From assembly GCA_022821735.1 (NCBI GenBank), contig JAJECZ010000372.1:1-38173 (forward strand): a stretch of 38,173 nt of DNA, in the 5' to 3' direction. A program made the translations under genes and the position numbers. Origin of the DNA: Alphaproteobacteria bacterium. GTDB taxonomy: Bacteria > Pseudomonadota > Alphaproteobacteria > Bin95. The notes under the pieces are model-generated. The model was not told where the DNA came from, ran no database searches, and saw nothing but the letters and a program-made list of their open reading frames with translations. Positions 1-38,173 of this stretch are shown here, one piece after another. How positions within the stretch are numbered: the stretch's first letter is position 1; each line of letters opens with the position of its first letter.

Positions 1-307
1 GCCGTTCCGTCACCGCGACCGCCGCCGCCAGGCCGAGAAGGCAGAGGGCCGCGGTCCGGATGTCGAACACGGCGATCACGACGATCATCGTCACGCCGAG
101 CCCGCCCCCGAGGACGACCGCGATCGCCGCCTCGAGGGTCAGCAGCCTGGACCGCAGCATGCCGATCACGATGAACGTCAACCCCGACAGGCTCCATGTC
201 GTCCTGCCGGCACCGCCGTCAAGGGGCCTGACGTCCACCGGCGAACGATAGTACGCCACCCGCGGCCCGCGAGGCGGGGGTCCCGGGTTCCCGGCCGGGA
301 GCCGCAT
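1..307 (-). CDS. Partial CDS whose 3' part runs off the window start; hydrophobic integral-membrane protein, family not assigned.
   Basis: It is absent from the ORF track because it has no in-window stop. Reverse-strand reading from the ATG at 307-305 gives MRLPAGNPG...WSLSGLTFIVIGMLRSRLLTLEAAIAVVLGGGLGVTMIVVIAVFDIRTAALCLLGLAAAVAV. This shows consecutive hydrophobic helices and strongly G/C-biased third codon positions. Confidence 0.35.
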   Translation of the reverse strand, partial: MRLPAGNPGPPPRGPRVAYYRSPVDVRPLDGGAGRTTWSLSGLTFIVIGMLRSRLLTLEAAIAVVLGGGLGVTMIVVIAVFDIRTAALCLLGLAAAVAVTER

Positions 308-348
308 CCTGAAGATGAACGGACCGCCGACGATCCATCCGACCGCAG

Positions 349-582
349 TCAGCGCCCGGATCCCCAGGGCAGGGCCGCCGCGAAGACGAACGCGAGCAGG
401 ACGATGACGGTCAGGATCGCTCCCATGCGAAGGGTCTCGATGCTCCTGTAGATCGTGGCGTCCATGCGCTTCATCTCGCGCTCCAGGGCATCCTGACGGC
501 GGCTGACATAAAGGATGCCTTCCTGGATTTCCTCCAGCTTGCGTTCGATGGCGTCCAGCGCCAGGTCTTTCGCCTCGCTCAC
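349..582 (-). CDS. Small coiled-coil protein with a C-terminal transmembrane helix (hypothetical).
   Basis: 77-aa ORF. A charged helical N-terminus (LEEIQEGILYVSRRQDALEREMKRMD) is followed by the hydrophobic stretch MGAILTVIVLLAFVFAAALPW. It has the same orientation as the partial membrane CDS downstream. Confidence 0.5.
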   Translation of the reverse strand: MSEAKDLALDAIERKLEEIQEGILYVSRRQDALEREMKRMDATIYRSIETLRMGAILTVIVLLAFVFAAALPWGSGR

Positions 583-853
583 GGTTGCGGAACCCGCCCG
601 GCGCCCAACGCCCGGTCTCCGCCATGCCTCGCCGGCGAATCGCCCCGCGCGGCATCGCCGTCCGAAGCGGCCAGGGCGAGCGGCATGCGCACGGCCGACG
701 ACATTCCGGGAAAAAGAAGCCGACGCCTCCGTTCCACCGCCTGCCTCCTTGCGTTCGTTGGGCTGTCCCGACCCGCGCGGGTTGCGCCGGTTTCTTCCGC
801 CGCCCGGCGCGCGGCGGCGCGCACCGGGACAGGCGGGATTATCGGCAGTTTCC

Positions 854-1244
854 CATAGTGTGTACGTATTTATTCTGGGATATAATGTGGTTTTTGAGCG
901 GCATAAGGTTCAGATTCCCTGATCGGACGCTTCTGGAGCCGGCTTCAGCGGCCCCGGTCCGCGATCCGCAGCCGCATTGAGAAAGGACGAGAGCTTGACC
1001 CCGCCCGACGGGCCGAACCCGGAAGCCGAGGCGCTGCGCGCGCGCCTCTCCGACTTGAGCGCGGCGATCCTGCGCATCGGCGCGAGCCCCGACATTCCCG
1101 GCGTGCTGCGCGAGGCGGTCGACGGCGCCCGGGCGCTCACCGGCGCGCGCTGCGGCGTCATCGCCACCCTCGGCGAGGACGGCCGGCCGCAGGACGTCGT
1201 CGCCTCCGGGTTCGCCGGGGAGGAGGAGGCCGTCGCCGCCCGGC
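854..1244 (+). repeat. Copy 1 of a diverged ~390-bp duplication covering the promoter/leader and first ~90 codons of the GAF sensor kinase.
   Basis: It aligns by eye with 11345-11734. Shared blocks are ATAGTgTGTaCGTATT, GTTTtTGAGCGGCAT (889-904 versus 11381-11395), CCGAACCCGGAAG, GGCGCCCGGGCGCTCACCG and CAGGACGTCGTC...GCCGTCGCC. A perfect TATAAT lies at 881-886. Confidence 0.7.
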
Positions 1245-3343
1245 TGGCCGGCGCGCAGCCGCTGTTCGAGGATCTTGGCGGGCGCGACGAACCGCTGCGC
1301 CTGCCCGACCTGCCGGATTACGCCCGCCCGCTCGGCCTGCCGTCCGACCCGGTTCCGTGCCGCGCCTTCATGGGGGCGCCGATGCGCCATCGCGGCGAGC
1401 GGGCCGGCATCGTCTTCCTCGCCGGGAAGGACGACGAAGCAGAGTTCACCGGCGAGGATGCGGAGCTGCTGGCGCTGCTCGCCTCCCAGGCCGCCGGCGC
1501 GATCGCCAATGCGCGGGCGCACCGCGCCGGGCGGCGCGCGCGGGCCGACCTGGAGGCGGTGGTCGAAACCGCGCCGGTGGGCGTGACGGTGTTCGACGGC
1601 AAGACCGCCGCCGCGGTCCTGATCAACCGCGAGGCGCGGCGCATCGTCGAGCCCCTGAACGACCCGGGCCGCACGGTGATGGAACTCTCGAAGACGGTGA
1701 TCCCGCGCTATGCCGGCGGGCGAGAGGTCACGGTCGGGCAGCTCATCGAGCGCGGGGAGCTGCGCGCGGCGGAGATGGAGCTCGCGGTGCCCGACGGGAG
1801 GAGCGTGCGCGTCCTGCTCAACGCCACGCCGGTCCGCTCGGCGGACGGGGAGATCGAGTCGATGGTGGTGGCCATCCAGGACCTCGCCCCGTTCGAGGAG
1901 CTGGAGCGGCTCAGGGTGGAGTTCCTCGCCATGGTGAGCCACGAGCTGCGCACGCCGCTGACCTCGATCAAGGGGGCGACGGCGACGCTGCTCGACGCCA
2001 CGCGCGCCCTCGACCGCGCGGAGCGCCGGCAGTTCCACCGCATCATCGCGATGCAGGCCGACCGCATGGAGCGCCTGGTCAGCGACCTGCTCGACGCCGG
2101 GCGCATCGAACACGGCACGCTGTCGGTCGAGCCCGAGCCCATGGAAGTGGCCGAGCTGGTGGAGCAGGCGCGCACCACATACCTCAGCGGCGGCGCCAGG
2201 CAGACCATGCGCATCGACCTGCCCGAGGACCTGCCGCCGGTGATGGCCGACGAGCGGCGTATCGTGCAGGTGCTCAACAACCTGTTCTCCAACGCCGCGC
2301 GGCACTCCCCGGAGGCCGCCTCCATCCATGTCGGGGCGGCGCGCGACGGCATGGAGGTCGCGGTCTCGGTCGCCGACGAGGGCCCGGGCATCCCGCCGGA
2401 CCGGCTGCCGCACCTGTTCCGCAGATATGCCGACTTCAGCGGCCGCGACCGGGTGCGCGAGCCTGCCGGGTTCGGCCTCGGCCTGGTCATCTGCAGGGGG
2501 CTGGTGGAAGCGCATGGGGGCCGCATCCGGGCGGAGAGCGCCGGGTCCGGCGGCACGGGCACCCGCTTCACCTTCACGCTCCCGGTGGCCGGCGCGGGCG
2601 CCGGGGCGGCCTCGGGACCCGCCGCAAGCACGTCGCACACAACCCCCGAAAGCGGGGAGCCGCCGCCCGTGCTGGTGGTGGACGACGACCCGGAGACGCT
2701 GCGCCATGTCCGCGACACGCTCGCGGCGGAGGGTTACGCGCCGTTGGTCACGGGCGACCCGGAGGAGGTGGCCGGCCTCATCAGGACGAAGCGCCCGCAC
2801 CTGGTCCTGCTCGACCTCATGCTGCCCGGCGCCGACGGCATCGAGCTGATGGAGCAAACCCCCGAACTCGCCGACCTGCCGGTGATCTTCATCTCCGGCT
2901 ACGGCCGCGACGAGACCGTCGCGCGGGCGCTGGAGGCGGGCGCCGCCGACTATATCGTCAAGCCGTTCTCGCCGACCGAACTCGCGGCCAGGGTGCGGGC
3001 GGCGCTGCGCCGGCGCGCCGAGCCCGTGCCGTTCGTGCTGGGAGACCTCGCGATCGACTACGAGCAGCGCCTCGTCAGCGTGGCCGGCAACCCGGTGCGG
3101 CTGACCGCCAAGGAGTACGAGCTGCTGCGGGTCCTCTCGGTGAACGCGGGAAGGGTCGTGACGTTCGCGACGCTGCTTCGCCAGGTGTGGGAGAACGGGG
3201 GCGACGGCGCCGTCGAGCCCGTGCGCGACTTCGTCAAGAAGCTCCGCGGCAAGCTTGGCGACGACGCCGCGAACCCCCGCTACGTCGCCAACGTGCGCGG
3301 CGTCGGCTACCGGATGCCGAGACCCGGCGGCGAACAGGCGTGA
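977..3343 (+). CDS. Fused two-component protein: GAF, PAS, HisKA/HATPase histidine kinase, receiver, and OmpR-type winged-helix DNA-binding domain.
   Basis: 788 aa with a TTG start in the ORF track. Visible motifs are the H-box SHELRTPLTSIKG, N-box VLNNLFSNAARH, G1 DEGPGIP, G2 GFGLGLVICRGLVEAHGG, receiver VLVVDDD...LVLLDLMLPG...VKPF, and C-terminal LTAKEYELLRVL...VRGVGYRM. Confidence 0.9.
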   Translation: MRKDESLTPPDGPNPEAEALRARLSDLSAAILRIGASPDIPGVLREAVDGARALTGARCGVIATLGEDGRPQDVVASGFAGEEEAVAARLAGAQPLFEDLGGRDEPLRLPDLPDYARPLGLPSDPVPCRAFMGAPMRHRGERAGIVFLAGKDDEAEFTGEDAELLALLASQAAGAIANARAHRAGRRARADLEAVVETAPVGVTVFDGKTAAAVLINREARRIVEPLNDPGRTVMELSKTVIPRYAGGREVTVGQLIERGELRAAEMELAVPDGRSVRVLLNATPVRSADGEIESMVVAIQDLAPFEELERLRVEFLAMVSHELRTPLTSIKGATATLLDATRALDRAERRQFHRIIAMQADRMERLVSDLLDAGRIEHGTLSVEPEPMEVAELVEQARTTYLSGGARQTMRIDLPEDLPPVMADERRIVQVLNNLFSNAARHSPEAASIHVGAARDGMEVAVSVADEGPGIPPDRLPHLFRRYADFSGRDRVREPAGFGLGLVICRGLVEAHGGRIRAESAGSGGTGTRFTFTLPVAGAGAGAASGPAASTSHTTPESGEPPPVLVVDDDPETLRHVRDTLAAEGYAPLVTGDPEEVAGLIRTKRPHLVLLDLMLPGADGIELMEQTPELADLPVIFISGYGRDETVARALEAGAADYIVKPFSPTELAARVRAALRRRAEPVPFVLGDLAIDYEQRLVSVAGNPVRLTAKEYELLRVLSVNAGRVVTFATLLRQVWENGGDGAVEPVRDFVKKLRGKLGDDAANPRYVANVRGVGYRMPRPGGEQA

Positions 3344-3557
3344 CCGGGACGCATCGGCAGCCCTTGCGAGGAGGCGGAGGTGAGCGTCAGGTCCCGCCGC
3401 GATGGAAGGGTGGCACGCCCGCGGCGCTTGCCACCATGTGCAGATCCGCCCCGAAAACCCTTGAAAGAATATCGAAATAGCCGTTGGCGATACGAACATA
3501 ATATGGAATATCGGAAATAATCGGCTCCATGTTACGAGCACTACGCGGCGGAGTTCG

Positions 3558-4049
3558 ATGAAACGCGTCCCCCGGCGGGCCGGATTGCTCAGCGGGGCGG
3601 AAGATCAGGCTCCCTGGACCGGACAGGGCCTGGATGTCCCGTTCGCCGTTCCCGCATTGCCGGGTACGGACGGCGGCCCCGGTCCGGCAACCGGCAGCGT
3701 GACATGGACAGCCGCGATGGCCGGCGTGAAGGCCGGCAGCTCCGGCCTCGGAACGGAAGTCACCGGTGACGCGGAAATGACCGCCGATCCCGGCGCGGCG
3801 TCCCTCGACCTCGCGTTCACCGATATCGCCGATACTTCCGATGTTCGCATCGACGACATCCGCCGGCAGGACGTTCCGATGCGGAGCCGGTCGTTCCAGG
3901 CCGCTGGGCTGGATGGGCGGTTCCACGGTCCGAACCGCAAAGGGGCTGGCGGCGTGTCGGAGCACAACCGGTTCGCGGGCGCGTTCTCATTGGCCCGGCA
4001 GCAGGAAGACAAGGAGTTCTACCGATGCACCCGGGAGGATCGATCGTGA
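3558..4049 (+). CDS. Hypothetical protein, first gene of a three-gene coupled set.
   Basis: 163-aa ORF with clear G/C third-position bias in this frame (for example acc gcc gat ccc ggc gcg gcg tcc ctc gac ctc). Its stop overlaps the next start as GTGA at 4046-4049. Confidence 0.55.
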   Translation: MKRVPRRAGLLSGAEDQAPWTGQGLDVPFAVPALPGTDGGPGPATGSVTWTAAMAGVKAGSSGLGTEVTGDAEMTADPGAASLDLAFTDIADTSDVRIDDIRRQDVPMRSRSFQAAGLDGRFHGPNRKGAGGVSEHNRFAGAFSLARQQEDKEFYRCTREDRS

Positions 4050-4363
4050 AGAAATTTGCCTGCGCCGCACTGACGGCGGCAATGGCGACCCTCGCCACGC
4101 CAGCCGTCTCTCATGTGCCGAAGGACTGCATGCCCAGGCTGGCCGCCATGGCCGGGGCCGTACTGGCCAGGAACGAGCACCAGGAGACCGCCGGGACCGT
4201 AATCAGGTTCAAGACCGCGGAAGACTACCAGGCTGCCTCCAAGGCCGGGATTCTCGACAACCTGACCTACCTTGCCGAGTGGACCGCCAGGCTCATGGAA
4301 CTCGACGACAGGGCCCGTGCGGCAGCCGACGCCTTCTCCCGATGCGTCGCCGGCCGAGAATGA
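4046..4363 (+). CDS. Small secreted or periplasmic protein (hypothetical).
   Basis: The GTG at 4046 lies in frame within track ORF 4025-4363. The N-terminus VKKFACAALTAAMATLATPAVSH looks like a signal peptide. Confidence 0.6.
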   Translation: MKKFACAALTAAMATLATPAVSHVPKDCMPRLAAMAGAVLARNEHQETAGTVIRFKTAEDYQAASKAGILDNLTYLAEWTARLMELDDRARAAADAFSRCVAGRE

Positions 4364-4612
4364 ATGGCCATGAGTGACGATCAGGATCCCGATGTCCTGG
4401 GTGCCGCGTTGAGGGAAACGCTGGCCGCCGCCCACAGTCCCGGGCCTTCCCAGGCGGCAGCCCAGACCCCGTTCCAGGCCTTCAAGACCGCGTTTGCCCG
4501 CACCTTCGGCATTTTCCTCGGGACGGCCAGCGGGCTCCTGACATTGGCGCTCGTCCTTTGGCTGTTGGCGGAAACGCTCGGCCTGAGCGGCCTGTTGATG
4601 GGACGGATGTGA
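4364..4612 (+). CDS. Small membrane protein (hypothetical).
   Basis: 82 aa. The ATG directly abuts the previous stop. The C-terminal half is hydrophobic (FGIFLGTASGLLTLALVLWLLAETLGL). Confidence 0.55.
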   Translation: MAMSDDQDPDVLGAALRETLAAAHSPGPSQAAAQTPFQAFKTAFARTFGIFLGTASGLLTLALVLWLLAETLGLSGLLMGRM

Positions 4613-5100
4613 AGCTGCCCGGGAGCGTGACGAGGCCGCCGCTCAAGCCCTGGAACCGTCATGACCATGGCCTGCGCCGCGCGGCAGTGGGCCGTGCGGC
4701 CCTCCATTTCCGAGCCGGGGCTGCGAACCCGGCGGCGGCGGACGCGGAGAGATTGCCGCCCGCACGAAGAGCGGTGGCTGCACGGTCCATCTCGCGCCAG
4801 GGCGCGACGGCGCCTAGCGCGTCGGGGCCAACAGCGGCGGAGCCGTCCGCTTCCCATCCCGGGTGGACATGACCGAATATCTGTATCGATAGGGGTTCCG
4901 GGGGAGGCCAGGCCGGCACACGGGGAAACCGACACAAAAGCAGGACGCTGATCCGGGAAATTCCGAAAACGAGAATGAGCGACAGGTTCACAGGCCGGTG
5001 AGCGTCAAATGCGCCGGCTGAAGGGCGAACGAGTCTTCCAGTGCACCTGACGACCAATGCTGTCCGCTGATGTAGTCTCCCGGCGTAGCGAGGTAGCGCC

Positions 5101-6312
5101 ATGACAGACCGCAAACCGGATCCCGTGGCCGGGAAGACGGTGGGAGACCGGATCAGGCAGGCCGCCGCGACAGTCGGGGCGTCGGTCGAGTCGGCGGCGG
5201 ATGCGGCAGCCACCACTGTCCCCGGCGGCGCTGCCCGCGCCGCCGGGGACCTCGCTGCCGCCCGGACCGTTGCCGCGGAAAAGGGTGGAGCCCTCGTCCG
5301 TTCAGGGGCGTCCGGCATTGCGGCCGGTATCGGCGTCGCCAATGAAACCCTGACCGGTTTCGCAGGGAATCTGGACTGGAGCGCCATCGACCCCACCCGA
5401 TACCTCTATGCCGGCACCAGAGGCGTCGGCAGGGGCCTGGAGGAGGCCCGGCTCGTGTGGGAGTCCATACCGGAACAGCTGCGCGCTCTCGGCCCGGAGG
5501 AAGTGGCGAAGCGTCTCGACGGCTTCGACTGGAGCCATGTCGTCCCCCACAGCAAGGGAGGCGGCAACGAGGCGGCAAACGGGATATTCGAGATTGCCGG
5601 ACTGAACCGGAGCCGGGGCGCGGAACAGATGACCGGGGCCGAGATCGAGGCGGCGGCCAGAGTCCTCTCGGAGGCGGCGTTTACCGCCGCGCTCGAGAAG
5701 GTGGCCTCGCGGGTATTCGTCGGCGCGGCGGTTGGCGCCGCCGTAGCCTGCGTGGTCTCGGGTCTGGAACACGGTCTCGCCTGTCAACGCGGCGAGATCA
5801 CCCGGGAGGAAATGTATCGACGCCTGGGCTGTGCGGTGGCCGCGTCCGCAGGCGCCGGCGCGGCGATATCCGGCGTCATGGCCGTCGTCGCCCTGGCGTT
5901 CCCCGCGCTCATCCCCCTGGCGGCGCCCCTGATGATGCCGCTGGCGGTCCTGGGCTTCTGCGCCGTCGGCGGCAAGGTCGTCCGCCTCGGGAAGGGGTGG
6001 TATGAACTGTATCGGGAAGTCTCCGGCGCCGGGCTTCCCGACCTGCTCCCGGTCCGGAAGCTGCCTGAATGGTATGGCCGGCGCTGCTTTTGCGGGAACC
6101 TGCCGCGAACACGATCCCCGAACGATCGGGCCATTGACCTGGCGCGCATCTCTTTGGCTGTACGGATAGGACGTATCTGTCTGGCAGCAGGTCCCACGGC
6201 CTTCAGGCCCCGCTTCATCCGCTCCGGTCAGCGGGACCGGAAACGGCCGTCGGCGATCAGCAAGGGAAAATCGGCTCGACGCAGCGCGGGTCGTCGTTGT
6301 CGGCTTTGTTGA
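5101..6312 (+). CDS. HNH (His-Me finger) motif protein with a C-terminal multi-pass membrane region.
   Basis: 403 aa. The HNH-like motif DWSHVVPHSKGGGNEAANGIFEIAGLNRSRG lies at about 5527-5616. Hydrophobic segments follow (FVGAAVGAAVACVVSGL, AGAGAAISGVMAVVALAFPALIPLAAPLMMPLAVLGFCAVGG). The Arg-rich last ~100 aa look non-native and overlap the convergent SRAP gene by 56 nt. Confidence 0.7.
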   Translation: MTDRKPDPVAGKTVGDRIRQAAATVGASVESAADAAATTVPGGAARAAGDLAAARTVAAEKGGALVRSGASGIAAGIGVANETLTGFAGNLDWSAIDPTRYLYAGTRGVGRGLEEARLVWESIPEQLRALGPEEVAKRLDGFDWSHVVPHSKGGGNEAANGIFEIAGLNRSRGAEQMTGAEIEAAARVLSEAAFTAALEKVASRVFVGAAVGAAVACVVSGLEHGLACQRGEITREEMYRRLGCAVAASAGAGAAISGVMAVVALAFPALIPLAAPLMMPLAVLGFCAVGGKVVRLGKGWYELYREVSGAGLPDLLPVRKLPEWYGRRCFCGNLPRTRSPNDRAIDLARISLAVRIGRICLAAGPTAFRPRFIRSGQRDRKRPSAISKGKSARRSAGRRCRLC

Positions 6313-6949
6313 CCAGCGTGCTCACGGGATGCGCACGCATTTCATCCGCTGGATACGGGCCGAGCGGAATGTCTTCGCCCGCGAGCCAGGGAACCCGGGC
6401 GTCCGGGGGCAGGATGACCGGCATGCGGGCGTGAACCGCCGCAACCGTCGCGTTGGCGGCGGTGGTGAGGATGGTGAAGGTCTCGACCGGCCCGCCGGGT
6501 TCCGGGCCGAAGAGCGACCCCGCCGGCGCCGGGCCCTCCGGTGCGGTCCAGCGTTCCCAGAGGCCGGCGAAGGCGAAGGGCGAGCCGTCGCGGAGGCTGA
6601 ACAGCCAGGGCTGCCTGGTCCCGCCCCGACGCTGCCATTCGTAGAAGCCGTCGGCCGGGACCAGGCAGCGCCGGCGCCGGTAGGCGGCGCGGAAGGCGGG
6701 CTTCTCCGCCACCGTCTCGGACCGCGCGTTGATGAGCCTGTTGCCGATGGCCGTGTCCCTGGCCCAGGCGGGGACCAGCCCCCAGCGCAGCATGGAGAGG
6801 CGGCGTCCGGCGTCCGCGGCGCGAACAATGGCGACATCCTGGCCGGGAGCGACATTGTAGCGGGGCTGCAGGTTGAGGGGCGCGCCGATGAGGTCCATCA
6901 GCTCGTGCAACTCCGCCCATGAGAGGCGCTGGGTGAATCTGCCGCACAT
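6257..6949 (-). CDS. yedK: SOS-response-associated peptidase (SRAP/YedK/HMCES family, abasic-site processing).
   Basis: 230 aa. It begins MCGRF (catalytic Cys2). Family blocks present are RYNVAPGQ, ADGFYEWQ and PFAFAGLWERW. Confidence 0.92.
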   Translation of the reverse strand: MCGRFTQRLSWAELHELMDLIGAPLNLQPRYNVAPGQDVAIVRAADAGRRLSMLRWGLVPAWARDTAIGNRLINARSETVAEKPAFRAAYRRRRCLVPADGFYEWQRRGGTRQPWLFSLRDGSPFAFAGLWERWTAPEGPAPAGSLFGPEPGGPVETFTILTTAANATVAAVHARMPVILPPDARVPWLAGEDIPLGPYPADEMRAHPVSTLVNKADNDDPRCVEPIFPC

Positions 6950-7101
6950 TCGGGGCCCGAATATCCGTACCGGCGGAAAGTCCTGCCCGGCGCCGCCCCG
7001 CGAACGCTGCCCCGGGCGCGCCTGAGGCAGGTTAGCATGCTTGGCCGGCGTGCGGCGGCAGGCTATATGTTGCTGGTATGTTCCATTCCGGGAGACGCAT
7101 C

Positions 7102-7356
7102 ATGCACAGGGAAGACAGCCGGCCGGCGCCGCGGGACGAGGTCCTCTTCGATATCGAGATGGCGCTCCGGAAAGGAGAGAAGCTCTGGCCGAAGCGCTAC
7201 AGGCCCGGCGACCACAACCGCTTCGGGCTCATGGCCACGGCCATCCTCGAACATCTCGAACTCTGCGGCCTGCGGTTCTTTCGCAGACCGCCCCGGCCAT
7301 GGCACAGCACGCATGGTCCCCGGGCCGGCGCCGGGACCGGGAAGGAAGGTGGATGA
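7102..7356 (+). CDS. Hypothetical small protein.
   Basis: The ATG at 7102 is preceded by GGGAGA at 7090-7095, in frame within track ORF 7078-7356. It shows good G/C third-position bias (MHREDSRPAPRDEVLFDIEMALRKGEKLWPKRYRPGDHNRFG...). Confidence 0.55.
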   Translation: MHREDSRPAPRDEVLFDIEMALRKGEKLWPKRYRPGDHNRFGLMATAILEHLELCGLRFFRRPPRPWHSTHGPRAGAGTGKEGG

Positions 7357-7417
7357 AAGACCGAATTCCGCGCCGAATCGGGTGGACTGGAACAGCCACC
7401 GGTCCGGGCAAGCGCGG

Positions 7418-8342
7418 TCATGCGGCCGGTCCCCAGCCACCGTCGAACGTCCACCGTCCCGGGGTGCGGCTGTCGCCGACGGCTGCAAGGGCGGCGGGCA
7501 TGATGAAATCCCCGACTTCGCGAATGACGGTCTGCAGGTCGGGTTCGTCGATCAGTAGCGGGTCGCGGGCAAGAAAGGATCGCCACTGCTGAAGTTTCCG
7601 AGGATCCTCCGAAAATGCGGGCGTCAGGGGCGGGGGACGTTCGCGTGGAATGGCCGTTGCACGCGTTTCGAAAGTGGCCCGGACCGCGGCGGCGAGGGTC
7701 ATGCCGTCGAACGTGAAGAGCCGTGACATCGCGAGGAGGTCGTAAAAGTCCTTCATGCGGCTGTTCGCGAGGTCGAGCGCAACGATGGCTTCGAACTTCT
7801 CCGCAGCCACGCTTTCCCGCGGGTATGCGTAGAGGGTGGGCGTCGGGTGATCGAGAAGGACGGGATAGTCGAGCTCCAGGGGCCCCGGGGGTTACGGCGT
7901 CTCCGAAGCTGACATCGATCTGGACCGGGATGATGGTGGCGCCGAGTTTGGCCGAGGTAAGGACCCGAAAGGCGCCATGGGTGCGATCCTCGCGGAACGG
8001 CGCCACGCGGATGTTCACGGCATCGAAGCGCAATCCGTCGTCCGCGACCGGCTGGGCGCAGACATCGCGAATTGCCTCCAGGAAGGACGCCGTCTCCCGG
8101 TCGGCGAGGGAAAGCAGGTCGAGATCGCGGGTCGTCCGGAACGGATCGTCGAGCCATGCGGCGTAGAGCATCGCGCCCTTGAGGACAAAGAACTTCCTGT
8201 GAGGCGAGACGCTGAGGCGAAAGAGAAACCGCTCAAGGGCGTATCGGGTGAGCATGCGCTGGAAATTGGCCTGTTGCGCCCTGGCGAGGTTTTGCAGCCG
8301 CCCGCTCACCGAAGCGGCGACATTTCCCGGTTCACGCGCCAT
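7418..8342 (-). pseudogene. abiEii: AbiEii/AbiGii-family nucleotidyltransferase toxin (type IV TA) interrupted by a frameshift.
   Basis: The N-terminal frame (track ORF 7197-8342) carries KGAMLYAAWLDDPFRTTRDLDLL and VQIDVSFGDAVTPG. The C-terminal frame (track ORF 7418-7810, extended upstream) reads LELDYPVLLDHPTPTLYAYPRESVAAEKFEAIVAL... The two frames join inside the CCCCC/GGGG/CCCC runs at 7879-7891. Confidence 0.85.
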
Positions 8343-8997
8343 CGGCGACCACCGTTTCGAGATAGGGCCGCAGAACGGACCAGATGCGGACCTGGCGGGC
8401 GTAGTCGACGATCCGCGCCGGTTTGGCCTTGCCGGACCTCACGACATTGTGGAGGCCTTCGAGCGCGACATCGAGACCGACCTGCTGCCTGAAGCGGAAG
8501 CAATCGACGACTGTCTTGGCCGGATCGAATACGGGCACGGACACGCCGTCGACGGTGTGGGCCTGCACGCCGACGGAATGGGCCCGCGGCCCGAACCGCA
8601 CGACCCTGGTCGGCGGATGCTCGATCCTGGGCTTTCGCGCTCTGGAACCTATGGCGAGCCAGACCCGGCCCGGCATCTGGAGCGTGAGTTCGTGGAACTG
8701 AAGGGCGGAGACGAGGCAGATGACTCCTTTCGGAACCAGCTTTGCAACCTGGGCGAGATCGTGCGGCGCCGTGACTTCGGCATCGGCGAGTTGGTAGAGG
8801 CCGCGAGTGACGCGGATGAGGGTCCGGTCCCTGAGCATGCGCGTGAGCGTTTCCGGATGGATCCCGGCGTTTCTGAGCTCCATGCCGCGCATGGGGCCGC
8901 AGGCCTTGAGAAGAGCGGCAGCCCGATCCTTCTGTGCTGTTGCGGATGCAGGTGTCATGTGACCGAATGTTTGTCGATAGATCGTGTTGTTCGACAT
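8332..8997 (-). CDS. abiEi: AbiEi-family antitoxin / transcriptional regulator (type IV TA).
   Basis: The C-terminal 220 aa of track ORF 8332-9093 match the family pattern (GMELRNAGIHPETLTRMLRDRTLIRVTRGLYQLA...VICLVSALQFHELT...). The stop overlaps the abiEii start by 11 nt. The start is uncertain (8997 or 8958). Confidence 0.82.
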   Translation of the reverse strand: MSNNTIYRQTFGHMTPASATAQKDRAAALLKACGPMRGMELRNAGIHPETLTRMLRDRTLIRVTRGLYQLADAEVTAPHDLAQVAKLVPKGVICLVSALQFHELTLQMPGRVWLAIGSRARKPRIEHPPTRVVRFGPRAHSVGVQAHTVDGVSVPVFDPAKTVVDCFRFRQQVGLDVALEGLHNVVRSGKAKPARIVDYARQVRIWSVLRPYLETVVADGA

Positions 8998-9209
8998 TCT
9001 GTCACATTGACGCGGGCTTGTACAGGGAATGGAGAGGCACATGGCTCGCACCGGGCCGAACCGCCAGAGTTGTGGCCGGCCGTTTGTCGTCAAGCGCTAC
9101 GCTTCGAACCTTCAGAACCCCGCTGGATCAACAGCCTGTCGCGCCGGTCGGCGTCGAAACCAGGCGCCGGACAACGCCCCGACGGGTTGTTCATTTGCAA
9201 CGACGGCGC

Positions 9210-9818
9210 TCAACAAACTCCTCCGGCTATCGCAGACAGCGCCCGGGCAGCGGCTGCATTGAGGCGCTCCAGCGGCACGCTGCCGTCCCTTATTGGCGCC
9301 AGGCCTCTCCTGCCCTGGTAGCCGTAGTCCTCCATTTCAAGATCCCAGTCGTCCTGAGACAGGAGACCGGCGGCAATGTCTTCGTCGTTCTCATTTCCGA
9401 ACCAGAGAATGAGATGCGCTTCGCTAAGGCCCAGACTGACACCGAGACCGACTATGGATTCTCCTTTCGTGTAGGCTCGGCCGAACACGCCATCCCGGAA
9501 AAGGGACACAGCGTCGAAGCCAAGGCCGTACCATGGCGCTACTTTGCTGATTGACCAAGCTTCCAGGTCCTCGCCGGTCCCGGCCTCATCGATGGCCTTT
9601 CCCCAGACCGCGTCCCAGAGGCCCTGTAGTGCCGACGCATAGTCGCAACGCACCTGATGGGCGGCGAGAACGGCCGCATGAAAGTCGGGAAGCTGCTCCC
9701 AGTCCAGCGTTTCGGGAACTTCCAGCGACTTGCTGTCGAGTATGTGGTCGACCGCCGTCCTGACGGCCGGTTCGTCGACATAGGAGGAATAGCTTTCGGG
9801 CAGGGCGAAGGACATCAT
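9210..9818 (-). CDS. Hypothetical protein, co-oriented with the upstream PD-(D/E)xK gene.
   Basis: 202 aa with strong G/C third-position bias. GGGAGA lies upstream of the ATG ATG start. No motif recognised. Confidence 0.65.
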   Translation of the reverse strand: MMSFALPESYSSYVDEPAVRTAVDHILDSKSLEVPETLDWEQLPDFHAAVLAAHQVRCDYASALQGLWDAVWGKAIDEAGTGEDLEAWSISKVAPWYGLGFDAVSLFRDGVFGRAYTKGESIVGLGVSLGLSEAHLILWFGNENDEDIAAGLLSQDDWDLEMEDYGYQGRRGLAPIRDGSVPLERLNAAAARALSAIAGGVC

Positions 9819-9863
9819 TGTCGTCTCCCAAGGATGAGGAAAAAGGATGGATGGCGCGGGCTC

Positions 9864-10778
9864 CTAGCCGGCGCGGTCCCACAGGGTGCGGCGAAACTGG
9901 CGGAACGTCTCGTCGTCATGTTGCGGTTCCAGAAACCGGTCGTAGGCGAGAAGCAGCGCGCGCCATGACTTCCAGCGCCAGTCCCTGTTCCTTGCAAGCG
10001 CCCGGTCGTCGCTTTTCCGGTAGCCCGACGATACGACGAACAGGAGCGGAGACTCCGGTTCGCCGACATGCTCGGCTCGTCTGTATTGCCTTTCGACCCT
10101 GAGCAGATGACGGCGATACGCCGGCAACTGGCCTGCAGTGACGCCATGACCGAACTTTGCCTCGATCGCTGCGGCCCGGTCGAACCCCTCCCCGTCCTGC
10201 CACTCGATGAGCAGGTCAATGCGTTGCCGCGTACCGGCTACAGGCGCTTCCGCTGTCGCCCGGGCTATTCCGAGACCACCCTCCGTTCCTTCAGGATGAC
10301 CGCCGAGCGCGGTCAGCAGGGCCCGGATCCGTCCCCCTCTCGTGACGCGGTCTTCGGAATGCAGAAAGTGGGCGATTGCCTTCGTGACCTGGGGCTCCGT
10401 CAGCCATACCCGGGTCACCCATCCAAGTGGCGCGGCGTGAAAGAAATGGTGGACATCACGGAACCCGAAGACACATGCCATCGCCTGGCGCGCCCGCCGC
10501 CAGTCGGGCAACTGCCGCGCGCGCAGCAGGCGTTCCTGGACGGCACGAAAGAGTGCGCCGGAAAGCGTTCCCGAGAACCGGCGCAACGCATCCCGCCCCG
10601 GCGGCCAGTCCGGCGGCGCGAAACCCGGTTCCCCGCGTCGCAAGGCATATGCGACGGGGCCGGCCAGCCGGTCGCCGTGCCGTTGCAGGGGGCTTGGATC
10701 GAAAGGTTCGGGAGGGCGCAACCCCAGTTGCCAATCCTCTACAGTGTTGCAGTCCAGAGTGCAGTCCTCCTGCTCCAT
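9864..10778 (-). CDS. PD-(D/E)xK nuclease-fold protein (hypothetical).
   Basis: I chose the ATG at 10778 (MEQEDCTLDC...) inside track ORF 9864-10898 because codon bias is poor upstream of it. The motif is RIDLLIEW...AAIEAKFG (D...E-x-K). Confidence 0.65.
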   Translation of the reverse strand: MEQEDCTLDCNTVEDWQLGLRPPEPFDPSPLQRHGDRLAGPVAYALRRGEPGFAPPDWPPGRDALRRFSGTLSGALFRAVQERLLRARQLPDWRRARQAMACVFGFRDVHHFFHAAPLGWVTRVWLTEPQVTKAIAHFLHSEDRVTRGGRIRALLTALGGHPEGTEGGLGIARATAEAPVAGTRQRIDLLIEWQDGEGFDRAAAIEAKFGHGVTAGQLPAYRRHLLRVERQYRRAEHVGEPESPLLFVVSSGYRKSDDRALARNRDWRWKSWRALLLAYDRFLEPQHDDETFRQFRRTLWDRAG

Positions 10779-11237
10779 CTGCCCTTCTCGCCGAGCGACG
10801 ACGACGGCGTCAAGCGCCGTCGGGTCCCCTTTTCCTGCATGCCGGTCTCCCGGTCCGTCTCTTCGCGCTCCGGGACGGCGACGGGTTCGTGGCGACACGC
10901 GTCGAGCCCGTCCGCGAGCCGGGGCCGGCGAAGCTCAGGATCCCTCTCCACGGATCCCGAGTTCCCGCCCTGCACCGCACCGGTCTCCGATGGAGCGTTG
11001 TCGTTGGCGCTCTCGCTCCGCGTTGCATAGAGACTGCCCTCGAAGCCCGAGTTGCCCGGCAGGTCGAAGATCAACGGCGAGCCGAGACACCAGCGGTGCC
11101 CGGTGTCCGTAGGGCCCGAACCCGATATCGGGCGTGCCCGTGAACGCACGGACGAACACAGGGAGCCCGTAACCGAGCTTGGCCTCGGGACGGCTCGCCG
11201 CATGGAAGCCATCCCCGCCGTGTTCGTTGCCGGCCAC
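10739..11237 (-). pseudogene. Possible frameshifted gene of unknown function.
   Basis: Coding-like third-position bias switches frames near 11106-11112. It runs from track ORF 10935-11237 (VAGNEHGGDGFHAASRPEAKLGYGLPVFVRAFTGTPDIGFGP) into track ORF 10739-11395 (TDTGHRWCLGSPLIFDLPGNSGFEGSLYATRSE...). No family recognised. Confidence 0.3.
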
Positions 11238-11344
11238 CCGATCAGCCTCTCACCCCGACAGCGCCGGGACCCCGGATCTCCGCCCCCGCTGCACCGCACG
11301 CGCAGAACAGCCGGGACTATCGGTCGTGATGATGGGACATTCTT

Positions 11345-11734
11345 GATAGTATGTGCGTATTCATTTGAAGCGATTACGTAGTTTCTGAGCGGCATTCGGG
11401 CAGGGTCGTAACCGGACGGATTCGAGAGCCGAACTCGGTGGCCTCAAGGCGGCCCCGGCTCGCGCTTCGGGCCCGCATCCGCGGCGGACTGGATGTTGGG
11501 CCTATCCGACGAGCCGAACCCGGAAGGCGAGGCGTGGCGTGAGCGCCTCTCCGGCCTGGGCGCGGCCATTTTGCGCGTCAGCACAGGCCCCGACATTTCC
11601 GCCGTGCCGCGCGAGATGGTCGACGGTGCCCGGGCGCTCACCGCGGCGTCATGGCCGCCTTCGGCAAGGACGGCCGCAGGACGTCGTCACGCCCAGCTTC
11701 ATTGCCGAAGAGGAGCCGGCCGTCGCCAGCCGGC
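11345..11734 (+). repeat. Copy 2 of the diverged ~390-bp kinase promoter/5' duplication.
   Basis: See copy 1 at 854-1244. The order of conserved blocks and the overall length are the same, with small indels. Confidence 0.7.
11493..11734 (+). pseudogene. Truncated, frameshifted 5' fragment of a paralogous GAF sensor kinase.
   Basis: Track ORF 11493-11816 starts MLGLSDEPNPEGEAWRERLSGLGAAILRVSTGPDISAVPREMVDGARALT. The intact gene has TPPDGPNPEAEALRARLSDLSAAILRIGASPDIPGVLREAVDGARALT. After that, similarity continues only in shifted frames (GVMAAFGKDG / PQDVVTPSFIAEEEPAVA) and ends near 11735. Confidence 0.7.
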
Positions 11735-11946
11735 CGAGCGTGTCCCGCCCGGACGACGAGACCCCAAACCACGCCTGCCGAATGTGCGCCATAGCCTCGT
11801 CCGTCGGCTTCTCTGACGCCAGTCCGCCCTCGCCGATATCGACGCCGTCGAGCCGGCGGCTGTGCGCGGAGCGCCGCGCCGCCGCCGACCGACATCTCCG
11901 CCTCGCGCTCGCAGATCCGGCAGACTGTGACACCGTCCCTGTCCGG

Positions 11947-12150
11947 TCAGATCCACTCGCCGGTCACGGAGAGCCGCGCCGCGCCGCTGCGGTGCTCGAC
12001 GATCCAGCCGACCGGCTCATGGTCCGTGTCCACGAGCGGACAGGCGCGGGCGTCGCCGATCCTGTCAGCCGCGGTTTCGGCCGCCGGGAGGGTCTCGAAC
12101 AGTTTCACGCGCTCAACCCGGATCTTCTGCTGCATGGGGTCTGTCTCCAT
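11947..12150 (-). CDS. Hypothetical small protein.
   Basis: 67 aa, from the ATG at 12150 within track ORF 11947-12810 (METDPMQQKIRVERVKLFETLP...SVTGEWI). G/C third-position bias is very strong. Confidence 0.55.
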   Translation of the reverse strand: METDPMQQKIRVERVKLFETLPAAETAADRIGDARACPLVDTDHEPVGWIVEHRSGAARLSVTGEWI

Positions 12151-12296
12151 ATTCTCGGTTTGGCAAAACGCCCTTGCGACAGGCCCGGCTGCCCGCAGGC
12201 AGACCTGTTCCCCGGATGGCCTGTCAACGAATGAACGAATGGCTGGCCCGCGCCCGGCACCGCCGGTGGTGCGGGGCGGCAGGCAAGGCGCGCGGG

Positions 12297-13253
12297 TCAC
12301 CCGGACTGCGGCCCGGCCGCCTCGACCCGGTCCAGCATTTCGAGGATCACGGGCTCCAGCGAGGCATCGTAGATCTCGCTGACGACCCGGAGGTAATCGG
12401 AGAATTCCTCCGGCGGCACCACGGCCCCGGGATAGTCGCGCCGGAGTTCGCCGTGCAGGCGCTTTTCGGCCACCAGCGCGGCCCGGCCCGTCTCCATTGG
12501 CACGATGCGCAGGATGCCGGCCTCCACATGGTCGGGCAGGCCCAGCTGGTGGCGCATGCGGGAGTCCGGGTCCCGGCTCATGCCGAGCTTCAGCACCGGA
12601 GAGCGGTCGGGGGCAGCGAAACGCATCAGGTAGAGCGCGCTCGGCTTGGCAGACCAGACATCGCCGCACGTCCCGCACGCGAACCGGCCGGTCTGCATGT
12701 TGACGCGCGCGATGCGCTGCGTTGCCCCGCAGCCGTCCTCGTGGACGTAGAGGCGGTAATTCGGCTCGCCGTCCGGGTCGGGTCCGACGAGCCGCCAGCC
12801 GCGGGCGCACGCCTCCTCTTCCTCACGGGCGCGGTGGCAGATCTCGCAGCGCACTCCGGTCGTGCCGTCGATGGCCCGTTTGATGAGCTCGAACTGGCGC
12901 CGGATTTCGTGGCCGCAGTCGGTCACCCGGTAGCGGCCGTAATGCGGATCGTCCGGGTCCCGGCCGAGATAGACCAGGCCGACCGACTGCGCCTCCTCCT
13001 GGCGCTTCCGGAACTGGCAGCCCTTGCAGACAGGCCGACACTTGTTGAGCGTGAAGGCGCGCGCCAGATTCAGCGTTCCACAGACCTGGCATTCGAGCGC
13101 AACGTGGTAGCGGTCGATCACGCGGGCCGCCAGGCGATAGCCTTTCTCAAGGGCTGCGCAGACCCAGGTCCCGGGCAGCGGGGCGTCATGGACCGGGTAG
13201 TCGGTATCGCCGATACGGAGCGTATCGGAAGTCAGGCGGGACATGGGTGTCAT
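12297..13253 (-). CDS. GIY-YIG-like (T5orf172-type) domain protein with three N-terminal zinc-ribbon units.
   Basis: 318 aa. CxxC pairs are CQVCG...CKGC, DCGHE...CEIC and GCG...CGTCG. The C-terminal block is SALYLMRFAAPDRSPVLKLGMSRDPDSRMRHQLG...AEKRLH. Confidence 0.78.
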   Translation of the reverse strand: MTPMSRLTSDTLRIGDTDYPVHDAPLPGTWVCAALEKGYRLAARVIDRYHVALECQVCGTLNLARAFTLNKCRPVCKGCQFRKRQEEAQSVGLVYLGRDPDDPHYGRYRVTDCGHEIRRQFELIKRAIDGTTGVRCEICHRAREEEEACARGWRLVGPDPDGEPNYRLYVHEDGCGATQRIARVNMQTGRFACGTCGDVWSAKPSALYLMRFAAPDRSPVLKLGMSRDPDSRMRHQLGLPDHVEAGILRIVPMETGRAALVAEKRLHGELRRDYPGAVVPPEEFSDYLRVVSEIYDASLEPVILEMLDRVEAAGPQSG

Positions 13254-13357
13254 CCTCCTTCGTGCGGGATCCGGCCCACCCGCGCTTGCGGCGCGCTGGG
13301 GACCTGCCCGTCATTGCTGGATGGCGGCGCGGCGCGGGTCAGCGCGGCGCCGGGGAA

Positions 13358-13636
13358 TCAGGGATGCGAAGCTGCCGTAATGGCGTCCGGCGGTCCGGAC
13401 GGGCGCGCATGGCAAGCGGCCGTGCCGGGTGTTCCGCGCGCCATGACCGCCGGAAGCGGCCAGGCGGCCCGCGCAGGGCCGCGGCGCGAGCCCCGATCGC
13501 CGGCATCGCCGCCGTCGATGCAATGCGCGAGCCCCGCAGGGAGGCCGTGCGGAAACCGCTTCGCGCCGGTCGATACGGGTGGGTCGGACAAGGTGGCAGC
13601 CGGCGCGAGCGCCGTGCTAGCGTCATCGATAGCCAT
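13358..13636 (-). CDS. Hypothetical low-complexity protein (uncertain).
   Basis: The ATG at 13636 is preceded by GGAGAG about 6 nt upstream, in frame within track ORF 13358-14089. The product is Ala/Gly/Pro-rich, so this could be a GC-artefact ORF. Confidence 0.35.
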   Translation of the reverse strand: MAIDDASTALAPAATLSDPPVSTGAKRFPHGLPAGLAHCIDGGDAGDRGSRRGPARAAWPLPAVMARGTPGTAACHARPSGPPDAITAASHP

Positions 13637-13699
13637 GTGATCTCTCCGATAGATCCTGTGGTCAGGACGGCGCAAGAAGGTCAGAGTTCTTGCGTCGTC

Positions 13700-13758
13700 C
13701 GCCTTAGTATTATATAGCTGACGATATCGATTACAATCCCTGAAGAGGAAAAATCTTC
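13700..13758 (+). promoter_or_regulatory. AT-rich putative promoter/operator upstream of the RHH gene.
   Basis: The stretch TTAGTATTATATAGCTGACGATATCGATTACAAT is unusually AT-rich for this genome. It contains the 8-bp palindrome CGATATCG at 13722-13729, and AGAGGA lies just before the TTG start. Confidence 0.35.
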
Positions 13759-13941
13759 TTGGGCAGACCGCCGAGAGACACCCAAGGCGTATTTGTTCGC
13801 CTTCCAAGGCCGATGATCGAGGCGCTGGACAGGCTGCGTGAGGAAAAGCCGGAGCAGCCCACCAGACCCGACATGATCCGGCGCATCGTCTCGGAATGGC
13901 TCGAGGAAAACGACAGGAGCGGACAAGGCCCCCGCGCCTGA
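13759..13941 (+). CDS. Ribbon-helix-helix (CopG/Arc-like) DNA-binding protein.
   Basis: 60 aa. GVFVRLPRPMIEALDRLREE fits the RHH beta-strand plus helix pattern. The start is TTG, with a Shine-Dalgarno-like sequence upstream. Confidence 0.65.
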   Translation: MGRPPRDTQGVFVRLPRPMIEALDRLREEKPEQPTRPDMIRRIVSEWLEENDRSGQGPRA

Positions 13942-14113
13942 GCAGCGCGCCGCCGGTTGTCGGCCGCGACGGCTGCGCCATCGAGTTCGGAAAGCGCTTT
14001 TCCGAAGGCCGAGGAGCCGCTCGGCGGCGGGAGCTCGACGCTCTGCCGGAGTCCGATTGCGGAAGGCCGGAAGCGGGTCCCGGTCTCATCCGGGCGGCAG
14101 CGATGACCGGGCG

Positions 14114-14145
14114 GTTGTAAACAAATTCCGGATTTCGTTTACAAC
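14114..14145. promoter_or_regulatory. AT-rich inverted repeat (candidate operator).
   Basis: GTTGTAAAC at 14114-14122 and GTTTACAAC at 14137-14145 are perfect 9-bp arms separated by 14 nt. The site is about 200 bp upstream of the AAA+ gene. Confidence 0.4.
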
Positions 14146-14151
14146 GGAAAT

Positions 14152-14173
14152 ACCGATTGTTTCGGCAATCGGT
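14152..14173. promoter_or_regulatory. Second inverted repeat (hairpin or operator).
   Basis: ACCGATTG at 14152-14159 and CAATCGGT at 14166-14173 are perfect 8-bp arms with a 6-nt spacer. Confidence 0.35.
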
Positions 14174-14339
14174 TTGGCATAGGTTCCGCGCCCGTGAAAG
14201 ACAAGGTCAGCTGATGACGGTCCGGCAGGCGAAAGCGCCCGGGAGACCGTCCGCCCCCTCCTGACGTCGTAGAATTGCTCCGGACGAGGTGTGACGGACC
14301 CCGACGGAGCGGACCCGGCGAGACAGCCGGGAACCCGTT

Positions 14340-15575
14340 ATGCGAACCCTTCTTTCCCGCTCCGGCGAGCGCGCCGGGGCCGACTCCGGGTCGCGGTCCG
14401 GGAGCCCAATTCCGTCCGGCGGCCAGGATCACGGCCACCACACCGTCCGGCTGATCGACCTCCCCCAATACGACACCGACGCCGCCCCGATCGAGAAGCG
14501 CCTGACGGCGTTCCTGCTCGGGCGGCGCAAGCAGCGCCTGCTTCGGACCTATTTCCGCGATCTGCGGGAACGGGAGCAGGAGTTCGCGCCGGCGCCTCCT
14601 TTCGAATGGGAAGACTTCAGGGATATGCGCGAGGAGGCCGGGCTGAGGCGGTACGGGCTTGCTCCGGACGGTCTGGCGCGCGCCAAGCAACGGGCGCTAG
14701 CCCTGGTGGAGCGCCGGCGCAAGGCCAATGGCCTGGACCATCTCCGGCAGGAGGAACGCGACCGGCTGAAGGGTCTTTTGGGCGAGGTGCCGGCGGCGGT
14801 GATGCCCTCCGAGCACCGGGCCGACGAGATCGCGGCCTCGCTGCACGAGGAGATGCCGTGGATGGCCCCGGCGACGGAGGCGGCCTGGCATGCGCTCCGG
14901 CGCAGCGCGCGCCTCAGCGAGCCGGTGCGGGTCGGGCCGCTGGTCCTGACCGGCCCGCCCGGCGTCGGCAAGACCGCCTGGGCCCGGCGCCTCGCCGGGC
15001 AGCTCGCCGTCGCCTCCACCGTCATCGACGCCTCGCAGGGCCTCGCCAGCTTCTCGCTGACCGGCTCGGAACGGGGCTGGGCGAGCGCCCAGCCGGGTCG
15101 CCCGCTCGGGGCCATGATCGACAACCGCATCGCCAACCCGGTCGTCATAGTCGATGAAATTTGCAAGGCCAGCGGCCTGGTGTCGTCGAGCGGGGCGTCG
15201 GCGGCCTTCCTGCCGGCCCTGCTGGGCCTCCTGGAGCCCGAGAGCGCGCAGGACTGGCACTGCCCCTACTTCAAGGTGAAGGTCGACATGCGCCACCTGA
15301 GCTGGGTCATGCTGGCCAACACGCTCAGGACGGTGCCGGAGCCGGTGCTGAGCCGCGCGCGGGTGCTGCCGATCCCGGATGTGACGCTGGAGCAGCTTCA
15401 GGGCTTCGCCCGGGTCCGGGGCAAGGCGATGGCGCTGCCGGCCCCGGCGGTCGACGCGATCGTGGAGGCGGTCGGGCAGGCCGCCGACCGGCTGCCGCGC
15501 CGCCTCTCGCTGCGCGACATCAACCGCATGCTGGAGCGGGGCCAGGAACTCGCCGCGCTCCCAATCCTGCACTGA
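14340..15575 (+). CDS. Lon-type AAA+ ATPase module without a protease domain.
   Basis: 411 aa. Walker A GPPGVGKT lies at 14952-14975 and Walker B is VVIVDEICKA. The Lon-like block is LPALLGLLEPESAQDWHCPYFKVKVDMRHLSWVMLANTLRTVPEPVLSRARVLPIP. Confidence 0.85.
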   Translation: MRTLLSRSGERAGADSGSRSGSPIPSGGQDHGHHTVRLIDLPQYDTDAAPIEKRLTAFLLGRRKQRLLRTYFRDLREREQEFAPAPPFEWEDFRDMREEAGLRRYGLAPDGLARAKQRALALVERRRKANGLDHLRQEERDRLKGLLGEVPAAVMPSEHRADEIAASLHEEMPWMAPATEAAWHALRRSARLSEPVRVGPLVLTGPPGVGKTAWARRLAGQLAVASTVIDASQGLASFSLTGSERGWASAQPGRPLGAMIDNRIANPVVIVDEICKASGLVSSSGASAAFLPALLGLLEPESAQDWHCPYFKVKVDMRHLSWVMLANTLRTVPEPVLSRARVLPIPDVTLEQLQGFARVRGKAMALPAPAVDAIVEAVGQAADRLPRRLSLRDINRMLERGQELAALPILH

Positions 15576-15601
15576 ACCCCATCCGTGAACGGAGACGGAC
15601 A

Positions 15602-15841
15602 ATGATGAAACTGCCCGACGACCTTCTCTCGCCGGAGAGGCTCCCGCTCCCCGCGTTCCTCCCAACCGCACTGGCTCTGGCCGTCGCGAGCCTCGTCCCG
15701 CTCGGCCAGCATGTGCTGTGGTGCATCGAGCACCCGGAGAGCATGCAGCATATCCTCCTGCTGGTCGCCGGGCTGGCCATCCCGCCACTCGGTTGGGCCC
15801 ACGGCATGTCGCTGCTGCCGGGTTTCGGCGGATGGCTGTAG
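15602..15841 (+). CDS. Small two-helix membrane protein (hypothetical).
   Basis: The ATG at 15602 is in frame within track ORF 15161-15841 (MMKLPDDLLSPERLPLPAFLPTALALAVASLVPL...ILLLVAGLAIPPLGW). It starts 26 nt after the AAA+ stop. Confidence 0.5.
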   Translation: MMKLPDDLLSPERLPLPAFLPTALALAVASLVPLGQHVLWCIEHPESMQHILLLVAGLAIPPLGWAHGMSLLPGFGGWL

Positions 15842-15884
15842 GCCCGGCGGCAGGGTCCCCTGCATGCTGAATGAAGAAACCGCA

Positions 15885-15959
15885 GGGCCCGTAGCTCAAT
15901 GGCAGAGCGACGGTCTTTTAAGCCGCAGGTTCCGAGTTCGAGTCCCGGCGGGCCCTCCA
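15885..15959 (+). tRNA. tRNA-Lys (anticodon UUU) with encoded CCA.
   Basis: Hand-folded cloverleaf. The acceptor GGGCCCG/CGGGCCC is perfect and the D arm is GCTC-AATGGCA-GAGC. The anticodon loop is CTTTTAA and the T loop is TTCGAGT. There are two A-C mismatches, A27-C43 and A52-C62. Confidence 0.75.
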
Positions 15960-16899
15960 CATCCAGACGACGACTTCAGCACGGAAATCCGGACCCTAGT
16001 CCCAGACGTGGAGGTCGTCTCCGGATCTGGTCGGGGGTAGGCTGTCCTGGCGGGCGACCGGGCGCCAGTGTTCAAGGAGGGATGCGTCGCCAGGACGGCA
16101 GGGATCAGGTCCGGCGCGGAGCATATCCTTCGCGCGCCCGGCAAATCCGCATTTTGTCATGTTATGCCAATACCGAGAAATTTACTGTGATTTTACAGTA
16201 GGTTAATCATTTCGGGGTCAAGTCCGTCTTCATAGCGCAAGCGGATTCAATCCAATTACCGGCGCTGCTTGTCGCTATCGGTTACGTCAACCTGTGACAC
16301 CCAAGGTGGTCGACCGTCGCGGGCCGTCGCACAAAATCGTCGACCGACAGCTTGTGTCGGCATGAGGTGGTCTCGGCGCGACAGAGCACATCGTGTCATC
16401 CTTGCGGGGCCTATACTCCGTAAGAAAGCTGGACGGCTGCTCGGCACCTTGACCGCGAGCACACCGCAATCTGCGCTCATCTAGACGACACCGTCCTTTG
16501 CGACGTTGCCTCGCAGACGCCGGACGTCATCCGCTACCGATGAACTCGGCGGCTGCGCCGCCGCTGCCGCCGGAGGAGGCTAGCGAGACGGAGGCACCAA
16601 CCGGATCACCCAAGCTCCTGAGCCCTTGACCGCCGGCTCCACCAGAAGAGCCGTAGGAATCCCCCTTGCTCAGGTCACGAGACAATGCGGTGGGCAAGAC
16701 ACAGCCAACGTCCGAAGGAAGATTCCCTCTTACGGCCCAGTCGTGGAAATCGCCTGATCCCGCCGCGACAGATGCGATGCACCTGGACACCCTGACGGAC
16801 GAATCCACGCTCAAGCGGAGGGGTCTTCTCCCCCGCGACCCCAGGAGCACCGGGATCACCGTCGAGCACAGGACCATAGGAGCACCGGGAACACTACGA

Positions 16900-17234
16900 T
16901 CCCGTGGCAATCCCTTGATTTCCGGCCATTATTTCCGACTACGCATTCCAATTCATATCTTAGATTGACACTATATTTTTCCGACCCATGTATCAAATCG
17001 ATCTAATATAACCTCCGGCTGGAAAACCTATTTAGTATTAAGTCCTTGATTTACTGTATTTTTCCATTATGTTTTCCAGCAACGGACATTTGCAGCGGAT
17101 GTGTCGGTTCCAAACGGCCTATTCCGGTGCTCGGCACGGAGCGGAGCGAAGCACGTGCGGGCAAGATTGTTCCGCAGGGCCGGGCGTCCACACCCCGGCC
17201 CGATCTTTCGGCCAAACGCCAAGAGGAGCAAGAC
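16900..17234 (+). promoter_or_regulatory. AT-rich upstream region and leader of the nine-gene cluster.
   Basis: This is the most AT-rich stretch in the window. TTGACA lies at 16965-16970. CCTTGATTT occurs as a direct repeat at 16913-16921 and 17044-17052. A GC hairpin GGGCCGGG/CCCGGCCC lies at 17177-17184 and 17194-17201. The Shine-Dalgarno sequence AAGAGGAG is at 17221-17228. Confidence 0.4.
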
Positions 17235-17816
17235 ATGGCGACGGAAAGCAAGAAACGCCTCAGCAAGATCGCCCGCCAGAAGCTGCGCATGCGCGATACG
17301 CTGTGGCCCGAACTTGACGAGGCGCGATTGTGGTCGCGCGAGCGGTCGGACGGCTGGCTCAGCATGCCACGGCCGATGCCGCTGCTCATGAAGGTCATGG
17401 ACAGCCTGTCCAAGGGTAAGCCGGTTTCCTCGACCTATCTCGACCTCTGGTGCCGGACTTACGACGACTCCTTCGTTATCGCCAACAAGGACCGCGAGAT
17501 GGCGTACTTCTCAGGGTTCAGCGGCGAGCGGGCCGTACGCACTTGGACAATGCGCATGCGAACCCTCAATGACCTCGGCTTTATCGATATCAAGAGCGGT
17601 CCGAACGGGCCGATCAGCTACGTCCTGATTTTCAACCCCTACCTCGTCGTGCGCCAACTCTATGAAGCCGGCCAAATCAACGAAACTTTCTTCAACTCCC
17701 TCGCCCAGCGGATGATCGAGATCGGCGCTCACGACCTCAGCGACGCGCCTGACGAGGAAGAGGCGAAACCCCCATCCGTCCGACGCCGTCGCCGCGCCGG
17801 AAAGGCAACAGCATGA
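17235..17816 (+). CDS. Hypothetical protein, possible winged-helix DNA-binding protein (cluster gene A).
   Basis: The ATG at 17235 has a strong Shine-Dalgarno sequence, in frame within track ORF 17046-17816. The segment GERAVRTWTMRMRTLNDLGFIDIKSGPNGPISYVLIFNPY resembles a helix-turn-helix plus beta-wing. The tail is basic (RRRRRAGKA). Confidence 0.75.
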   Translation: MATESKKRLSKIARQKLRMRDTLWPELDEARLWSRERSDGWLSMPRPMPLLMKVMDSLSKGKPVSSTYLDLWCRTYDDSFVIANKDREMAYFSGFSGERAVRTWTMRMRTLNDLGFIDIKSGPNGPISYVLIFNPYLVVRQLYEAGQINETFFNSLAQRMIEIGAHDLSDAPDEEEAKPPSVRRRRRAGKATA

Positions 17817-18079
17817 GCACAGAAAACAAGGAATCGAGCGCCGAAACGGATGACGACAATCCGGCCGACGCGACCAATGGTGGAGAACCTGCCGCGCCGC
17901 AGACCAACTTTGACCGGCTGATCGCGCATCTGCCCGAGGACAGCCTCGCCGCGAAACTCGTGACCGCCTACGCGGCGTCAGGCGAGGCAGCACCCGCCGA
18001 TGCCATCGCAGAGGTCGCCGCAAACCGTCTCGATGAACTGAAGCAGAGCCATGACAACACTGAAGATCAACAAGATTGA
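17813..18079 (+). CDS. Very acidic small protein (cluster gene B).
   Basis: 88 aa with about 20 Asp/Glu versus 5 Lys/Arg. It has an ATGA overlap with gene A and a 29-nt overlap with gene C. Confidence 0.55.
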   Translation: MSTENKESSAETDDDNPADATNGGEPAAPQTNFDRLIAHLPEDSLAAKLVTAYAASGEAAPADAIAEVAANRLDELKQSHDNTEDQQD

Positions 18080-20576
18080 GGTGCAGGGCTTCCGGGCTTT
18101 CGGCCGGAAGGCACAGACGCTGTCCTTCGGCTCGTCACTGGCCGCCATCTGGGCACCGAACAGCCAGGGCAAGACCAGCCTTGCCGAGGCGTTCGAGTTC
18201 CTGCTGACCGGACAGATCGTCCGTCGCCAGCTCTTGGCCAGCACCCAGGACGAATTCGCTGACGCCCTGCGCAACGCCCATATGCCAGCCGCCATACCCA
18301 CATACGTCGAGGCGGAGATCACCGGCATTGACGGCCGGACGCACAACTTCAGGCGGACACTGATCTCGGACTACGCCAAGCGGAAAGACTGCCAGTCAGC
18401 CCTGCAGATCGACGGCGTGGAGGCTAATGAAAGCGATCTCGCCACCCTCGGTATCGTGCTCTCGCAACCGCCCCTCGCGGCGCCGGTCCTCGCTCAGCAC
18501 ACGCTCGGTTATCTCTTTTCCGCCCGGCCGCAGGACCGCGCCACGTATTTCAAGAGGATCCTTGAAGTCACGGATCTGGAAGAACTGCGAGGCGCGGTGG
18601 CGGGGCTCGACGCCGGGTTCAAGCCCGATGACGGCGACCGCCACTTAAGCCGGCTTGCTGCTGCCGCAGCCATCGAGAACGCGGAGCCACTTCTAGCACC
18701 CCTCGGTTCGGCTGTGCCGGCGCCTGCCGTTCTCGCCGCCGCGGTCGATGGGGCGATCACAGCCGTCCTGACCGCGGCCGAGCACCCATTGCCGGCAGTG
18801 CCCGCCGAGCGTCTGGTTGCGCTCGAAGGCTTGTTGCTGGAGCGACGGGCCAAGACATTCCCGGTTGACGGGTTCGCCAGGAGAGCGCTCGTCAACTGGA
18901 CCGAACCTGCCCAAGGAGAATGGGACACGCTCGATGTCTACCTAGCCGAGCGCGAAACGGTGGAGGAGGAGACGCGCCGTCTGATCGCGCTGTTCAGGGA
19001 GGCCTTGGCCATCCCCGCTGTCAATGCCGCGACGCAGCCCATCGACTGCCCACTGTGTGGTACGGAAGGCAGCCTGACGCCGGAGCGCATCGCCTTTATC
19101 CGCACCCGGGCGCATGAGACCGACGACTTCCAGACCGCTGAGGCGGCAGCGATTGACACCCTGCGCGCCCTGGCCGTATCCGCCCGTGGGTTCGATCGGG
19201 CGGCCGCTTCCGCCTGCCCTCGCTTCCTCACCATCAACTCAAGCGAGCGCCGGCAGGAAGGTTTCCGCGTGGAGCGCATCCGAACGTTGCTGGAACCGGA
19301 TGCCTCGGCCGTCATCGATGCTTGGCTGAAGGCGCTACGCAACCTCGCCCGCGCGCGGGCGACCATTGACGCCACCGCCAGCGCTCTCGCGGCGGAAGTC
19401 GAGGGCTACGCGGAGAAACCGGACACTCTGCGCGATCCGCAACCCTTGAGGACTGGCTTTGGGAACGTCGCAACTGCTTACTCCAATTTCGCGATCCAGC
19501 TGGAGCTCTACGCCGATGCGGAAACAGCCCTCCTGGAAAGGCTTACGGTCGTCATCGACGCCGCCAGCGACACCAGCGGCTGGCAGGAGCTCATCGATCT
19601 CGCCGGCGATCAGGGCGCGCTTCGCGCGAGCCTGATCGAGCGCCAGGCCCGGGCTGACATGCATGGGGAGCTGAATTCGGCGCTGCGCCAGATCGACAAA
19701 GGCAACGAGAAGGTTCTGGAGGACAAATTTGCGAATCTGAGCGGCAGCATCCAACACTGGTGGGACCTGCTCCGCCCCGACGAACCAACATTCTTCTCCG
19801 CAGTCAAACCCCGCAAAGGCGCACGGCGCACCGTCGACTTCAAGGCCGGCCTGTCCCTTGACGCCGACCGAACTGCTCCGAAGTTGCGCGACGTCATCGC
19901 CGTATTCAGCCAGTCGCAGCTTCACTGCCTGGGCCTCGCACTGTTCATCGCCCGCGCACTGCACGAGGGTGCCGGCTTCATGGTGCTGGACGATCCGATC
20001 TTGGCGAGCGATGAAGATTACCGGGCCTATTTCAAAACTGACGTCTTGGAGGAACTGACCGGCGCCGGAATCCAGACAATCGTCCTCACCCAGGACCAGA
20101 AGACATGGAAGGACCTGGAGCATCGATATCTGCACAAGAACATCGACATGTTCCAGTTGGCCCTTACCGACCGGGCCGACGGCACAGCGGTCACCAATAC
20201 AGGCGATGACCTCATGGCGATGCTTGCCCGTGCCGACGTGCTAGCACGGGGCGATCACATCGAGCTTCGCAAGCAGGCGGGTGAATTGCTGCGCAATGCC
20301 GCCGAGCGTTTCTGCAAGGAAATGCTGGTCAGGGACCGGTGGGCCAAGGGCGACAGCGCCGCCGCGCTTAGCGACCATGATGGCAAGAATCTCGGGCAAC
20401 TCGAACCCAAGGTGGAGCCGCTGCTCACGGCCGACCCGTCGCATCCCGGAAAGCTTCGCTCGGTCGGGAGCCAGCTCAACCCCGCCAAGCACGACGATGA
20501 CACGCCGGACCGGGGCACCATCAAGGTCGCCCTCGGCGACTTGAAGTTTCTCAAGAAGCAGTACCTGCCCACATAG
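18051..20576 (+). CDS. SMC/Rad50/DndD-like ABC ATPase with a long helical insert and a CxxC hook (cluster gene C).
   Basis: 841 aa. The N-terminus is KIEVQGFRAFG with Walker A APNSQGKTS at 18150-18179. A mid-protein CPLCG lies at 19047-19058. The signature-like motif is FSQSQLHCLGLALFIA, Walker B is FMVLDDPILASD, and a ~190-aa C-terminal extension follows. Confidence 0.88.
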   Translation: MTTLKINKIEVQGFRAFGRKAQTLSFGSSLAAIWAPNSQGKTSLAEAFEFLLTGQIVRRQLLASTQDEFADALRNAHMPAAIPTYVEAEITGIDGRTHNFRRTLISDYAKRKDCQSALQIDGVEANESDLATLGIVLSQPPLAAPVLAQHTLGYLFSARPQDRATYFKRILEVTDLEELRGAVAGLDAGFKPDDGDRHLSRLAAAAAIENAEPLLAPLGSAVPAPAVLAAAVDGAITAVLTAAEHPLPAVPAERLVALEGLLLERRAKTFPVDGFARRALVNWTEPAQGEWDTLDVYLAERETVEEETRRLIALFREALAIPAVNAATQPIDCPLCGTEGSLTPERIAFIRTRAHETDDFQTAEAAAIDTLRALAVSARGFDRAAASACPRFLTINSSERRQEGFRVERIRTLLEPDASAVIDAWLKALRNLARARATIDATASALAAEVEGYAEKPDTLRDPQPLRTGFGNVATAYSNFAIQLELYADAETALLERLTVVIDAASDTSGWQELIDLAGDQGALRASLIERQARADMHGELNSALRQIDKGNEKVLEDKFANLSGSIQHWWDLLRPDEPTFFSAVKPRKGARRTVDFKAGLSLDADRTAPKLRDVIAVFSQSQLHCLGLALFIARALHEGAGFMVLDDPILASDEDYRAYFKTDVLEELTGAGIQTIVLTQDQKTWKDLEHRYLHKNIDMFQLALTDRADGTAVTNTGDDLMAMLARADVLARGDHIELRKQAGELLRNAAERFCKEMLVRDRWAKGDSAAALSDHDGKNLGQLEPKVEPLLTADPSHPGKLRSVGSQLNPAKHDDDTPDRGTIKVALGDLKFLKKQYLPT

Positions 20577-20859
20577 ACGTTTCCCGTCGACTTCCGCCTT
20601 CCGGCAAATGTCCTCTGCGATCTGCCGGTGCTTCTTGTCCGCCGTCAACCCGTCCGGCACTCTCCCGAGGACGTAATCCTCACACCCCGACCCCGCCCAC
20701 CATCACCAGCATGCCCTGCAGCGGTTCCAGCCCAACCCAATCCGCAGTCCCCAGCGGGGTATCGCCGCATTCACCCTATCCGATGGCACGGCAGCTACAT
20801 CGTGCAAGACACTTCCCAGCCCTGTATATGGACTATGGTCCGAATTCGGAGATTGATTG

Positions 20860-21876
20860 ATGGTCGCTGTAAAGCTTGTCGACATCAACCGCATTGTCCT
20901 CGATACCGAGAATCCCCGCATTAAGCATTTCATGGAGATGTACGACGAAGTCACAGACGTCGCCATGAAGCTGGCCCTGGGTGCCGGCGGCGATTCGGAC
21001 GACGAGGCGACCGCCCAAGACAAATATCGCCAGCTCAAACGTGCGATCAAGGAAACCGGCGGCGTCGTTCAGCCCATCATACTGAAAGACGACAACGACG
21101 GAACGTATCTTTGTATCGAAGGCAACACCCGAGTCGCCATCTACCGCGAGCTTGGCGAAGAATCTGCGCCAGGTGACTGGAACCAGATTCTGGCAATTGT
21201 CCATGACGAACTCACAGAACAGCAGGCCCACGAGATTCGCCTTCAAGTCCATCTTGTTGGCCCCCGCTCCTGGACACCCTACGCCAAGGGAAAATACCTT
21301 TACGAGCTCTGGCACCAGGACAAGATGCCCATGACAGAAATCCTCAGGGTCTGCGGCGGAACCGAAAAAGCCGTACAGACAGAAATAGCTGCGTTCGAAG
21401 ACATGGAGTCCTATTACCGACCAGTCGCCGAAGCAGACGGCTCTGAAATGTTCGATTACTCCCGGTTCAGTGCCTTTCGGGAACTGCAGCGAGTCAAGAA
21501 CAGCATCTACGAAGCGGGGAAATCTGAACAGGACTTCGCGGAGTGGGTTCACAAGGGGTTGCTTCGTCCCCAAGAAAGAGTTCGCGACCTACCACAGATT
21601 CTGAAGGATACGGAAGCAACACGGATTCTCCTCAAATCGGGCGCAAAAGAGGCCGTGCGATACCTCATATTGAAGGAGAGCGAGAGCGAATCGGTTACGT
21701 CGTTGCGCGATGCATCGATCGTCGAACTGGCTGCGGCACTTCGCCGGCGAGTCGAACGCCTGTCCTTCGACGAGTCCGTGCAAATCGCTACCTCGCCAGT
21801 ATCCCCCGAAATGCTAGAGCTCGATGCCTTGCGGCGAAGCATCGACACCCTGGCGGAAACGGCAGAGGAGGAATAG
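20860..21876 (+). CDS. ParB/Srx-fold N-terminal domain protein with HTH (cluster gene D, ParB-like 1).
   Basis: ENPRI lies at 20908-20922 and IEGNTRVAIY at 21115-21144 (EGNTR at 21118-21132). An HTH-like segment MTEILRVCGGTEKAVQTEIAAF lies downstream. The ATG at 20860 follows GGAG. Confidence 0.82.
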   Translation: MVAVKLVDINRIVLDTENPRIKHFMEMYDEVTDVAMKLALGAGGDSDDEATAQDKYRQLKRAIKETGGVVQPIILKDDNDGTYLCIEGNTRVAIYRELGEESAPGDWNQILAIVHDELTEQQAHEIRLQVHLVGPRSWTPYAKGKYLYELWHQDKMPMTEILRVCGGTEKAVQTEIAAFEDMESYYRPVAEADGSEMFDYSRFSAFRELQRVKNSIYEAGKSEQDFAEWVHKGLLRPQERVRDLPQILKDTEATRILLKSGAKEAVRYLILKESESESVTSLRDASIVELAAALRRRVERLSFDESVQIATSPVSPEMLELDALRRSIDTLAETAEEE

Positions 21877-21882
21877 CCACCT

Positions 21883-22308
21883 GTGGCGGAAGGCCCGGTT
21901 CACAGAGCGCTCGTGCATCGGTTGGAGATGGCCGTTTCCGCCGCTCTAGGCCCGACGGCGCAGGGCATCGTCGACCGCGATGGCGGATATCGAGATCCCA
22001 CGTGGATGATCGGCGGCGCGTTTCCGGACGTCCGCGCTTTCGGGCGGGGGTTCGAGATCATCGGCGAAGCCAAACCTCCAAACGACCTGGAAACCCCCAG
22101 GTCTCAGCGACAGATCGCGAAATTCGTGAGATATGTTGAGCAGCTAACCAACGCCCACCTCGTCTTGTCGGTTCAATGGCACAGCACGCCGACTGCATGG
22201 AACCTGTTGCGACGCTCTGCGAGTGACTGGCGCGTCGTGCGAAGCAAGGTCCATGTCCTCAACGGCCTCTCCGACTTGTCCCTCCGGACACACGCCGGTC
22301 ACGCATGA
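21883..22308 (+). CDS. Small putative PD-(D/E)xK nuclease-fold protein (cluster gene E).
   Basis: 141 aa with a GTG start 6 nt after gene D. The motif is FPDV (D at 22027-22029) then EIIGEAK (K at 22072-22074). It has an ATGA overlap with the SNF2 gene. Confidence 0.6.
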   Translation: MAEGPVHRALVHRLEMAVSAALGPTAQGIVDRDGGYRDPTWMIGGAFPDVRAFGRGFEIIGEAKPPNDLETPRSQRQIAKFVRYVEQLTNAHLVLSVQWHSTPTAWNLLRRSASDWRVVRSKVHVLNGLSDLSLRTHAGHA

Positions 22309-23762
22309 AGACTCGGTTCACTCCCCGTCTCGAGGCCAAGCACCGCCCGCTGTCCCACCAGATGGAAGCCTTGCACGTAGTGCGTGACCTAGAATTCGCT
22401 GCACTTTTTCACGAGCAGGGCCTCGGCAAGACCAAAATCGGTCTGGACCTCATTCTTTACTGGCTGGCGACGTCGGTCGCCGATTCCGTGGTCGTCGTGA
22501 CAAAAAAGCTCCTGGTACCCAACTGGGTCCGCGAAACAGACGCCCACACTCACCTGCGGCCCGTCGTGCTCGGCCAAAACAAGCGAGCGAACTACTGGGC
22601 CTTCAATACCCCCGCCCGGCTCTATCTAGCTCACTATGAAGTTATGCACACCGAGCGCACGCGGCTCTCCATGTTCGCCGACTCGCGGCGCCTGGCGGTA
22701 ATTCTCGACGAGGCGCAGCGCATTAAGAACCCCAACACCGCCCCTGCGAAGGCACTGCATTCCTTGGCTCACAAGCTTGTGCGCCGTGTCATCATGACGG
22801 GCACACCGGTCGCGAACCGGCCCTACGATATCTGGTCACAGGTCTACTTCCTCGACCAGGGACGAGCGCTCGGCACTTCGTTTTCTGCGTTCCAGAACAA
22901 TGCCGACCTAACACGCTCGGTCGCCGAACAACCTGAGTCGGCGCGTGCCTTCGAAAACAAGATCGCCGATGTCCCTGCCAAAATTCGGTCCTTCTCTGTG
23001 CGCGAGACCAAAGACAGCGCCGAACTCACGCTGCCGGAGAAAACCGTCAGGGACACTCCCGCCGGGATGGAGGAGGCGCAGAGGGCGCTTTACCAGCGCT
23101 ACAAGAGCCAGTTGCGGGCCGAGGTGCAACGGGACGGCGTCAAGACGCTCGACGATGCCGACCGTGTCCTCAAACGCCTCCTTCGCCTTGTCCAGGTCGC
23201 GTCCAACCCAGGACTGGTCGACGAGACCTATGGACATGAACCCGGCAAGCTAACGGTGTTAGACCGAATCCTTAGCAAGCACGAACCGGACCAGGCGAAG
23301 AAGATTGTCTGGACGGCATTCACGGACAATGTCGAATTGATCGCCCGCCGGTATCCGGAGCGCCGGCCTGCCCGCATCCACGGCCGCCGCACGATAGCCG
23401 ACCGCAATTCCGACATAGTTCGCTTCCTTGAGGAAGACAACTGCACCCTGCTCGTCGCCACACCGGGCTCGGCCAAGGAAGGTCTGACCCTCACCGTCTC
23501 GGACCATGCCATTTTCTTCGACCGATCCTTCAGTCTGGATGACTATCTGCAAGCTCAGGACCGCATTCACCGGATCTCCCAAACCCGTGAATGCGTGATC
23601 GAGAACCTGATCGCAACCGACACTGTGGACGAGTGGGTCAGCGCCCTACTGTCGGCGAAGGAGCTGGCAGCTGCCCTTGCACAGGGTGACCTCAGCCTTC
23701 CCGAGTACCGCGACCACGCCACTTACGACTTCGCGCGGACACTCGACGCGGTGCTCGCATGA
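22305..23762 (+). CDS. SNF2-family helicase/translocase, core only (cluster gene F).
   Basis: 485 aa. Motif I GLGKT lies at 22419-22433 and motif II DEAQ at 22707-22718. Motif III is MTGTPVANR and motif VI is QAQDRIHRISQ. Confidence 0.92.
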   Translation: MKTRFTPRLEAKHRPLSHQMEALHVVRDLEFAALFHEQGLGKTKIGLDLILYWLATSVADSVVVVTKKLLVPNWVRETDAHTHLRPVVLGQNKRANYWAFNTPARLYLAHYEVMHTERTRLSMFADSRRLAVILDEAQRIKNPNTAPAKALHSLAHKLVRRVIMTGTPVANRPYDIWSQVYFLDQGRALGTSFSAFQNNADLTRSVAEQPESARAFENKIADVPAKIRSFSVRETKDSAELTLPEKTVRDTPAGMEEAQRALYQRYKSQLRAEVQRDGVKTLDDADRVLKRLLRLVQVASNPGLVDETYGHEPGKLTVLDRILSKHEPDQAKKIVWTAFTDNVELIARRYPERRPARIHGRRTIADRNSDIVRFLEEDNCTLLVATPGSAKEGLTLTVSDHAIFFDRSFSLDDYLQAQDRIHRISQTRECVIENLIATDTVDEWVSALLSAKELAAALAQGDLSLPEYRDHATYDFARTLDAVLA

Positions 23763-23798
23763 ACGTCTGCTGCAACCACATTTTCAGGGGCTCATTGG

Positions 23799-24854
23799 AT
23801 GACTGAATACTATCGTATCGGTAAGTCGCAGATCCCGTACAGGCTCGAGGCCATTCCCATCGAGAGTGTAGCTTTCTACGCTGAGAATCCTCGAATCTAC
23901 TCCCAATTTTCTGCGACGGAGGAGCGCACCCAAGAGGCAATCCAAAAAAAGCTCGAAGCGATGGAACATGTGAAGACACTTCGTGCGCAAATTCATCGCG
24001 ATCAACAGGTCAATGAACCACTGTGGTGCATGCCGGTAGACCAAGACTCTCCATTGAGCGCCAGTTACGACTTCATAACGCTCGAAGGAAACAGTCGCCT
24101 CGCAGCGTTGAGAATGGAAACCAGAACACCCCCTCCTGTGACGACCGTGCCGTGCAACATTCTTGATCTCTCCTCCCTGACGGCCGTTCAACGCGAATCA
24201 TTCATCTTCAGTCTTCTCGGCCGCATTCACATCACGGGCAAGACCAACTGGCAAACCTACGAGAATGCTGCATACATCTACCGGAGATACAGATATCAGG
24301 GAGTATCCGCAGAAGATCTGGCCAAGGAATTGGTCGGCCTGACGCCCGCTAAAGTAAGCAATACCGTCAAGGCCTACGAACTGATGTCACAAAATGAGGA
24401 CACGAAGCCCGACCATTGGAGCTACTATGACGTCCTCGTCTCCGGTCGAAAGTGGCCCAAGCTTCGCGACACCTATCCTTCTCTTGATGCCATTCTGCTT
24501 CCCATGATTCGCAATGAGGAATTTCAGAGGGCGCAAGACATGCGCGACAAGATTCCCGTGATCATGCACAACAAACAGGCTCGCAGGCGGTTTCTGGAGG
24601 GCGACAGCGAGGAGCGTTTCGTTCATGCGCTGGAGATCGCTGAATTTGGCGGTGGAAGTAACACGGTACTTCGAAGGCTCGAGGCCTTTCAGCGTTTCCT
24701 GACGCAGGATGAGAACGAAGACGCCATCAAACAGCTCCTGGACGCTCAAGGAACGAAGGGCAAGGCGAAGTTCGCTCTCGACAAGATCTATGACGTGATG
24801 GCGCGTCTATCGCCTAAGGCTCAGAGACTCGCCGAACGCCGAAAGGGGCGCTGA
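23799..24854 (+). CDS. ParB/Srx-fold N-terminal domain protein with HTH (cluster gene G, ParB-like 2).
   Basis: ENPRI lies at 23883-23897 and LEGNSRLAAL at 24081-24110 (EGNSR at 24084-24098). The HTH-like segment is VSAEDLAKELVGLTPAKVSNTVKAY. It is a paralog of gene D. Confidence 0.82.
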   Translation: MTEYYRIGKSQIPYRLEAIPIESVAFYAENPRIYSQFSATEERTQEAIQKKLEAMEHVKTLRAQIHRDQQVNEPLWCMPVDQDSPLSASYDFITLEGNSRLAALRMETRTPPPVTTVPCNILDLSSLTAVQRESFIFSLLGRIHITGKTNWQTYENAAYIYRRYRYQGVSAEDLAKELVGLTPAKVSNTVKAYELMSQNEDTKPDHWSYYDVLVSGRKWPKLRDTYPSLDAILLPMIRNEEFQRAQDMRDKIPVIMHNKQARRRFLEGDSEERFVHALEIAEFGGGSNTVLRRLEAFQRFLTQDENEDAIKQLLDAQGTKGKAKFALDKIYDVMARLSPKAQRLAERRKGR

Positions 24855-24857
24855 GCG

Positions 24858-26543
24858 ATGAACATGCCCAAGAACGTCCTCTTGATCGAGCCCGGGTATC
24901 CGAATAAGTACCCGCCGCTTGGGCTTATGAAGATCGCCGCATATCACGGCGTTCGCGGACGCGGCGACAATGTCGTCTTCATCAAGGGTCCCGAACCCGC
25001 AGTCCTGGCGCAGCACTGGGACCGTGTATACGTGACCACGCTGTTCAGCTTCGAATGGAAGACGACAGCCAGAGCGATCGACTTTGCGATTGAGGCGGCC
25101 GCATACCAGTCGGAAAGGGTCTTCGTCGGCGGGATTGCTGCATCGCTGATGCACGACTCCTTCGTTTCCGAGCCCCGATGGGCGGGGGTACGATTCATCA
25201 AGGGACTTCTCGATGTATCGCCTGCGAGCGCGCTTAAGCTCTCCGCGGCCGATGGAGACTTCGGCGCCGACGATCTCCATGGCACACCAATCGAGGAGCT
25301 CGTACCCGATTACAGCATTCTCGACCAGATTGCCGACAGCTACACATATCCCGTCAACGATGCGTATTTCGGATACGCATCGCGAGGTTGCGTGCGCAAG
25401 TGCGCATTCTGCGGCGTACCCAAGCTCGAAGGCCGGCAGCGTGAGATGCCACCGCTCGCCCAGCTTGTCCGAGGTGTCTCGGACCATTATGGCGAGAAAA
25501 AGGATCTTGTCCTAATGGACAACAACATCACCGCGTCTTCCCGCTTCAAGGAGATCATGGCCGAAATCCGTGATTTGGGATTCACGCCAAACGCAACTTT
25601 GCTTCGGCCTAATGGGAGATCTGTCCGGCGGCGCGTCGATTTCAACCAGGGCGTCGATGCGCGCATTCTGGCCAAGTCCCCGATGTTTCTCAGGGAAATG
25701 TCCACGATTTGCATCAGCCCATTGCGGATCGCTTTCGATCATCTGGGCGTGCGCAAGGTGTATGAGGCCTCGGTCCGCATGGCAGCGGACAATGATATTC
25801 GATCCTTGTCGAACTACATGCTGTACAATTTCATGGACGATCCTGCGGATTTGTATCAGCGCATGCGGCTCAACATTGATCTCAATGAAGAGCTGGGGCT
25901 ACGGATATGGTCCTTTCCCATGCGATATCAGCCGGTCACCCTGAAAGAACGCACCCATGTGGGAAAGCGTTGGAACCGGTATTATCTGCGATCATTCCAG
26001 ATCATGCTCCAAGCGACCAGAGGAGTGGTTAGCGGCGCTCCAGACTTCTTCTCCAGGGCCTATGGTAATTCGCCCGAGGATTTCCAGCGGCTTCTGCGTC
26101 TGCCCCACGCCTTCATTTTCCATCGGGACTATTACGAGAATCCTGCCCGCGACGGCCGCGCCGTCATGGACGAGTATCTGGCGGCCCGGTCGAAGCTCTC
26201 TGTGAGCCAGGAACATGAGCTGGTAAGCCTGCTGGCCGGACCTCCCGAACAAAAGACGGTATCTCTTGTCCGATTCCGCAAGCTCGTATCGGACAGCACC
26301 GTGGACCGCCCGATCCGGGAACTTCTGCGATACCACTCTCTGGGAACCCAACACCCCCCCGGCGCCAACGCGAGAGTGGTCGAGCCTCTTTTCGACCGGC
26401 TCAATCCCGACCCGGTCCTGCCCGATGACGAGAGGGTGGAGGATGCCGGGCTCTTCGGACCAGGCGATCTGGACGGCGGACGAGTCGCGCCGCTCGGTGC
26501 GCGCTCCGGGCATCGCGCCTGGCGAGCCGCGGAGACCGGTTAG
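24858..26543 (+). CDS. Radical SAM enzyme with an N-terminal B12-binding-like (Rossmann) domain (cluster gene H).
   Basis: 561 aa. The CX3CX2C motif GCVRKCAFCG lies at 25389-25412. The N-terminus LLIEPGYPNKYPPLGLMKIAAYH...VFVGGIAAS is typical of radical SAM proteins with a B12-binding domain. The long C-terminal region is unassigned. Confidence 0.88.
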   Translation: MNMPKNVLLIEPGYPNKYPPLGLMKIAAYHGVRGRGDNVVFIKGPEPAVLAQHWDRVYVTTLFSFEWKTTARAIDFAIEAAAYQSERVFVGGIAASLMHDSFVSEPRWAGVRFIKGLLDVSPASALKLSAADGDFGADDLHGTPIEELVPDYSILDQIADSYTYPVNDAYFGYASRGCVRKCAFCGVPKLEGRQREMPPLAQLVRGVSDHYGEKKDLVLMDNNITASSRFKEIMAEIRDLGFTPNATLLRPNGRSVRRRVDFNQGVDARILAKSPMFLREMSTICISPLRIAFDHLGVRKVYEASVRMAADNDIRSLSNYMLYNFMDDPADLYQRMRLNIDLNEELGLRIWSFPMRYQPVTLKERTHVGKRWNRYYLRSFQIMLQATRGVVSGAPDFFSRAYGNSPEDFQRLLRLPHAFIFHRDYYENPARDGRAVMDEYLAARSKLSVSQEHELVSLLAGPPEQKTVSLVRFRKLVSDSTVDRPIRELLRYHSLGTQHPPGANARVVEPLFDRLNPDPVLPDDERVEDAGLFGPGDLDGGRVAPLGARSGHRAWRAAETG

Positions 26544-26565
26544 TCCATCTCGTTGAGGAAAGCCC

Positions 26566-28062
26566 ATGCCACTCGAAGAGCCACTGTCGACATTGGTCGG
26601 AGGGAACGTTCTGTCCTTGGTCACGGCGGGAATGTACGACGACCCTTTGGCGATCTACCGTGAATACATTCAGAACGCCGCTGATGCTGTCTCTCGTTCC
26701 AACCGATCGGGCCGCGTAGACATCACTATCGATCCCGTCGCGCGGCGCATTCGAATCCGCGACAACGGTCCGGGCCTTTCTCGAGCGGAAGCAACACGCT
26801 CCCTCGTAGTTGTTGCCGACAGTGACAAGACGCACGGTGTCGACAGGGGCTTCCGGGGCATCGGTCGATTGTCAGGCTTGGCCTGCGCCGAATTCGTGGT
26901 CTTCAGAACGCGATGCCGCTCTCGCAAGCGTATCACCCGCGTCGAGTGGGATGGCGTTGTAATGCGGACCAAGCTGCTCGACCGCGCAACCTTGGAGGAT
27001 ACGATCCGTAGTTGCGTTTCCGTCTCCTCTGAAGATGCAGGCGATTATCCCGAACATTTCTTCGAGGTTGAAATCCTTGGTGTCAGCCGACACGTCTCCG
27101 GCAGACTGCTGAACAGCGATGCCGTCAAGGACTATGTCTCCGAGGTGTGTCCGGTTCCGATATCGGACGATTTCCCCTTGGCTGACGAGGTGACCGGTTA
27201 CCTTCACGGCCATATCCTGGGTCCCCCGCTCGACATTCACGTCAACGGTGCTGAGGAAGCTCTTCGGCGCCTGCGCCATCCGGCAATCGCATTCTCGGAC
27301 GTCCATCATGAGGCCTTTGCCGAATTGGAGACATTCCAAGTCCCGGACGCCGAAGGTCGGGGGCTATCCGCTATTGGTTGGCTCGCTCATTCAGCCTACC
27401 TCGGCGCGATCCCGAAGAACCTTCGCCTCCGGGGAATCCGGGCTAGGTGCGGCAATATTCAGGTCGGCAGCGACACCGTGTTCGACCACTTGTTCCGAGA
27501 GGAACGCTTCAATCGCTGGTGCGTGGGCGAAGTCCACGTAATCGACCCGCGCATTCTCCCCAACGGGCACCGAACCTATTTCGAGAGCGGCCCGCGCATC
27601 CGAAATCTCGAAAATCACCTTTCCGCAATCGCGCACCAGGTTTCCAGTCGTTGTCGGCGCCATTCGTCCATTCGACATCGACAGCGACAAATGGCGTCGA
27701 AACTGGAGCGAGCAGAAAACGCCTTGGAAGCAGCAGTCAAGCTTATCGGTTCCGAACCCTCCGCAAGGGATTATGCTTGGCGGGTACTGGGCGCGGAGGC
27801 AGAAGCCCTCCGACGTCTACGCGCAGACACGCCGGTCTCGCAAATTGATTGCCCAGAAACACTAAACAGCCTTTCAACGCTGGAAGCGACCCTCTCGACG
27901 CGGACCAAGCAACTGAAACCGTCCTTCACACGACACATCGGCATTAGAAATCCCGGCGATGATCGTTGGAGAGTAGCCTTCGAACGTTTGGCCTCTGCTT
28001 GCGGCTCGCCTACGCTGGCTCTAACCGCTATTCAACACGCGTTTCTAGACACCGGCTGCTAG
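26566..28062 (+). CDS. GHKL (Bergerat-fold, MORC/Hsp90/MutL-like) ATPase (cluster gene I).
   Basis: 498 aa. Motif I is EYIQNAADA (Asn at 26674-26676), motif II is DNGPG at 26761-26775, and motif III is RGFRGIGRLSG. Confidence 0.86.
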   Translation: MPLEEPLSTLVGGNVLSLVTAGMYDDPLAIYREYIQNAADAVSRSNRSGRVDITIDPVARRIRIRDNGPGLSRAEATRSLVVVADSDKTHGVDRGFRGIGRLSGLACAEFVVFRTRCRSRKRITRVEWDGVVMRTKLLDRATLEDTIRSCVSVSSEDAGDYPEHFFEVEILGVSRHVSGRLLNSDAVKDYVSEVCPVPISDDFPLADEVTGYLHGHILGPPLDIHVNGAEEALRRLRHPAIAFSDVHHEAFAELETFQVPDAEGRGLSAIGWLAHSAYLGAIPKNLRLRGIRARCGNIQVGSDTVFDHLFREERFNRWCVGEVHVIDPRILPNGHRTYFESGPRIRNLENHLSAIAHQVSSRCRRHSSIRHRQRQMASKLERAENALEAAVKLIGSEPSARDYAWRVLGAEAEALRRLRADTPVSQIDCPETLNSLSTLEATLSTRTKQLKPSFTRHIGIRNPGDDRWRVAFERLASACGSPTLALTAIQHAFLDTGC

Positions 28063-28159
28063 CCGTCCCGATTACATGATTGTCCGTTATACACTTCCCT
28101 ACTATCGGAGTATCACAAAAGCATGATCATGCTCTTCTCCGTGTATCACTGCGACTGCA

Positions 28160-29455
28160 TTATGCAGCTTCTACCATTTCATCAAATTGCTGTCTGCCAA
28201 TTCCACCCTTATTTACCAGTACGGTTTGAATCACCCTCTCTGATGCATGAAAAAAGCGTGCCGCCGCCGATATATCCTCTTCAGAAGGCACCTCTGTATT
28301 GATGTAAGATAACAGGTCCTCGTAAGGACAAAGAAGACTTTGCGCAAATGCTCGCTGAAATTTCTGCCGACCTGTCTTCGTCCTCGTTATAGGTCCTAAT
28401 GGATCGTTACCCGACCATATTGCATCACCCAAAGTGCGACACAACTCAAATCGACGCCCTTGGGCCCAGCGGGAACTCAACGCTACAACATTTCTATTCC
28501 CGTCTCCTTCCCGTAGGCGAAGACCATAATGAAGTCCGCCCGGTTCAGCATCCCTGCTGCGAAAGTGATCTTTAGAGACATTTAGCAATTCTGCCAAACG
28601 CGTATTTCTCAATGGTCCGTTGTCGGCACCCAATCCCCTACGTACTGCTGTAGCTGCCTCCTCGGCAACTTCCCAAATTGGTTTAGTGTATCGCTGTTTA
28701 ATGTCCCCCGCTGCGGCAATTGCGTCATGCAGCTCGCAAACTACTTTTGACTTCTTTGCGACCTTTATCTCTTCTGCCAGCGTGTCAGCAGATGTTTCTC
28801 CCTGACTGGCCACAATTGCCTCCTCAACTCCCTCATTCCCATAGCTTTCCAAATAACCCAGCAGTAGTTGGACTAGTTCACTCGGCGCGCGGTCGATATC
28901 GTATCCCAACTTAGCCTCTATTCGGCGCCATGTAGCCGCATTATCATCTACGCGCTCTTCTTTCAACGCCAAGAATTGCGCGTTCAACGCTACCTTGTCG
29001 TCCGAAGCCGCATCCACAGCCTTACTCAAAAACCGATCAACTGATGCTTCAAACTGATCTGCGCCTACAAAAACAAGAGCATCCTTAGTAAATCTCAGGG
29101 CAAAATTCATGCTGAGCGGATCACTACGGCAGGCGAGCCCGACTCGAGGGTCTTCACCCCAAATGCGAAGTCTTGGCCAAATGTAACCTCCGCCAATCGC
29201 CGAAAGCTCGTGGGCCAGACGCCAAGTCGGATCGACGTTGTCGGATACTATTGGTTCCCAACGTAGGCGCCACCAGTTATCCGTGATCCAAAACGCCAAT
29301 TGAACGGGCGGCGCTTGAAGATAGTCGTCAGCTTGATTTCCTCCATCTCGAACAAGTTCAGTGAAACAGACTTCACCTGATCGCAACGCTATATGCTGCG
29401 GCACTTCCCACGAGGACTCCGGTTCAGTCCGGATATCGAACTGGAAATCGGTCAT
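28160..29455 (-). CDS. Protein with a C-terminal ImmA/IrrE (COG2856)-like domain lacking the HEXXH motif.
   Basis: 431 aa. The C-terminal half fits the family template (AVRRGLGADNGPLRNTRLAELL...GRRFELCRTLGDAIW...QRAFAQSLLCPYEDLL), but CRTLGD sits where HELGH is expected. G+C is very low (26/60 at 28201-28260). Confidence 0.72.
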   Translation of the reverse strand: MTDFQFDIRTEPESSWEVPQHIALRSGEVCFTELVRDGGNQADDYLQAPPVQLAFWITDNWWRLRWEPIVSDNVDPTWRLAHELSAIGGGYIWPRLRIWGEDPRVGLACRSDPLSMNFALRFTKDALVFVGADQFEASVDRFLSKAVDAASDDKVALNAQFLALKEERVDDNAATWRRIEAKLGYDIDRAPSELVQLLLGYLESYGNEGVEEAIVASQGETSADTLAEEIKVAKKSKVVCELHDAIAAAGDIKQRYTKPIWEVAEEAATAVRRGLGADNGPLRNTRLAELLNVSKDHFRSRDAEPGGLHYGLRLREGDGNRNVVALSSRWAQGRRFELCRTLGDAIWSGNDPLGPITRTKTGRQKFQRAFAQSLLCPYEDLLSYINTEVPSEEDISAAARFFHASERVIQTVLVNKGGIGRQQFDEMVEAA

Positions 29456-29958
29456 CGCCGGAAACCGTAAAGCGTTTTACATTGTTGAACTGCTTGATGT
29501 GCTAGTTGGTTTCCGTGTACTTGGACCCAATCTCTGAATCGCCTGTATACCAGCACCGCTATCGGCTCGGTGCGTCGCACGGGGTAGCCATGATACTCTG
29601 TCTGTACAATGTTTGTAATCCTCCCCTCGTAAATCCAGCCGTTGTTTGCAACGGCCCAGATGATGCCATTTTCGCCGACTAGGCCAGCCTGTAAACCCCG
29701 GTGAATCATTGGGCGAATTAGAGGGATGTGAGCGGGTTGAAAATTGGCATCCCGGTCGCAGAGGGTGGCATCTCCTCTAGTACCCAAGAAAGGTTCGAGG
29801 CCATAGAGGTGGGGATTTTGCTTATGCTTAGAATATGGTTGGTAGATTATGTTTTGTTGCAATTGCGCGATGTAGGCCGGAGGAGGATTGGCCAACAGTC
29901 GGCGCTTCTCGTTGTTTGAGTGCCGAGCAGGTAGGTTGGATCTCGTTGCCGGTCGCAT
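29452..29958 (-). CDS. Hypothetical protein, family unassigned.
   Basis: 168 aa with an ATGA overlap onto the downstream gene. A conserved-looking core reads GIIWAVANNGWIYEGRITNIVQTEYHGYPV. G+C is low. Confidence 0.65.
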   Translation of the reverse strand: MRPATRSNLPARHSNNEKRRLLANPPPAYIAQLQQNIIYQPYSKHKQNPHLYGLEPFLGTRGDATLCDRDANFQPAHIPLIRPMIHRGLQAGLVGENGIIWAVANNGWIYEGRITNIVQTEYHGYPVRRTEPIAVLVYRRFRDWVQVHGNQLAHQAVQQCKTLYGFRR

Positions 29959-30320
29959 CCTCTACACTCTCCTCGGCACCAGATTCGCCGCCCCTGTTTC
30001 CACATCGCAGTCTCAGTGCGGGGATTTCACAGCTTGGCTCTAGTCGTAGGTGCTGGTCTGGGAATCACATCGAGCAGGGTCCCAAGTCTTCTTACCACAT
30101 ATGCAGCCGCAGTTGGGTAGTGTATCTGCCTGTTCTGTCACGCGCGCGGGGGCCGGGTGCGCTCGGGGAGCCTAAGTTGGCCTTCTGCTGGCATTCCCTG
30201 TACCGCGTGGACAGGCCGGTGAAGGCTCCCGTCATCGTGTCGCAAGCGGGCGAATTCAACATCGCGACCGTCATTGTCCGGCCCTGTCCTGTTTCCATCT
30301 TCCGCAGCGGACTATGAAGC

Positions 30321-30596
30321 TCAGCCGCCGACGGCATTCCTGAGCGACCTGCCCGGCTTGAAGACGGGCACGGTCGAAGCCGCCACAGGCACATTTTCTC
30401 CCGTGCGGGGGTTGCGGGCGATGCGCGCCGGTCGCGCCCTGGTTCCGAAGCTGCCGAATCCGAGGCTTCGCACGTCCTCGCCATTTGCCAGGGCTTCGCC
30501 GATCACCTCGAACACGCCCTCCACCGCATCCTTCGCAGCCGCTTTCGTCATTCCCGTCCGGTCCGCGAGGCGCTCACCCAGTTCCGACTTGTTCAT
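30321..30596 (-). CDS. hup: HU/IHF-family nucleoid-associated DNA-binding protein.
   Basis: 91 aa from the ATG at 30596 within track ORF 30321-31025: MNKSELGERLADRTGMTKAAAKDAVEGVFEVIGEALANGEDVRSLGFGSFGTRARPARIARNPRTGENVPVAASTVPVFKPGRSLRNAV. Confidence 0.92.
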   Translation of the reverse strand: MNKSELGERLADRTGMTKAAAKDAVEGVFEVIGEALANGEDVRSLGFGSFGTRARPARIARNPRTGENVPVAASTVPVFKPGRSLRNAVGG

Positions 30597-30763
30597 CCCT
30601 GCACTCCCATGCTTGTCATCACCGGCCCGCTGTCCGCCTGAGTAGTATGTTGGGCCATTCTGCGCGATATGCCTCGCCTTGGGGTCGTCGCGCTTCCGCG
30701 CCATGAGCGGCACGTCCGGGAACGGCGTGTTACGGTCGCGGCGGCGTGTTGTCGGGGGGTGCG

Positions 30764-31189
30764 ATGCTGGACGACAGGGAACTCCTAGAGAAGCTTGCCA
30801 AGGTGGAAGCCCTGTTCCGGCGGGCCGCCAGTCCGGGGGAGCAGGCTGCTGCAGGAGCTGCGATGGACCGGCTGCGCGACCGGCTCGGCGCCTCCGACCG
30901 GGATGGCGGTCCGGAAACCGAACTCCAGTTCTCGCTGCCGGACGCCTGGTCGGTCCGGCTGTTCGTCGCCGTCTGCCGCAAACACGGCCTGCGCCCGTTC
31001 CGCTATGCGCGGCAACGGCGGACAACGGTGATGGTGCGCGCCCGCGAGCGACATTTCGATCGTGTGGTGTGGGCCGAGTTCAGCCACCTTCAAACCGAGC
31101 TCGAACTCTACTTCGAGGACGTTACCGACCATCTGATTACCCGCGCCATGGGCTCGGACGGCGACGACAGCAACATCGGGCAGCGGTAG
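30764..31189 (+). CDS. Hypothetical protein; the N-terminal helical segment is reminiscent of DUF2786-type proteins.
   Basis: The ATG at 30764 lies within track ORF 30746-31189 (LLEKLAKVEALFRRAASPGEQAAAGAAMDRLRDRL...). It is divergent from the HU gene. Confidence 0.6.
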   Translation: MLDDRELLEKLAKVEALFRRAASPGEQAAAGAAMDRLRDRLGASDRDGGPETELQFSLPDAWSVRLFVAVCRKHGLRPFRYARQRRTTVMVRARERHFDRVVWAEFSHLQTELELYFEDVTDHLITRAMGSDGDDSNIGQR

Positions 31190-31203
31190 CTGGCGAAGCT
31201 GGC

Positions 31204-31461
31204 CTACGCGGCTTCCACGATCACGCGGCCGCGTCCCCGGCGAACGATGTAACCGCCCCGGCGGATCGAGAGCTTGCCGTCCTGGACCAGGCCCCACAAC
31301 ACATCCGAGATCGTCCCGGCATTCTCGTCGACCTCCGGCGCCTCGGCCGCCTGGTCGAGCCATTTTGCGAACGCTTCGTCGGCAATCGCGGGGCCCACGG
31401 ATTTCCGGAGCGCATTGAGTTTCCGGAGCTGGCCTTTCTTCAGGCTGGATTCATCGATCAT
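31204..31461 (-). CDS. Hypothetical small protein.
   Basis: The ATG at 31461 lies within track ORF 31204-31491 (MIDESSLKKGQLRKLNALRKSVGPAIADEAFAKWLDQ...). Codon bias is good. Confidence 0.55.
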   Translation of the reverse strand: MIDESSLKKGQLRKLNALRKSVGPAIADEAFAKWLDQAAEAPEVDENAGTISDVLWGLVQDGKLSIRRGGYIVRRGRGRVIVEAA

Positions 31462-32131
31462 GTCGAACTCTCCCGTTCCGGATTCCAACATGGGCAGCAG
31501 TTAAACCGCGATTCGCTCCAGGATGTAACATCCGCGTCCCCTGCCGCAGAAATTAAGTTGCGGCACTGCCAATCGCCGCCGAACCGAGCCAGGCATTACA
31601 GCCCGACAACCGCGCCAGCATAGCCGAGAGGCTACGGCAACTCTGCGGTGCCGCGAGGTCGCGGTCTGGCTCGGCGGGCGCGTGCTTGGCTGGATATTGA
31701 CCCGCGAGCGCGGCCGTCCCGCAGACGCCATATGGCTCATCGGCAGCCTGCCGGTCGTGCCGGGCCGTTCGTATCGGGGGGCGTGCGCGGAGCCGCCGCG
31801 CCCGCTTGCCGACGCCGAACGCCGCATTACCGAACTCGCCTATGTCCACCTTGTCGAACCCGGCGCCGGAGACGGGGCGAGGCGAATGCCGTCACCTACA
31901 CCCCGTCACAAACAACGCGAGGCAAGAATCACAGTCCTCGGCGCGCGAGCGGAACCGTGCCGGGTTCGCCGTTCTCGCCCGCCCGTCAATGGGCGCCGCG
32001 GCAGCGCCTGTACGTCCGGCCCGAACCGCAAGGGCAGGGCTCGTTGGATGTTGCCCGGCGCGGCCCTTGGACGCCGATCAGCGCCATAAGCGATTGATTG
32101 CATTCGATTATGAAGGGTCAGAGCCCGGTGC

Positions 32132-33058
32132 TTAACAACGGCCCGACGGCGCCTCCCTTGCGTGCCGGTGCCTCAATACCGGCCCAAGCTTGGCATAGTG
32201 TCCGGCGTTGCTGTACTCGTCGTACCAGGTTCCGAGGTGAAGCTGGAGATCCGTCACGAAGTAATGCAAGAGCCGTGCGGAACTGACGATTGGCTCAAGG
32301 CCTTCTTCCTGCAGCGTTGTCCAACTCATCGTCTTCGCTGCGTCCTCGGAGGCCAGGTTGACCTCCGCGGCGACGCCGAGTTCCACACCATTTCCGCCCA
32401 TTCTTGCCGGAATACAAAGCGTCGCTGGCTCGTCGTCGTCCAAAATCAGTACCGATGCATTATTCGGTGCGATGCCGTTCGCCCGTAAATCGGCTTCCAA
32501 CTGCTTCACCTTGCAATCACCTTGTCCCAAGGCAATCAGGAAGTTGTAGCAACGATTGTTCCACTCCCTGCCGGTGATCGGTCTCGTCATCTCGGCCAGG
32601 GTCGCCTCATCTGACATCGTGCCGAACCGAAACCTGTTCGCGATCAACCGCCCTTTCTGCAGAGTCTCCATATCTTCTACGATCCGGCGGTAGCTTGTCA
32701 GAACATTGCCATGATCCCACCACGAAGCCTTGACCTCGCCGACGGCCGCAACCCATTCGACCCTCACCAGCTCGGTTTCCCCGTCATCTGCCTTGTGCAT
32801 GGTCGCGGCAGGAACATCCTTGACGACGATCAAATCCATCTGTCCTGACTTCATCCCATCCGCTCGAACCACGTGTCCGTGTGTCACCCGGTACAGCCCT
32901 CCGACGAGACTCCCGACAAGCTTCCTGACCGCCTGCTCCGGCCCATCCCCTCTCGCGCGGATGTTATTCCGTCCTCCCGTGGCCCTCGACCTGTTGCGAC
33001 TTACGAACAGCTCCTCCGCAATCGTCGCATAGAGTTCGTCCGGACTGTATGTATCCAT
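32132..33058 (-). CDS. PD-(D/E)xK nuclease-fold protein (resembles the DUF6602-type).
   Basis: 308 aa. The motif is SGQMDLIVV...AVGEVKAS (D...E-x-K). G+C is lower than in its neighbours. Confidence 0.7.
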   Translation of the reverse strand: MDTYSPDELYATIAEELFVSRNRSRATGGRNNIRARGDGPEQAVRKLVGSLVGGLYRVTHGHVVRADGMKSGQMDLIVVKDVPAATMHKADDGETELVRVEWVAAVGEVKASWWDHGNVLTSYRRIVEDMETLQKGRLIANRFRFGTMSDEATLAEMTRPITGREWNNRCYNFLIALGQGDCKVKQLEADLRANGIAPNNASVLILDDDEPATLCIPARMGGNGVELGVAAEVNLASEDAAKTMSWTTLQEEGLEPIVSSARLLHYFVTDLQLHLGTWYDEYSNAGHYAKLGPVLRHRHAREAPSGRC

Positions 33059-33457
33059 TTGCTCTTCTTTCCTGCTTCATCCACCGGGGCAACTTCATCC
33101 GGACGCCGTCATCGCCATCCGCATGGATCCATGAAATGATTCCGGCCGTTATCTCCGGTATCCGCGATGGCGCCCACGGCTTGCCCGGCAACGGAACGCG
33201 CCCCGGTTCAGCCCTCGACAGGGAGGCCGCTTGCCGGACCCCCCATTGAATCCGGCCGCCAAACTCCCCGCAAGACAGCTGCTGGTGTGTGCTTCATGAT
33301 CACCTCGCTATTGCGCCCCATGGCCGCGCAACGCGGACAGACGGTGCAGCGATATTTGCGACAGCATGGTAAGCGATGGAGTCGACGCCCCTCCCGACGG
33401 CATTGCGATGTGCCAAGTTGGCGGTGTCGGAAAGGCCAAGAAAGGACAGGGGCGTCC

Positions 33458-33946
33458 ATGGAACAGGTACGATCCGGCGAAAGGATACGGGGTTTTCTCG
33501 AACCGCATGACGGCTCGCCCAACGTGTTCTGCCATCTCAGCGTCGTCGAGGCGTCCGGGCGGGACACGCTGCCCCAGGGGGCCCTTGTGACCTGCGAGAC
33601 CGTGCAGGGCGACAGAGGATCCCAGGTTTCGTGGATCCTCGCGGTCGAAACGCCCGTCGAACCCCGCCTAGCGGCGCGCGGCCGTTCTCGCGACACGCAT
33701 TGCGCGGGTCCGCAGTCCGGTGCCCCGCCGACCTCCGGCCTGGAGTTGCCGGGCGCGGTCAAGTTCTACGATCCGGCGCGGGGTTTCGGCTTCGTCGTGC
33801 CGGACCGCGGCGGGCCCGAGATATTCGTCCATGCAAACGTGCCGTTGCGCTCCGGCATGGGAGACCTACTGCCCGGCCAGCGCGTCTTCGTCCGCGCCGA
33901 AAGCGTGCCGCGCGGGCTCCAGGCGACGGAGATAGAGCCGCTCTGA
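33458..33946 (+). CDS. Cold-shock-domain protein with tandem CSDs; the first CSD is split across two frames.
   Basis: The C-terminal CSD is intact (VKFYDPARGFGFVVPDRGGPEIFVHANV...). The first CSD has its strand-1/2 part WNRYDPAKGYG in track ORF 33366-33590. The remainder, FLEPHDGSPNVFCHLSVVEASG, is in this frame. Confidence 0.75.
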   Translation: MEQVRSGERIRGFLEPHDGSPNVFCHLSVVEASGRDTLPQGALVTCETVQGDRGSQVSWILAVETPVEPRLAARGRSRDTHCAGPQSGAPPTSGLELPGAVKFYDPARGFGFVVPDRGGPEIFVHANVPLRSGMGDLLPGQRVFVRAESVPRGLQATEIEPL

Positions 33947-34049
33947 GCAAGGCTGCGTATAACAGGACAATAACGCAACGGAGGACCGTATGAACGAGCG
34001 GGACGCGCCGTAGTCGGCGTCTGCGGGGGAGGAAACCCGGATCGGCGAG

Positions 34050-34271
34050 ATGCCGGCAGTGTTCGCGAACAAGGTCTTCGTTTCACCGATGTCGGGCGGC
34101 GTGAAGATCACGTTTGCCGAGACCCGCCGGGCGTCCGGAGAAGACCTGGCATCGCCGCGCGTGGCGGTGTTCCTGCAACATGCCGATCTCGCCGCCCTGC
34201 ACCGCCCACTGGACTGGACCGCGGGCGCCGGCGATACGCCGCCTGAGCGTTTCGGCGGCTCCATGCATTGA
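34050..34271 (+). CDS. Hypothetical small protein.
   Basis: 73 aa (MPAVFANKVFVSPMSGGVKITFAE...) with good G/C third-position bias. Confidence 0.5.
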   Translation: MPAVFANKVFVSPMSGGVKITFAETRRASGEDLASPRVAVFLQHADLAALHRPLDWTAGAGDTPPERFGGSMH

Positions 34272-34536
34272 GCCAGGCGATGATCGTTCTCCTTGAACGC
34301 AGCTGCCCAAGCGCCTCGTTGATCCAGGCCTTCATCCCAGCGAGAAATCGGGTGGCACTCCGGCGCATGATCTGGCGGCCGTTAACGACGGGAAACACTT
34401 CTCGGCCGAATGCTGCCTGACGTGGCAGCCCAGTCTCGGCTGGCATTCTAACTCGTTGAAAACAAGCTCGTCTTGAGGATGATGGAGAAGCCGAATGCCA
34501 GAGGGCTGGACTACCCACAGAAATTCCGATCCCCTC

Positions 34537-34626
34537 TGGCGGTGGGGGTGGGATTCGAACCCACGGTACGCTTGCGCGTACAACGGTTTTCGAGACCGCC
34601 CCGTTCAACCGCTCCGGCACCCCACC
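34537..34626 (-). tRNA. tRNA-Ser (anticodon CGA), long variable arm, encoded CCA.
   Basis: The reverse complement reads GGTGGGGTGCCGGAGCGGTTGAACGGGGCGGTCTCGAAAACCGTTGTACGCGCAAGCGTACCGTGGGTTCGAATCCCACCCCCACCGCCA. The acceptor GGTGGGG/CCCCACC is perfect, the anticodon loop is CTCGAAA and the T loop is TTCGAAT. Confidence 0.92.
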
Positions 34627-34719
34627 GCTGACAGGCTGTCGCGCGGCTTCATACAGGCGGGGCCCGGTTCCGCCAACCTCTTTCTGCGCGGCCGGGCGGC
34701 GGGGCGGCTGCGGGCGCTG

Positions 34720-34747
34720 TTGACAGTTTGTCCGGCGGCTGTATGTT
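34720..34747 (+). promoter_or_regulatory. Sigma70-type promoter candidate for rplU-rpmA.
   Basis: TTGACA lies at 34720-34725, then a 16-nt spacer, then TATGTT at 34742-34747. The site is about 50 nt upstream of the rplU ATG. Confidence 0.5.
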
Positions 34748-34798
34748 GACCCGCCTTGCGCAGCGGGCGCGGTCGGTTTTCGGGCAGGTTCAGGGGTC

Positions 34799-35143
34799 AT
34801 GTTCGCGGTCATTCGCACGGGCGGCAAGCAGTATCGCGTTGCCGAGGGAGAGACCATCCGGGTCGAGCGGCTGGCCGGAGAGGCCGGCGATGGGCTCGTC
34901 TTCGAGGATGTGCTGATGCTGGGCGGCGAGGGCGCCGGGAGGGTCGGCACGCCGCTGGTCGCAGGCGCGCGCGTCTCCGCCACGCTGGTGGAGCAGGGGC
35001 GGGGTGCCAAAGTCATCGTGTTCAAGAAGCGCCGGCGCCAGAATTCGCGGCGCAAGAACGGCCACCGCCAGCATTATTCCCTGGTCCGCATAGACAGCAT
35101 TGCGGACGGCACAGAGGCTTCAGGAGAGAGCGATGGCGCATAA
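34799..35143 (+). CDS. rplU: 50S ribosomal protein L21.
   Basis: [25 protein letters not shown]...[20 protein letters not shown]. Confidence 0.95.
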
Positions 35144-35390
35144 GAAGGCAGGCGGCAGCTCCCGCAACGGGCGCGACAGTCCGGGGCAGCGCCTCGGCGT
35201 CAAGAAATATGGCGGCGAGCTCGTCGTGCCCGGCAACATCATCGTACGCCAGCGCGGCACGCGGTTCCATCCGGGCGAGAATGTGGGCCTCGGGCGCGAC
35301 CACACCCTGTTCGCGACGGCCGAAGGGCGGGTAGCGTTCCGCCGCCGCGCCGGCGGCCGCCAGTACGTCTCGGTGCTGCCCGAGGCGTGA
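35133..35390 (+). CDS. rpmA: 50S ribosomal protein L27.
   Basis: The ATG at 35133 lies within track ORF 35100-35390: [52 protein letters not shown]. Confidence 0.95.
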
Positions 35391-35412
35391 TGCTGCCGGG
35401 ACAGCGGCGCCG

Positions 35413-36444
35413 ATGCGCTTCCTGGACGAGGCGAAGGTCTATCTGAAGAGCGGCGACGGCGGCCCCGGCGCGATCGGCTTCCGGCGGGAGAAATATGTGC
35501 CGTTCGGCGGGCCGGACGGCGGCGACGGCGGGCGCGGCGGCGATGTGTTCGCGGAATGCGTCGCGGACCTCAACACGCTGATCGACTTCCGCTACCGCCA
35601 GCATTTCAAGGCGGAGCACGGCGGCCACGGCGCGGGCGCAAGGCGCACCGGCCGCGACGGCGCGGGCACGGTGCTCTCCGTGCCGCCCGGCACCCAGATA
35701 CTCGACGAGGACCGCCGGCTGCTGCTCGCGGACCTCACGCGACCGGGCGAACGGGTGCTGCTCTGCCGGGGCGGCGCCGGCGGGCGCGGCAATGCCCGCT
35801 TCAAGTCCTCGACCAACCGGGCGCCGCGCAGCGCCGAACCGGGCCGGGCGGGCGAGGAGCGCTGGATCTGGCTGCGCCTCAAGCTGATCGCCGAGATCGG
35901 CCTGGTCGGTCTGCCCAATGCCGGCAAATCGACCTTGCTCGCCGCCGTCTCGCGGGCCCGGCCCAGGATCGCCGACTACCCTTTCACGACGCTCGCGCCG
36001 CAACTCGGCGTGGTCGGCGCGGACGATGACAGCTTTACGATGGCGGACATTCCGGGCCTGATCGAGGGCGCGCACCGGGGCGCGGGCCTCGGCGACCGCT
36101 TCCTCGGCCATGTCGAGCGCTGCAGCGGGCTGCTGCATCTGGTGGACGCGACGGGGGAGGACCCGGTCGCGGCGTGGCAGACCGTCCGCGGGGAGCTGGA
36201 AGCCTATGGCGGCGGCCTTGCCGGGAAGCCCGAATTCCTGGCGCTCAACAAGTGCGATGCCGTGGACGGCTCGACCGCCGCCGGGCTGGCGGCGACGCTG
36301 GAGCGGCAGTCCGGGCGCGAGGTCTTTCGGGTTTCGGGTGCGGCCGGGACTGGAATCGGGGCGCTCATGCGCCATTTGTCGGCCGCGGCGAAGGCGGGCA
36401 GGGTAGCCGCCGACCCGCCGAGGGACTCAGCATGGACGCCCTGA
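35413..36444 (+). CDS. obg: GTPase Obg/CgtA.
   Basis: [46 protein letters not shown]1 is GLPNAGKST, and DIPGLIEGA and NKCD are also present. Confidence 0.95.
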
Positions 36445-37541
36445 AGAAGGCCCGGCGCATCGTCGTGAAGGTCGGCTCGTCGCTGCTGGTGGACGACCGG
36501 CGGCGCCTGCGCCGGGCGTGGCTGGACGGCCTGGCCGACGATATTGCGGCGCTCCGCCGGGACGGGCGGGAGGTGCTGGCGGTGTCCTCCGGGGCCATCG
36601 CGCTCGGCCGCGGCGCGCTCGGGCTGAAACGGGGGCATCTCCGGCTGGAGGAAAGCCAGGCCGCCGCCGCCATGGGGCAGATCGTCCTCGCCCAGGCCTG
36701 GCGCCAGGCGCTCGGCCGGCGCGAGGTGCCGGCGGCGCAATTGCTGCTGACGCCCTCGGACACCGAAGACCGCCGCAGCTACCTGAATGCCCGCAACACG
36801 GTCGCGACCTTGTTGCGCCACGGCGCGGTGCCGGTCATCAACGAGAACGACACGGTCACGACCGAGGAAATCCGCTTCGGCGACAATGACCGCCTGGCCG
36901 CCCGCGTGGCCCAGATGGCGGGCGCCGACCTCCTGGTGCTGCTGTCCGACGTGGACGGGCTCTATACGGCCGACCCGGCGCGCGATCCTGAGGCGGGCCA
37001 TATCGCCCTGGTCGATGCGGTGACGGACGAAATCGAGGCGATGGCGGGTCTTACCCGGTCGGATTACGGCAAGGGCGGCATGACGACGAAGCTCGCCGCC
37101 GCGCGCATTGCGCTCGGCGCCGGCGCGGCGATGGCGATCTGCGACGGCCGCGCCGACCGCCCGCTCAGCCGCCTGGCGGACGGCGCGCGCGCCACATGGT
37201 TCCGCCCGCAGGCCACGCCGCGCCGGGCCTACAAGGAGTGGATCCGCGGGGCGCTCGGCACGGCCGGGAGCCTGACGGTGGACGACGGCGCGGCTGCCGC
37301 CCTCAGGCGCGGCACCAGCCTCCTGCCCGCCGGGGTCACGGGCATCAGGGGCTCCTTCAAGCGCGGCGATGCGGTTGCGGTCGAGGACGGGCAGGGGCGC
37401 GAACTGGCGCGCGGCCTTGTCGCCTACGATGCCGACGAGGCACGGCGCATTCTCGGCCTCAGAAGCGCGGACATCGAAGCAGTCCTCGGCTATCGTGGCC
37501 GCACCGAGATGATCCATCGCGACGACCTGGTGGTGACATGA
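36432..37541 (+). CDS. proB: Glutamate 5-kinase with a PUA domain.
   Basis: The ATG at 36432 lies within track ORF 36174-37541: [11 protein letters not shown]...[10 protein letters not shown]...FGDNDRLAA. It overlaps the obg stop by 13 nt. Confidence 0.94.
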
Positions 37542-38173
37542 GCGAAGACGCAATCGAGATCGTGGCCCGGCTCGGCCGGGAGGCGCGGGCAGCGGCGGAC
37601 AGGCTGGCGGTGACGCCGGGTGAGGTGAAGGACCGCGCGCTCTACGCCGCGGCGGAAGCGGTGCGGGACCGCTGCCCGCGGCTGCTCGAGGCCAATGCGC
37701 GCGACCTGGAGAGCGCGGCGCATCTCAGGGCTTCGCTGGTGGACCGGCTCACGCTCGACGAAGGGCGCGTCGAGTCGATCGCGCGCGGGCTGGAGGAGGT
37801 TGCCGGGCTTCCCGACCCCGTGGGCTCCGTCGCCGCCTCCTGGACCCGGCCCAACGGGCTGCGTTTCGAGCGCGTGCGCACGCCGCTCGGCGTCGTCGGC
37901 ATCATCTACGAATCCCGCCCCAACGTGACCGCGGATGCGGGCGGCCTCTGCCTCAAGTCCGGCAATGCGGCGATCCTGCGCGGCGGGTCGGAGAGCTTCC
38001 ATTCCAGCACCGCCATCGTCGAGGCCCTTCACGAGGGGCTGGCGGCGGCCGGCCTGCCGGAAGGCTGCATCCAGCTCGTGCCGACACGGGACCGCGCGGC
38101 CGTCGGCGCCATGCTCTCCATGCGCGGCGCGGTCGATGTGGTGGTGCCGCGGGGCGGCAAGGGGCTGATCCAG
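37538..38173 (+). CDS. proA: Gamma-glutamyl phosphate reductase, partial (runs off the window end).
   Basis: It has an ATGA overlap with the proB stop. The sequence reads [23 protein letters not shown]...[35 protein letters not shown]. It is not in the ORF track because it has no in-window stop. Confidence 0.93.

Follow-up and report, generated by a model that had tools for sequence, protein, structure and literature searches.

Nine co-directional open reading frames (A to I) were found on the + strand at positions 17235-28062 of the window (the whole stretch of DNA analysed, 38,173 nt of contig JAJECZ010000372.1). Checking the ORFs and their translations placed the overlaps and gaps of the original prediction at the quoted junctions: ATGA overlaps between A and B (17813-17816) and between E and F (22305-22308), a 29-nt overlap between B and C (18051-18079), gaps of 6 nt (D-E), 36 nt (F-G), 3 nt (G-H) and 22 nt (H-I), and a spacing of about 280 nt between C and D. 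The lower G+C content of the cluster was also confirmed (0.50-0.65 across approximately 16-33 kb vs. 0.67-0.75 in the flanks), the low-G+C island beginning at a tRNA-Lys gene (15885-15959). The features were as follows:

A, 17235..17816, + strand: 193 aa, unknown family (the start is the first ATG, a choice; the enclosing ORF reaches upstream to 17046)
B, 17813..18079, + strand: 88 aa, acidic low-complexity small protein
C, 18051..20576, + strand: 841 aa, SMC/Rad50-like coiled-coil ABC ATPase
D, 20860..21876, + strand: ParB/Srx-fold protein 1, opening the D-E-F-G block (the mechanical ORF begins at TTG 20857; the ATG at 20860, with GGAG ahead, fits the 20860 coordinate)
E, 21883..22308, + strand: 141 aa, putative PD-(D/E)xK nuclease (motif-based)
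F, 22305..23762, + strand: 485 aa, SNF2-family ATPase/translocase
G, 23799..24854, + strand: ParB/Srx-fold protein 2, paralogue of D, closing the D-E-F-G block
H, 24858..26543, + strand: 561 aa, radical SAM enzyme with a predicted N-terminal Rossmann (B12-binding-like) domain
I, 26566..28062, + strand: 498 aa, GHKL ATPase with an Hsp90/paraMORC-like N-domain
Mobile D-I unit, 20846..28046, + strand: borders set by DNA homology

Each motif originally quoted for C, D, E, F, G, H and I was recovered in the translations, and the Pfam domain calls held for C (SMC_N and AAA_23), F (SNF2-rel_dom and Helicase_C) and I (HATPase_c_3); A, B, E and G matched no Pfam model.

Architecture, mobility and partners of the D-I unit

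Genes D to I constituted a conserved six-gene mobile unit. Contig MKWU01004103.1 was 89.3% identical to the window over 7204 nt (blastn, ends at 20846 and 28046) and its flanks were unrelated to those of the window; DNA homology to other contigs ended exactly at module borders. The architecture was kept at 38-46% identity of H (locus L092), and even where the radical SAM gene was 24% identical (locus L267). Loci bearing H were present in 80 genomes, spanning more than 10 phyla, with a patchy distribution (about 0.3% of species). D-I or H-I occurred on conjugative plasmids, ICE-like islands and IMG/VR contigs (here, in the low-G+C tRNA-Lys island), and their neighbours were integrases, TA pairs, type III R-M genes, CBASS SMODS and TmtA (Tiamat). 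Joint travel of the genes was thus true for D-I, which recurred in unrelated genomes, both on mobile elements and next to defence genes. Carriers in culture included Rhizobium leguminosarum WSM1325 (plasmid pR132505) and Novosphingobium aromaticivorans (plasmid pNL1); further cultured carriers were plasmids of Bradyrhizobium, Mesorhizobium, Agrobacterium and Roseomonas. The system was especially common in lineages whose names point to sponge symbionts.

The evolutionary units at this locus were (A)B-C, D-E-F-G and H-I, and not A-C, D-F and G-I, the split originally offered as a fallback. H and I were adjacent in 79 of the 80 species genomes, across more than 10 phyla, their genes often overlapped, and they were found on an identical set of plasmids (12 of 72,556); H-I is the invariant core of D-I, with I the obligate partner of H. 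D-E-F-G travelled as an indivisible block in about 53 of the 80 loci, located upstream, downstream or inverted with respect to H-I, and on plasmids the records of D were a strict subset of those of H and I (7 of 12). H-I was almost never alone, and modules other than D-E-F-G accompanied it in about 27 of the 80 loci. These partners were of nuclease type: a second GHKL protein together with a NurA-like protein of 361 aa and one of 565 aa (13 genome loci and 11 viral-collection loci), a PIN-like protein plus a GHKL protein, or DndB/DpdB-like proteins, in some cases with HEPN. A DpdB-like DGQHR gene was located immediately upstream of H in many variants. H was invariant, and the best conserved gene of the core: its median identity across phyla was 70% vs. 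32-49% for its partners in the same 37 loci, a value suggesting intense gene flow among the lineages named as sponge symbionts.

The D-E-F-G block also had an alternative partner. Of the D-seeded metagenome loci, 27 had enough flank, and 23 of these carried H; in the other four, and in one truncated locus (L242), D-E-F-G was flanked by a D12-class Dam methyltransferase, together with an N6_N4 methyltransferase and a DpnII endonuclease, or with a DUF6996/6997 protein and PIN_12. Among the D-seeded loci, no such methyltransferase was found in any D-E-F-G locus having H. DNA methyltransferases, which share no homology with H-I, thus replaced H-I beside D-E-F-G, as judged from about 4 independent loci only, and the two positions are equivalent in the sense that the methyltransferases occupy the same neighbourhood when H-I is absent.

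Proteins of the unit and comparison with known systems

Catalytic motifs were invariant in D, E, F, G, H and I. D and G carried the motifs ENPRI and EGNTR/EGNSR, and proved to be weak paralogues, as had been proposed (22% identity, E 2e-6, with NPR and EGN(S/T)R in both). The NPR and GNTR motifs of D were invariant among 53 orthologues, and the NPR-type and EGN(T/S)R motifs of D and G together in 18-57 orthologues, placing both proteins in the ParB/Srx fold. D scored below the Pfam threshold for ParB_N and showed a weak Noc/ParB match in the PDB; G showed weak PD-Lambda-5_A and PDC-M38A matches and matched phrog_3694 (1e-10). E was found in 53 loci, each time between D and F. Its PDV...GEAK motif corresponded to residues (H7, P48-D49, E62-A63-K64 and Q77) invariant across 26 diverse orthologues, nine of which weakly matched REase AHJR-like models, and this catalytic motif identifies E as a putative PD-(D/E)xK nuclease. 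F harboured GLGKT, DEAQ, TGTP and QAQDRIHRISQ, and matched SNF2-rel_dom (5e-27, 95.1 bits, cut-off 24.9) and Helicase_C (1e-11, 45.5 bits, cut-off 23.5); the ZorD, DpdE and DrmD models matched in the helicase cores only.

H is a very divergent member of the radical SAM family: its score against PF04055 was below the gathering cut-off (21.0 bits vs. 29.5), with residues 175-240 alone matching. The cysteines of its cluster motif CVRKCAFC (C178, C182 and C185 of CxxxCxxC) were invariant or nearly so among 16 close homologues and 48 diverse ones. In the AF2 model (pLDDT 87), a partial TIM-barrel core matched many radical SAM structures (Foldseek probability 1.0), the best folds being MgmA, TsrM, MiaB, OxsB, CysS and TokK; E-values against class-B enzymes ranged from 1e-11 to 1e-6, with modest TM-scores (0.43-0.58), and sequence similarity to these enzymes was limited to the cluster loop. 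The Rossmann-like domain predicted ahead of the cluster motif was seen in residues 1-100 of the model, as a strand-helix pattern. MgmA, TsrM, OxsB, TokK and CysS resemble H in having an N-terminal Rossmann domain ahead of a radical SAM barrel with CxxxCxxC, and the modelled fold thus suggests a class-B, cobalamin-dependent architecture for H. PF02310 (B12-binding) was not matched by H in Pfam, and no cobalamin riboswitch was detected in the window or in four related loci. MgmA and RimO act on proteins, MiaB on RNA, TsrM on a free amino acid, and OxsB, TokK and CysS on nucleotides and small molecules; MgmA, the best fold match, is a protein glutamine C-methyltransferase. The possibility that H is a methylthiotransferase of the MiaB/RimO type was rejected, because neither auxiliary-cluster cysteines (no cysteine other than C178, C182 and C185 was conserved in the diverse alignment) nor a TRAM match was found. 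H had no recognisable DNA-binding domain. It matched phrog_9298 (1e-37), and H-like radical SAM proteins were encoded by phages, the best viral matches being COG1032-type proteins; these phage homologues occurred without I. Phages likewise encode orphan DNA-modifying enzymes.

I contained the motifs EYIQNAADA, DNGPG and GFRGIGRLSG and matched HATPase_c_3 (29.2 bits, cut-off 25). Its Bergerat-fold motifs were intact (E33/N37, D66xGxG and GFRGxGRL invariant), and its closest sequence relatives in the PDB were the N-domains of HtpG/Hsp90 (HtpG N-domain, 1e-12).

None of the proteins A to I led to a system in PADLOC, NCBIfam or Pfam, and the cluster corresponded to no PADLOC or NCBIfam model of Dnd, Ssp, Dpd, BREX, DISARM, Zorya, Wadjet or Lamassu. 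The signature enzymes of Dnd, Ssp and Dpd were indeed absent: DndA desulfurase, DndC PAPS-reductase-like protein, DndD, DndE and SspA-D had no match among the nine proteins in either collection, and neither did DpdA (TGT-like transglycosylase), F fitting the helicase core of DpdE only. A full-text search of the openly accessible literature returned no description of the gene set, and D-I is apparently undescribed.

Dnd/Ssp and Dpd nonetheless resemble D-I in being multi-gene and mobile, with a conserved modification core and interchangeable restriction modules. Dnd/Dpd have a ParB-like helper (DndB/DpdB) and an SNF2-type helicase (DpdE); relatives of D-I carry DGQHR/DpdB-like genes beside H, though no DpdB-like protein is encoded in the window. 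They differ in that none of them pairs a radical SAM protein with a GHKL ATPase. Among known class-B radical SAM enzymes, none is linked to a GHKL protein or to enzymes acting on DNA. A further parallel in layout is with the MORC/paraMORC R-M operons, in which a GHKL ATPase, proposed to loop or clamp DNA, is found on mobile islands with an SNF2 helicase, a REase-fold nuclease and DNA methyltransferases, radical SAM and ParB proteins being unmentioned (Iyer, Abhiman & Aravind 2008, PMC2292703). D-I likewise combines a GHKL protein (I), an SF2 helicase (F) and a putative PD...ExK nuclease (E) in one operon, but has a radical SAM enzyme in the methylase position (Pfam detected no DNA methyltransferase domain in A-I) and two additional ParB-like proteins.

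A proposed modification-restriction mechanism and its alternatives

The original prediction of an undescribed modification/restriction-type system stood in part: the system was conserved and appears DNA-directed, with the radical SAM protein as the sole candidate chemistry, and what failed was its nine-gene extent. We infer, with a probability of roughly one half, that H-I puts a new mark on DNA, and that D-E-F-G restricts DNA without it. D-I would then be a single horizontally mobile, two-module conflict system that may protect its hosts against phages or plasmids. GHKL proteins of the MutL, MORC and Hsp90 types dimerise in an ATP-dependent manner; in the first module, I would do so on DNA, placing H there, and H would cleave SAM reductively, the 5'-deoxyadenosyl radical installing a covalent mark on host DNA. 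The likeliest mark would be a C-methyl group, provided that H binds cobalamin. In the second module, the restriction arm, D and G would either clamp DNA in an NTP-gated manner or read the mark, F would act as a translocating SNF2 motor, and E would cut DNA without the mark. The substitution of H-I by methyltransferases argues for such a DNA mark rather than for a protein or RNA target.

To our knowledge, no radical SAM enzyme writes a DNA self-mark. A more specific reading, put forward tentatively and with the odds against it, is that H, with I, is the first (probably cobalamin-dependent) such enzyme, its mark being read by a ParB-like/SNF2/nuclease module which can also pair with Dam-type methylation; under this same tentative reading the modification would be chemically new, e.g., a methyl group added to an unactivated carbon, or a modified backbone. 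If true, self-marking of DNA by radical SAM chemistry would stand beside marking by methyltransfer, phosphorothioation and deazaguanine exchange, and more than 10 phyla would share a new class of modification-restriction immunity. The additional natural DNA modification would bear on sequencing-based epigenomics, the genetic tractability of carriers and enzyme discovery. The system is also a clear example of modular evolution, with an invariant core and swappable nuclease arms, one of them common to Dam/DpnII cassettes. The cultured carriers R. leguminosarum WSM1325 and N. aromaticivorans (pNL1) make the model directly testable.

Two alternatives were considered unlikely, to a similar degree. 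H-I might be an effector or small-molecule arm, with D-E-F-G and the other modules as sensors or co-effectors; H would then produce a nucleotide analogue that is toxic or terminates chains (viperin- or OxsB-like), or, once triggered, use radical chemistry to damage nucleic acid. The fold matches of H include OxsB, a B12-dependent radical SAM enzyme making an antiviral nucleoside; phages carry H-like genes; and a core that stays invariant while its accessory modules vary suits an effector-plus-sensors layout. However, those variable modules are nucleases and helicases (effector-like, not sensor-like), the obligate partner I is a DNA-type GHKL ATPase, H-I has no conserved phosphohydrolase, kinase or nucleotide-handling partner, and DNA methyltransferases take its place next to D-E-F-G. 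Fast evolution is usual for effectors, but H was the slowest-evolving protein.

H-I, whether or not accompanied by DGQHR, and D-E-F-G might otherwise be two autonomous defence systems, selected and transferred together in defence islands with no shared mechanism. The DpnII cassette holding D-E-F-G is already a complete R-M system, so D-E-F-G may be an autonomous system merely favouring R-M neighbourhoods; it did without H-I in the 4 of 27 decisive loci, H-I joined other modules in about 27 of 80, and block order and orientation varied. The linkage (about 53 of 80 and 23 of 27 loci) was, however, far above island-level co-occurrence, with gaps typically of 3-45 nt and mostly co-directional genes; the blocks moved jointly, with 89% nucleotide identity and sharp common borders, D never occurred on plasmids without H and I, and a methyltransferase module filled the neighbourhood when H-I was missing.

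Less probable than either of these is that H targets protein or RNA, e.g., maturing I or a ParB-like partner, or that I is an Hsp90-like chaperone for H. The top fold of H is MgmA, followed by tRNA and protein methylthiotransferases, the PDB relatives of I are HtpG/Hsp90 N-domains, and H and I are strictly co-inherited; against this, H lacks both the auxiliary-cluster cysteines and TRAM, its conserved neighbours are all DNA enzymes, phage homologues of H do without I, and the exchange with methyltransferases favours a DNA mark. More improbable again is a role outside immunity, in which the system would do housekeeping for mobile elements, such as partition, repair, anti-restriction or processing coupled to replication: the presence on plasmids, ICE-like islands and IMG/VR contigs fits such a role, and ParB-like and GHKL proteins also function in segregation and repair, but no ParA or parS-type context was found at these loci, D and G are of the DndB/DpdB type and not partition ParBs, the spread is patchy (about 0.3% of species), and R-M, TA, CBASS and Tiamat genes are the neighbours.

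Genes A to C, an unrelated neighbour

That all nine genes form one system, with the SMC-like ATPase C working with D-I, was very improbable and already contradicted: A-I are co-directional and tightly packed in the window, and B-C homologues elsewhere likewise adjoin modification/restriction genes, but homologues of A, B and C were absent from all 80 genome loci bearing H, a 91-95% identical copy of D-I has other upstream genes, B-C recurs without D-I, and DNA homology is interrupted between C and D (20597/20846). A-C is therefore an unrelated neighbour of D-I.

Searches with A against Pfam, PADLOC, NCBIfam and PHROG gave no match; just its C-terminal 42 aa recurred, upstream of B-C in L098, and A is at most a member of the neighbouring B-C module. 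B matched no Pfam, PADLOC or PHROG model. A B-like gene overlapped the start of the C homologues in three loci without D-I (L096, L097 and L098), and DNA homology to L096 covered positions 17790-20597 only, i.e., B-C; B is the conserved partner of C in this separate module.

C carried APNSQGKTS, FMVLDDP and a zinc-hook-like CPLC (CxxC) within CPLCG. Like the ATPases of Lamassu (LmuB), Wadjet (JetC) and PbeC/CxC systems, it is a coiled-coil SMC/Rad50-like protein of defence neighbourhoods, here with a small partner protein. The PADLOC models for LmuB, GajA, PtuA and PbeC aligned only with its N-terminal approximately 110 aa (LmuB with residues 4-111, PbeC at 2e-5), and no LmuA, JetABD, PbeA or DndE-like partner of C was found. 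A full-length LmuB match was not obtained, and A and B matched nothing. A Wadjet-like device, offered earlier as another reading, was rejected because there was no JetA/B/D-like partner or JetC match, and indeed none of the nine proteins matched a Jet model. PbeABCD/CxC systems have a CxC zinc hook, a DndE-like partner and the HKD-helicase PbeA (PMC10853773); A-I included no HKD domain or DndE-like protein, the hook of C is CPLC and not CxC, and the PbeA model fitted the helicase core of F only (8.7e-5). Homologues of C were not present on plasmids of the plasmid collection. In total, 372 homologues of C were detected, mostly in Alphaproteobacteria, adjoining other R-M genes, without D-I, at B-C loci elsewhere.

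Gene cluster and surrounding island

The nine + strand genes of the cluster (A to I, 17235-28062) were found with the overlaps, gaps and motifs of the original prediction. Gene C, encoding an SMC/Rad50-like ATPase, matched the Pfam families SMC_N and AAA_23, the SNF2 gene F matched SNF2 and Helicase_C, and the GHKL ATPase gene I matched HATPase_c_3. ParB_N in D (one of two ParB-like proteins) and Radical_SAM in H were matched below threshold, and A, B, E (a PD-(D/E)xK protein) and G (the second ParB-like protein) had no Pfam matches. D and G were weak paralogues (22% identity). The lower G+C content described for the cluster was also observed (from approximately 0.70 to 0.50-0.65 across about 16-33 kb), and the low-G+C stretch began directly after a tRNA-Lys (15885-15959), which is a genomic-island signature. 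No integrase was identified in the window, nor was the end of the tRNA-Lys repeated there as an att-type direct repeat. The promoter/terminator scan (16-30.2 kb) was uninformative, because its matches were fewer than in shuffled sequences. Apart from the tRNAs of the window, the RNA search returned only a group II intron of plasmid pNL1 (Rfam RF00029, L094 2018-2102), and no cobalamin riboswitch; this intron, with its reverse transcriptase, lay approximately 5 kb upstream of the system on that plasmid. The following features lay to the right of the cluster:

within 28160-29958, - strand: 431-aa protein with a weak IrrE/M78 peptidase domain, in an operon with the 168-aa gene
within 28160-29958, - strand: 168-aa protein without matches, in an operon with the 431-aa gene
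30321-31025, - strand: HU-type DNA-binding protein with an N-terminal extension of ~140 aa, right side of the low-G+C region
32132-33058, - strand: DUF6602 protein with a PD-DExK/NucC-like nuclease match, same island as the cluster
33167-33946, + strand: protein with two cold-shock domains, right side of the low-G+C region
34537-34626, - strand: tRNA-Ser(CGA), right side of the low-G+C region

The two-gene operon (4-nt overlap) lay in the part of the island with the lowest G+C (0.50). In a Dehalococcoidia genome, too, the system was closely preceded by a DUF6602 gene (L008 8324-9052).

Separation of B-C and D-I

The original prediction grouped A to I into a single nine-gene system, and this was contradicted by tblastn searches with all nine proteins: homologues of A, B and C were absent from all 80 H-carrying genomes. 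Homologues of C formed their own family (372 members, mainly from Alphaproteobacteria), and C was unmatched in the plasmid collection. In three genomes an overlapping B-like gene preceded C, accompanied by other restriction-modification (R-M) genes (MmeI-like; an N6_N4 methylase and a 1047-aa protein; Dcm and HindVP) and never by D-I. Conversely, a contig encoding D-I at 83-95% protein identity (MKWU01004103.1) carried upstream genes unlike those of the window, for proteins of 192 aa, 278 aa and 747 aa (UvrD-like). Positions 20846-28046 of the window aligned to this contig at 89.3% DNA identity over 7204 nt with sharp borders, and positions 17790-20597 aligned at the DNA level to a B-C locus, also with a sharp border. 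The sharp borders and the separate occurrence therefore define two units, (A)B-C and D-I, which were separated by approximately 250 nt in the window.

B-C, a conserved and separately mobile pair encoding a small acidic protein of 88 aa and the 841-aa SMC/Rad50-like ATPase (CPLC hook), directly adjoined a DNA modification/restriction system in four of four contexts (the three mentioned and D-I), and could itself serve in defence or as an accessory to R-M, as a module not yet characterised. Assignments of A-C to Wadjet, Lamassu or Pbe were rejected: the partners of these systems were missing and the matches covered the N-terminus only.

Distribution and partners of the six-gene system

Relatives of H were abundant: more than 7,850 close ones in the 90%-clustered protein collection (the best 120 all at least 69% identical), 256 clusters at E < 1e-30 in an exhaustive representative search, and 556 stretches among 185,579 GTDB species genomes. 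The best 80 of these 556 belonged to Chloroflexota, Gemmatimonadota, Binatia, Latescibacterota, Nitrospirales, Poribacteria, Acidimicrobiia, Acidobacteriota, Thermodesulfobacteriota, and Alpha- and Gammaproteobacteria, with sponge-symbiont names frequent among the lineages (Poribacteria, Poriferihabitaceae, Spongiihabitans). The clade of H closest to the window (protein identity 64-74%) was found mostly in metagenome-assembled genomes of lineages that are associated with sponges and span more than 10 phyla, implying recent cross-phylum transfer inside one habitat.

The architecture of these best 80 loci was surveyed with HMMs and tblastn. H and I were adjacent in 79, and a complete D-E-F-G block accompanied them in approximately 53, in the order D-E-F-G-H-I, H-I-D-E-F-G, or inverted. 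In 13 loci H-I was preceded by genes for a NurA-like protein (361 aa), a protein of 565 aa and a second GHKL protein; about 11 loci encoded an extra GHKL protein (620 aa) with a PP_RS20740-like pair, and about 8 DndB/DGQHR-like proteins; H-I or H stood bare in only one or two. The six-gene layout was kept at 38-46% H identity. In a Gemmatimonadaceae copy (L005/L012 13480-16881) a known defence gene, encoding a 1129-aa homologue of TmtA (Tiamat; PADLOC, 1e-91), was located directly downstream of I.

The system was also mobile. The plasmid records encoding H were the same 12 as those encoding I, and 7 of the 12 also encoded D; among them were N. aromaticivorans pNL1 (SARO_RS17510-17535 in strain DSM 12444) and R. 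leguminosarum WSM1325 pR132505 (RLEG_RS34120-34150). IMG/VR contained six full copies, 11 loci in which H was accompanied by GHKL and by the NurA-like and 565-aa proteins, and numerous short, distant H-like genes on phage contigs; H matched the phage family phrog_9298 (1e-37). In Marinitoga camini virus 1 (L100 6998-10824) an H-like radical SAM gene (30% identity) adjoined HerA and NurA-type genes, echoing the 13-genome variant in which the NurA-like protein, the 565-aa protein and GHKL precede H. In another IMG/VR locus (L267 8622-13877) a D-E-F-G block overlapped at its start with a highly divergent radical SAM gene (24% identity, CIRQCAFC); no GHKL partner was detected, and an S24 peptidase-domain protein was encoded downstream.

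A D-seeded metagenome scan returned 80 loci, 27 of them flanked by no less than 4 kb on the upstream and 6 kb on the downstream side. H was present in 23 of these 27, frequently in a seven-gene variant, D-E-F-G-DGQHR-H-I, whose DGQHR protein matched the PADLOC DpdB model; D-seeded hits from other metagenome samples were mostly this variant. H was absent from the other four (the near-duplicates L236 and L244, L238 and L258). In all four, and in the truncated L242, D-E-F-G was embedded in Dam-type cassettes of two forms: D12 methylase, N6_N4 methylase, D-E-F-G and DpnII endonuclease; or D12 methylase, DUF6996/6997/7226 protein, D-E-F-G and PIN_12. Such a methylase was found in none of the H-bearing D-E-F-G loci. 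D-E-F-G therefore pairs with either classical DNA methyltransferases or H-I.

As originally predicted, no named defence system was matched: PADLOC, NCBIfam and Pfam gave generic domain matches only, confined in PADLOC and NCBIfam to the helicase/ATPase cores of ZorD, DpdE, DrmD, LmuB and GajA. The logic of D-I resembled that of Dnd, Ssp and Dpd, and of the MORC/paraMORC R-M operons (Iyer et al. 2008, PMC2292703), but the defining enzymes of all of these were absent from the cluster. Full-text searches of the open literature found no description of a system that combines radical SAM and GHKL proteins with SNF2 and ParB-like partners; the only trace was a ParB-HEPN fusion beside the pNL1 copy (Saro_3948), listed in PMC3710099. 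The original interpretation was thus supported in part: a modification-restriction character stays the favoured reading, and the nine-gene composition was replaced by an apparently undescribed six-gene, two-module system. The chance that its DNA-modification chemistry is of a categorically new type is sizeable, though less than even.

Components and proposed mechanism

The active sites of D-I were intact. E had invariant H7, PD (48-49), ExK (62-64) and Q77 residues, and was therefore assigned as a PD-(D/E)xK nuclease; in D and G, NPR and EGN(T/S)R, which are motifs of the ParB/Srx fold, were invariant; F was a complete SNF2 motor; and I had every GHKL motif, with HtpG/Hsp90 N-domains as its closest relatives. 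Across the 37 loci that encoded the complete set of six, median identities to the window were 70% (H), 49% (F), 45% (I), 38% (D), and 32% (E and G).

The structure of H was modelled from 48 diverse homologues (pLDDT 87; a model from 16 near-identical sequences was useless, pLDDT 44). Foldseek related its fold to class-B cobalamin radical SAM enzymes (MgmA, TsrM, OxsB, CysS, TokK) and to the methylthiotransferases MiaB and RimO (TM-scores 0.43-0.58). H is not a methylthiotransferase, since only the three cluster cysteines were conserved and those of an auxiliary cluster were absent. A peptide maturase or metabolic enzyme was also discarded, its neighbours being consistently DNA enzymes. PDB sequence searches with H, E and G gave only the Fe-S loop or noise.

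Gene linkage, modularity, mobility, intact active sites, the fold of H and the partner exchange were thus observed. In the mechanism proposed from them, with a probability of about 0.5, H-I would be a DNA-marking module and D-E-F-G a restriction arm that spares marked DNA. I would clamp DNA and position H, which would place a covalent mark; provided that cobalamin is bound, a C-methyl group is a plausible one. The restriction arm would be driven by ATP/NTP, with the ParB-like proteins as putative clamps or readers, the SNF2 protein as translocase and the PD-(D/E)xK protein as cutter, and the system would provide immunity.

H-I might instead be an effector or a nucleotide-analogue synthase, an unlikely reading to be set beside both the cobalamin-type fold of H and the methylases found in its place. 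Two autonomous systems travelling together are likewise improbable; H-I occurred with other partners and D-E-F-G without H, and both were together in most of the best 80 loci. Action of H on protein or RNA, to be weighed with the fold shared with MiaB and RimO and with its DNA-enzyme neighbours, seems less probable still, and mobile-element housekeeping, which would fit the plasmid and IMG/VR copies, is very improbable. The nine-gene reading retains almost no credibility.

A VEDAGLF peptide was invariant in the disordered C-terminal tail of H (residues ~525-531, window 26430-26450), only in the clade of at least 64% identity; speculatively, it resembles a sliding-clamp-binding docking motif of the QL(S/D)LF type.

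Follow-up and report, generated by a model that had tools for sequence, protein, structure and literature searches.

Does each of the two ParB-like genes in this stretch of DNA direct its own pair of effectors, as the earlier note proposed, or do both belong to the same machinery? The window, i.e. the whole stretch of 38,173 nucleotides that was analysed, contains the two genes (D and G) and their partners (E, F, H and I) in the following arrangement:

D, 20860..21876 (+): ParB/Noc-fold protein, D-type paralog, with N-domain, HTH and helical C-terminus; ENPRI at 20908-20922, EGNTR at 21118-21132 and HLVGPRSWTPYAKGKYLY at 21250-21303
E, 21883..22308 (+): 141-aa protein, putative minimal PD-(D/E)xK nuclease; PD at 22024-22029, EAK at 22066-22074
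F, 22305..23762 (+): SNF2-family ATPase/translocase; GLGKT at 22419-22433, DEAQ at 22707-22718
G, 23799..24854 (+): ParB/KorB-fold protein, G-type paralog; ENPRI at 23883-23897, EGNSR at 24084-24098 and HITGKTNWQTYENAAYIY at 24228-24281
H, 24858..26543 (+): radical SAM enzyme; CxxxCxxC at 25389-25412, N-terminal Rossmann-like domain with PPLGLMK at 24912-24932
I, 26566..28062 (+): MORC-like GHKL ATPase; N-box at 26662-26688, G1 at 26761-26775, G2 at 26848-26865

Both ParB-like genes are real open reading frames; D starts at 20857 or 20860, with a GGAG located 7 nt before the ATG at 20860, and G spans 23799-24854. The ENPRI and EGNTR/EGNSR blocks previously described for both proteins were found in the translations exactly at all four coordinate pairs, and a third common block, H-[LI]-x-G-x3-W-x2-Y-x4-Y-[LI]-Y, had been missed. 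The proposed homology of D and G was confirmed as well, since their similarity is far above chance according to BLASTP (22% identity over 190 aa, E 2e-6), to shuffling (local alignment score of 87 versus 37 +/- 6 in 300 shuffles, z = 8.3) and to a profile-profile comparison of the two families (98.7% probability, E 2e-16, 240 columns). On these grounds D and G are true paralogs, which arose by an ancient duplication. Beyond residue 265-273 or so the homology is lost: the last 70-80 aa, approximately, differ between the two proteins, and the C-terminal ~80 aa of G bear no relation to D. Because the D-type motif [ED]GNTR is kept in 124 of 132 and the G-type motif EGNSR in 98 of 105 distinct sequences (about 132 D-type and about 105 G-type proteins were compared), neither of the two genes represents a decayed copy.

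Structural models of both proteins (AF2, pLDDT 85.9 for D and 86.3 for G) display a ParB N-domain followed by an HTH, in line with what had been suspected from the sequence. The best Foldseek matches in the PDB were ParB, Noc and KorB, with 217-277 aligned columns and best E-values of 8e-7 for D and 9.7e-5 for G, which also matched viral ParB proteins. D and G thus belong to the ParB/Srx fold superfamily. At the level of Pfam ParB_N (PF02195), D scored 20.0 bits, which is below the gathering cut-off of 26.3 bits, and G gave no match; likewise, a precomputed PF02195 match exists for many D homologs and for no G homolog.

With canonical ParB/Spo0J, Noc and KorB the two proteins share the fold and the domain order, and the NPR and GxxR positions align. 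The arginine of EGNxR is indeed located where the GxxR arginine of ParB was expected, i.e. it aligns with the second arginine of ParB GERR (CIEGNTRVAI of D against IIAGERRWRA of ParB). However, GERRxR is reduced in D and G to EGN[TS]R, with this single arginine and an asparagine replacing the glutamate, and the ENLQR region, where RLQVHLV aligns to ALVENLQ of ParB, reads H-[LI]-x-G. Since neither the GERRxR arginines nor the ENLQR box is conserved, we rejected the assignment of canonical CTP-switch motifs, and the label of CTP-dependent clamps, which had been mentioned for ParB-fold domains, is doubtful. An affiliation with the DGQHR family of DndB and DpdB was rejected, too: at E <= 0.1 neither protein matched the DndB, DGQHR (PF14072/TIGR03187) or DpdB models, and the resemblance is limited to the pattern [DE]-G-[NQ]-x-R.

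The partition proteins and KorB among the best structural matches, together with the occurrence of the system on conjugative plasmids and beside IS elements and tRNA genes, could point to a function outside of defence, in which D to I, as a module centred on ParB-like DNA-binding proteins, would serve partition, DNA repair or the maintenance of a mobile element. We consider this very improbable, since a ParA partner is absent, which also sets the system apart from canonical ParB, the CTP-switch motifs are not conserved, and the partners are nucleases, SNF2, DrmA/DrmB, HEPN, PIN and type II restriction-modification genes. Moreover, in the genomes of sponge symbionts the cluster sits among housekeeping genes and not on replicons that need partition.

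The genes following D correspond to the earlier description of a small PD-(D/E)xK-like protein and an SNF2 helicase. In E, the residues H7, D33, P48, D49, E62 and Q77 are invariant, and the PD and EAK motifs show a conservation of >= 90% in sets of 55 and of 45 sequences; profiles from Pfam, PADLOC, NCBIfam, PHROG and PDB gave no match, so that the putative nuclease assignment follows from the motif. F, whose start overlaps E by 4 nt and which has no fused nuclease domain, is a member of the SNF2 family (Pfam SNF2-rel_dom with 95.1 bits at a cut-off of 24.9, Helicase_C with 45.5 bits, Walker A GLGKT and DEAQ). It matches the helicase part of ZorD (122 bits) and the DpdE models (up to 99.6 bits), while the DrmD model yielded 48 bits against a cut-off of 950 bits.

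A radical SAM enzyme and a GHKL ATPase had been noted downstream of G, and H indeed carries CxxxCxxC. Its residues C178, C182 and C185 do not vary among 14 diverse homologs, and H matches phrog_9298 "radical SAM domain protein" (E 1.2e-37); its score for Pfam Radical_SAM (PF04055) is 21.0 bits, under the gathering cut-off of 29.5. Judged from its sequence, H is a member of the radical SAM superfamily. Weak local matches to B12-dependent radical SAM and MiaB/RimO models were found around the cysteine motif; the N-terminal domain gave no Pfam B12-binding match at E <= 0.1, and a cobalamin riboswitch, which was also sought, is not present. H has a C-terminal extension that is absent from its phage relatives, and no other gene of the system is as strongly conserved (mean p-distance of 0.30 for H compared to 0.43-0.63 for the others). 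I contains the motifs EYIQNAADA, DNGPG and GFRGIG, a helical C-terminal half and an HATPase_c_3 domain (29.2 bits, cut-off 25), which identify it as a MORC-like GHKL ATPase; its gene comes after H in 79 of the 80 loci.

To which of these partners G belongs can be read from two samples of loci, one centred on H (53 loci with an SNF2 gene) and one centred on D (47 loci with enough flanking sequence). Both paralogs are present in all of these SNF2-bearing clusters, and D-E-F-G are contiguous in 53/53 and 47/47 loci, respectively, with G following F in every D-centred locus. H-I occur in four arrangements relative to DEFG, namely downstream, upstream, convergent and divergent; in 24 of the 46 loci in which H is visible they are on the opposite strand and, being divergent or convergent to DEFG, must be transcribed separately. 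Pairwise evolutionary distances gave the same picture. The four genes of DEFG correlate highly with one another (rho 0.72-0.81, and 0.88-0.91 within the class of loci with the order DEFG-HI), as do H and I (0.83), whereas cross-block values amount to 0.23-0.52. G correlates with H at 0.30 and with I at 0.41 and tracks D/E/F even among the 32 loci in which it abuts H. The ratio of between- to within-subfamily distances lies at 1.6-1.9 for each of the DEFG genes and at 1.1-1.2 for H and I.

These data bear on the initial proposal that each paralog heads a three-gene sub-module, with D as the dedicated DNA-targeting subunit of a cutting and translocating pair E-F and G as that of a modifying and sensing pair H-I. 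In its favour, G ends 3 nt before H in the window, across 39 loci the distance from G to H has a median of -4 nt, and in two loci without an adjacent F, G still adjoins H-I upstream although D-E-F are inverted (L050) or missing (L074). The differing C-termini of D and G could also dock different partners, and in plasmid loci another ParB-superfamily gene, DGQHR/DpdB-like, is located directly 5' of H. However, a family-level comparison detected no relationship between these DGQHR proteins and G (hhalign probabilities of 0.1-1.2% against the D and G families), G is firmly tied to D-E-F by position and by distance, and H-I also occur without G beside at least four other partner cassettes. Conversely, G is kept in two independent DEFG contexts that lack H-I and in which DEFG adjoins or lies within a type II restriction-modification operon, namely a D12 methyltransferase and a restriction endonuclease followed by DEFG, and DpnM-like and N6_N4 methyltransferases followed by DEFG and a DpnII endonuclease, the start of which overlaps the end of G. 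As both contexts hold complete restriction-modification systems, they may reflect clustering in defence islands rather than a functional replacement of HI. Parallel, dedicated sub-modules are therefore unlikely. From synteny, strand, distance correlations and the variety of HI partners we conclude that DEFG, as a cassette, and HI, as a core, are the units in which these genes evolve and are transcribed. The outer boundary of the system is given by a 90%-identical relative, in which an IS element is followed by D to I and the A-B-C genes of the window are missing.

Nuclease/helicase cassettes of at least five kinds accompany the HI core. Besides DEFG, its partners are, in 13 loci, a NurA-like protein, a GHKL paralog and one protein without assignment, and, in 8 loci, a DndB(DGQHR)-HEPN fusion. 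Plasmids of Novosphingobium and Bradyrhizobium carry it together with a PIN-like protein, a GHKL paralog and a small DGQHR/DpdB-like protein, and the distant locus L087 with DISARM DrmA (E 3e-161), DrmB (E 1e-52) and an NERD helicase. HI is thus the constant part shared by a wider family of systems.

Such an arrangement, in which the core stays the same and the nuclease/helicase cassettes vary widely, is what sensor-effector systems typically show, and it would fit them equally well. In that case I could be the sensor of invader DNA and H could either damage nucleic acid or make a nucleotide-derived antiviral molecule or signal, and the cassettes would be effectors that can replace one another, in the manner of Lamassu or CBASS. 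Radical SAM precedents exist in viperin-type antiviral enzymes and in the Ophion system, and the strong conservation of H would be expected of an enzyme with a universal small substrate. Yet H did not match viperin or Ophion-type models (PADLOC), and HI occupies the usual methylase position of DISARM-like loci, as seen in L087, which is viewed from DrmA onward and could possess a methyltransferase upstream of DrmA. Furthermore, the phage relatives of H occur alone, in replication and modification modules; in annotated phages, phrog_9298 genes adjoin DNA methyltransferases, PAPS reductase and ParB-like genes, a neighbourhood to which self-protective modification is better suited than sensing. 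We therefore regard a sensor-effector core as rather improbable.

The impression that the cluster cannot be mapped to a described system agrees with both model libraries and literature: none of the defence-system, Pfam and NCBIfam models names it, and we found no paper describing D to I. DndB and DpdB are DGQHR proteins of the ParB superfamily, DpdE is an SNF2-like helicase, and ATPase partners of DNA-modifying enzymes are established in Dnd and Dpd (DndD, DpdB). The window resembles these multi-gene systems in uniting ParB-superfamily proteins with ATPase-assisted modification and helicase/nuclease restriction modules, in the match of F to DpdE, and in the true DGQHR/DpdB-like proteins of sister HI loci. 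In contrast to them, D and G are of the ParB/Noc type (N-domain and HTH), the role of the modifier would fall to a radical SAM enzyme that has a GHKL ATPase as its partner, and DndA/C/D/E and DpdA (TGT) are lacking. Membership in Zorya, Dpd or Dnd was rejected, because F matches only the ZorD/DpdE helicase part and neither ZorA/ZorB nor DpdA/DpdC nor DndA/C/D/E were detected; compared to Zorya, ZorC is absent as well, and the separate protein E replaces the fused nuclease of ZorD. DISARM is similar in its SNF2 helicase (DrmD-like matches of F), in the logic of modification plus helicase/nuclease and through L087 with bona fide DrmA and DrmB, but the window holds no methyltransferase and none of its genes A to K matches DrmA, DrmB or DrmC, F being weakly DrmD-like, so that we rejected this membership, too.

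ParB-N is again coupled to a DNA-modifying activity in protein A of PD-lambda-5, a compact RM+Abi system (PMC9519451), and in phage phrog_498, where it is fused to DNA methyltransferases. The N-terminal parts of D and G weakly match PD-Lambda-5_A, and that of D also phrog_498 (E 1e-3 to 1e-2); in contrast to these fusions, D and G are separate proteins without a methyltransferase domain. As an HATPase_c_3 GHKL ATPase in a restriction-like neighbourhood, I resembles prokaryotic MORC/paraMORC proteins, and the literature that we searched gave no example of a GHKL ATPase in obligate association with a radical SAM enzyme.

Taken as a whole, D to I look like a widespread, unnamed restriction-modification-like defence system. 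We give a probability of about one half to the reading that they form one self-contained six-gene system, consisting of a restriction-like DEFG cassette and a radical-SAM DNA-marking module HI. D and G would then cooperate within DEFG, possibly as a hetero-oligomer, as DNA-loading or NTP-switch subunits for the nuclease and the motor, instead of each being dedicated to a different effector pair. HI would act as an ATP-assisted modification module, whose mark may tell DEFG which DNA to spare or to attack, as in Dnd, Dpd, DISARM and BREX. Direct writing of a protective mark on DNA is not known for any radical SAM enzyme. A bolder version, which we put forward tentatively, is that H could be the first such enzyme to write a self-identifying covalent DNA mark, with I clamping or opening the DNA, D and G, as heteromeric and non-canonical ParB proteins, reading the mark and licensing the SNF2/PD-(D/E)xK machine, and HI being portable and able to replace methyltransferases in DISARM-like and other cassettes. 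If H modifies DNA, radical chemistry would join the known epigenetic self-marks, and the restriction-modification-like systems would gain a new family. The obligate pair of diverged paralogs flanking nuclease-like and SNF2 genes, with its DGQHR-like [DE]GN[TS]R, would likewise represent a new use of the ParB fold, in a restriction cassette, without ParA and without CTP-switch motifs.

Homologs of the radical SAM/GHKL pair number in the thousands, and every source annotates them as "hypothetical" or "radical SAM protein". Those with 64-74% identity extend across many phyla, apparently mostly in sponge-associated MAGs, and those on rhizobial and sphingomonad plasmids are 56-59% identical. Cultured hosts, among them Novosphingobium aromaticivorans (pNL1), Bradyrhizobium and Rhizobium, allow direct testing.

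The six genes D to I are closely packed on the plus strand within a lower-GC island, which covers roughly 16-34 kb of the window (about 16000-34000), has a G+C content of 50-65% compared to about 70% for the window, and is bounded by two tRNA genes:

15885-15959, plus strand, tRNA-Lys(UUU), one bound of the island
17232-17816, plus strand, A, protein without family match
17813-18079, plus strand, B, acidic protein without family match
18051-20576, plus strand, C, 841-aa SMC/RecF-type ABC ATPase, directly 5' of D
20860-21876, plus strand, D, ParB-like paralog
21883-22308, plus strand, E, small protein with a PD...EAK motif
22305-23762, plus strand, F, SNF2 ATPase
23799-24854, plus strand, G, ParB-like paralog
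24858-26543, plus strand, H, radical SAM protein
26566-28062, plus strand, I, GHKL ATPase
28160-29455, minus strand, J, convergent with I, weak IrrE/M78 peptidase match at most
29452-29958, minus strand, K, overlapping J, no match
34537-34626, minus strand, tRNA-Ser(CGA), other bound of the island

The spacers from D to I measure 6, -4, 36, 3 and 22 nt, and the gap between C and D is 283 nt. A promoter and terminator scan was uninformative, as the real sequence gave fewer matches than shuffled sequence, and no riboswitch or other Rfam RNA was found 5' of D. Neither an integrase nor an att site was found within the window, where the 3' end of tRNA-Lys has no second copy. The genes flanking D to I (A-B-C and J-K) were ruled out as members of the system, being missing from all of the 80 related loci described below and from a 90%-identical relative. 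In the latter, an IS element is followed by D to I and A-B-C is missing, which fixes the boundaries of the system. Since the trio is missing from all related D-I loci, A-B-C probably forms a candidate defence module of its own; the N-terminus of C matches the LmuB, PtuA and GajA models. Further island cargo comprises a 234-aa protein with an HU domain at its end (30321-31025, minus strand), a DUF6602 protein matching the PADLOC PD_DExK and NucC nuclease models (32132-33058, minus strand) and a 259-aa protein with a cold-shock domain at its end (33167-33946, plus strand).

More than 7,800 relatives of H are present in the database, all of them unnamed or labelled 'radical SAM protein', and an exact-sequence lookup with H of the window returned no record. 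The best 80 genomic loci, which stem from metagenome-assembled genomes of many phyla, several with names suggesting sponge symbionts (Poribacteria, Poriferihabitaceae, Spongiihabitans), were used as an H-centred sample. I follows H in 79 of them, and 53 carry D-E-F-G. Every locus with F harbours a single D-type and a single G-type gene, frameshifted copies excepted, so that the two paralogs proposed in the earlier note do occur together. The 53 loci comprise 36 with the order DEFG-HI, 15 with HI-DEFG, one (L031) in which the cassette is inverted as a whole and one (L050) in which G-H-I is accompanied by an inverted D-E-F; another locus (L074) contains G-H-I alone.

The earlier note had divided the operon into two sub-modules, D-E-F and G-H-I, each headed by one of the paralogs. 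Pairwise protein distances were compared by Spearman correlation over the 49 loci in which none of the six genes is missing. Those of D, E, F and G correlate with each other at 0.72-0.81 (0.88-0.91 within the 32 DEFG-HI loci) and H with I at 0.83, compared to 0.23-0.52 between the two blocks; the distances of G follow those of D (0.81) and not those of H (0.30). One shallow H cluster is common to three deep DEFG subfamilies, and the ratio of between- to within-subfamily distances is 1.6-1.9 for D, E, F and G versus 1.1-1.2 for H and I, although I is overall as divergent as D. A second, independent sample, unbiased and centred on D, comprised 80 metagenome contigs; D-E-F-G is contiguous in all 47 of these with enough flank. 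From this contiguity and the co-inheritance of G with D-E-F we conclude that G belongs to the cassette. Where visible, H is located downstream on the same strand (19 contigs), divergently (17), convergently (7) or upstream on the same strand (3), and no H-I is present within 10 kb in 3 of the 23 full-flank contigs (two distinct sequences). DEFG and HI are therefore transcribed separately in many cases. G-H adjacency as in the window, the commonest H-centred layout (36/53), is not a conserved linkage. The few loci in which G remains beside HI while D-E-F is inverted (L050) or missing (L074) make a functional contact of G with HI possible, though not required, and are among the points in favour of the division into two sub-modules, which we consider unlikely in view of the correlations and of the varying position of H.

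HI also occurs with partners other than DEFG. In 13 loci, these are a NurA-like protein, a 565-aa protein without assignment and a second GHKL ATPase, and in eight loci a 770-aa DndB(DGQHR)-HEPN_Swt1 fusion. A HerA-like assignment of c13 had no support in any library. Cultured bacteria carry such loci on plasmids (H 56-59% identical), in the order PIN-like protein, GHKL, small DGQHR/DpdB-like protein, radical SAM and GHKL; the opposite strand then carries the DGQHR-HEPN fusion in Novosphingobium pNL1, and SNF2, an E-like protein and three D/G-like ParBs in Bradyrhizobium. At 39% identity of H, one distant branch combines HI with DISARM DrmA (E 3e-161), DrmB (E 1e-52) and a NERD-UvrD helicase, and a second branch at this identity retains the order D-F-G-H-I. 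The locus L087 (1014-11496) encodes DrmA, DrmB and the NERD-UvrD helicase, followed by a 698-aa H-like radical SAM protein and a GHKL ATPase; no methylase was found in this stretch, which holds no DNA upstream of DrmA.

H is more slowly evolving than its neighbours (mean p-distance 0.30 versus 0.43-0.63 in L001-L080), which we put at two to three times, and is 64-74% identical across the 80 loci. Given the very different phyla, this implies strong constraint with frequent horizontal transfer. The protein has an invariant CxxxCxxC motif, an N-terminal domain of the PPLGLMK type and a C-terminal extension, and I is a GHKL ATPase of the HATPase_c_3 family with N-box, G1 and G2 motifs. Residues 6-377 of H are homologous to the phage family phrog_9298 (E 1e-37), whose members in annotated phages (vir335, NatCom_21982, phiCT453B and LoVEphage; L120-L123) lie in a replication/modification module beside an overlapping DNA methyltransferase, Dam and PAPS reductase, or a ParB-like gene. 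In contrast to H, these phage proteins (roughly 300 aa) lack the C-terminal extension and a GHKL partner, and no D/G-type neighbour was found in the viral contigs examined. We regard phrog_9298 as a candidate phage DNA-modifying enzyme. DEFG cassettes without HI adjoin or sit inside type II restriction-modification operons on the same strand, either in the order PDC-S19, D12 methyltransferase, type II restriction endonuclease, DEFG and PIN (L185/L194) or in the order D12 (DpnM-like) methyltransferase, N6_N4 methyltransferase, DEFG and DpnII endonuclease (L188/L192). In L188 (8288-14726) and L192, DEFG is thus inserted within a DpnII-type operon, the start of the endonuclease gene overlapping the end of G.

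In Dnd, Dpd, DISARM and BREX, variable restriction modules are joined to a conserved modification module that often requires an ATPase. HI fits this architecture: it is the core that stays constant and evolves slowly, it is combined with varying nuclease/motor cassettes, and it stands where DISARM-like loci normally have the methylase. Because of these parallels, we favour the reading that HI may be an ATP-assisted DNA-marking module using radical SAM chemistry and DEFG a restriction cassette, to which we assign a probability of about one half. E would serve as the nuclease and F as the translocase of this cassette, while D and G would be paired ParB-fold subunits for DNA loading or NTP switching. 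That HI is instead a sensor/effector core acting without DNA modification appears improbable to us, and a non-defence function in a mobile element is very unlikely. D-I would thereby represent a known kind of system, a multi-gene restriction-modification-like defence, in a novel form, and its modification chemistry has a substantial chance of being new in itself. No model naming H, G, E or the whole system was found in PADLOC v2, Pfam, NCBIfam or PHROG, and full-text searches for radical SAM proteins with ParB, SNF2 or GHKL/MORC partners, or in defence, returned no description of it. Ophion, a radical SAM system composed of rSAM, PHP and PRTase, is distinct from D-I.

The common origin of D and G, as suggested in the earlier note, was borne out by BLASTP (22% identity over 190 aa, E 2e-6), by the local alignment score (z = 8.3 versus shuffled sequences) and by aligning the profiles of the two families, which drew on 34 and 33 database homologs, respectively (98.7% probability, E 2e-16, 240 columns). 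They are the only window ORFs matching either family HMM. The motifs located in that note translate exactly to ENPRI in both proteins, EGNTR in D and EGNSR in G, and a third common block, H-[LI]-x-G-x3-W-x2-Y-x4-Y-[LI]-Y, is encoded at 21250-21303 and 24228-24281. The proposed ParB fold is likewise supported by confident AlphaFold2 models (pLDDT 85.9 for D and 86.3 for G), whose top-ranking PDB chains, from ParB, Noc and KorB, cover both the ParB domain at the N-terminus and the HTH domain; G also resembles phage ParB/Spo0J-like proteins. By sequence, D is a borderline ParB_N protein (20 bits versus a cut-off of 26.3), and G has no match among Pfam and NCBIfam models. HMMER alignments to ParB and Noc place CIEGNTRVAI opposite IIAGERRWRA, the EGNxR arginine thus occupying a GERR arginine position as anticipated, and RLQVHLV opposite ALVENLQ; of the GERR box, however, the Glu and two arginines out of three are not kept, nor is the ENLQR box. 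The [DE]-G-[NQ]-x-R pattern looks like DGQHR, yet D and G match none of the DndB, DGQHR and DpdB models and have no profile-level relation to true DGQHR proteins, and hhalign ruled out orthology of G with the small DGQHR/DpdB-like protein 5' of H on the plasmids. [ED]GNTR is present in 124 of about 132 distinct sequences of the D type and EGNSR in 98 of about 105 of the G type, accompanied by xNPR[IV] in each set, so that both paralogs are under selection for the same pocket; judging from these sequences, Thr or Ser in EGN[TS]R tells D-type from G-type.

Homology between D and G stops at about residue 265-273; beyond it, the two proteins have different C-termini of 70-80 residues. The C-terminal profile of G (residues 265-338, about 24590-24850) matches EF-hand pairs of calmodulin and myosin light chains (E 3e-6), and that of D shows no such match. 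Since canonical Ca-binding loop residues are missing, a calmodulin-like domain was rejected, and this region is predicted to be an EF-hand-like helical pair at most.

F has intact SNF2 ATPase motifs and no nuclease domain, and matches ZorD, DpdE and DrmD over the helicase part only. Representative clusters of the E family number about 137; they consist of stand-alone proteins, nearly all of them much shorter than 170 residues. Positions H7, D33, P48, D49, E62 and Q77 do not vary in the family, and A63, K64 and D68 hardly do. As the PD...ExK signature of E is recognised by none of the HMM libraries (Pfam, PADLOC, NCBIfam, PHROG) or PDB profiles, it is this motif by which we call E a putative nuclease. 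P0417 was rejected as a D-E fusion, its garbled linker probably being a frameshift artefact. PDB profile searches with E and H yielded nothing useful. The C-terminal extension of H includes an invariant acidic motif, D-E-x-x-E-D-A-G-L-F (residues 524-533, about 26427-26456), a possible docking peptide for I or the cassette proteins. In Dehalococcoidia-type loci, a recurrent pair near HI consists of a GHKL ATPase of roughly 620-645 aa with weak MzaB and REase_II matches and a roughly 330-aa protein with a weak PP_RS20740-family match (L005, 17472-20391; also L007, L019, L022, L023, L026, L034, L042, L044 and L052), which may be another GHKL-based system.

Follow-up and report, generated by a model that had tools for sequence, protein, structure and literature searches.

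The window analysed here is a stretch of 38,173 nt from an alphaproteobacterial contig. Its genes include six on the forward strand (C to H, 20857-28062), among them the radical SAM gene G, which is flanked by a ParB-like gene (F) and a GHKL ATPase gene (H) as described in the initial annotation. The features of this locus are listed in Table 1. The genes lie within a low-GC stretch (~16-30 kb) that starts right after tRNA-Lys. An AbiEii toxin gene is located upstream of this island. No repeats of the tRNA-Lys 3' end that could mark attachment sites were found, nor was an integrase among the scanned ORFs, and a scan for promoters and terminators (16-30.5 kb) gave counts at or below the shuffled expectation. 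The SMC-like gene B (18051-20576) was considered as a member of the system and rejected; B and gene A are found in 0 of 80 related loci.

Table 1 Genes and sequence features of the locus (all on the forward strand; positions refer to the window)
Feature	Position	Strand	Description	Basis
Gene C	20857-21876	+	339 aa, ParB/Srx-like, opens the nuclease/motor module	Pfam ParB_N, E 7e-04
EGNTR motif of C	21118-21132	+	residues 88-92	conserved in 51-sequence alignment
Gene D	21883-22308	+	141 aa, small predicted PD-(D/E)xK nuclease	alignment of 53 orthologues
P48-D49 of D	22024-22029	+	part of predicted nuclease motif	at least 95% conserved
E62-A63-K64 of D	22066-22074	+	part of predicted nuclease motif	at least 95% conserved
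Gene E	22305-23762	+	485 aa, minimal SNF2-family ATPase/translocase	Pfam SNF2-rel_dom, 5e-27; Helicase_C, 1e-11
Gene F	23799-24854	+	351 aa, second ParB-like protein, distant paralogue of C	phrog_3694, 1e-10
EGNSR motif of F	24084-24098	+	residues 96-100	alignment
Gene G	24858-26543	+	561 aa, radical SAM enzyme, class-B-like subfamily	motif, alignments, model
N-terminal domain of G	24870-25202	+	residues ~5-115, Rossmann-type, B12-binding-like	secondary structure, pLDDT >90, Foldseek
TTL of B12-like domain	25035-25043	+		motif count
GG of B12-like domain	25128-25133	+		motif count
Barrel core of G	25350-26147	+	residues ~165-430, radical SAM barrel	model, alignments
C178-X3-C182-X2-C185 of G	25389-25412	+	[4Fe-4S] cluster motif	invariant in two alignments
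VEDAGLF motif of G	26436-26456	+	residues 527-533, C-terminal	alignment of 36 sequences
Gene H	26566-28062	+	498 aa, GHKL (Bergerat-fold) ATPase	Pfam HATPase_c_3 (PF13589), E 1e-06

The product of gene C matches PDC-M38A of PADLOC (6e-08) as well as ParB-like PHROG families and is 42% identical to an orthologue on a plasmid of R. leguminosarum. For D, no family match was obtained in Pfam, PADLOC or NCBIfam. Its PD-x12-EAK pattern is conserved in 53 orthologues, and the gene is always positioned between C and E. D and E overlap by 4 nt. The SNF2 protein E matches ZorD/DpdE-like profiles in PADLOC, the DpdE match being generic. The second ParB-like protein, F, gives weak PADLOC matches to PD-Lambda-5_A/PDC-M38A and is 32% identical to a 'ParB N-terminal domain-containing protein' of plasmid pR132505; in addition to EGNSR, its ENPR motif is conserved. 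F stops 3 nt upstream of the start codon of G. Downstream of G, the ATPase H retains intact motifs in invariant columns (E33/N37/D40, D66-G68-G70, G95-G100) and a conserved C-terminal region without assigned function. The profile of the H family matches the N-domain of HtpG/Hsp90 (3e-12).

The open reading frame of G exists as annotated and its translation comprises 561 aa. The cysteines C178, C182 and C185, which map to the positions given initially, are invariant in 36/36 close and 40/40 diverse homologues (30-72% identity). Since no further cysteine outside CX3CX2C is invariant across the wider family (40-sequence alignment), no auxiliary cluster is predicted. Pfam Radical_SAM (PF04055) matches 30 of 40 relatives at E <1e-03 (best 1.9e-08); the G of the window scores 21 bits, under the gathering score of 29.5. 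The family is divergent, yet belongs to the radical SAM superfamily by motif and fold. An AlphaFold model built from the diverse alignment reached a pLDDT of 87.5 (58.8 in an earlier model from 36 close homologues). It shows a partial TIM-barrel radical SAM fold (residues ~165-430), followed by a helical part (~430-500) and a low-confidence tail (~504-561) with pLDDT <50 at residues 504-506 and 523-561. The ~370 aa past the cluster motif had been described as carrying nothing recognisable; in the model they comprise barrel, helical part and a tail with VEDAGLF. The barrel contains the family-specific conserved motifs DNN (221-223), DFNQG (261-265), RIAFDH (290-295) and SFPMRY (352-357). In the tail, E525, E528, D529, A530, G531, L532 and F533 are invariant in the 36-sequence alignment, and VEDAGLF is a candidate partner-docking peptide.

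Among the PDB matches of the model at E <1e-03 in Foldseek, 17 of 19 are radical SAM enzymes or models thereof. The best ones are MgmA (the top match), TsrM, AprD4, MiaB, CysS, TokK and RimO, with E-values from 2.6e-11 to 4e-06. A viral structure library returned generic B12-type radical SAM phage proteins and nothing more specific. The modelled structure of G matches class B enzymes, and every curated HMM stays far below its cut-off. For the curated class B families (TIGR04013/04014/04072, BchE, HpnJ, PhpK and others) the best E-values range from 3.5e-06 to 1e-03, and the G of the window scores 15-20 bits against cut-offs of 250-775, which places it outside these families. Weak PhpK-family matches raised the option of P-methylation of the DNA backbone, which was set aside because these matches cover the cluster motif only. 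A methylthiotransferase reading was rejected as its defining features are missing. A viperin reading was rejected as well, in agreement with the initial annotation: no PADLOC viperin match is found at an E of 0.01 or better, the protein has 561 aa and an extra N-terminal domain, and its fold is class-B-like or methylthiotransferase-like.

The ~110 N-terminal residues had been likened to a Rossmann-type B12-binding domain, and this likeness is borne out by the AlphaFold model, by Foldseek matches to isolated B12-binding domains as well as to MgmA, TsrM, TokK, CysS and OxsB, and by PF02310 (B12-binding), which matches 5 of 40 relatives (best 1.6e-08). The DxHxxG motif, of which no clear copy had been seen initially, is absent from G and from 40/40 relatives. 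However, G retains the remaining two elements of the classical B12 signature at canonical spacing (T60-T61-L62, x28, G91-G92), and the TTL...GG spacing signature is present in 28/40 relatives. Class B enzymes are usually devoid of DxHxxG and bind cobalamin His-off. AprD4, on the other hand, is cobalamin-independent although a B12-like domain is present. As AprD4 is among the top structural matches, the fold of G alone does not predict methylation. By analogy with the class B enzymes, G may use cobalamin and may catalyse a methylation.

The G family is large and comprises over 7,850 clusters at 90% identity and 1,660 clusters at 50% identity (E up to 1e-03). Close copies (63-74% identity) are found in many phyla, many of them in MAGs whose names denote sponge symbionts. 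At 56-59% identity, copies are located on plasmids of Novosphingobium, Rhizobium and Bradyrhizobium strains in culture, and some relatives are carried on large conjugative plasmids. G is far better conserved (63-74% identity) than its partners from the same loci (23-75%, mostly 30-50%). No named family was found for G in Pfam, NCBIfam, PADLOC or a PDB sequence search, where only sub-threshold matches around the cluster motif occur. A literature search yielded no description of the family or of its gene combination.

The gene neighborhood of G is conserved. Across many phyla, G and a GHKL gene are neighbors in 80 of the 81 loci, and the pairing holds in relatives at 42-46% identity. In the upstream module, the order is ParB-like gene, PD-(D/E)xK nuclease, SNF2 gene and ParB-like gene (C-D-E-F). 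For a reciprocal analysis, independent metagenomes were queried with the SNF2 gene E. All loci found in this way keep the C-D-E-F order. Of the 59 loci that span 6.4 kb or more, 51 contain the radical SAM gene, as do all 18 loci with 6 kb or more on each side. The DNA-targeting gene context proposed for G is real, conserved and reciprocal, as linkage is seen both from G and from the SNF2 gene. Depending on the locus, the two modules are collinear, divergent or convergent, a variability that fits two separate transcription units. What the initial annotation had missed is that the conserved core is the radical SAM-GHKL pair, with exchangeable nuclease/motor partners. C-D-E-F is replaced in some loci by a NurA-like protein, HerA (PDB 7f6d, E 4e-53) and a second GHKL protein, in others by DndB-HEPN, and in one locus (L096) by a large protein and a protein with an MrfA zinc-binding domain. 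A PIN-like and GHKL pair is often found beside the radical SAM loci.

A DpdB-like DGQHR protein is encoded directly upstream of the radical SAM gene in most non-sponge loci, with matches to PADLOC DpdB at 7e-11 and 2e-18; it is present in 34/51 loci. This gene is absent from the window and from its clade. The initial annotation had proposed that G takes the place of the methyltransferase of an R-M-like system; no DNA methyltransferase is encoded in the operon of the window, and no canonical one is conserved across the 81 loci. Solitary homologues of G (30-39% identity) occur on phage contigs, where no GHKL or ParB-like gene is present. One is located between two DNA polymerase A parts, beside a DNA methyltransferase and a clamp loader (L102), another has a YqaJ exonuclease on one side and a recombination directionality factor on the other (L104). 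Marinitoga camini virus 1 encodes a 360-aa homologue, likewise without a GHKL or ParB-like gene. By analogy, these solitary copies resemble orphan phage modification enzymes.

The interpretation that we favor, with somewhat less than even confidence, is that C-H constitute a mobile, two-module defence system of the restriction-modification type in which the radical SAM enzyme marks host DNA. We infer a defence role for the system and DNA as the substrate of G. Module 1 would be the conserved core of G and the GHKL ATPase H, module 2 the nuclease/motor set of the ParB-like protein C, the PD-(D/E)xK protein D, the SNF2 translocase E and the ParB-like protein F. G would reductively cleave SAM at its [4Fe-4S] cluster and, by radical chemistry, place a covalent mark on the DNA of its own host; a C-methyl group or something related would be the simplest case. 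The transfer would possibly proceed via cobalamin that the N-terminal domain binds His-off. The GHKL ATPase and the ParB/DGQHR NTPases may load or clamp G on DNA, as DpdB does for DpdA; DpdB is an ATPase needed for the DNA modification by DpdA (PMC10164549). Module 2 would translocate along unmarked DNA and then cut it.

Several observations argue for this interpretation. Dnd and Dpd systems likewise combine one conserved modifier with restriction partners that vary, the surroundings of the system contain no conserved DNA methyltransferase, and the radical SAM enzyme is better conserved than the partners at the same locus. The low-GC island and the conjugative plasmids of relatives point in the same direction. 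A DNA-directed role of the enzyme is further suggested, circumstantially, by the DpdB-like neighbor and by the solitary homologues in phage replication modules. On the other side, the best structural matches of the predicted fold modify proteins (MgmA, RimO), tRNA (MiaB, MtaB) or small molecules (TsrM, TokK, CysS, AprD4) and none of them acts on DNA, G has no recognisable DNA-binding or target-recognition domain, and the clade of the window is devoid of the DGQHR gene, the closest analogy to Dpd. DxHxxG is missing, and AprD4 illustrates that a B12-like domain may be cobalamin-free. The HEPN and PIN partners could also be separate systems clustered in one defence island. In a further-reaching and rather doubtful version, G would be the first radical SAM 'writer', a cobalamin-type enzyme that sets a carbon-linked mark on an unactivated DNA position as the self-label of a widespread immune system of the restriction-modification type, with phages having captured solitary copies for the protection of their own genomes.

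An obligate GHKL partner is odd for a modification enzyme, and a sensor/effector pair would also fit. Without any self-marking, the GHKL and ParB-like NTPases would then sense invading DNA, and the radical SAM enzyme would be the effector or signal generator, with nucleases downstream; it would make an antiviral or signalling nucleotide, following the logic of viperins, or damage nucleic acid by hydrogen abstraction. Known radical SAM enzymes in defence (viperins, Ophion, HXS) target nucleotides or mature effectors and not host DNA, and the HEPN, PIN and NurA-HerA partners look like abortive-infection effectors, HEPN and PIN being typical RNase effectors of such systems. However, the fold of G is not that of viperins, solitary copies in phage replication modules are awkward for an antiviral effector, and the DpdB-like neighbor suggests DNA modification instead. 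We regard a sensor/effector system as unlikely. The top Foldseek match directs attention to proteins as substrates: MgmA is a protein glutamine C-methylase, MgmA/Mmp10 methylate methyl-coenzyme M reductase, and RimO, also matched, modifies ribosomal protein S12. G might accordingly act as a maturase, with the neighboring GHKL ATPase or one of the ParB-like proteins as its most likely target. The adjacency to GHKL in 80/81 loci would agree with this, and HXS offers a defence precedent in which an effector is matured by a radical SAM enzyme (PMC13128918). Such a role is nevertheless quite unlikely, given phage homologues (30-39% identity; Marinitoga camini virus 1) that occur without a GHKL or ParB-like gene and the absence of a conserved precursor peptide.

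A function outside immunity appears very unlikely. The cluster would then maintain, replicate or repair a mobile element, be it a plasmid or a genomic island; its ParB-like proteins and ATPases would organise the DNA, and the radical SAM enzyme would act in DNA repair or nucleotide supply. Its occurrence on large conjugative plasmids is compatible with this, as are the phage homologues in replication modules and the fact that ParB-like, NurA-HerA and SNF2 proteins also serve segregation and repair. Yet the partners include PD-(D/E)xK nuclease, HEPN and PIN domains, the modules are shuffled and the system is spread over phyla, and the window copy lies in a low-GC island with an AbiEii toxin gene upstream. 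No ParA or replication initiator gene is linked to the system.

To our knowledge, all established self-marks of restriction-modification-like systems use polar chemistry, namely SAM-dependent N-/C5-methylation, phosphorothioation or 7-deazaguanine base exchange. The locus described here may represent a previously undescribed type of defence in which radical chemistry is used to mark DNA. If a defence-type system is built around an invariant radical SAM enzyme, this would hint at DNA or nucleotide chemistry of a new class and would assign a role to this very large family, which has no name so far. As the gene is also carried on plasmids of culturable Novosphingobium and Rhizobium, namely pNL1 of N. 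aromaticivorans DSM 12444 and pR132505 of R. leguminosarum WSM1325, experiments can address the question directly. Should G act on something other than DNA, the obligate pairing of radical SAM and GHKL genes, combined with interchangeable nuclease/motor modules, is still an architecture that has not been described before.

At the enzyme level, the class B radical SAM enzymes (MgmA/QCMT, TsrM, TokK, CysS, OxsB) share with G the layout of an N-terminal Rossmann B12-type domain and a CX3CX2C barrel (Foldseek E 2.6e-11 to 1e-06). Both lack DxHxxG, as in the His-off style, and keep an [ST]xL-x(26-28)-GG remnant. In contrast, sequence identity is only 12-18%, the barrel motifs and the helical C-terminal domain of G are family-specific, and its context is DNA-targeting and not biosynthetic. 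AprD4, a close structural match (6fd2, E 2.3e-09), is a diol dehydratase in aminoglycoside biosynthesis. MiaB, RimO and MtaB match the fold of G comparably (E ~3e-09), give the best weak sequence matches around the cluster motif and themselves act on nucleic acid (tRNA) or protein; G, however, is without their N-terminal three-cysteine auxiliary cluster, and no TRAM domain was detected.

At the system level, Dpd (DpdA/B/C and DpdD-K) is similar in that a DpdB-like DGQHR/ParB-like protein stands beside a putative modifier and the SNF2 protein E matches DpdE profiles; both would consist of several genes on mobile DNA, divided into modification and restriction modules. The DpdA transglycosylase, DpdC and the preQ0 pathway are lacking here, the putative modifier being a radical SAM enzyme with a GHKL partner. 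In PADLOC, none of the ten window proteins matches DpdA or DpdC, and DpdB-like proteins are found only in relatives. With Dnd/Ssp, the system shares DndB-family (PF14072) proteins that accompany the core and a conserved modifier with variable restriction partners, but equivalents of DndA, DndC, DndD or DndE are absent. The MORC/paraMORC combination of a GHKL ATPase (H), a superfamily II helicase (E) and a restriction-endonuclease-fold nuclease (D) on mobile DNA is present here. The MORC/paraMORC systems, however, include methylases for DNA cytosine or adenine, and the paper on them does not mention radical SAM (Iyer, Abhiman and Aravind 2008, PMC2292703); here, no methyltransferase is conserved and the invariant partner is a radical SAM enzyme. 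Viperins, Ophion and HXS represent anti-phage systems that depend on a radical SAM enzyme. Viperins are small (~300 aa) nucleotide dehydratases. Ophion consists of the radical SAM enzyme OpnA, a PHP phosphatase and a phosphoribosyltransferase (10.1101/2025.09.30.679545), neither of the latter two domains being detected by Pfam in the operon of the window, and in HXS a radical SAM maturase matures a repeat peptide (PMC13128918). All three differ from G in fold subclass and in partners, as they are without GHKL, ParB-like and SNF2 proteins.

The open reading frame claimed for the radical SAM protein (rSAM, gene G) is present and translates to 561 aa, with the cluster cysteines C178, C182 and C185 where the initial annotation had placed them. 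These are the sole invariant cysteines in an alignment of 40 homologues (30-72% identity). The Pfam Radical_SAM profile is matched by 30 of 40 relatives; the window protein itself stays sub-threshold (21 bits, cut-off 29.5 bits), and searches with it of NCBIfam, PADLOC and PDB sequences gave only sub-threshold matches around the cluster motif. A structure model based on an alignment of close homologues was poor (pLDDT 58.8), whereas a diverse alignment yielded a good one (pLDDT 87.5, pTM 0.86). The best structural matches of the latter in the PDB are the cobalamin-dependent MgmA (E 2.6e-11), TsrM (E 4.3e-11), CysS (E 1.8e-07) and TokK (E 1e-06), the cobalamin-independent AprD4 (E 2.3e-09), and the methylthiotransferases MiaB/MtaB (E ~3e-09 to 4e-08) and RimO (E 2.9e-06). 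rSAM holds up as a genuine radical SAM enzyme, with strong conservation and a class-B-like fold. It falls below the curated cut-offs of all named class B, methylthiotransferase and viperin families, and its chemistry is not predictable from the fold, since the same fold is shared by methylases, a dehydratase and ring-contracting enzymes.

B12-binding domains classically carry the signature DxHxxG-x(41-42)-SxL-x(26-28)-GG. Among 40 rSAM relatives, DxHxxG is found in none, [ST]xL-x(24-28)-GG at the expected place in 28 (T60-T61-L62, 28 residues and G91-G92 in the window protein), and a match to the Pfam B12-binding profile in five (best 1.6e-08). Because DxHxxG is gone but the [ST]xL/GG remnant is kept, the N-terminal domain looks, as judged from sequence, like a His-off B12-type domain. 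The anatomy proposed initially holds overall, except that the part after the cluster motif had been said to carry nothing recognisable: a barrel (model residues ~165-430), a helical part (~430-500) and, inside the low-confidence tail, a conserved VEDAGLF motif are found there. In the close clade, an invariant acidic-hydrophobic D/E-E-x-V-E-D-A-G-L-F resembles a docking peptide, and the rest of the tail is poorly conserved; past VEDAGLF, the window protein has 28 residues versus ~7 in most homologues. Relatives of 800-824 aa from low-GC organisms (P0134, P0146, P0166, P0170 and P0188; 41-46% identity) carry a helical, repeat-like C-terminal extension of ~370 aa without family match, which might serve in target recognition or as a partner domain. 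The P0134 locus (L086) keeps all six genes of the context.

The genomic context of rSAM was compared in the window and 80 genome loci (n=81). The GHKL ATPase gene (gene H) directly follows rSAM in 80 of the 81, an obligate linkage; its ATP-binding motifs are intact and its N-domain is closest to HtpG/Hsp90. A ParB-like-D-SNF2-ParB-like module (genes C to F) is present in 53/81 loci, upstream or downstream of rSAM and on either strand. Approximately 14/81 encode a NurA-like protein (362 aa), HerA (565 aa; profile match to PDB 7f6d, E 4e-53) and a second GHKL protein, and others a DndB-HEPN fusion of ~770 aa, whose pNL1 orthologue is apparently Saro_3948, a ParB-HEPN fusion listed in PMC3710099. 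In the alignment of gene D, the PD-x12-EAK typical of PD-(D/E)xK nucleases is invariant; C and F are distantly paralogous and both conserve ParB/Srx-type EGN[TS]R motifs. At related loci, rSAM is 63-74% identical, versus mostly 30-50% for the partner proteins. A recurrent second pair adjoins the system in nine loci (L005, L007, L019, L021, L022, L032, L041, L048 and L077): a ~620-aa GHKL ATPase matching PADLOC profiles of a type II REase and of MzaB, and a ~322-aa protein without family match. This pair may represent a further partner module, or else a system of its own.

A reciprocal search was performed on independent metagenome contigs with the SNF2 protein (gene E) as query, its relatives being ~50-57% identical. 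The order C-D-E-F is invariant in these loci. rSAM is present in 51 of the 59 loci spanning 6.4 kb or more and in all 18 that have at least 6 kb on both sides, with the modules collinear, divergent or convergent. The linkage of rSAM to the nuclease/translocase module is reciprocal, and other nuclease/motor modules occur as alternatives. A ~340-aa DGQHR protein is encoded directly upstream of rSAM in 34 of the 51 loci, with the same placement on plasmids, and is missing from the window's clade; it matches the PADLOC DpdB profile (7e-11), as does the DndB-HEPN fusion (2e-18). Gene F of the window is orthologous to a separate pR132505 protein annotated 'ParB N-terminal domain-containing protein'. 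rSAM relatives at 42-46% identity keep the GHKL pairing together with the SNF2 module or a DndB-family protein, and those on IMG/VR contigs at 27-41% keep NurA-HerA-GHKL-rSAM. A PIN-like and GHKL pair, absent in the window, is a frequent extra neighbour in plasmid and metagenome loci. The PIN-like protein (~620-650 aa) and its paralogous GHKL ATPase (~530 aa) adjoin the DGQHR-rSAM-GHKL triad in L081 to L083 and many of L171-L250.

Coordinates of features in the window and in related loci (L-numbers)
Feature	Sequence	Position	Strand	Remark
AbiEii-type nucleotidyltransferase toxin	window	7197-8342	-	E 8e-15; upstream of island
tRNA-Lys	window	15885-15959		
Genes A and B	window	17046-20576	+	A, 256 aa, no family match; B, 841 aa, SMC/AAA_23-type ATPase
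Genes C to H	window	20857-28062	+	
rSAM (gene G)	window	24858-26543	+	
Cluster motif	window	25389-25412	+	
VEDAGLF motif	window	26436-26456	+	rSAM residues 527-533
Genes I and J	window	28160-29958	-	I, 431 aa, weak C-terminal IrrE/M78 peptidase match; J, 168 aa
HU-like gene	window	30321-31025	-	at GC recovery point near 30 kb
DUF6602 protein	window	32132-33058	-	downstream of island
tRNA-Ser	window	34537-34626	-	
Second GHKL pair	L005	17472-20391		
Second GHKL pair	L007	6559-9389		
I/J homologues	L080	9476-9940 region		44-50% identity
PIN-like and GHKL pair	L081	4081-7634		
PIN-like and GHKL pair	L082	12209-15725		
PIN-like and GHKL pair	L083	5212-8656		
rSAM locus	L096	1014-11142		further partner arrangement: 1,151-aa protein and 629-aa MrfA zinc-binding domain (formerly DUF1998) protein, in this order upstream of 698-aa rSAM homologue and GHKL gene
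Two radical SAM genes	L099	7905-10615		IMG/VR contig
Split polymerase	L102	6396-10890		66.8-kb low-GC phage contig

In the window, genes C to H are densely packed on one strand (D/E overlap 4 nt, F-G gap 3 nt, G-H gap 22 nt), within a stretch of 55-60% GC (from ~16 to 30 kb in the window) in a genome of ~70% GC. The stretch starts directly past tRNA-Lys, where GC drops from ~70% to 50-62%, recovering near 30 kb. The region ~16000-30000 looks like a genomic island; neither an integrase among the ORFs scanned nor a repeat of the tRNA 3' end was found for it. Genes A and B, the latter with N-terminal PADLOC matches to LmuB, mad3, PtuA and GajA, were ruled out as system members for lack of conservation with it: since neither was found in the 80 related loci, the two probably make up an independent pair of defence genes, Lamassu-like or other, within this island. 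Genes I and J are convergent with the C-H operon and may form a pair of regulatory or toxin-antitoxin-like type; their homologues in L080 likewise adjoin the system. The AbiEii-type and DUF6602 genes add to the defence or toxin-antitoxin-type genes in its vicinity.

The rSAM family is large and unnamed. A word-indexed search with rSAM scored 8,000 candidates and gave at least 7,850 clusters (90% identity); the best 120 are all at least 69% identical, nearly all titled just 'hypothetical protein'. When the representatives at 50% identity were searched exhaustively, 1,660 clusters reached E <= 1e-03 and 256 reached E <= 1e-30; at this level the whole close clade is reduced to essentially a single one. 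In one-genome-per-species data, the best 80 loci (63-74% identity to the window copy) belong to Chloroflexota, Gemmatimonadota, Binatia, Latescibacterota, Nitrospirales, Poribacteria, Acidobacteriota, Alpha- and Gammaproteobacteria, Spirochaetia and others; this scatter of similar copies over many phyla indicates horizontal spread. Many record titles of these metagenome-assembled genomes (L001-L080) name sponge-associated lineages (Poribacteria, Poriferihabitaceae, Spongiihabitans), which, with the collapse of more than 7,850 clusters at 90% into essentially one at 50%, suggests massive recent horizontal spread of the close clade within one habitat. Plasmids of cultured bacteria carry copies at 56-59% identity, among them pNL1 of N. 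aromaticivorans, pR132505 of R. leguminosarum and plasmids of Bradyrhizobium, Mesorhizobium, Agrobacterium and Roseomonas; these copies are annotated simply 'radical SAM protein' or 'hypothetical protein'. rSAM is carried on islands and plasmids.

rSAM matches phrog_9298 (E 1e-37), and relatives are encoded on 426 IMG/VR stretches; several full-length phage-contig homologues stand without a GHKL or ParB-like gene beside them. In L102, the homologue (30% identity) is flanked by a UDG/3'-5' exonuclease protein and by DNA polymerase A, with sliding clamp, DNA methyltransferase, clamp loader and SSB genes nearby. In L104, the homologue (39%) is flanked by a YqaJ exonuclease on one side and a recombination directionality factor on the other, with endonuclease VII and primase nearby. 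In Marinitoga camini virus 1, a 360-aa homologue adjoins HerA and NurA. The L102 polymerase is split around the inserted rSAM homologue, its DNA polymerase A polymerase domain on one side. In L099, a second radical SAM protein of another type (411 aa; Radical_SAM 7e-13, Radical_SAM_N2) comes directly after a 493-aa homologue.

The rSAM system is rated as multi-gene and defence-type, its enzymatic core being new. By analogy, we tentatively favour a restriction-modification-like system of genes C to H in which rSAM would mark DNA. rSAM would be the slowly evolving modifier, paired with interchangeable restriction modules and accompanied by a DpdB/DndB-type NTPase; DpdB is the ATPase needed by DpdA for DNA modification (PMC10164549). 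This resemblance to Dnd and Dpd, the orphan phage copies and the lack of a conserved methyltransferase in the neighbourhoods of related loci speak for this reading. That the mark is a new kind of DNA modification is possible, though doubtful. The same genes might instead form a sensor/effector system, which appears unlikely; a protein maturase role, with rSAM modifying the GHKL ATPase or a ParB-like protein, is quite unlikely, and a non-immune role serving a mobile element is improbable.

No description of the rSAM system was found in the literature, so far as full-text searching reached. It differs from the MORC/paraMORC restriction-modification systems (2008, PMC2292703) in having no methyltransferase, and it lacks the enzymes that define Dpd, Dnd and Ophion. 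Its likeness to Dnd and Dpd would lie in the arrangement, a conserved modifier combined with exchangeable restriction modules.

Follow-up and report, generated by a model that had tools for sequence, protein, structure and literature searches.

Gene pair and base composition

The locus examined here raises the question of what function is served by two overlapping genes, one of which encodes a protein resembling a protease of the ImmA/IrrE type. In the window, i.e., the entire 38,173-nucleotide stretch of DNA analyzed, both genes lie on the complementary strand: a gene encoding a basic protein of 168 amino acids (29452..29958), here called the small protein, precedes a gene encoding an acidic protein of 431 amino acids (28160..29455), here called the partner. 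Both open reading frames, and the ATGA stop/start overlap at 29452..29455 that an initial annotation had described, were confirmed from the list of open reading frames and a strand check (the plus strand reads TCAT). The overlap implies that translation of the two genes is coupled, and in most related loci the gene ends overlap or nearly abut.

The pair is part of a tRNA-bounded accessory island and adjoins a defense-like cluster, with which it is convergent, not divergent. The G+C contents of the two genes are 50.4% and 51.7%, compared with 64.6% for the whole window, and their GC3 values are 45% and 53%, compared with 63 to 78% in seven other window genes, four of which belong to the adjacent cluster. 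Among the genes compared, these two indeed have the lowest G+C content. The count of 26 G+C in 60 nucleotides at 28201..28260 reported previously was exact, but its description as far below everything else was overstated, as the lowest 60-nucleotide windows are intergenic (at approximately 16950 to 17080, with 16 to 18 of 60, and at 16151). No convincing flanking repeats marking an insertion were found around the pair, and a scan for promoters and terminators at the pair gave only chance-level results.

Pairing, distribution, and mobility

That the two genes belong together was supported by sampling from both sides. Among the best 80 genome loci containing the partner, the small gene was present in 72, and in all but two of these it was located immediately upstream in the same orientation. 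Contig ends account for four of the eight loci without the small gene, leaving a near-obligate pairing (72/76). Conversely, of 57 metagenome loci that were retrieved via the small gene and had downstream room, 56 have the partner in that position. The architecture of the pair is retained in a deep second branch of the family; the nearest neighbors are heterogeneous, with no conserved third gene.

The proposed separate horizontal acquisition is supported by the low G+C content, the patchy occurrence among relatives, and the plasmid-borne copies. Within the window's family, a partner homologue was detected in only 4 of 37 genomes, and the other three are far more divergent. Homologues are carried on five plasmids, in one case with insertion sequence (IS) elements alongside, and at 51 of 62 loci the module had a lower G+C content than the flanking DNA (P = 3.6e-9). 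A prophage origin was unsupported, as neither IMG/VR nor 50,697 phage records yielded a match. Overall, a compact two-gene operon, inheritance as a unit, and patchy horizontal spread, as in generic type II toxin-antitoxin (TA) modules, were all observed.

The family is large, with at least 392 partner homologues and 152 homologues of the small protein. A single branch accounts for at least 297 loci in a set of 185,579 species genomes, and the small protein is represented by 436 cluster representatives at 50% identity. The range includes Pseudomonadota, Acidobacteriota, Latescibacterota, Eremiobacterota, Verrucomicrobiota, and others. All 152 homologues of the small protein are named "hypothetical," and both genes are labeled "hypothetical protein" in two RefSeq plasmid records and wherever else a source names them, with the exception of a few partner homologues called ImmA/IrrE peptidase. 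No description of the pair family was found in the literature on its motifs and on M78/COG2856 TA or defense systems.

An M78-like domain without a zinc site

The partner was modeled by AF2 with a pLDDT of 89.7 and a pTM of 0.89. Its C-terminal domain (residues 256 to 431; complementary strand, 28163..28690) has an ImmA/IrrE (M78) fold that lacks the zinc site. Foldseek matched this domain to 6cz6/6cyy, CapP (7t5t), IrrE (3dti), and PprI (8slm) with probabilities of 0.84 to 1.0, the best-ranked match being a Mycobacterium tuberculosis transcriptional regulator (6cz6/6cyy/6cyj; probability, 0.98 to 0.99). Likewise, alignment with nine canonical M78 domains by hhalign gave a probability of 96.7% (E value, 3.3e-10; 145 columns). 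The Pfam match to Peptidase_M78 (PF06114) was weak (E value, 0.0064; 16.7 bits; residues 308 to 409) and fell short of the gathering threshold of 22 bits. PF06114 was also matched weakly by 41 of 113 partner relatives (best E value, 2.3e-5), and these were the only matches of note in a Pfam search of 113 partner and 60 small-protein homologues.

The GRRFELCRTLGDAIW and QRAFAQSLLCP blocks are present in the translation as initially described. RRFELCRTLGD (complementary strand, 28424..28456) occupies the place of the canonical RFtLaHELGH, and hhalign aligned R340-T341-L-G-D344 with H-E-L-G-H, so that R340 stands in for the first His of the HEXXH motif, T341 for the catalytic Glu, and D344 for the second His. 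This replacement is fixed in 113/113 and 42/42 aligned relatives; R335, F336, and R340 are invariant in both branches, and D344 is at least 90% conserved. Downstream, RQKFQRAFAQSLLCP (complementary strand, 28325..28369) corresponds to the canonical E-x-E-A-N-x-F-A-x-x-L-L-M-P block; the Glu that provides the third zinc ligand is aligned there with the invariant Q367, K365 being the neighboring residue. Invariant positions in this block are Q364, Q367, R368, F370, L375, C376, and P377. Of the Cys residues, C376 alone is invariant in both branches, while C339 is conserved in the close family only. With an M78 fold in which neither the catalytic Glu nor any of the three zinc ligands is retained, the earlier assignment as a pseudo-protease was corroborated by Foldseek and hhalign. 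Judging from the aligned residues, the partner family cannot bind zinc canonically.

The domain had been called degenerate, a term that is misleading: throughout the superfamily, RRFxxxRxxGD...RQKFQRAFAQxLLCP is kept as a fixed signature with strong conservation and does not reflect decay. The loss of HEXXH and the subthreshold Pfam score are the only observations in favor of a decaying remnant, which would make the 431-amino-acid gene a pseudogene or a gene becoming one. However, hundreds of proteins from two deep branches share the replacement residues with little or no variation, and the AF2 model is confident throughout the M78-like domain. Furthermore, dN/dS was approximately 0.07 to 0.16 where computable (pN, 0.14 to 0.25; pS saturated at 0.64 to 0.96), and constraint on the N-terminal domain equals that on the C-terminal domain. 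Strong purifying selection acts on both genes of the pair. The conservation data refute decay of the domain, an explanation to which we attach practically no credence. A degenerate helix-turn-helix (HTH) ahead of the M78 domain was also considered and rejected, as the stretch in question aligned with the N-terminal helices of canonical M78 domains (hhalign); weak HTH matches were obtained for only 4 of 113 partner family members.

N-terminal domain of the partner

Residues 1 to 255 of the partner (complementary strand, 28691..29455) are predicted from AF2 secondary structure and conservation to form a domain of mixed beta/alpha type. The net charge of this domain is −17, that of the entire protein −16 (pI 5.0). 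Invariant residues include W61, W62, R63, E67, W78, H82, G88, G90, W93, and P94, as well as E167, R177, E180, G206, and E212; the invariant Arg, Glu, and His residues among them could form a catalytic site. No name could initially be given to the N-terminal ~250 amino acids or to the 168-amino-acid protein, and neither produced a significant match in sequence libraries, PDB sequences, or Foldseek searches. For the N-terminal domain, nothing significant was found in Pfam, NCBIfam, PADLOC, PHROGs, PDB sequences, or the PDB searched with Foldseek, and Pfam searches of 113 partner homologues gave only scattered single-member chance matches. Profile searches of PDB sequences with the family alignments A2, A3, A4, and A6, of which A3 and A6 are alignments of the small protein, also returned nothing significant. 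Kinship with SUKH/SMI1_KNR4 was dismissed at an hhalign probability of 0.24%.

The small protein

The small protein is strongly basic (pI 10.2; net charge, +11) and was modeled by AF2 with a pLDDT of 86.9 and a pTM of 0.82. No significant match was obtained in Pfam, NCBIfam, PADLOC, or PHROGs, and Foldseek searches with the model found no match in the PDB or BFVD (best E values, 0.87 and 0.25, respectively). Conservation is concentrated in the block HKQNPHLYGLEPFLGTRGDATLCD (complementary strand, 29755..29826), which contains H45, K46, P49, C67, and D68, and in a YHGYP motif (Y122 to P126; complementary strand, 29581..29595) on the third beta-strand of the model, a motif whose conservation in the superfamily reaches at least 90%. 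In a 60-sequence superfamily alignment, H45, K46, and C67 were invariant, and P49, D68, E111, and H123 are at least 90% conserved across the superfamily. An N-terminal tail, N-x-K-R-R-L, is conserved as well, and C160 is conserved in the close family. The invariant residues look like an enzyme or metal site, and the structural model suggests a new, unannotated fold. The small protein is the candidate effector or toxin.

Six motif-based candidate assignments for the small protein were dropped, namely, RNase T1/Sa-like YHEY, a HicA-like dsRBD topology, GIY-YIG, a His-Me finger, a papain-like Cys-His site, and PD-(D/E)xK. Either the key residues were not conserved across the superfamily or the residue order did not fit, and none of these folds was found by Foldseek.

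Proposed function as a toxin-antitoxin or abortive-infection-type operon

On the basis of genomic behavior only, the initial suggestion of a "toxin/regulator or small defense pair" remains the best hypothesis. Within it, a TA or abortive-infection-like module in which the pseudo-protease serves as neutralizer or sensor is tentatively favored, with somewhat less than even confidence. The two genes would form one autonomous, horizontally mobile operon, in which the small basic protein would be the effector, probably an enzyme or a metal-dependent protein acting on nucleic acid, and the large acidic protein would bind this effector and keep it inactive. The former protease cleft would serve for binding only; its ligand may be the effector, held for example by the N-x-K-R-R-L tail, or a trigger such as single-stranded DNA (ssDNA) or a phage protein. 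The latter proposal follows an analogy, as signals of this kind switch on IrrE, PprI, and CapP. The effector would be freed once the partner is released or degraded.

This TA reading is supported by the near-obligate pairing without a conserved third gene, the mobility of the module, the opposite charges of the two proteins (+11 versus −16), the presence of some loci in defense settings, and the RosmerTA precedent discussed below. The pattern of decay points in the same direction: next to an intact partner, the small gene is broken or lost in loci L018, L042, L004, and L026, while a broken partner beside an intact small gene is clear only in L022. There, the partner is interrupted after approximately residue 252 by an IS66 element, with the small gene left whole, which argues against a constitutively lethal toxin that requires the full-length partner. 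Additional support comes from the exchangeability of the upstream gene. In four related loci (L020, L053, L060, and L078), an unrelated HEPN-like gene encoding 121 amino acids takes the place of the small gene before a partner paralogue. However, this variant is probably a single evolutionary event in related genomes, which weakens the evidence from the swap. The HEPN match was itself weak and below the cutoff (E value, 8.4e-4), and kinship between the 168-amino-acid family and the HEPN-like protein was rejected (hhalign probability, 0.2%).

The TA reading is weakened by the lack of a PADLOC match and of a match in phage and viral collections, and by a partner that is unusually well conserved for an antitoxin and whose N-terminal domain may harbor a catalytic site of its own, given its invariant Arg, Glu, and His residues. 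It is also weakened by a defense enrichment that was only modest among nearest neighbors. The link to defense islands appears modest and varies across loci: the 127 nearest neighbors included four SNF2/HmaA-like helicases and three type I methyltransferases, and one pair is inserted between hsdS and hsdR of a type I restriction-modification system, beside an AAA_15 ATPase, but many pair loci sit among metabolic genes.

The roles of the two proteins could also be reversed, with the 431-amino-acid protein as an effector whose N-terminal domain is catalytic and the small basic protein as a DNA-binding, metal-stabilized regulator or antitoxin. The gene order would fit, since the small gene comes first, as does the antitoxin gene in most type II TA operons, and so would the very basic nature of the small protein, the persistence of its gene after disruption of the partner in L022, and the invariance of R63, E67, H82, E167, R177, E180, and E212 across 26 to 52% identity. 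H45, C67, and H123, together with C160 in the close family, could be a structural zinc site instead of an active site. However, the small gene was lost beside an intact partner in four cases, compared with one or two cases of the reverse, and Pfam and Foldseek detected no HTH, ribbon-helix-helix, or other known DNA-binding fold in the small protein (HTH matches in 0 of 60 superfamily members searched with Pfam). Nor was an operator or promoter sequence shared upstream among the closest loci. The partner, moreover, also pairs with the HEPN-like small protein, and HEPN is a domain type known from RNase toxins of other TA and abortive-infection systems. We regard reversed roles as improbable.

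Comparison with known systems

A precedent for the favored TA-type operon is RosmerTA (RmrT/RmrA), along with related modules (Millman et al. 2022 preprint, 10.1101/2022.05.11.491447); in RosmerTA, the antitoxin is a Zn-peptidase and the function of the toxin is unknown. Both systems consist of two genes, a presumed toxin of unknown function and an ImmA/IrrE-type (M78) partner, and occur in accessory DNA. RmrA reportedly retains an intact HEXXH zinc site together with an XRE helix-turn-helix. In the present family, by contrast, no member has the zinc site, an HTH is lacking, and a domain of ~250 amino acids without a significant match precedes the M78 domain. Neither protein matched any PADLOC model at an E value of ≤1, including the models for RmrA and RmrT that PADLOC presumably contains.

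The C-terminal fold is shared with the CapP/CapH, IrrE(PprI)/DdrO, and ImmA/ImmR systems, which makes a signal-sensing role plausible. CapP, IrrE/PprI, and ImmA are catalytically active zinc proteases; by cleaving an XRE repressor encoded next to them, they control a neighboring operon. In contrast, the partner has no canonical zinc binding, no repressor partner, and no constant neighboring operon. Following the logic of these systems, the pair could be a noncatalytic sensor/regulator that controls genes or a process without killing, as all the structural matches of the M78 fold (CapP, IrrE, PprI, and 6cz6/6cyy) are regulators and the pair adjoins a defense-like cluster in the window. However, the module contains no XRE or other HTH repressor that could be a substrate, the coupled upstream gene being without an HTH in Pfam searches, and the neighbors are not conserved, so that there is no constant regulated target. 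The pair is also convergent with the neighboring cluster in the window and lacks a conserved upstream operator. We consider control of this kind quite improbable.

A nonproteolytic use of an M78-like fold is also found in the M. tuberculosis regulator 6cz6/6cyy/6cyj, which we take to be PrpR (Rv1129c). PrpR is a cofactor-binding protein with an XRE HTH at its N terminus. The partner differs from it in its N-terminal domain and in having C376 as the sole Cys invariant in both branches. Similarly, the loci with the HEPN-like gene recall HEPN TA modules, but the HEPN match is weak, the HEPN-like protein is not kin to the 168-amino-acid family, and the partner is not a nucleotidyltransferase.

Implications

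In its most far-reaching form, which we consider unlikely, the TA-type reading would describe a new, widespread abortive-infection or defense family, in which a protease scaffold that has permanently lost its metal serves as a binding-only sensor of ssDNA or a phage protein, gates a small enzyme that targets nucleic acid and has no counterpart fold in the PDB, and can be recoupled to other effectors such as HEPN. If the TA-type reading is true, the pair would represent a large, wholly unannotated family of conflict modules and add an effector fold without a solved relative. It would also provide a clean case of a protease turned pseudo-enzyme, in which the "cleave to signal" mode of ImmA/IrrE proteins has become "bind to signal." A definition of the family would improve the annotation of defense and accessory islands.

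Gene pair and genomic setting

The 431-aa partner protein is encoded at 28160 to 29455 and the 168-aa small protein at 29452 to 29958, both on the minus strand, exactly where the initial annotation had placed them and with the ATGA overlap that it described. The two sequence blocks that it quoted were likewise found in the partner gene on the minus strand, RRFELCRTLGD at 28424 to 28456 and RQKFQRAFAQSLLCP at 28325 to 28369. Its count of 26/60 G+C at 28201 to 28260 was right, but presenting this as the lowest value of the window was too strong, as intergenic 60-nt windows reach 16 to 18/60, the minimum for the whole window. The stretches with these values (16950 to 17080 and about 16151) are noncoding and lie right after tRNA-Lys, where the accessory island begins. 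On the gene scale, the pair has the lowest G+C among the genes compared: 50.4% and 51.7% versus 64.6% for the whole window, with a GC3 of 45% and 53% versus 63 to 78% in seven other window genes, including four genes of the adjacent cluster.

The pair lies inside the accessory stretch between tRNA-Lys (15885 to 15959) and tRNA-Ser (34537 to 34626). Its orientation is convergent to that of a cluster containing SMC-like, ParB-like, SNF2, radical-SAM, and GHKL genes. Also in the window is a 234-aa open reading frame (30321 to 31025, minus strand) with an HU-type Bac_DNA_binding match (E = 3e-28) over residues 144 to 232; its first ~140 residues are rich in Pro, Arg, and Ala, and it is either an overcalled TTG start or an HU protein with a long basic extension. 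Further island genes encode a DUF6602 protein (32132 to 33058, minus strand; E = 2.4e-11) and a 259-aa protein (33167 to 33946, plus strand) in which an unassigned N terminus of 190 aa is followed by a cold-shock domain at the C-terminal end (CSD; E = 1e-16).

Inheritance as a unit and mobility

The two genes are inherited as a unit. Patterns from the partner, scanned against 185,579 species genomes, gave hits at no fewer than 297 loci in Alpha-, Beta-, and Gammaproteobacteria, Acidobacteriota, Latescibacterota, and Eremiobacterota. Among the best 80 of these, the small gene was present in 72, directly upstream and on the same strand in all but two, and four of the eight loci lacking it are contig ends. 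In most loci, the small-gene stop falls about −10 to +60 nt from the start of the partner profile match. Reverse sampling of metagenome contigs with the small protein found the partner downstream in 56 of the 57 loci that had room downstream of the small gene. No third gene was common to the loci; the 127 nearest neighbors fell into 130 Pfam families, each seen at most four times.

The pair is also mobile. Within the window's own family, just 4 of the 37 genomes have a partner homologue, and the other three copies are not orthologues of the window's partner, because they score about 223 to 247 bits compared with 699 for the window's copy. Homologues were found on five plasmids, where annotated records read "hypothetical protein"; on Sphingomonas plasmid p01, they adjoin IS66 and IS30 elements. 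Neither IMG/VR nor a set of 50,697 phage records contained any. Module G+C was below that of the flanks in 51 of 62 loci (mean difference, 4.7 points; Wilcoxon P = 3.6e-9), and the clade closest to the window's copy has about 50 to 57% G+C versus 58 to 70% in its hosts.

A defense context is real but not general. The 127 nearest neighbors included four SNF2/HmaA-like helicases and three type I methyltransferases, and other pairs sit amid metabolic genes. At one locus (L166, 5001 to 6326 with flanks; also L167), a pair of a second, deep branch is inserted in a type I restriction-modification operon, with hsdS on one side and hsdR on the other. A 371-aa AAA_15/SMC_N ATPase accompanies it, as do small unknown genes. 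Another second-branch pair (L085; CP184336.1, 1 to 12435), whose partner protein is named for Alkalilimnicola ehrlichii, lies in a region dense in mobile elements and toxin-antitoxin (TA) modules, near an MqsA-like/HTH gene, an IS21-type transposase pair, a group II intron reverse transcriptase, a DUF4258/HTH pair, and a truncated Beta-CASP/RMMBL gene.

An M78 fold without its zinc site

Pfam detected Peptidase_M78 in the partner only below threshold (residues 308 to 409; E = 0.0064; 16.7 bits against a cutoff of 22 bits), PADLOC and NCBIfam gave no match, and PHROGs gave a single chance-level match (E = 0.04). A confident AlphaFold2 model built from 113 homologues (pLDDT, 89.7; pTM, 0.89) matched PDB entries in Foldseek through its C-terminal half only, namely 6cz6/6cyy, CapP (7t5t), IrrE (3dti), and PprI (8slm), with probabilities of 0.84 to 1.0. 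The first of these is labeled "Mycobacterium tuberculosis transcriptional regulator" and is presumably PrpR. Alignment of the C-terminal domain by hhalign with a canonical M78 profile of nine domains from genomes related to that of the window covered 145 columns (probability, 96.7%; E = 3.3e-10). In this alignment, the first zinc His corresponds to R340, the catalytic Glu to T341, the second zinc His to D344, and the Glu of the E-A-N-x-F-A block to Q367. On these correspondences, the C-terminal fold is M78 and the metal ligands and catalytic base are all missing, as had been proposed for both zinc histidines and the catalytic Glu.

Such a loss could mark the domain as a decaying remnant, a reading that is effectively refuted and to which we assign a negligible probability. 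The loss is fixed, and the partner is under purifying selection. The 113 close relatives all keep R335, D344, Q364, Q367, F370, Q372, C376, and P377, whereas R334, F336, E337, and R340 reach at least 90% conservation. A distant small-protein relative led to the second, deep branch of the pair, with members in Alkalilimnicola, Desulfurivibrio, Verrucomicrobiota, Lentisphaerota, and Skermanella. The 42 sequences compared from both branches (26 to 52% identity to the window's protein) show no exception at R335, F336, R340, Q364, Q367, R368, F370, L375, C376, and P377 and at least 90% conservation at D344; none has HEXXH. Against the four closest genomic relatives, pN was 0.14 to 0.25 and pS was saturated (0.64 to 0.96), giving a dN/dS of about 0.07 to 0.16 where computable, with equal constraint on the N- and C-terminal domains. 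The N-terminal 250 residues matched nothing, and SMI1_KNR4, the one immunity-domain family compared with them by hhalign, showed no relation at the profile level; the same 42 sequences share W61, W62, R63, E67, W78, H82, G88, G90, W93, P94, E167, R177, E180, G206, and E212 as N-terminal invariants.

The small protein

The small protein has 152 homologues at 90% clustering, none with a name, and searching 1.84 billion cluster representatives with a profile gave 436 relatives at E ≤ 1e-3, including a second tier of proteins of ~145 aa. In one representative (P0246; 574 aa), the domain forms the C terminus of a TPR-repeat protein and lacks Met at the usual start position, which may reflect a true fusion or a miscalled start. 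Among 60 diverse members, H45, K46, C67, and W101 are invariant and Y39, P49, D68, G92, E111, and Y122-H-G-Y-P126 are at least 90% conserved; this His/Lys/Cys/Asp/Glu pattern hints at either an active site or a metal site. The AlphaFold2 model is confident (pLDDT, 86.9; pTM, 0.82) and predicts an N-terminal tail, then four helices, a sheet of three strands, and two further helices. The tail is of low confidence (mean pLDDT, 54 to 63) and carries a conserved N-x-K-R-R-L motif in the alignments. Foldseek found nothing for the model in the PDB (best E, 0.87) or BFVD (best E, 0.25), and both the profile search of PDB sequences and a Pfam scan of all 60 members were empty. The small protein is very basic (pI 10.2; charge, +11) and the partner acidic (pI 5.0; charge, −16), with −17 in its N-terminal domain.

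Comparison with known systems

In fold and two-gene logic, the pair resembles known M78 systems, first RosmerTA (RmrT/RmrA; Millman et al., 2022 preprint, 10.1101/2022.05.11.491447) and then the CapP/CapH, IrrE/DdrO, and ImmA/ImmR switches. Unlike M78 peptidases, it lacks HEXXH, the third ligand, a Pfam threshold score, and an XRE partner. PADLOC models did not match the pair, and full-text literature on the family motifs and on M78 or COG2856 TA/defense systems yielded no description of the family. Its members are labeled hypothetical in public records, apart from a few that carry "ImmA/IrrE family" through automatic transfer.

Variants, decayed copies, and possible roles

Four loci from related gammaproteobacterial (Pseudomonadales-type) metagenome-assembled genomes (MAGs) have a partner paralogue downstream of an unrelated 121-aa gene. 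This gene, itself preceded by a 300-aa unknown gene, gives a weak HEPN match that is nearly full length (PF05168; E = 8.4e-4). By hhalign, the 121-aa protein is not related to the 168-aa family. This variant is consistent with a constant partner that can take different small effectors, but it probably arose in one evolutionary event. One Candidatus Azotimanducaceae MAG (OZ244571.1, 1 to 13299) holds three paralogous partner genes in 13 kb and an additional partner fragment at 8979 to 10016. The paralogues differ in what lies upstream: the HEPN-like 121-aa gene with the 300-aa gene before it, the 300-aa gene alone, or a member of the 168-aa family. As several copies are frameshifted, the modules form a local array or graveyard at this locus.

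Decayed copies were counted leaving out frameshifts in long-read MAGs, which may be sequencing errors. In four loci (L018, L042, L004, and L026), an intact partner stands next to a small gene that is interrupted, truncated, displaced, or replaced, and the reverse is clear in only one (L022), where an IS66-family transposase (6758 to 8236; E = 1.9e-38) splits the partner after about residue 252 and the upstream small gene is intact. This 4-to-1 asymmetry weakly favors the small protein as the harmful component. The single reverse case argues that the small protein is not lethal without a full-length partner, or the partner's N-terminal domain alone may be enough to neutralize it. A reversal of roles, which the intact small gene would suit and the asymmetry would not, appears unlikely; a nonlethal pair that regulates by binding only seems slightly less likely still. 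What probability remains belongs to functions not foreseen.

The reading with the most support, held at somewhat less than even confidence, is that the pair forms an autonomous toxin-antitoxin or abortive-infection-like module. We infer toxicity, direct binding, a nucleic acid target, and any trigger: the small basic protein would be the effector, and the acidic pseudo-M78 protein would neutralize it and possibly act as a sensor too.
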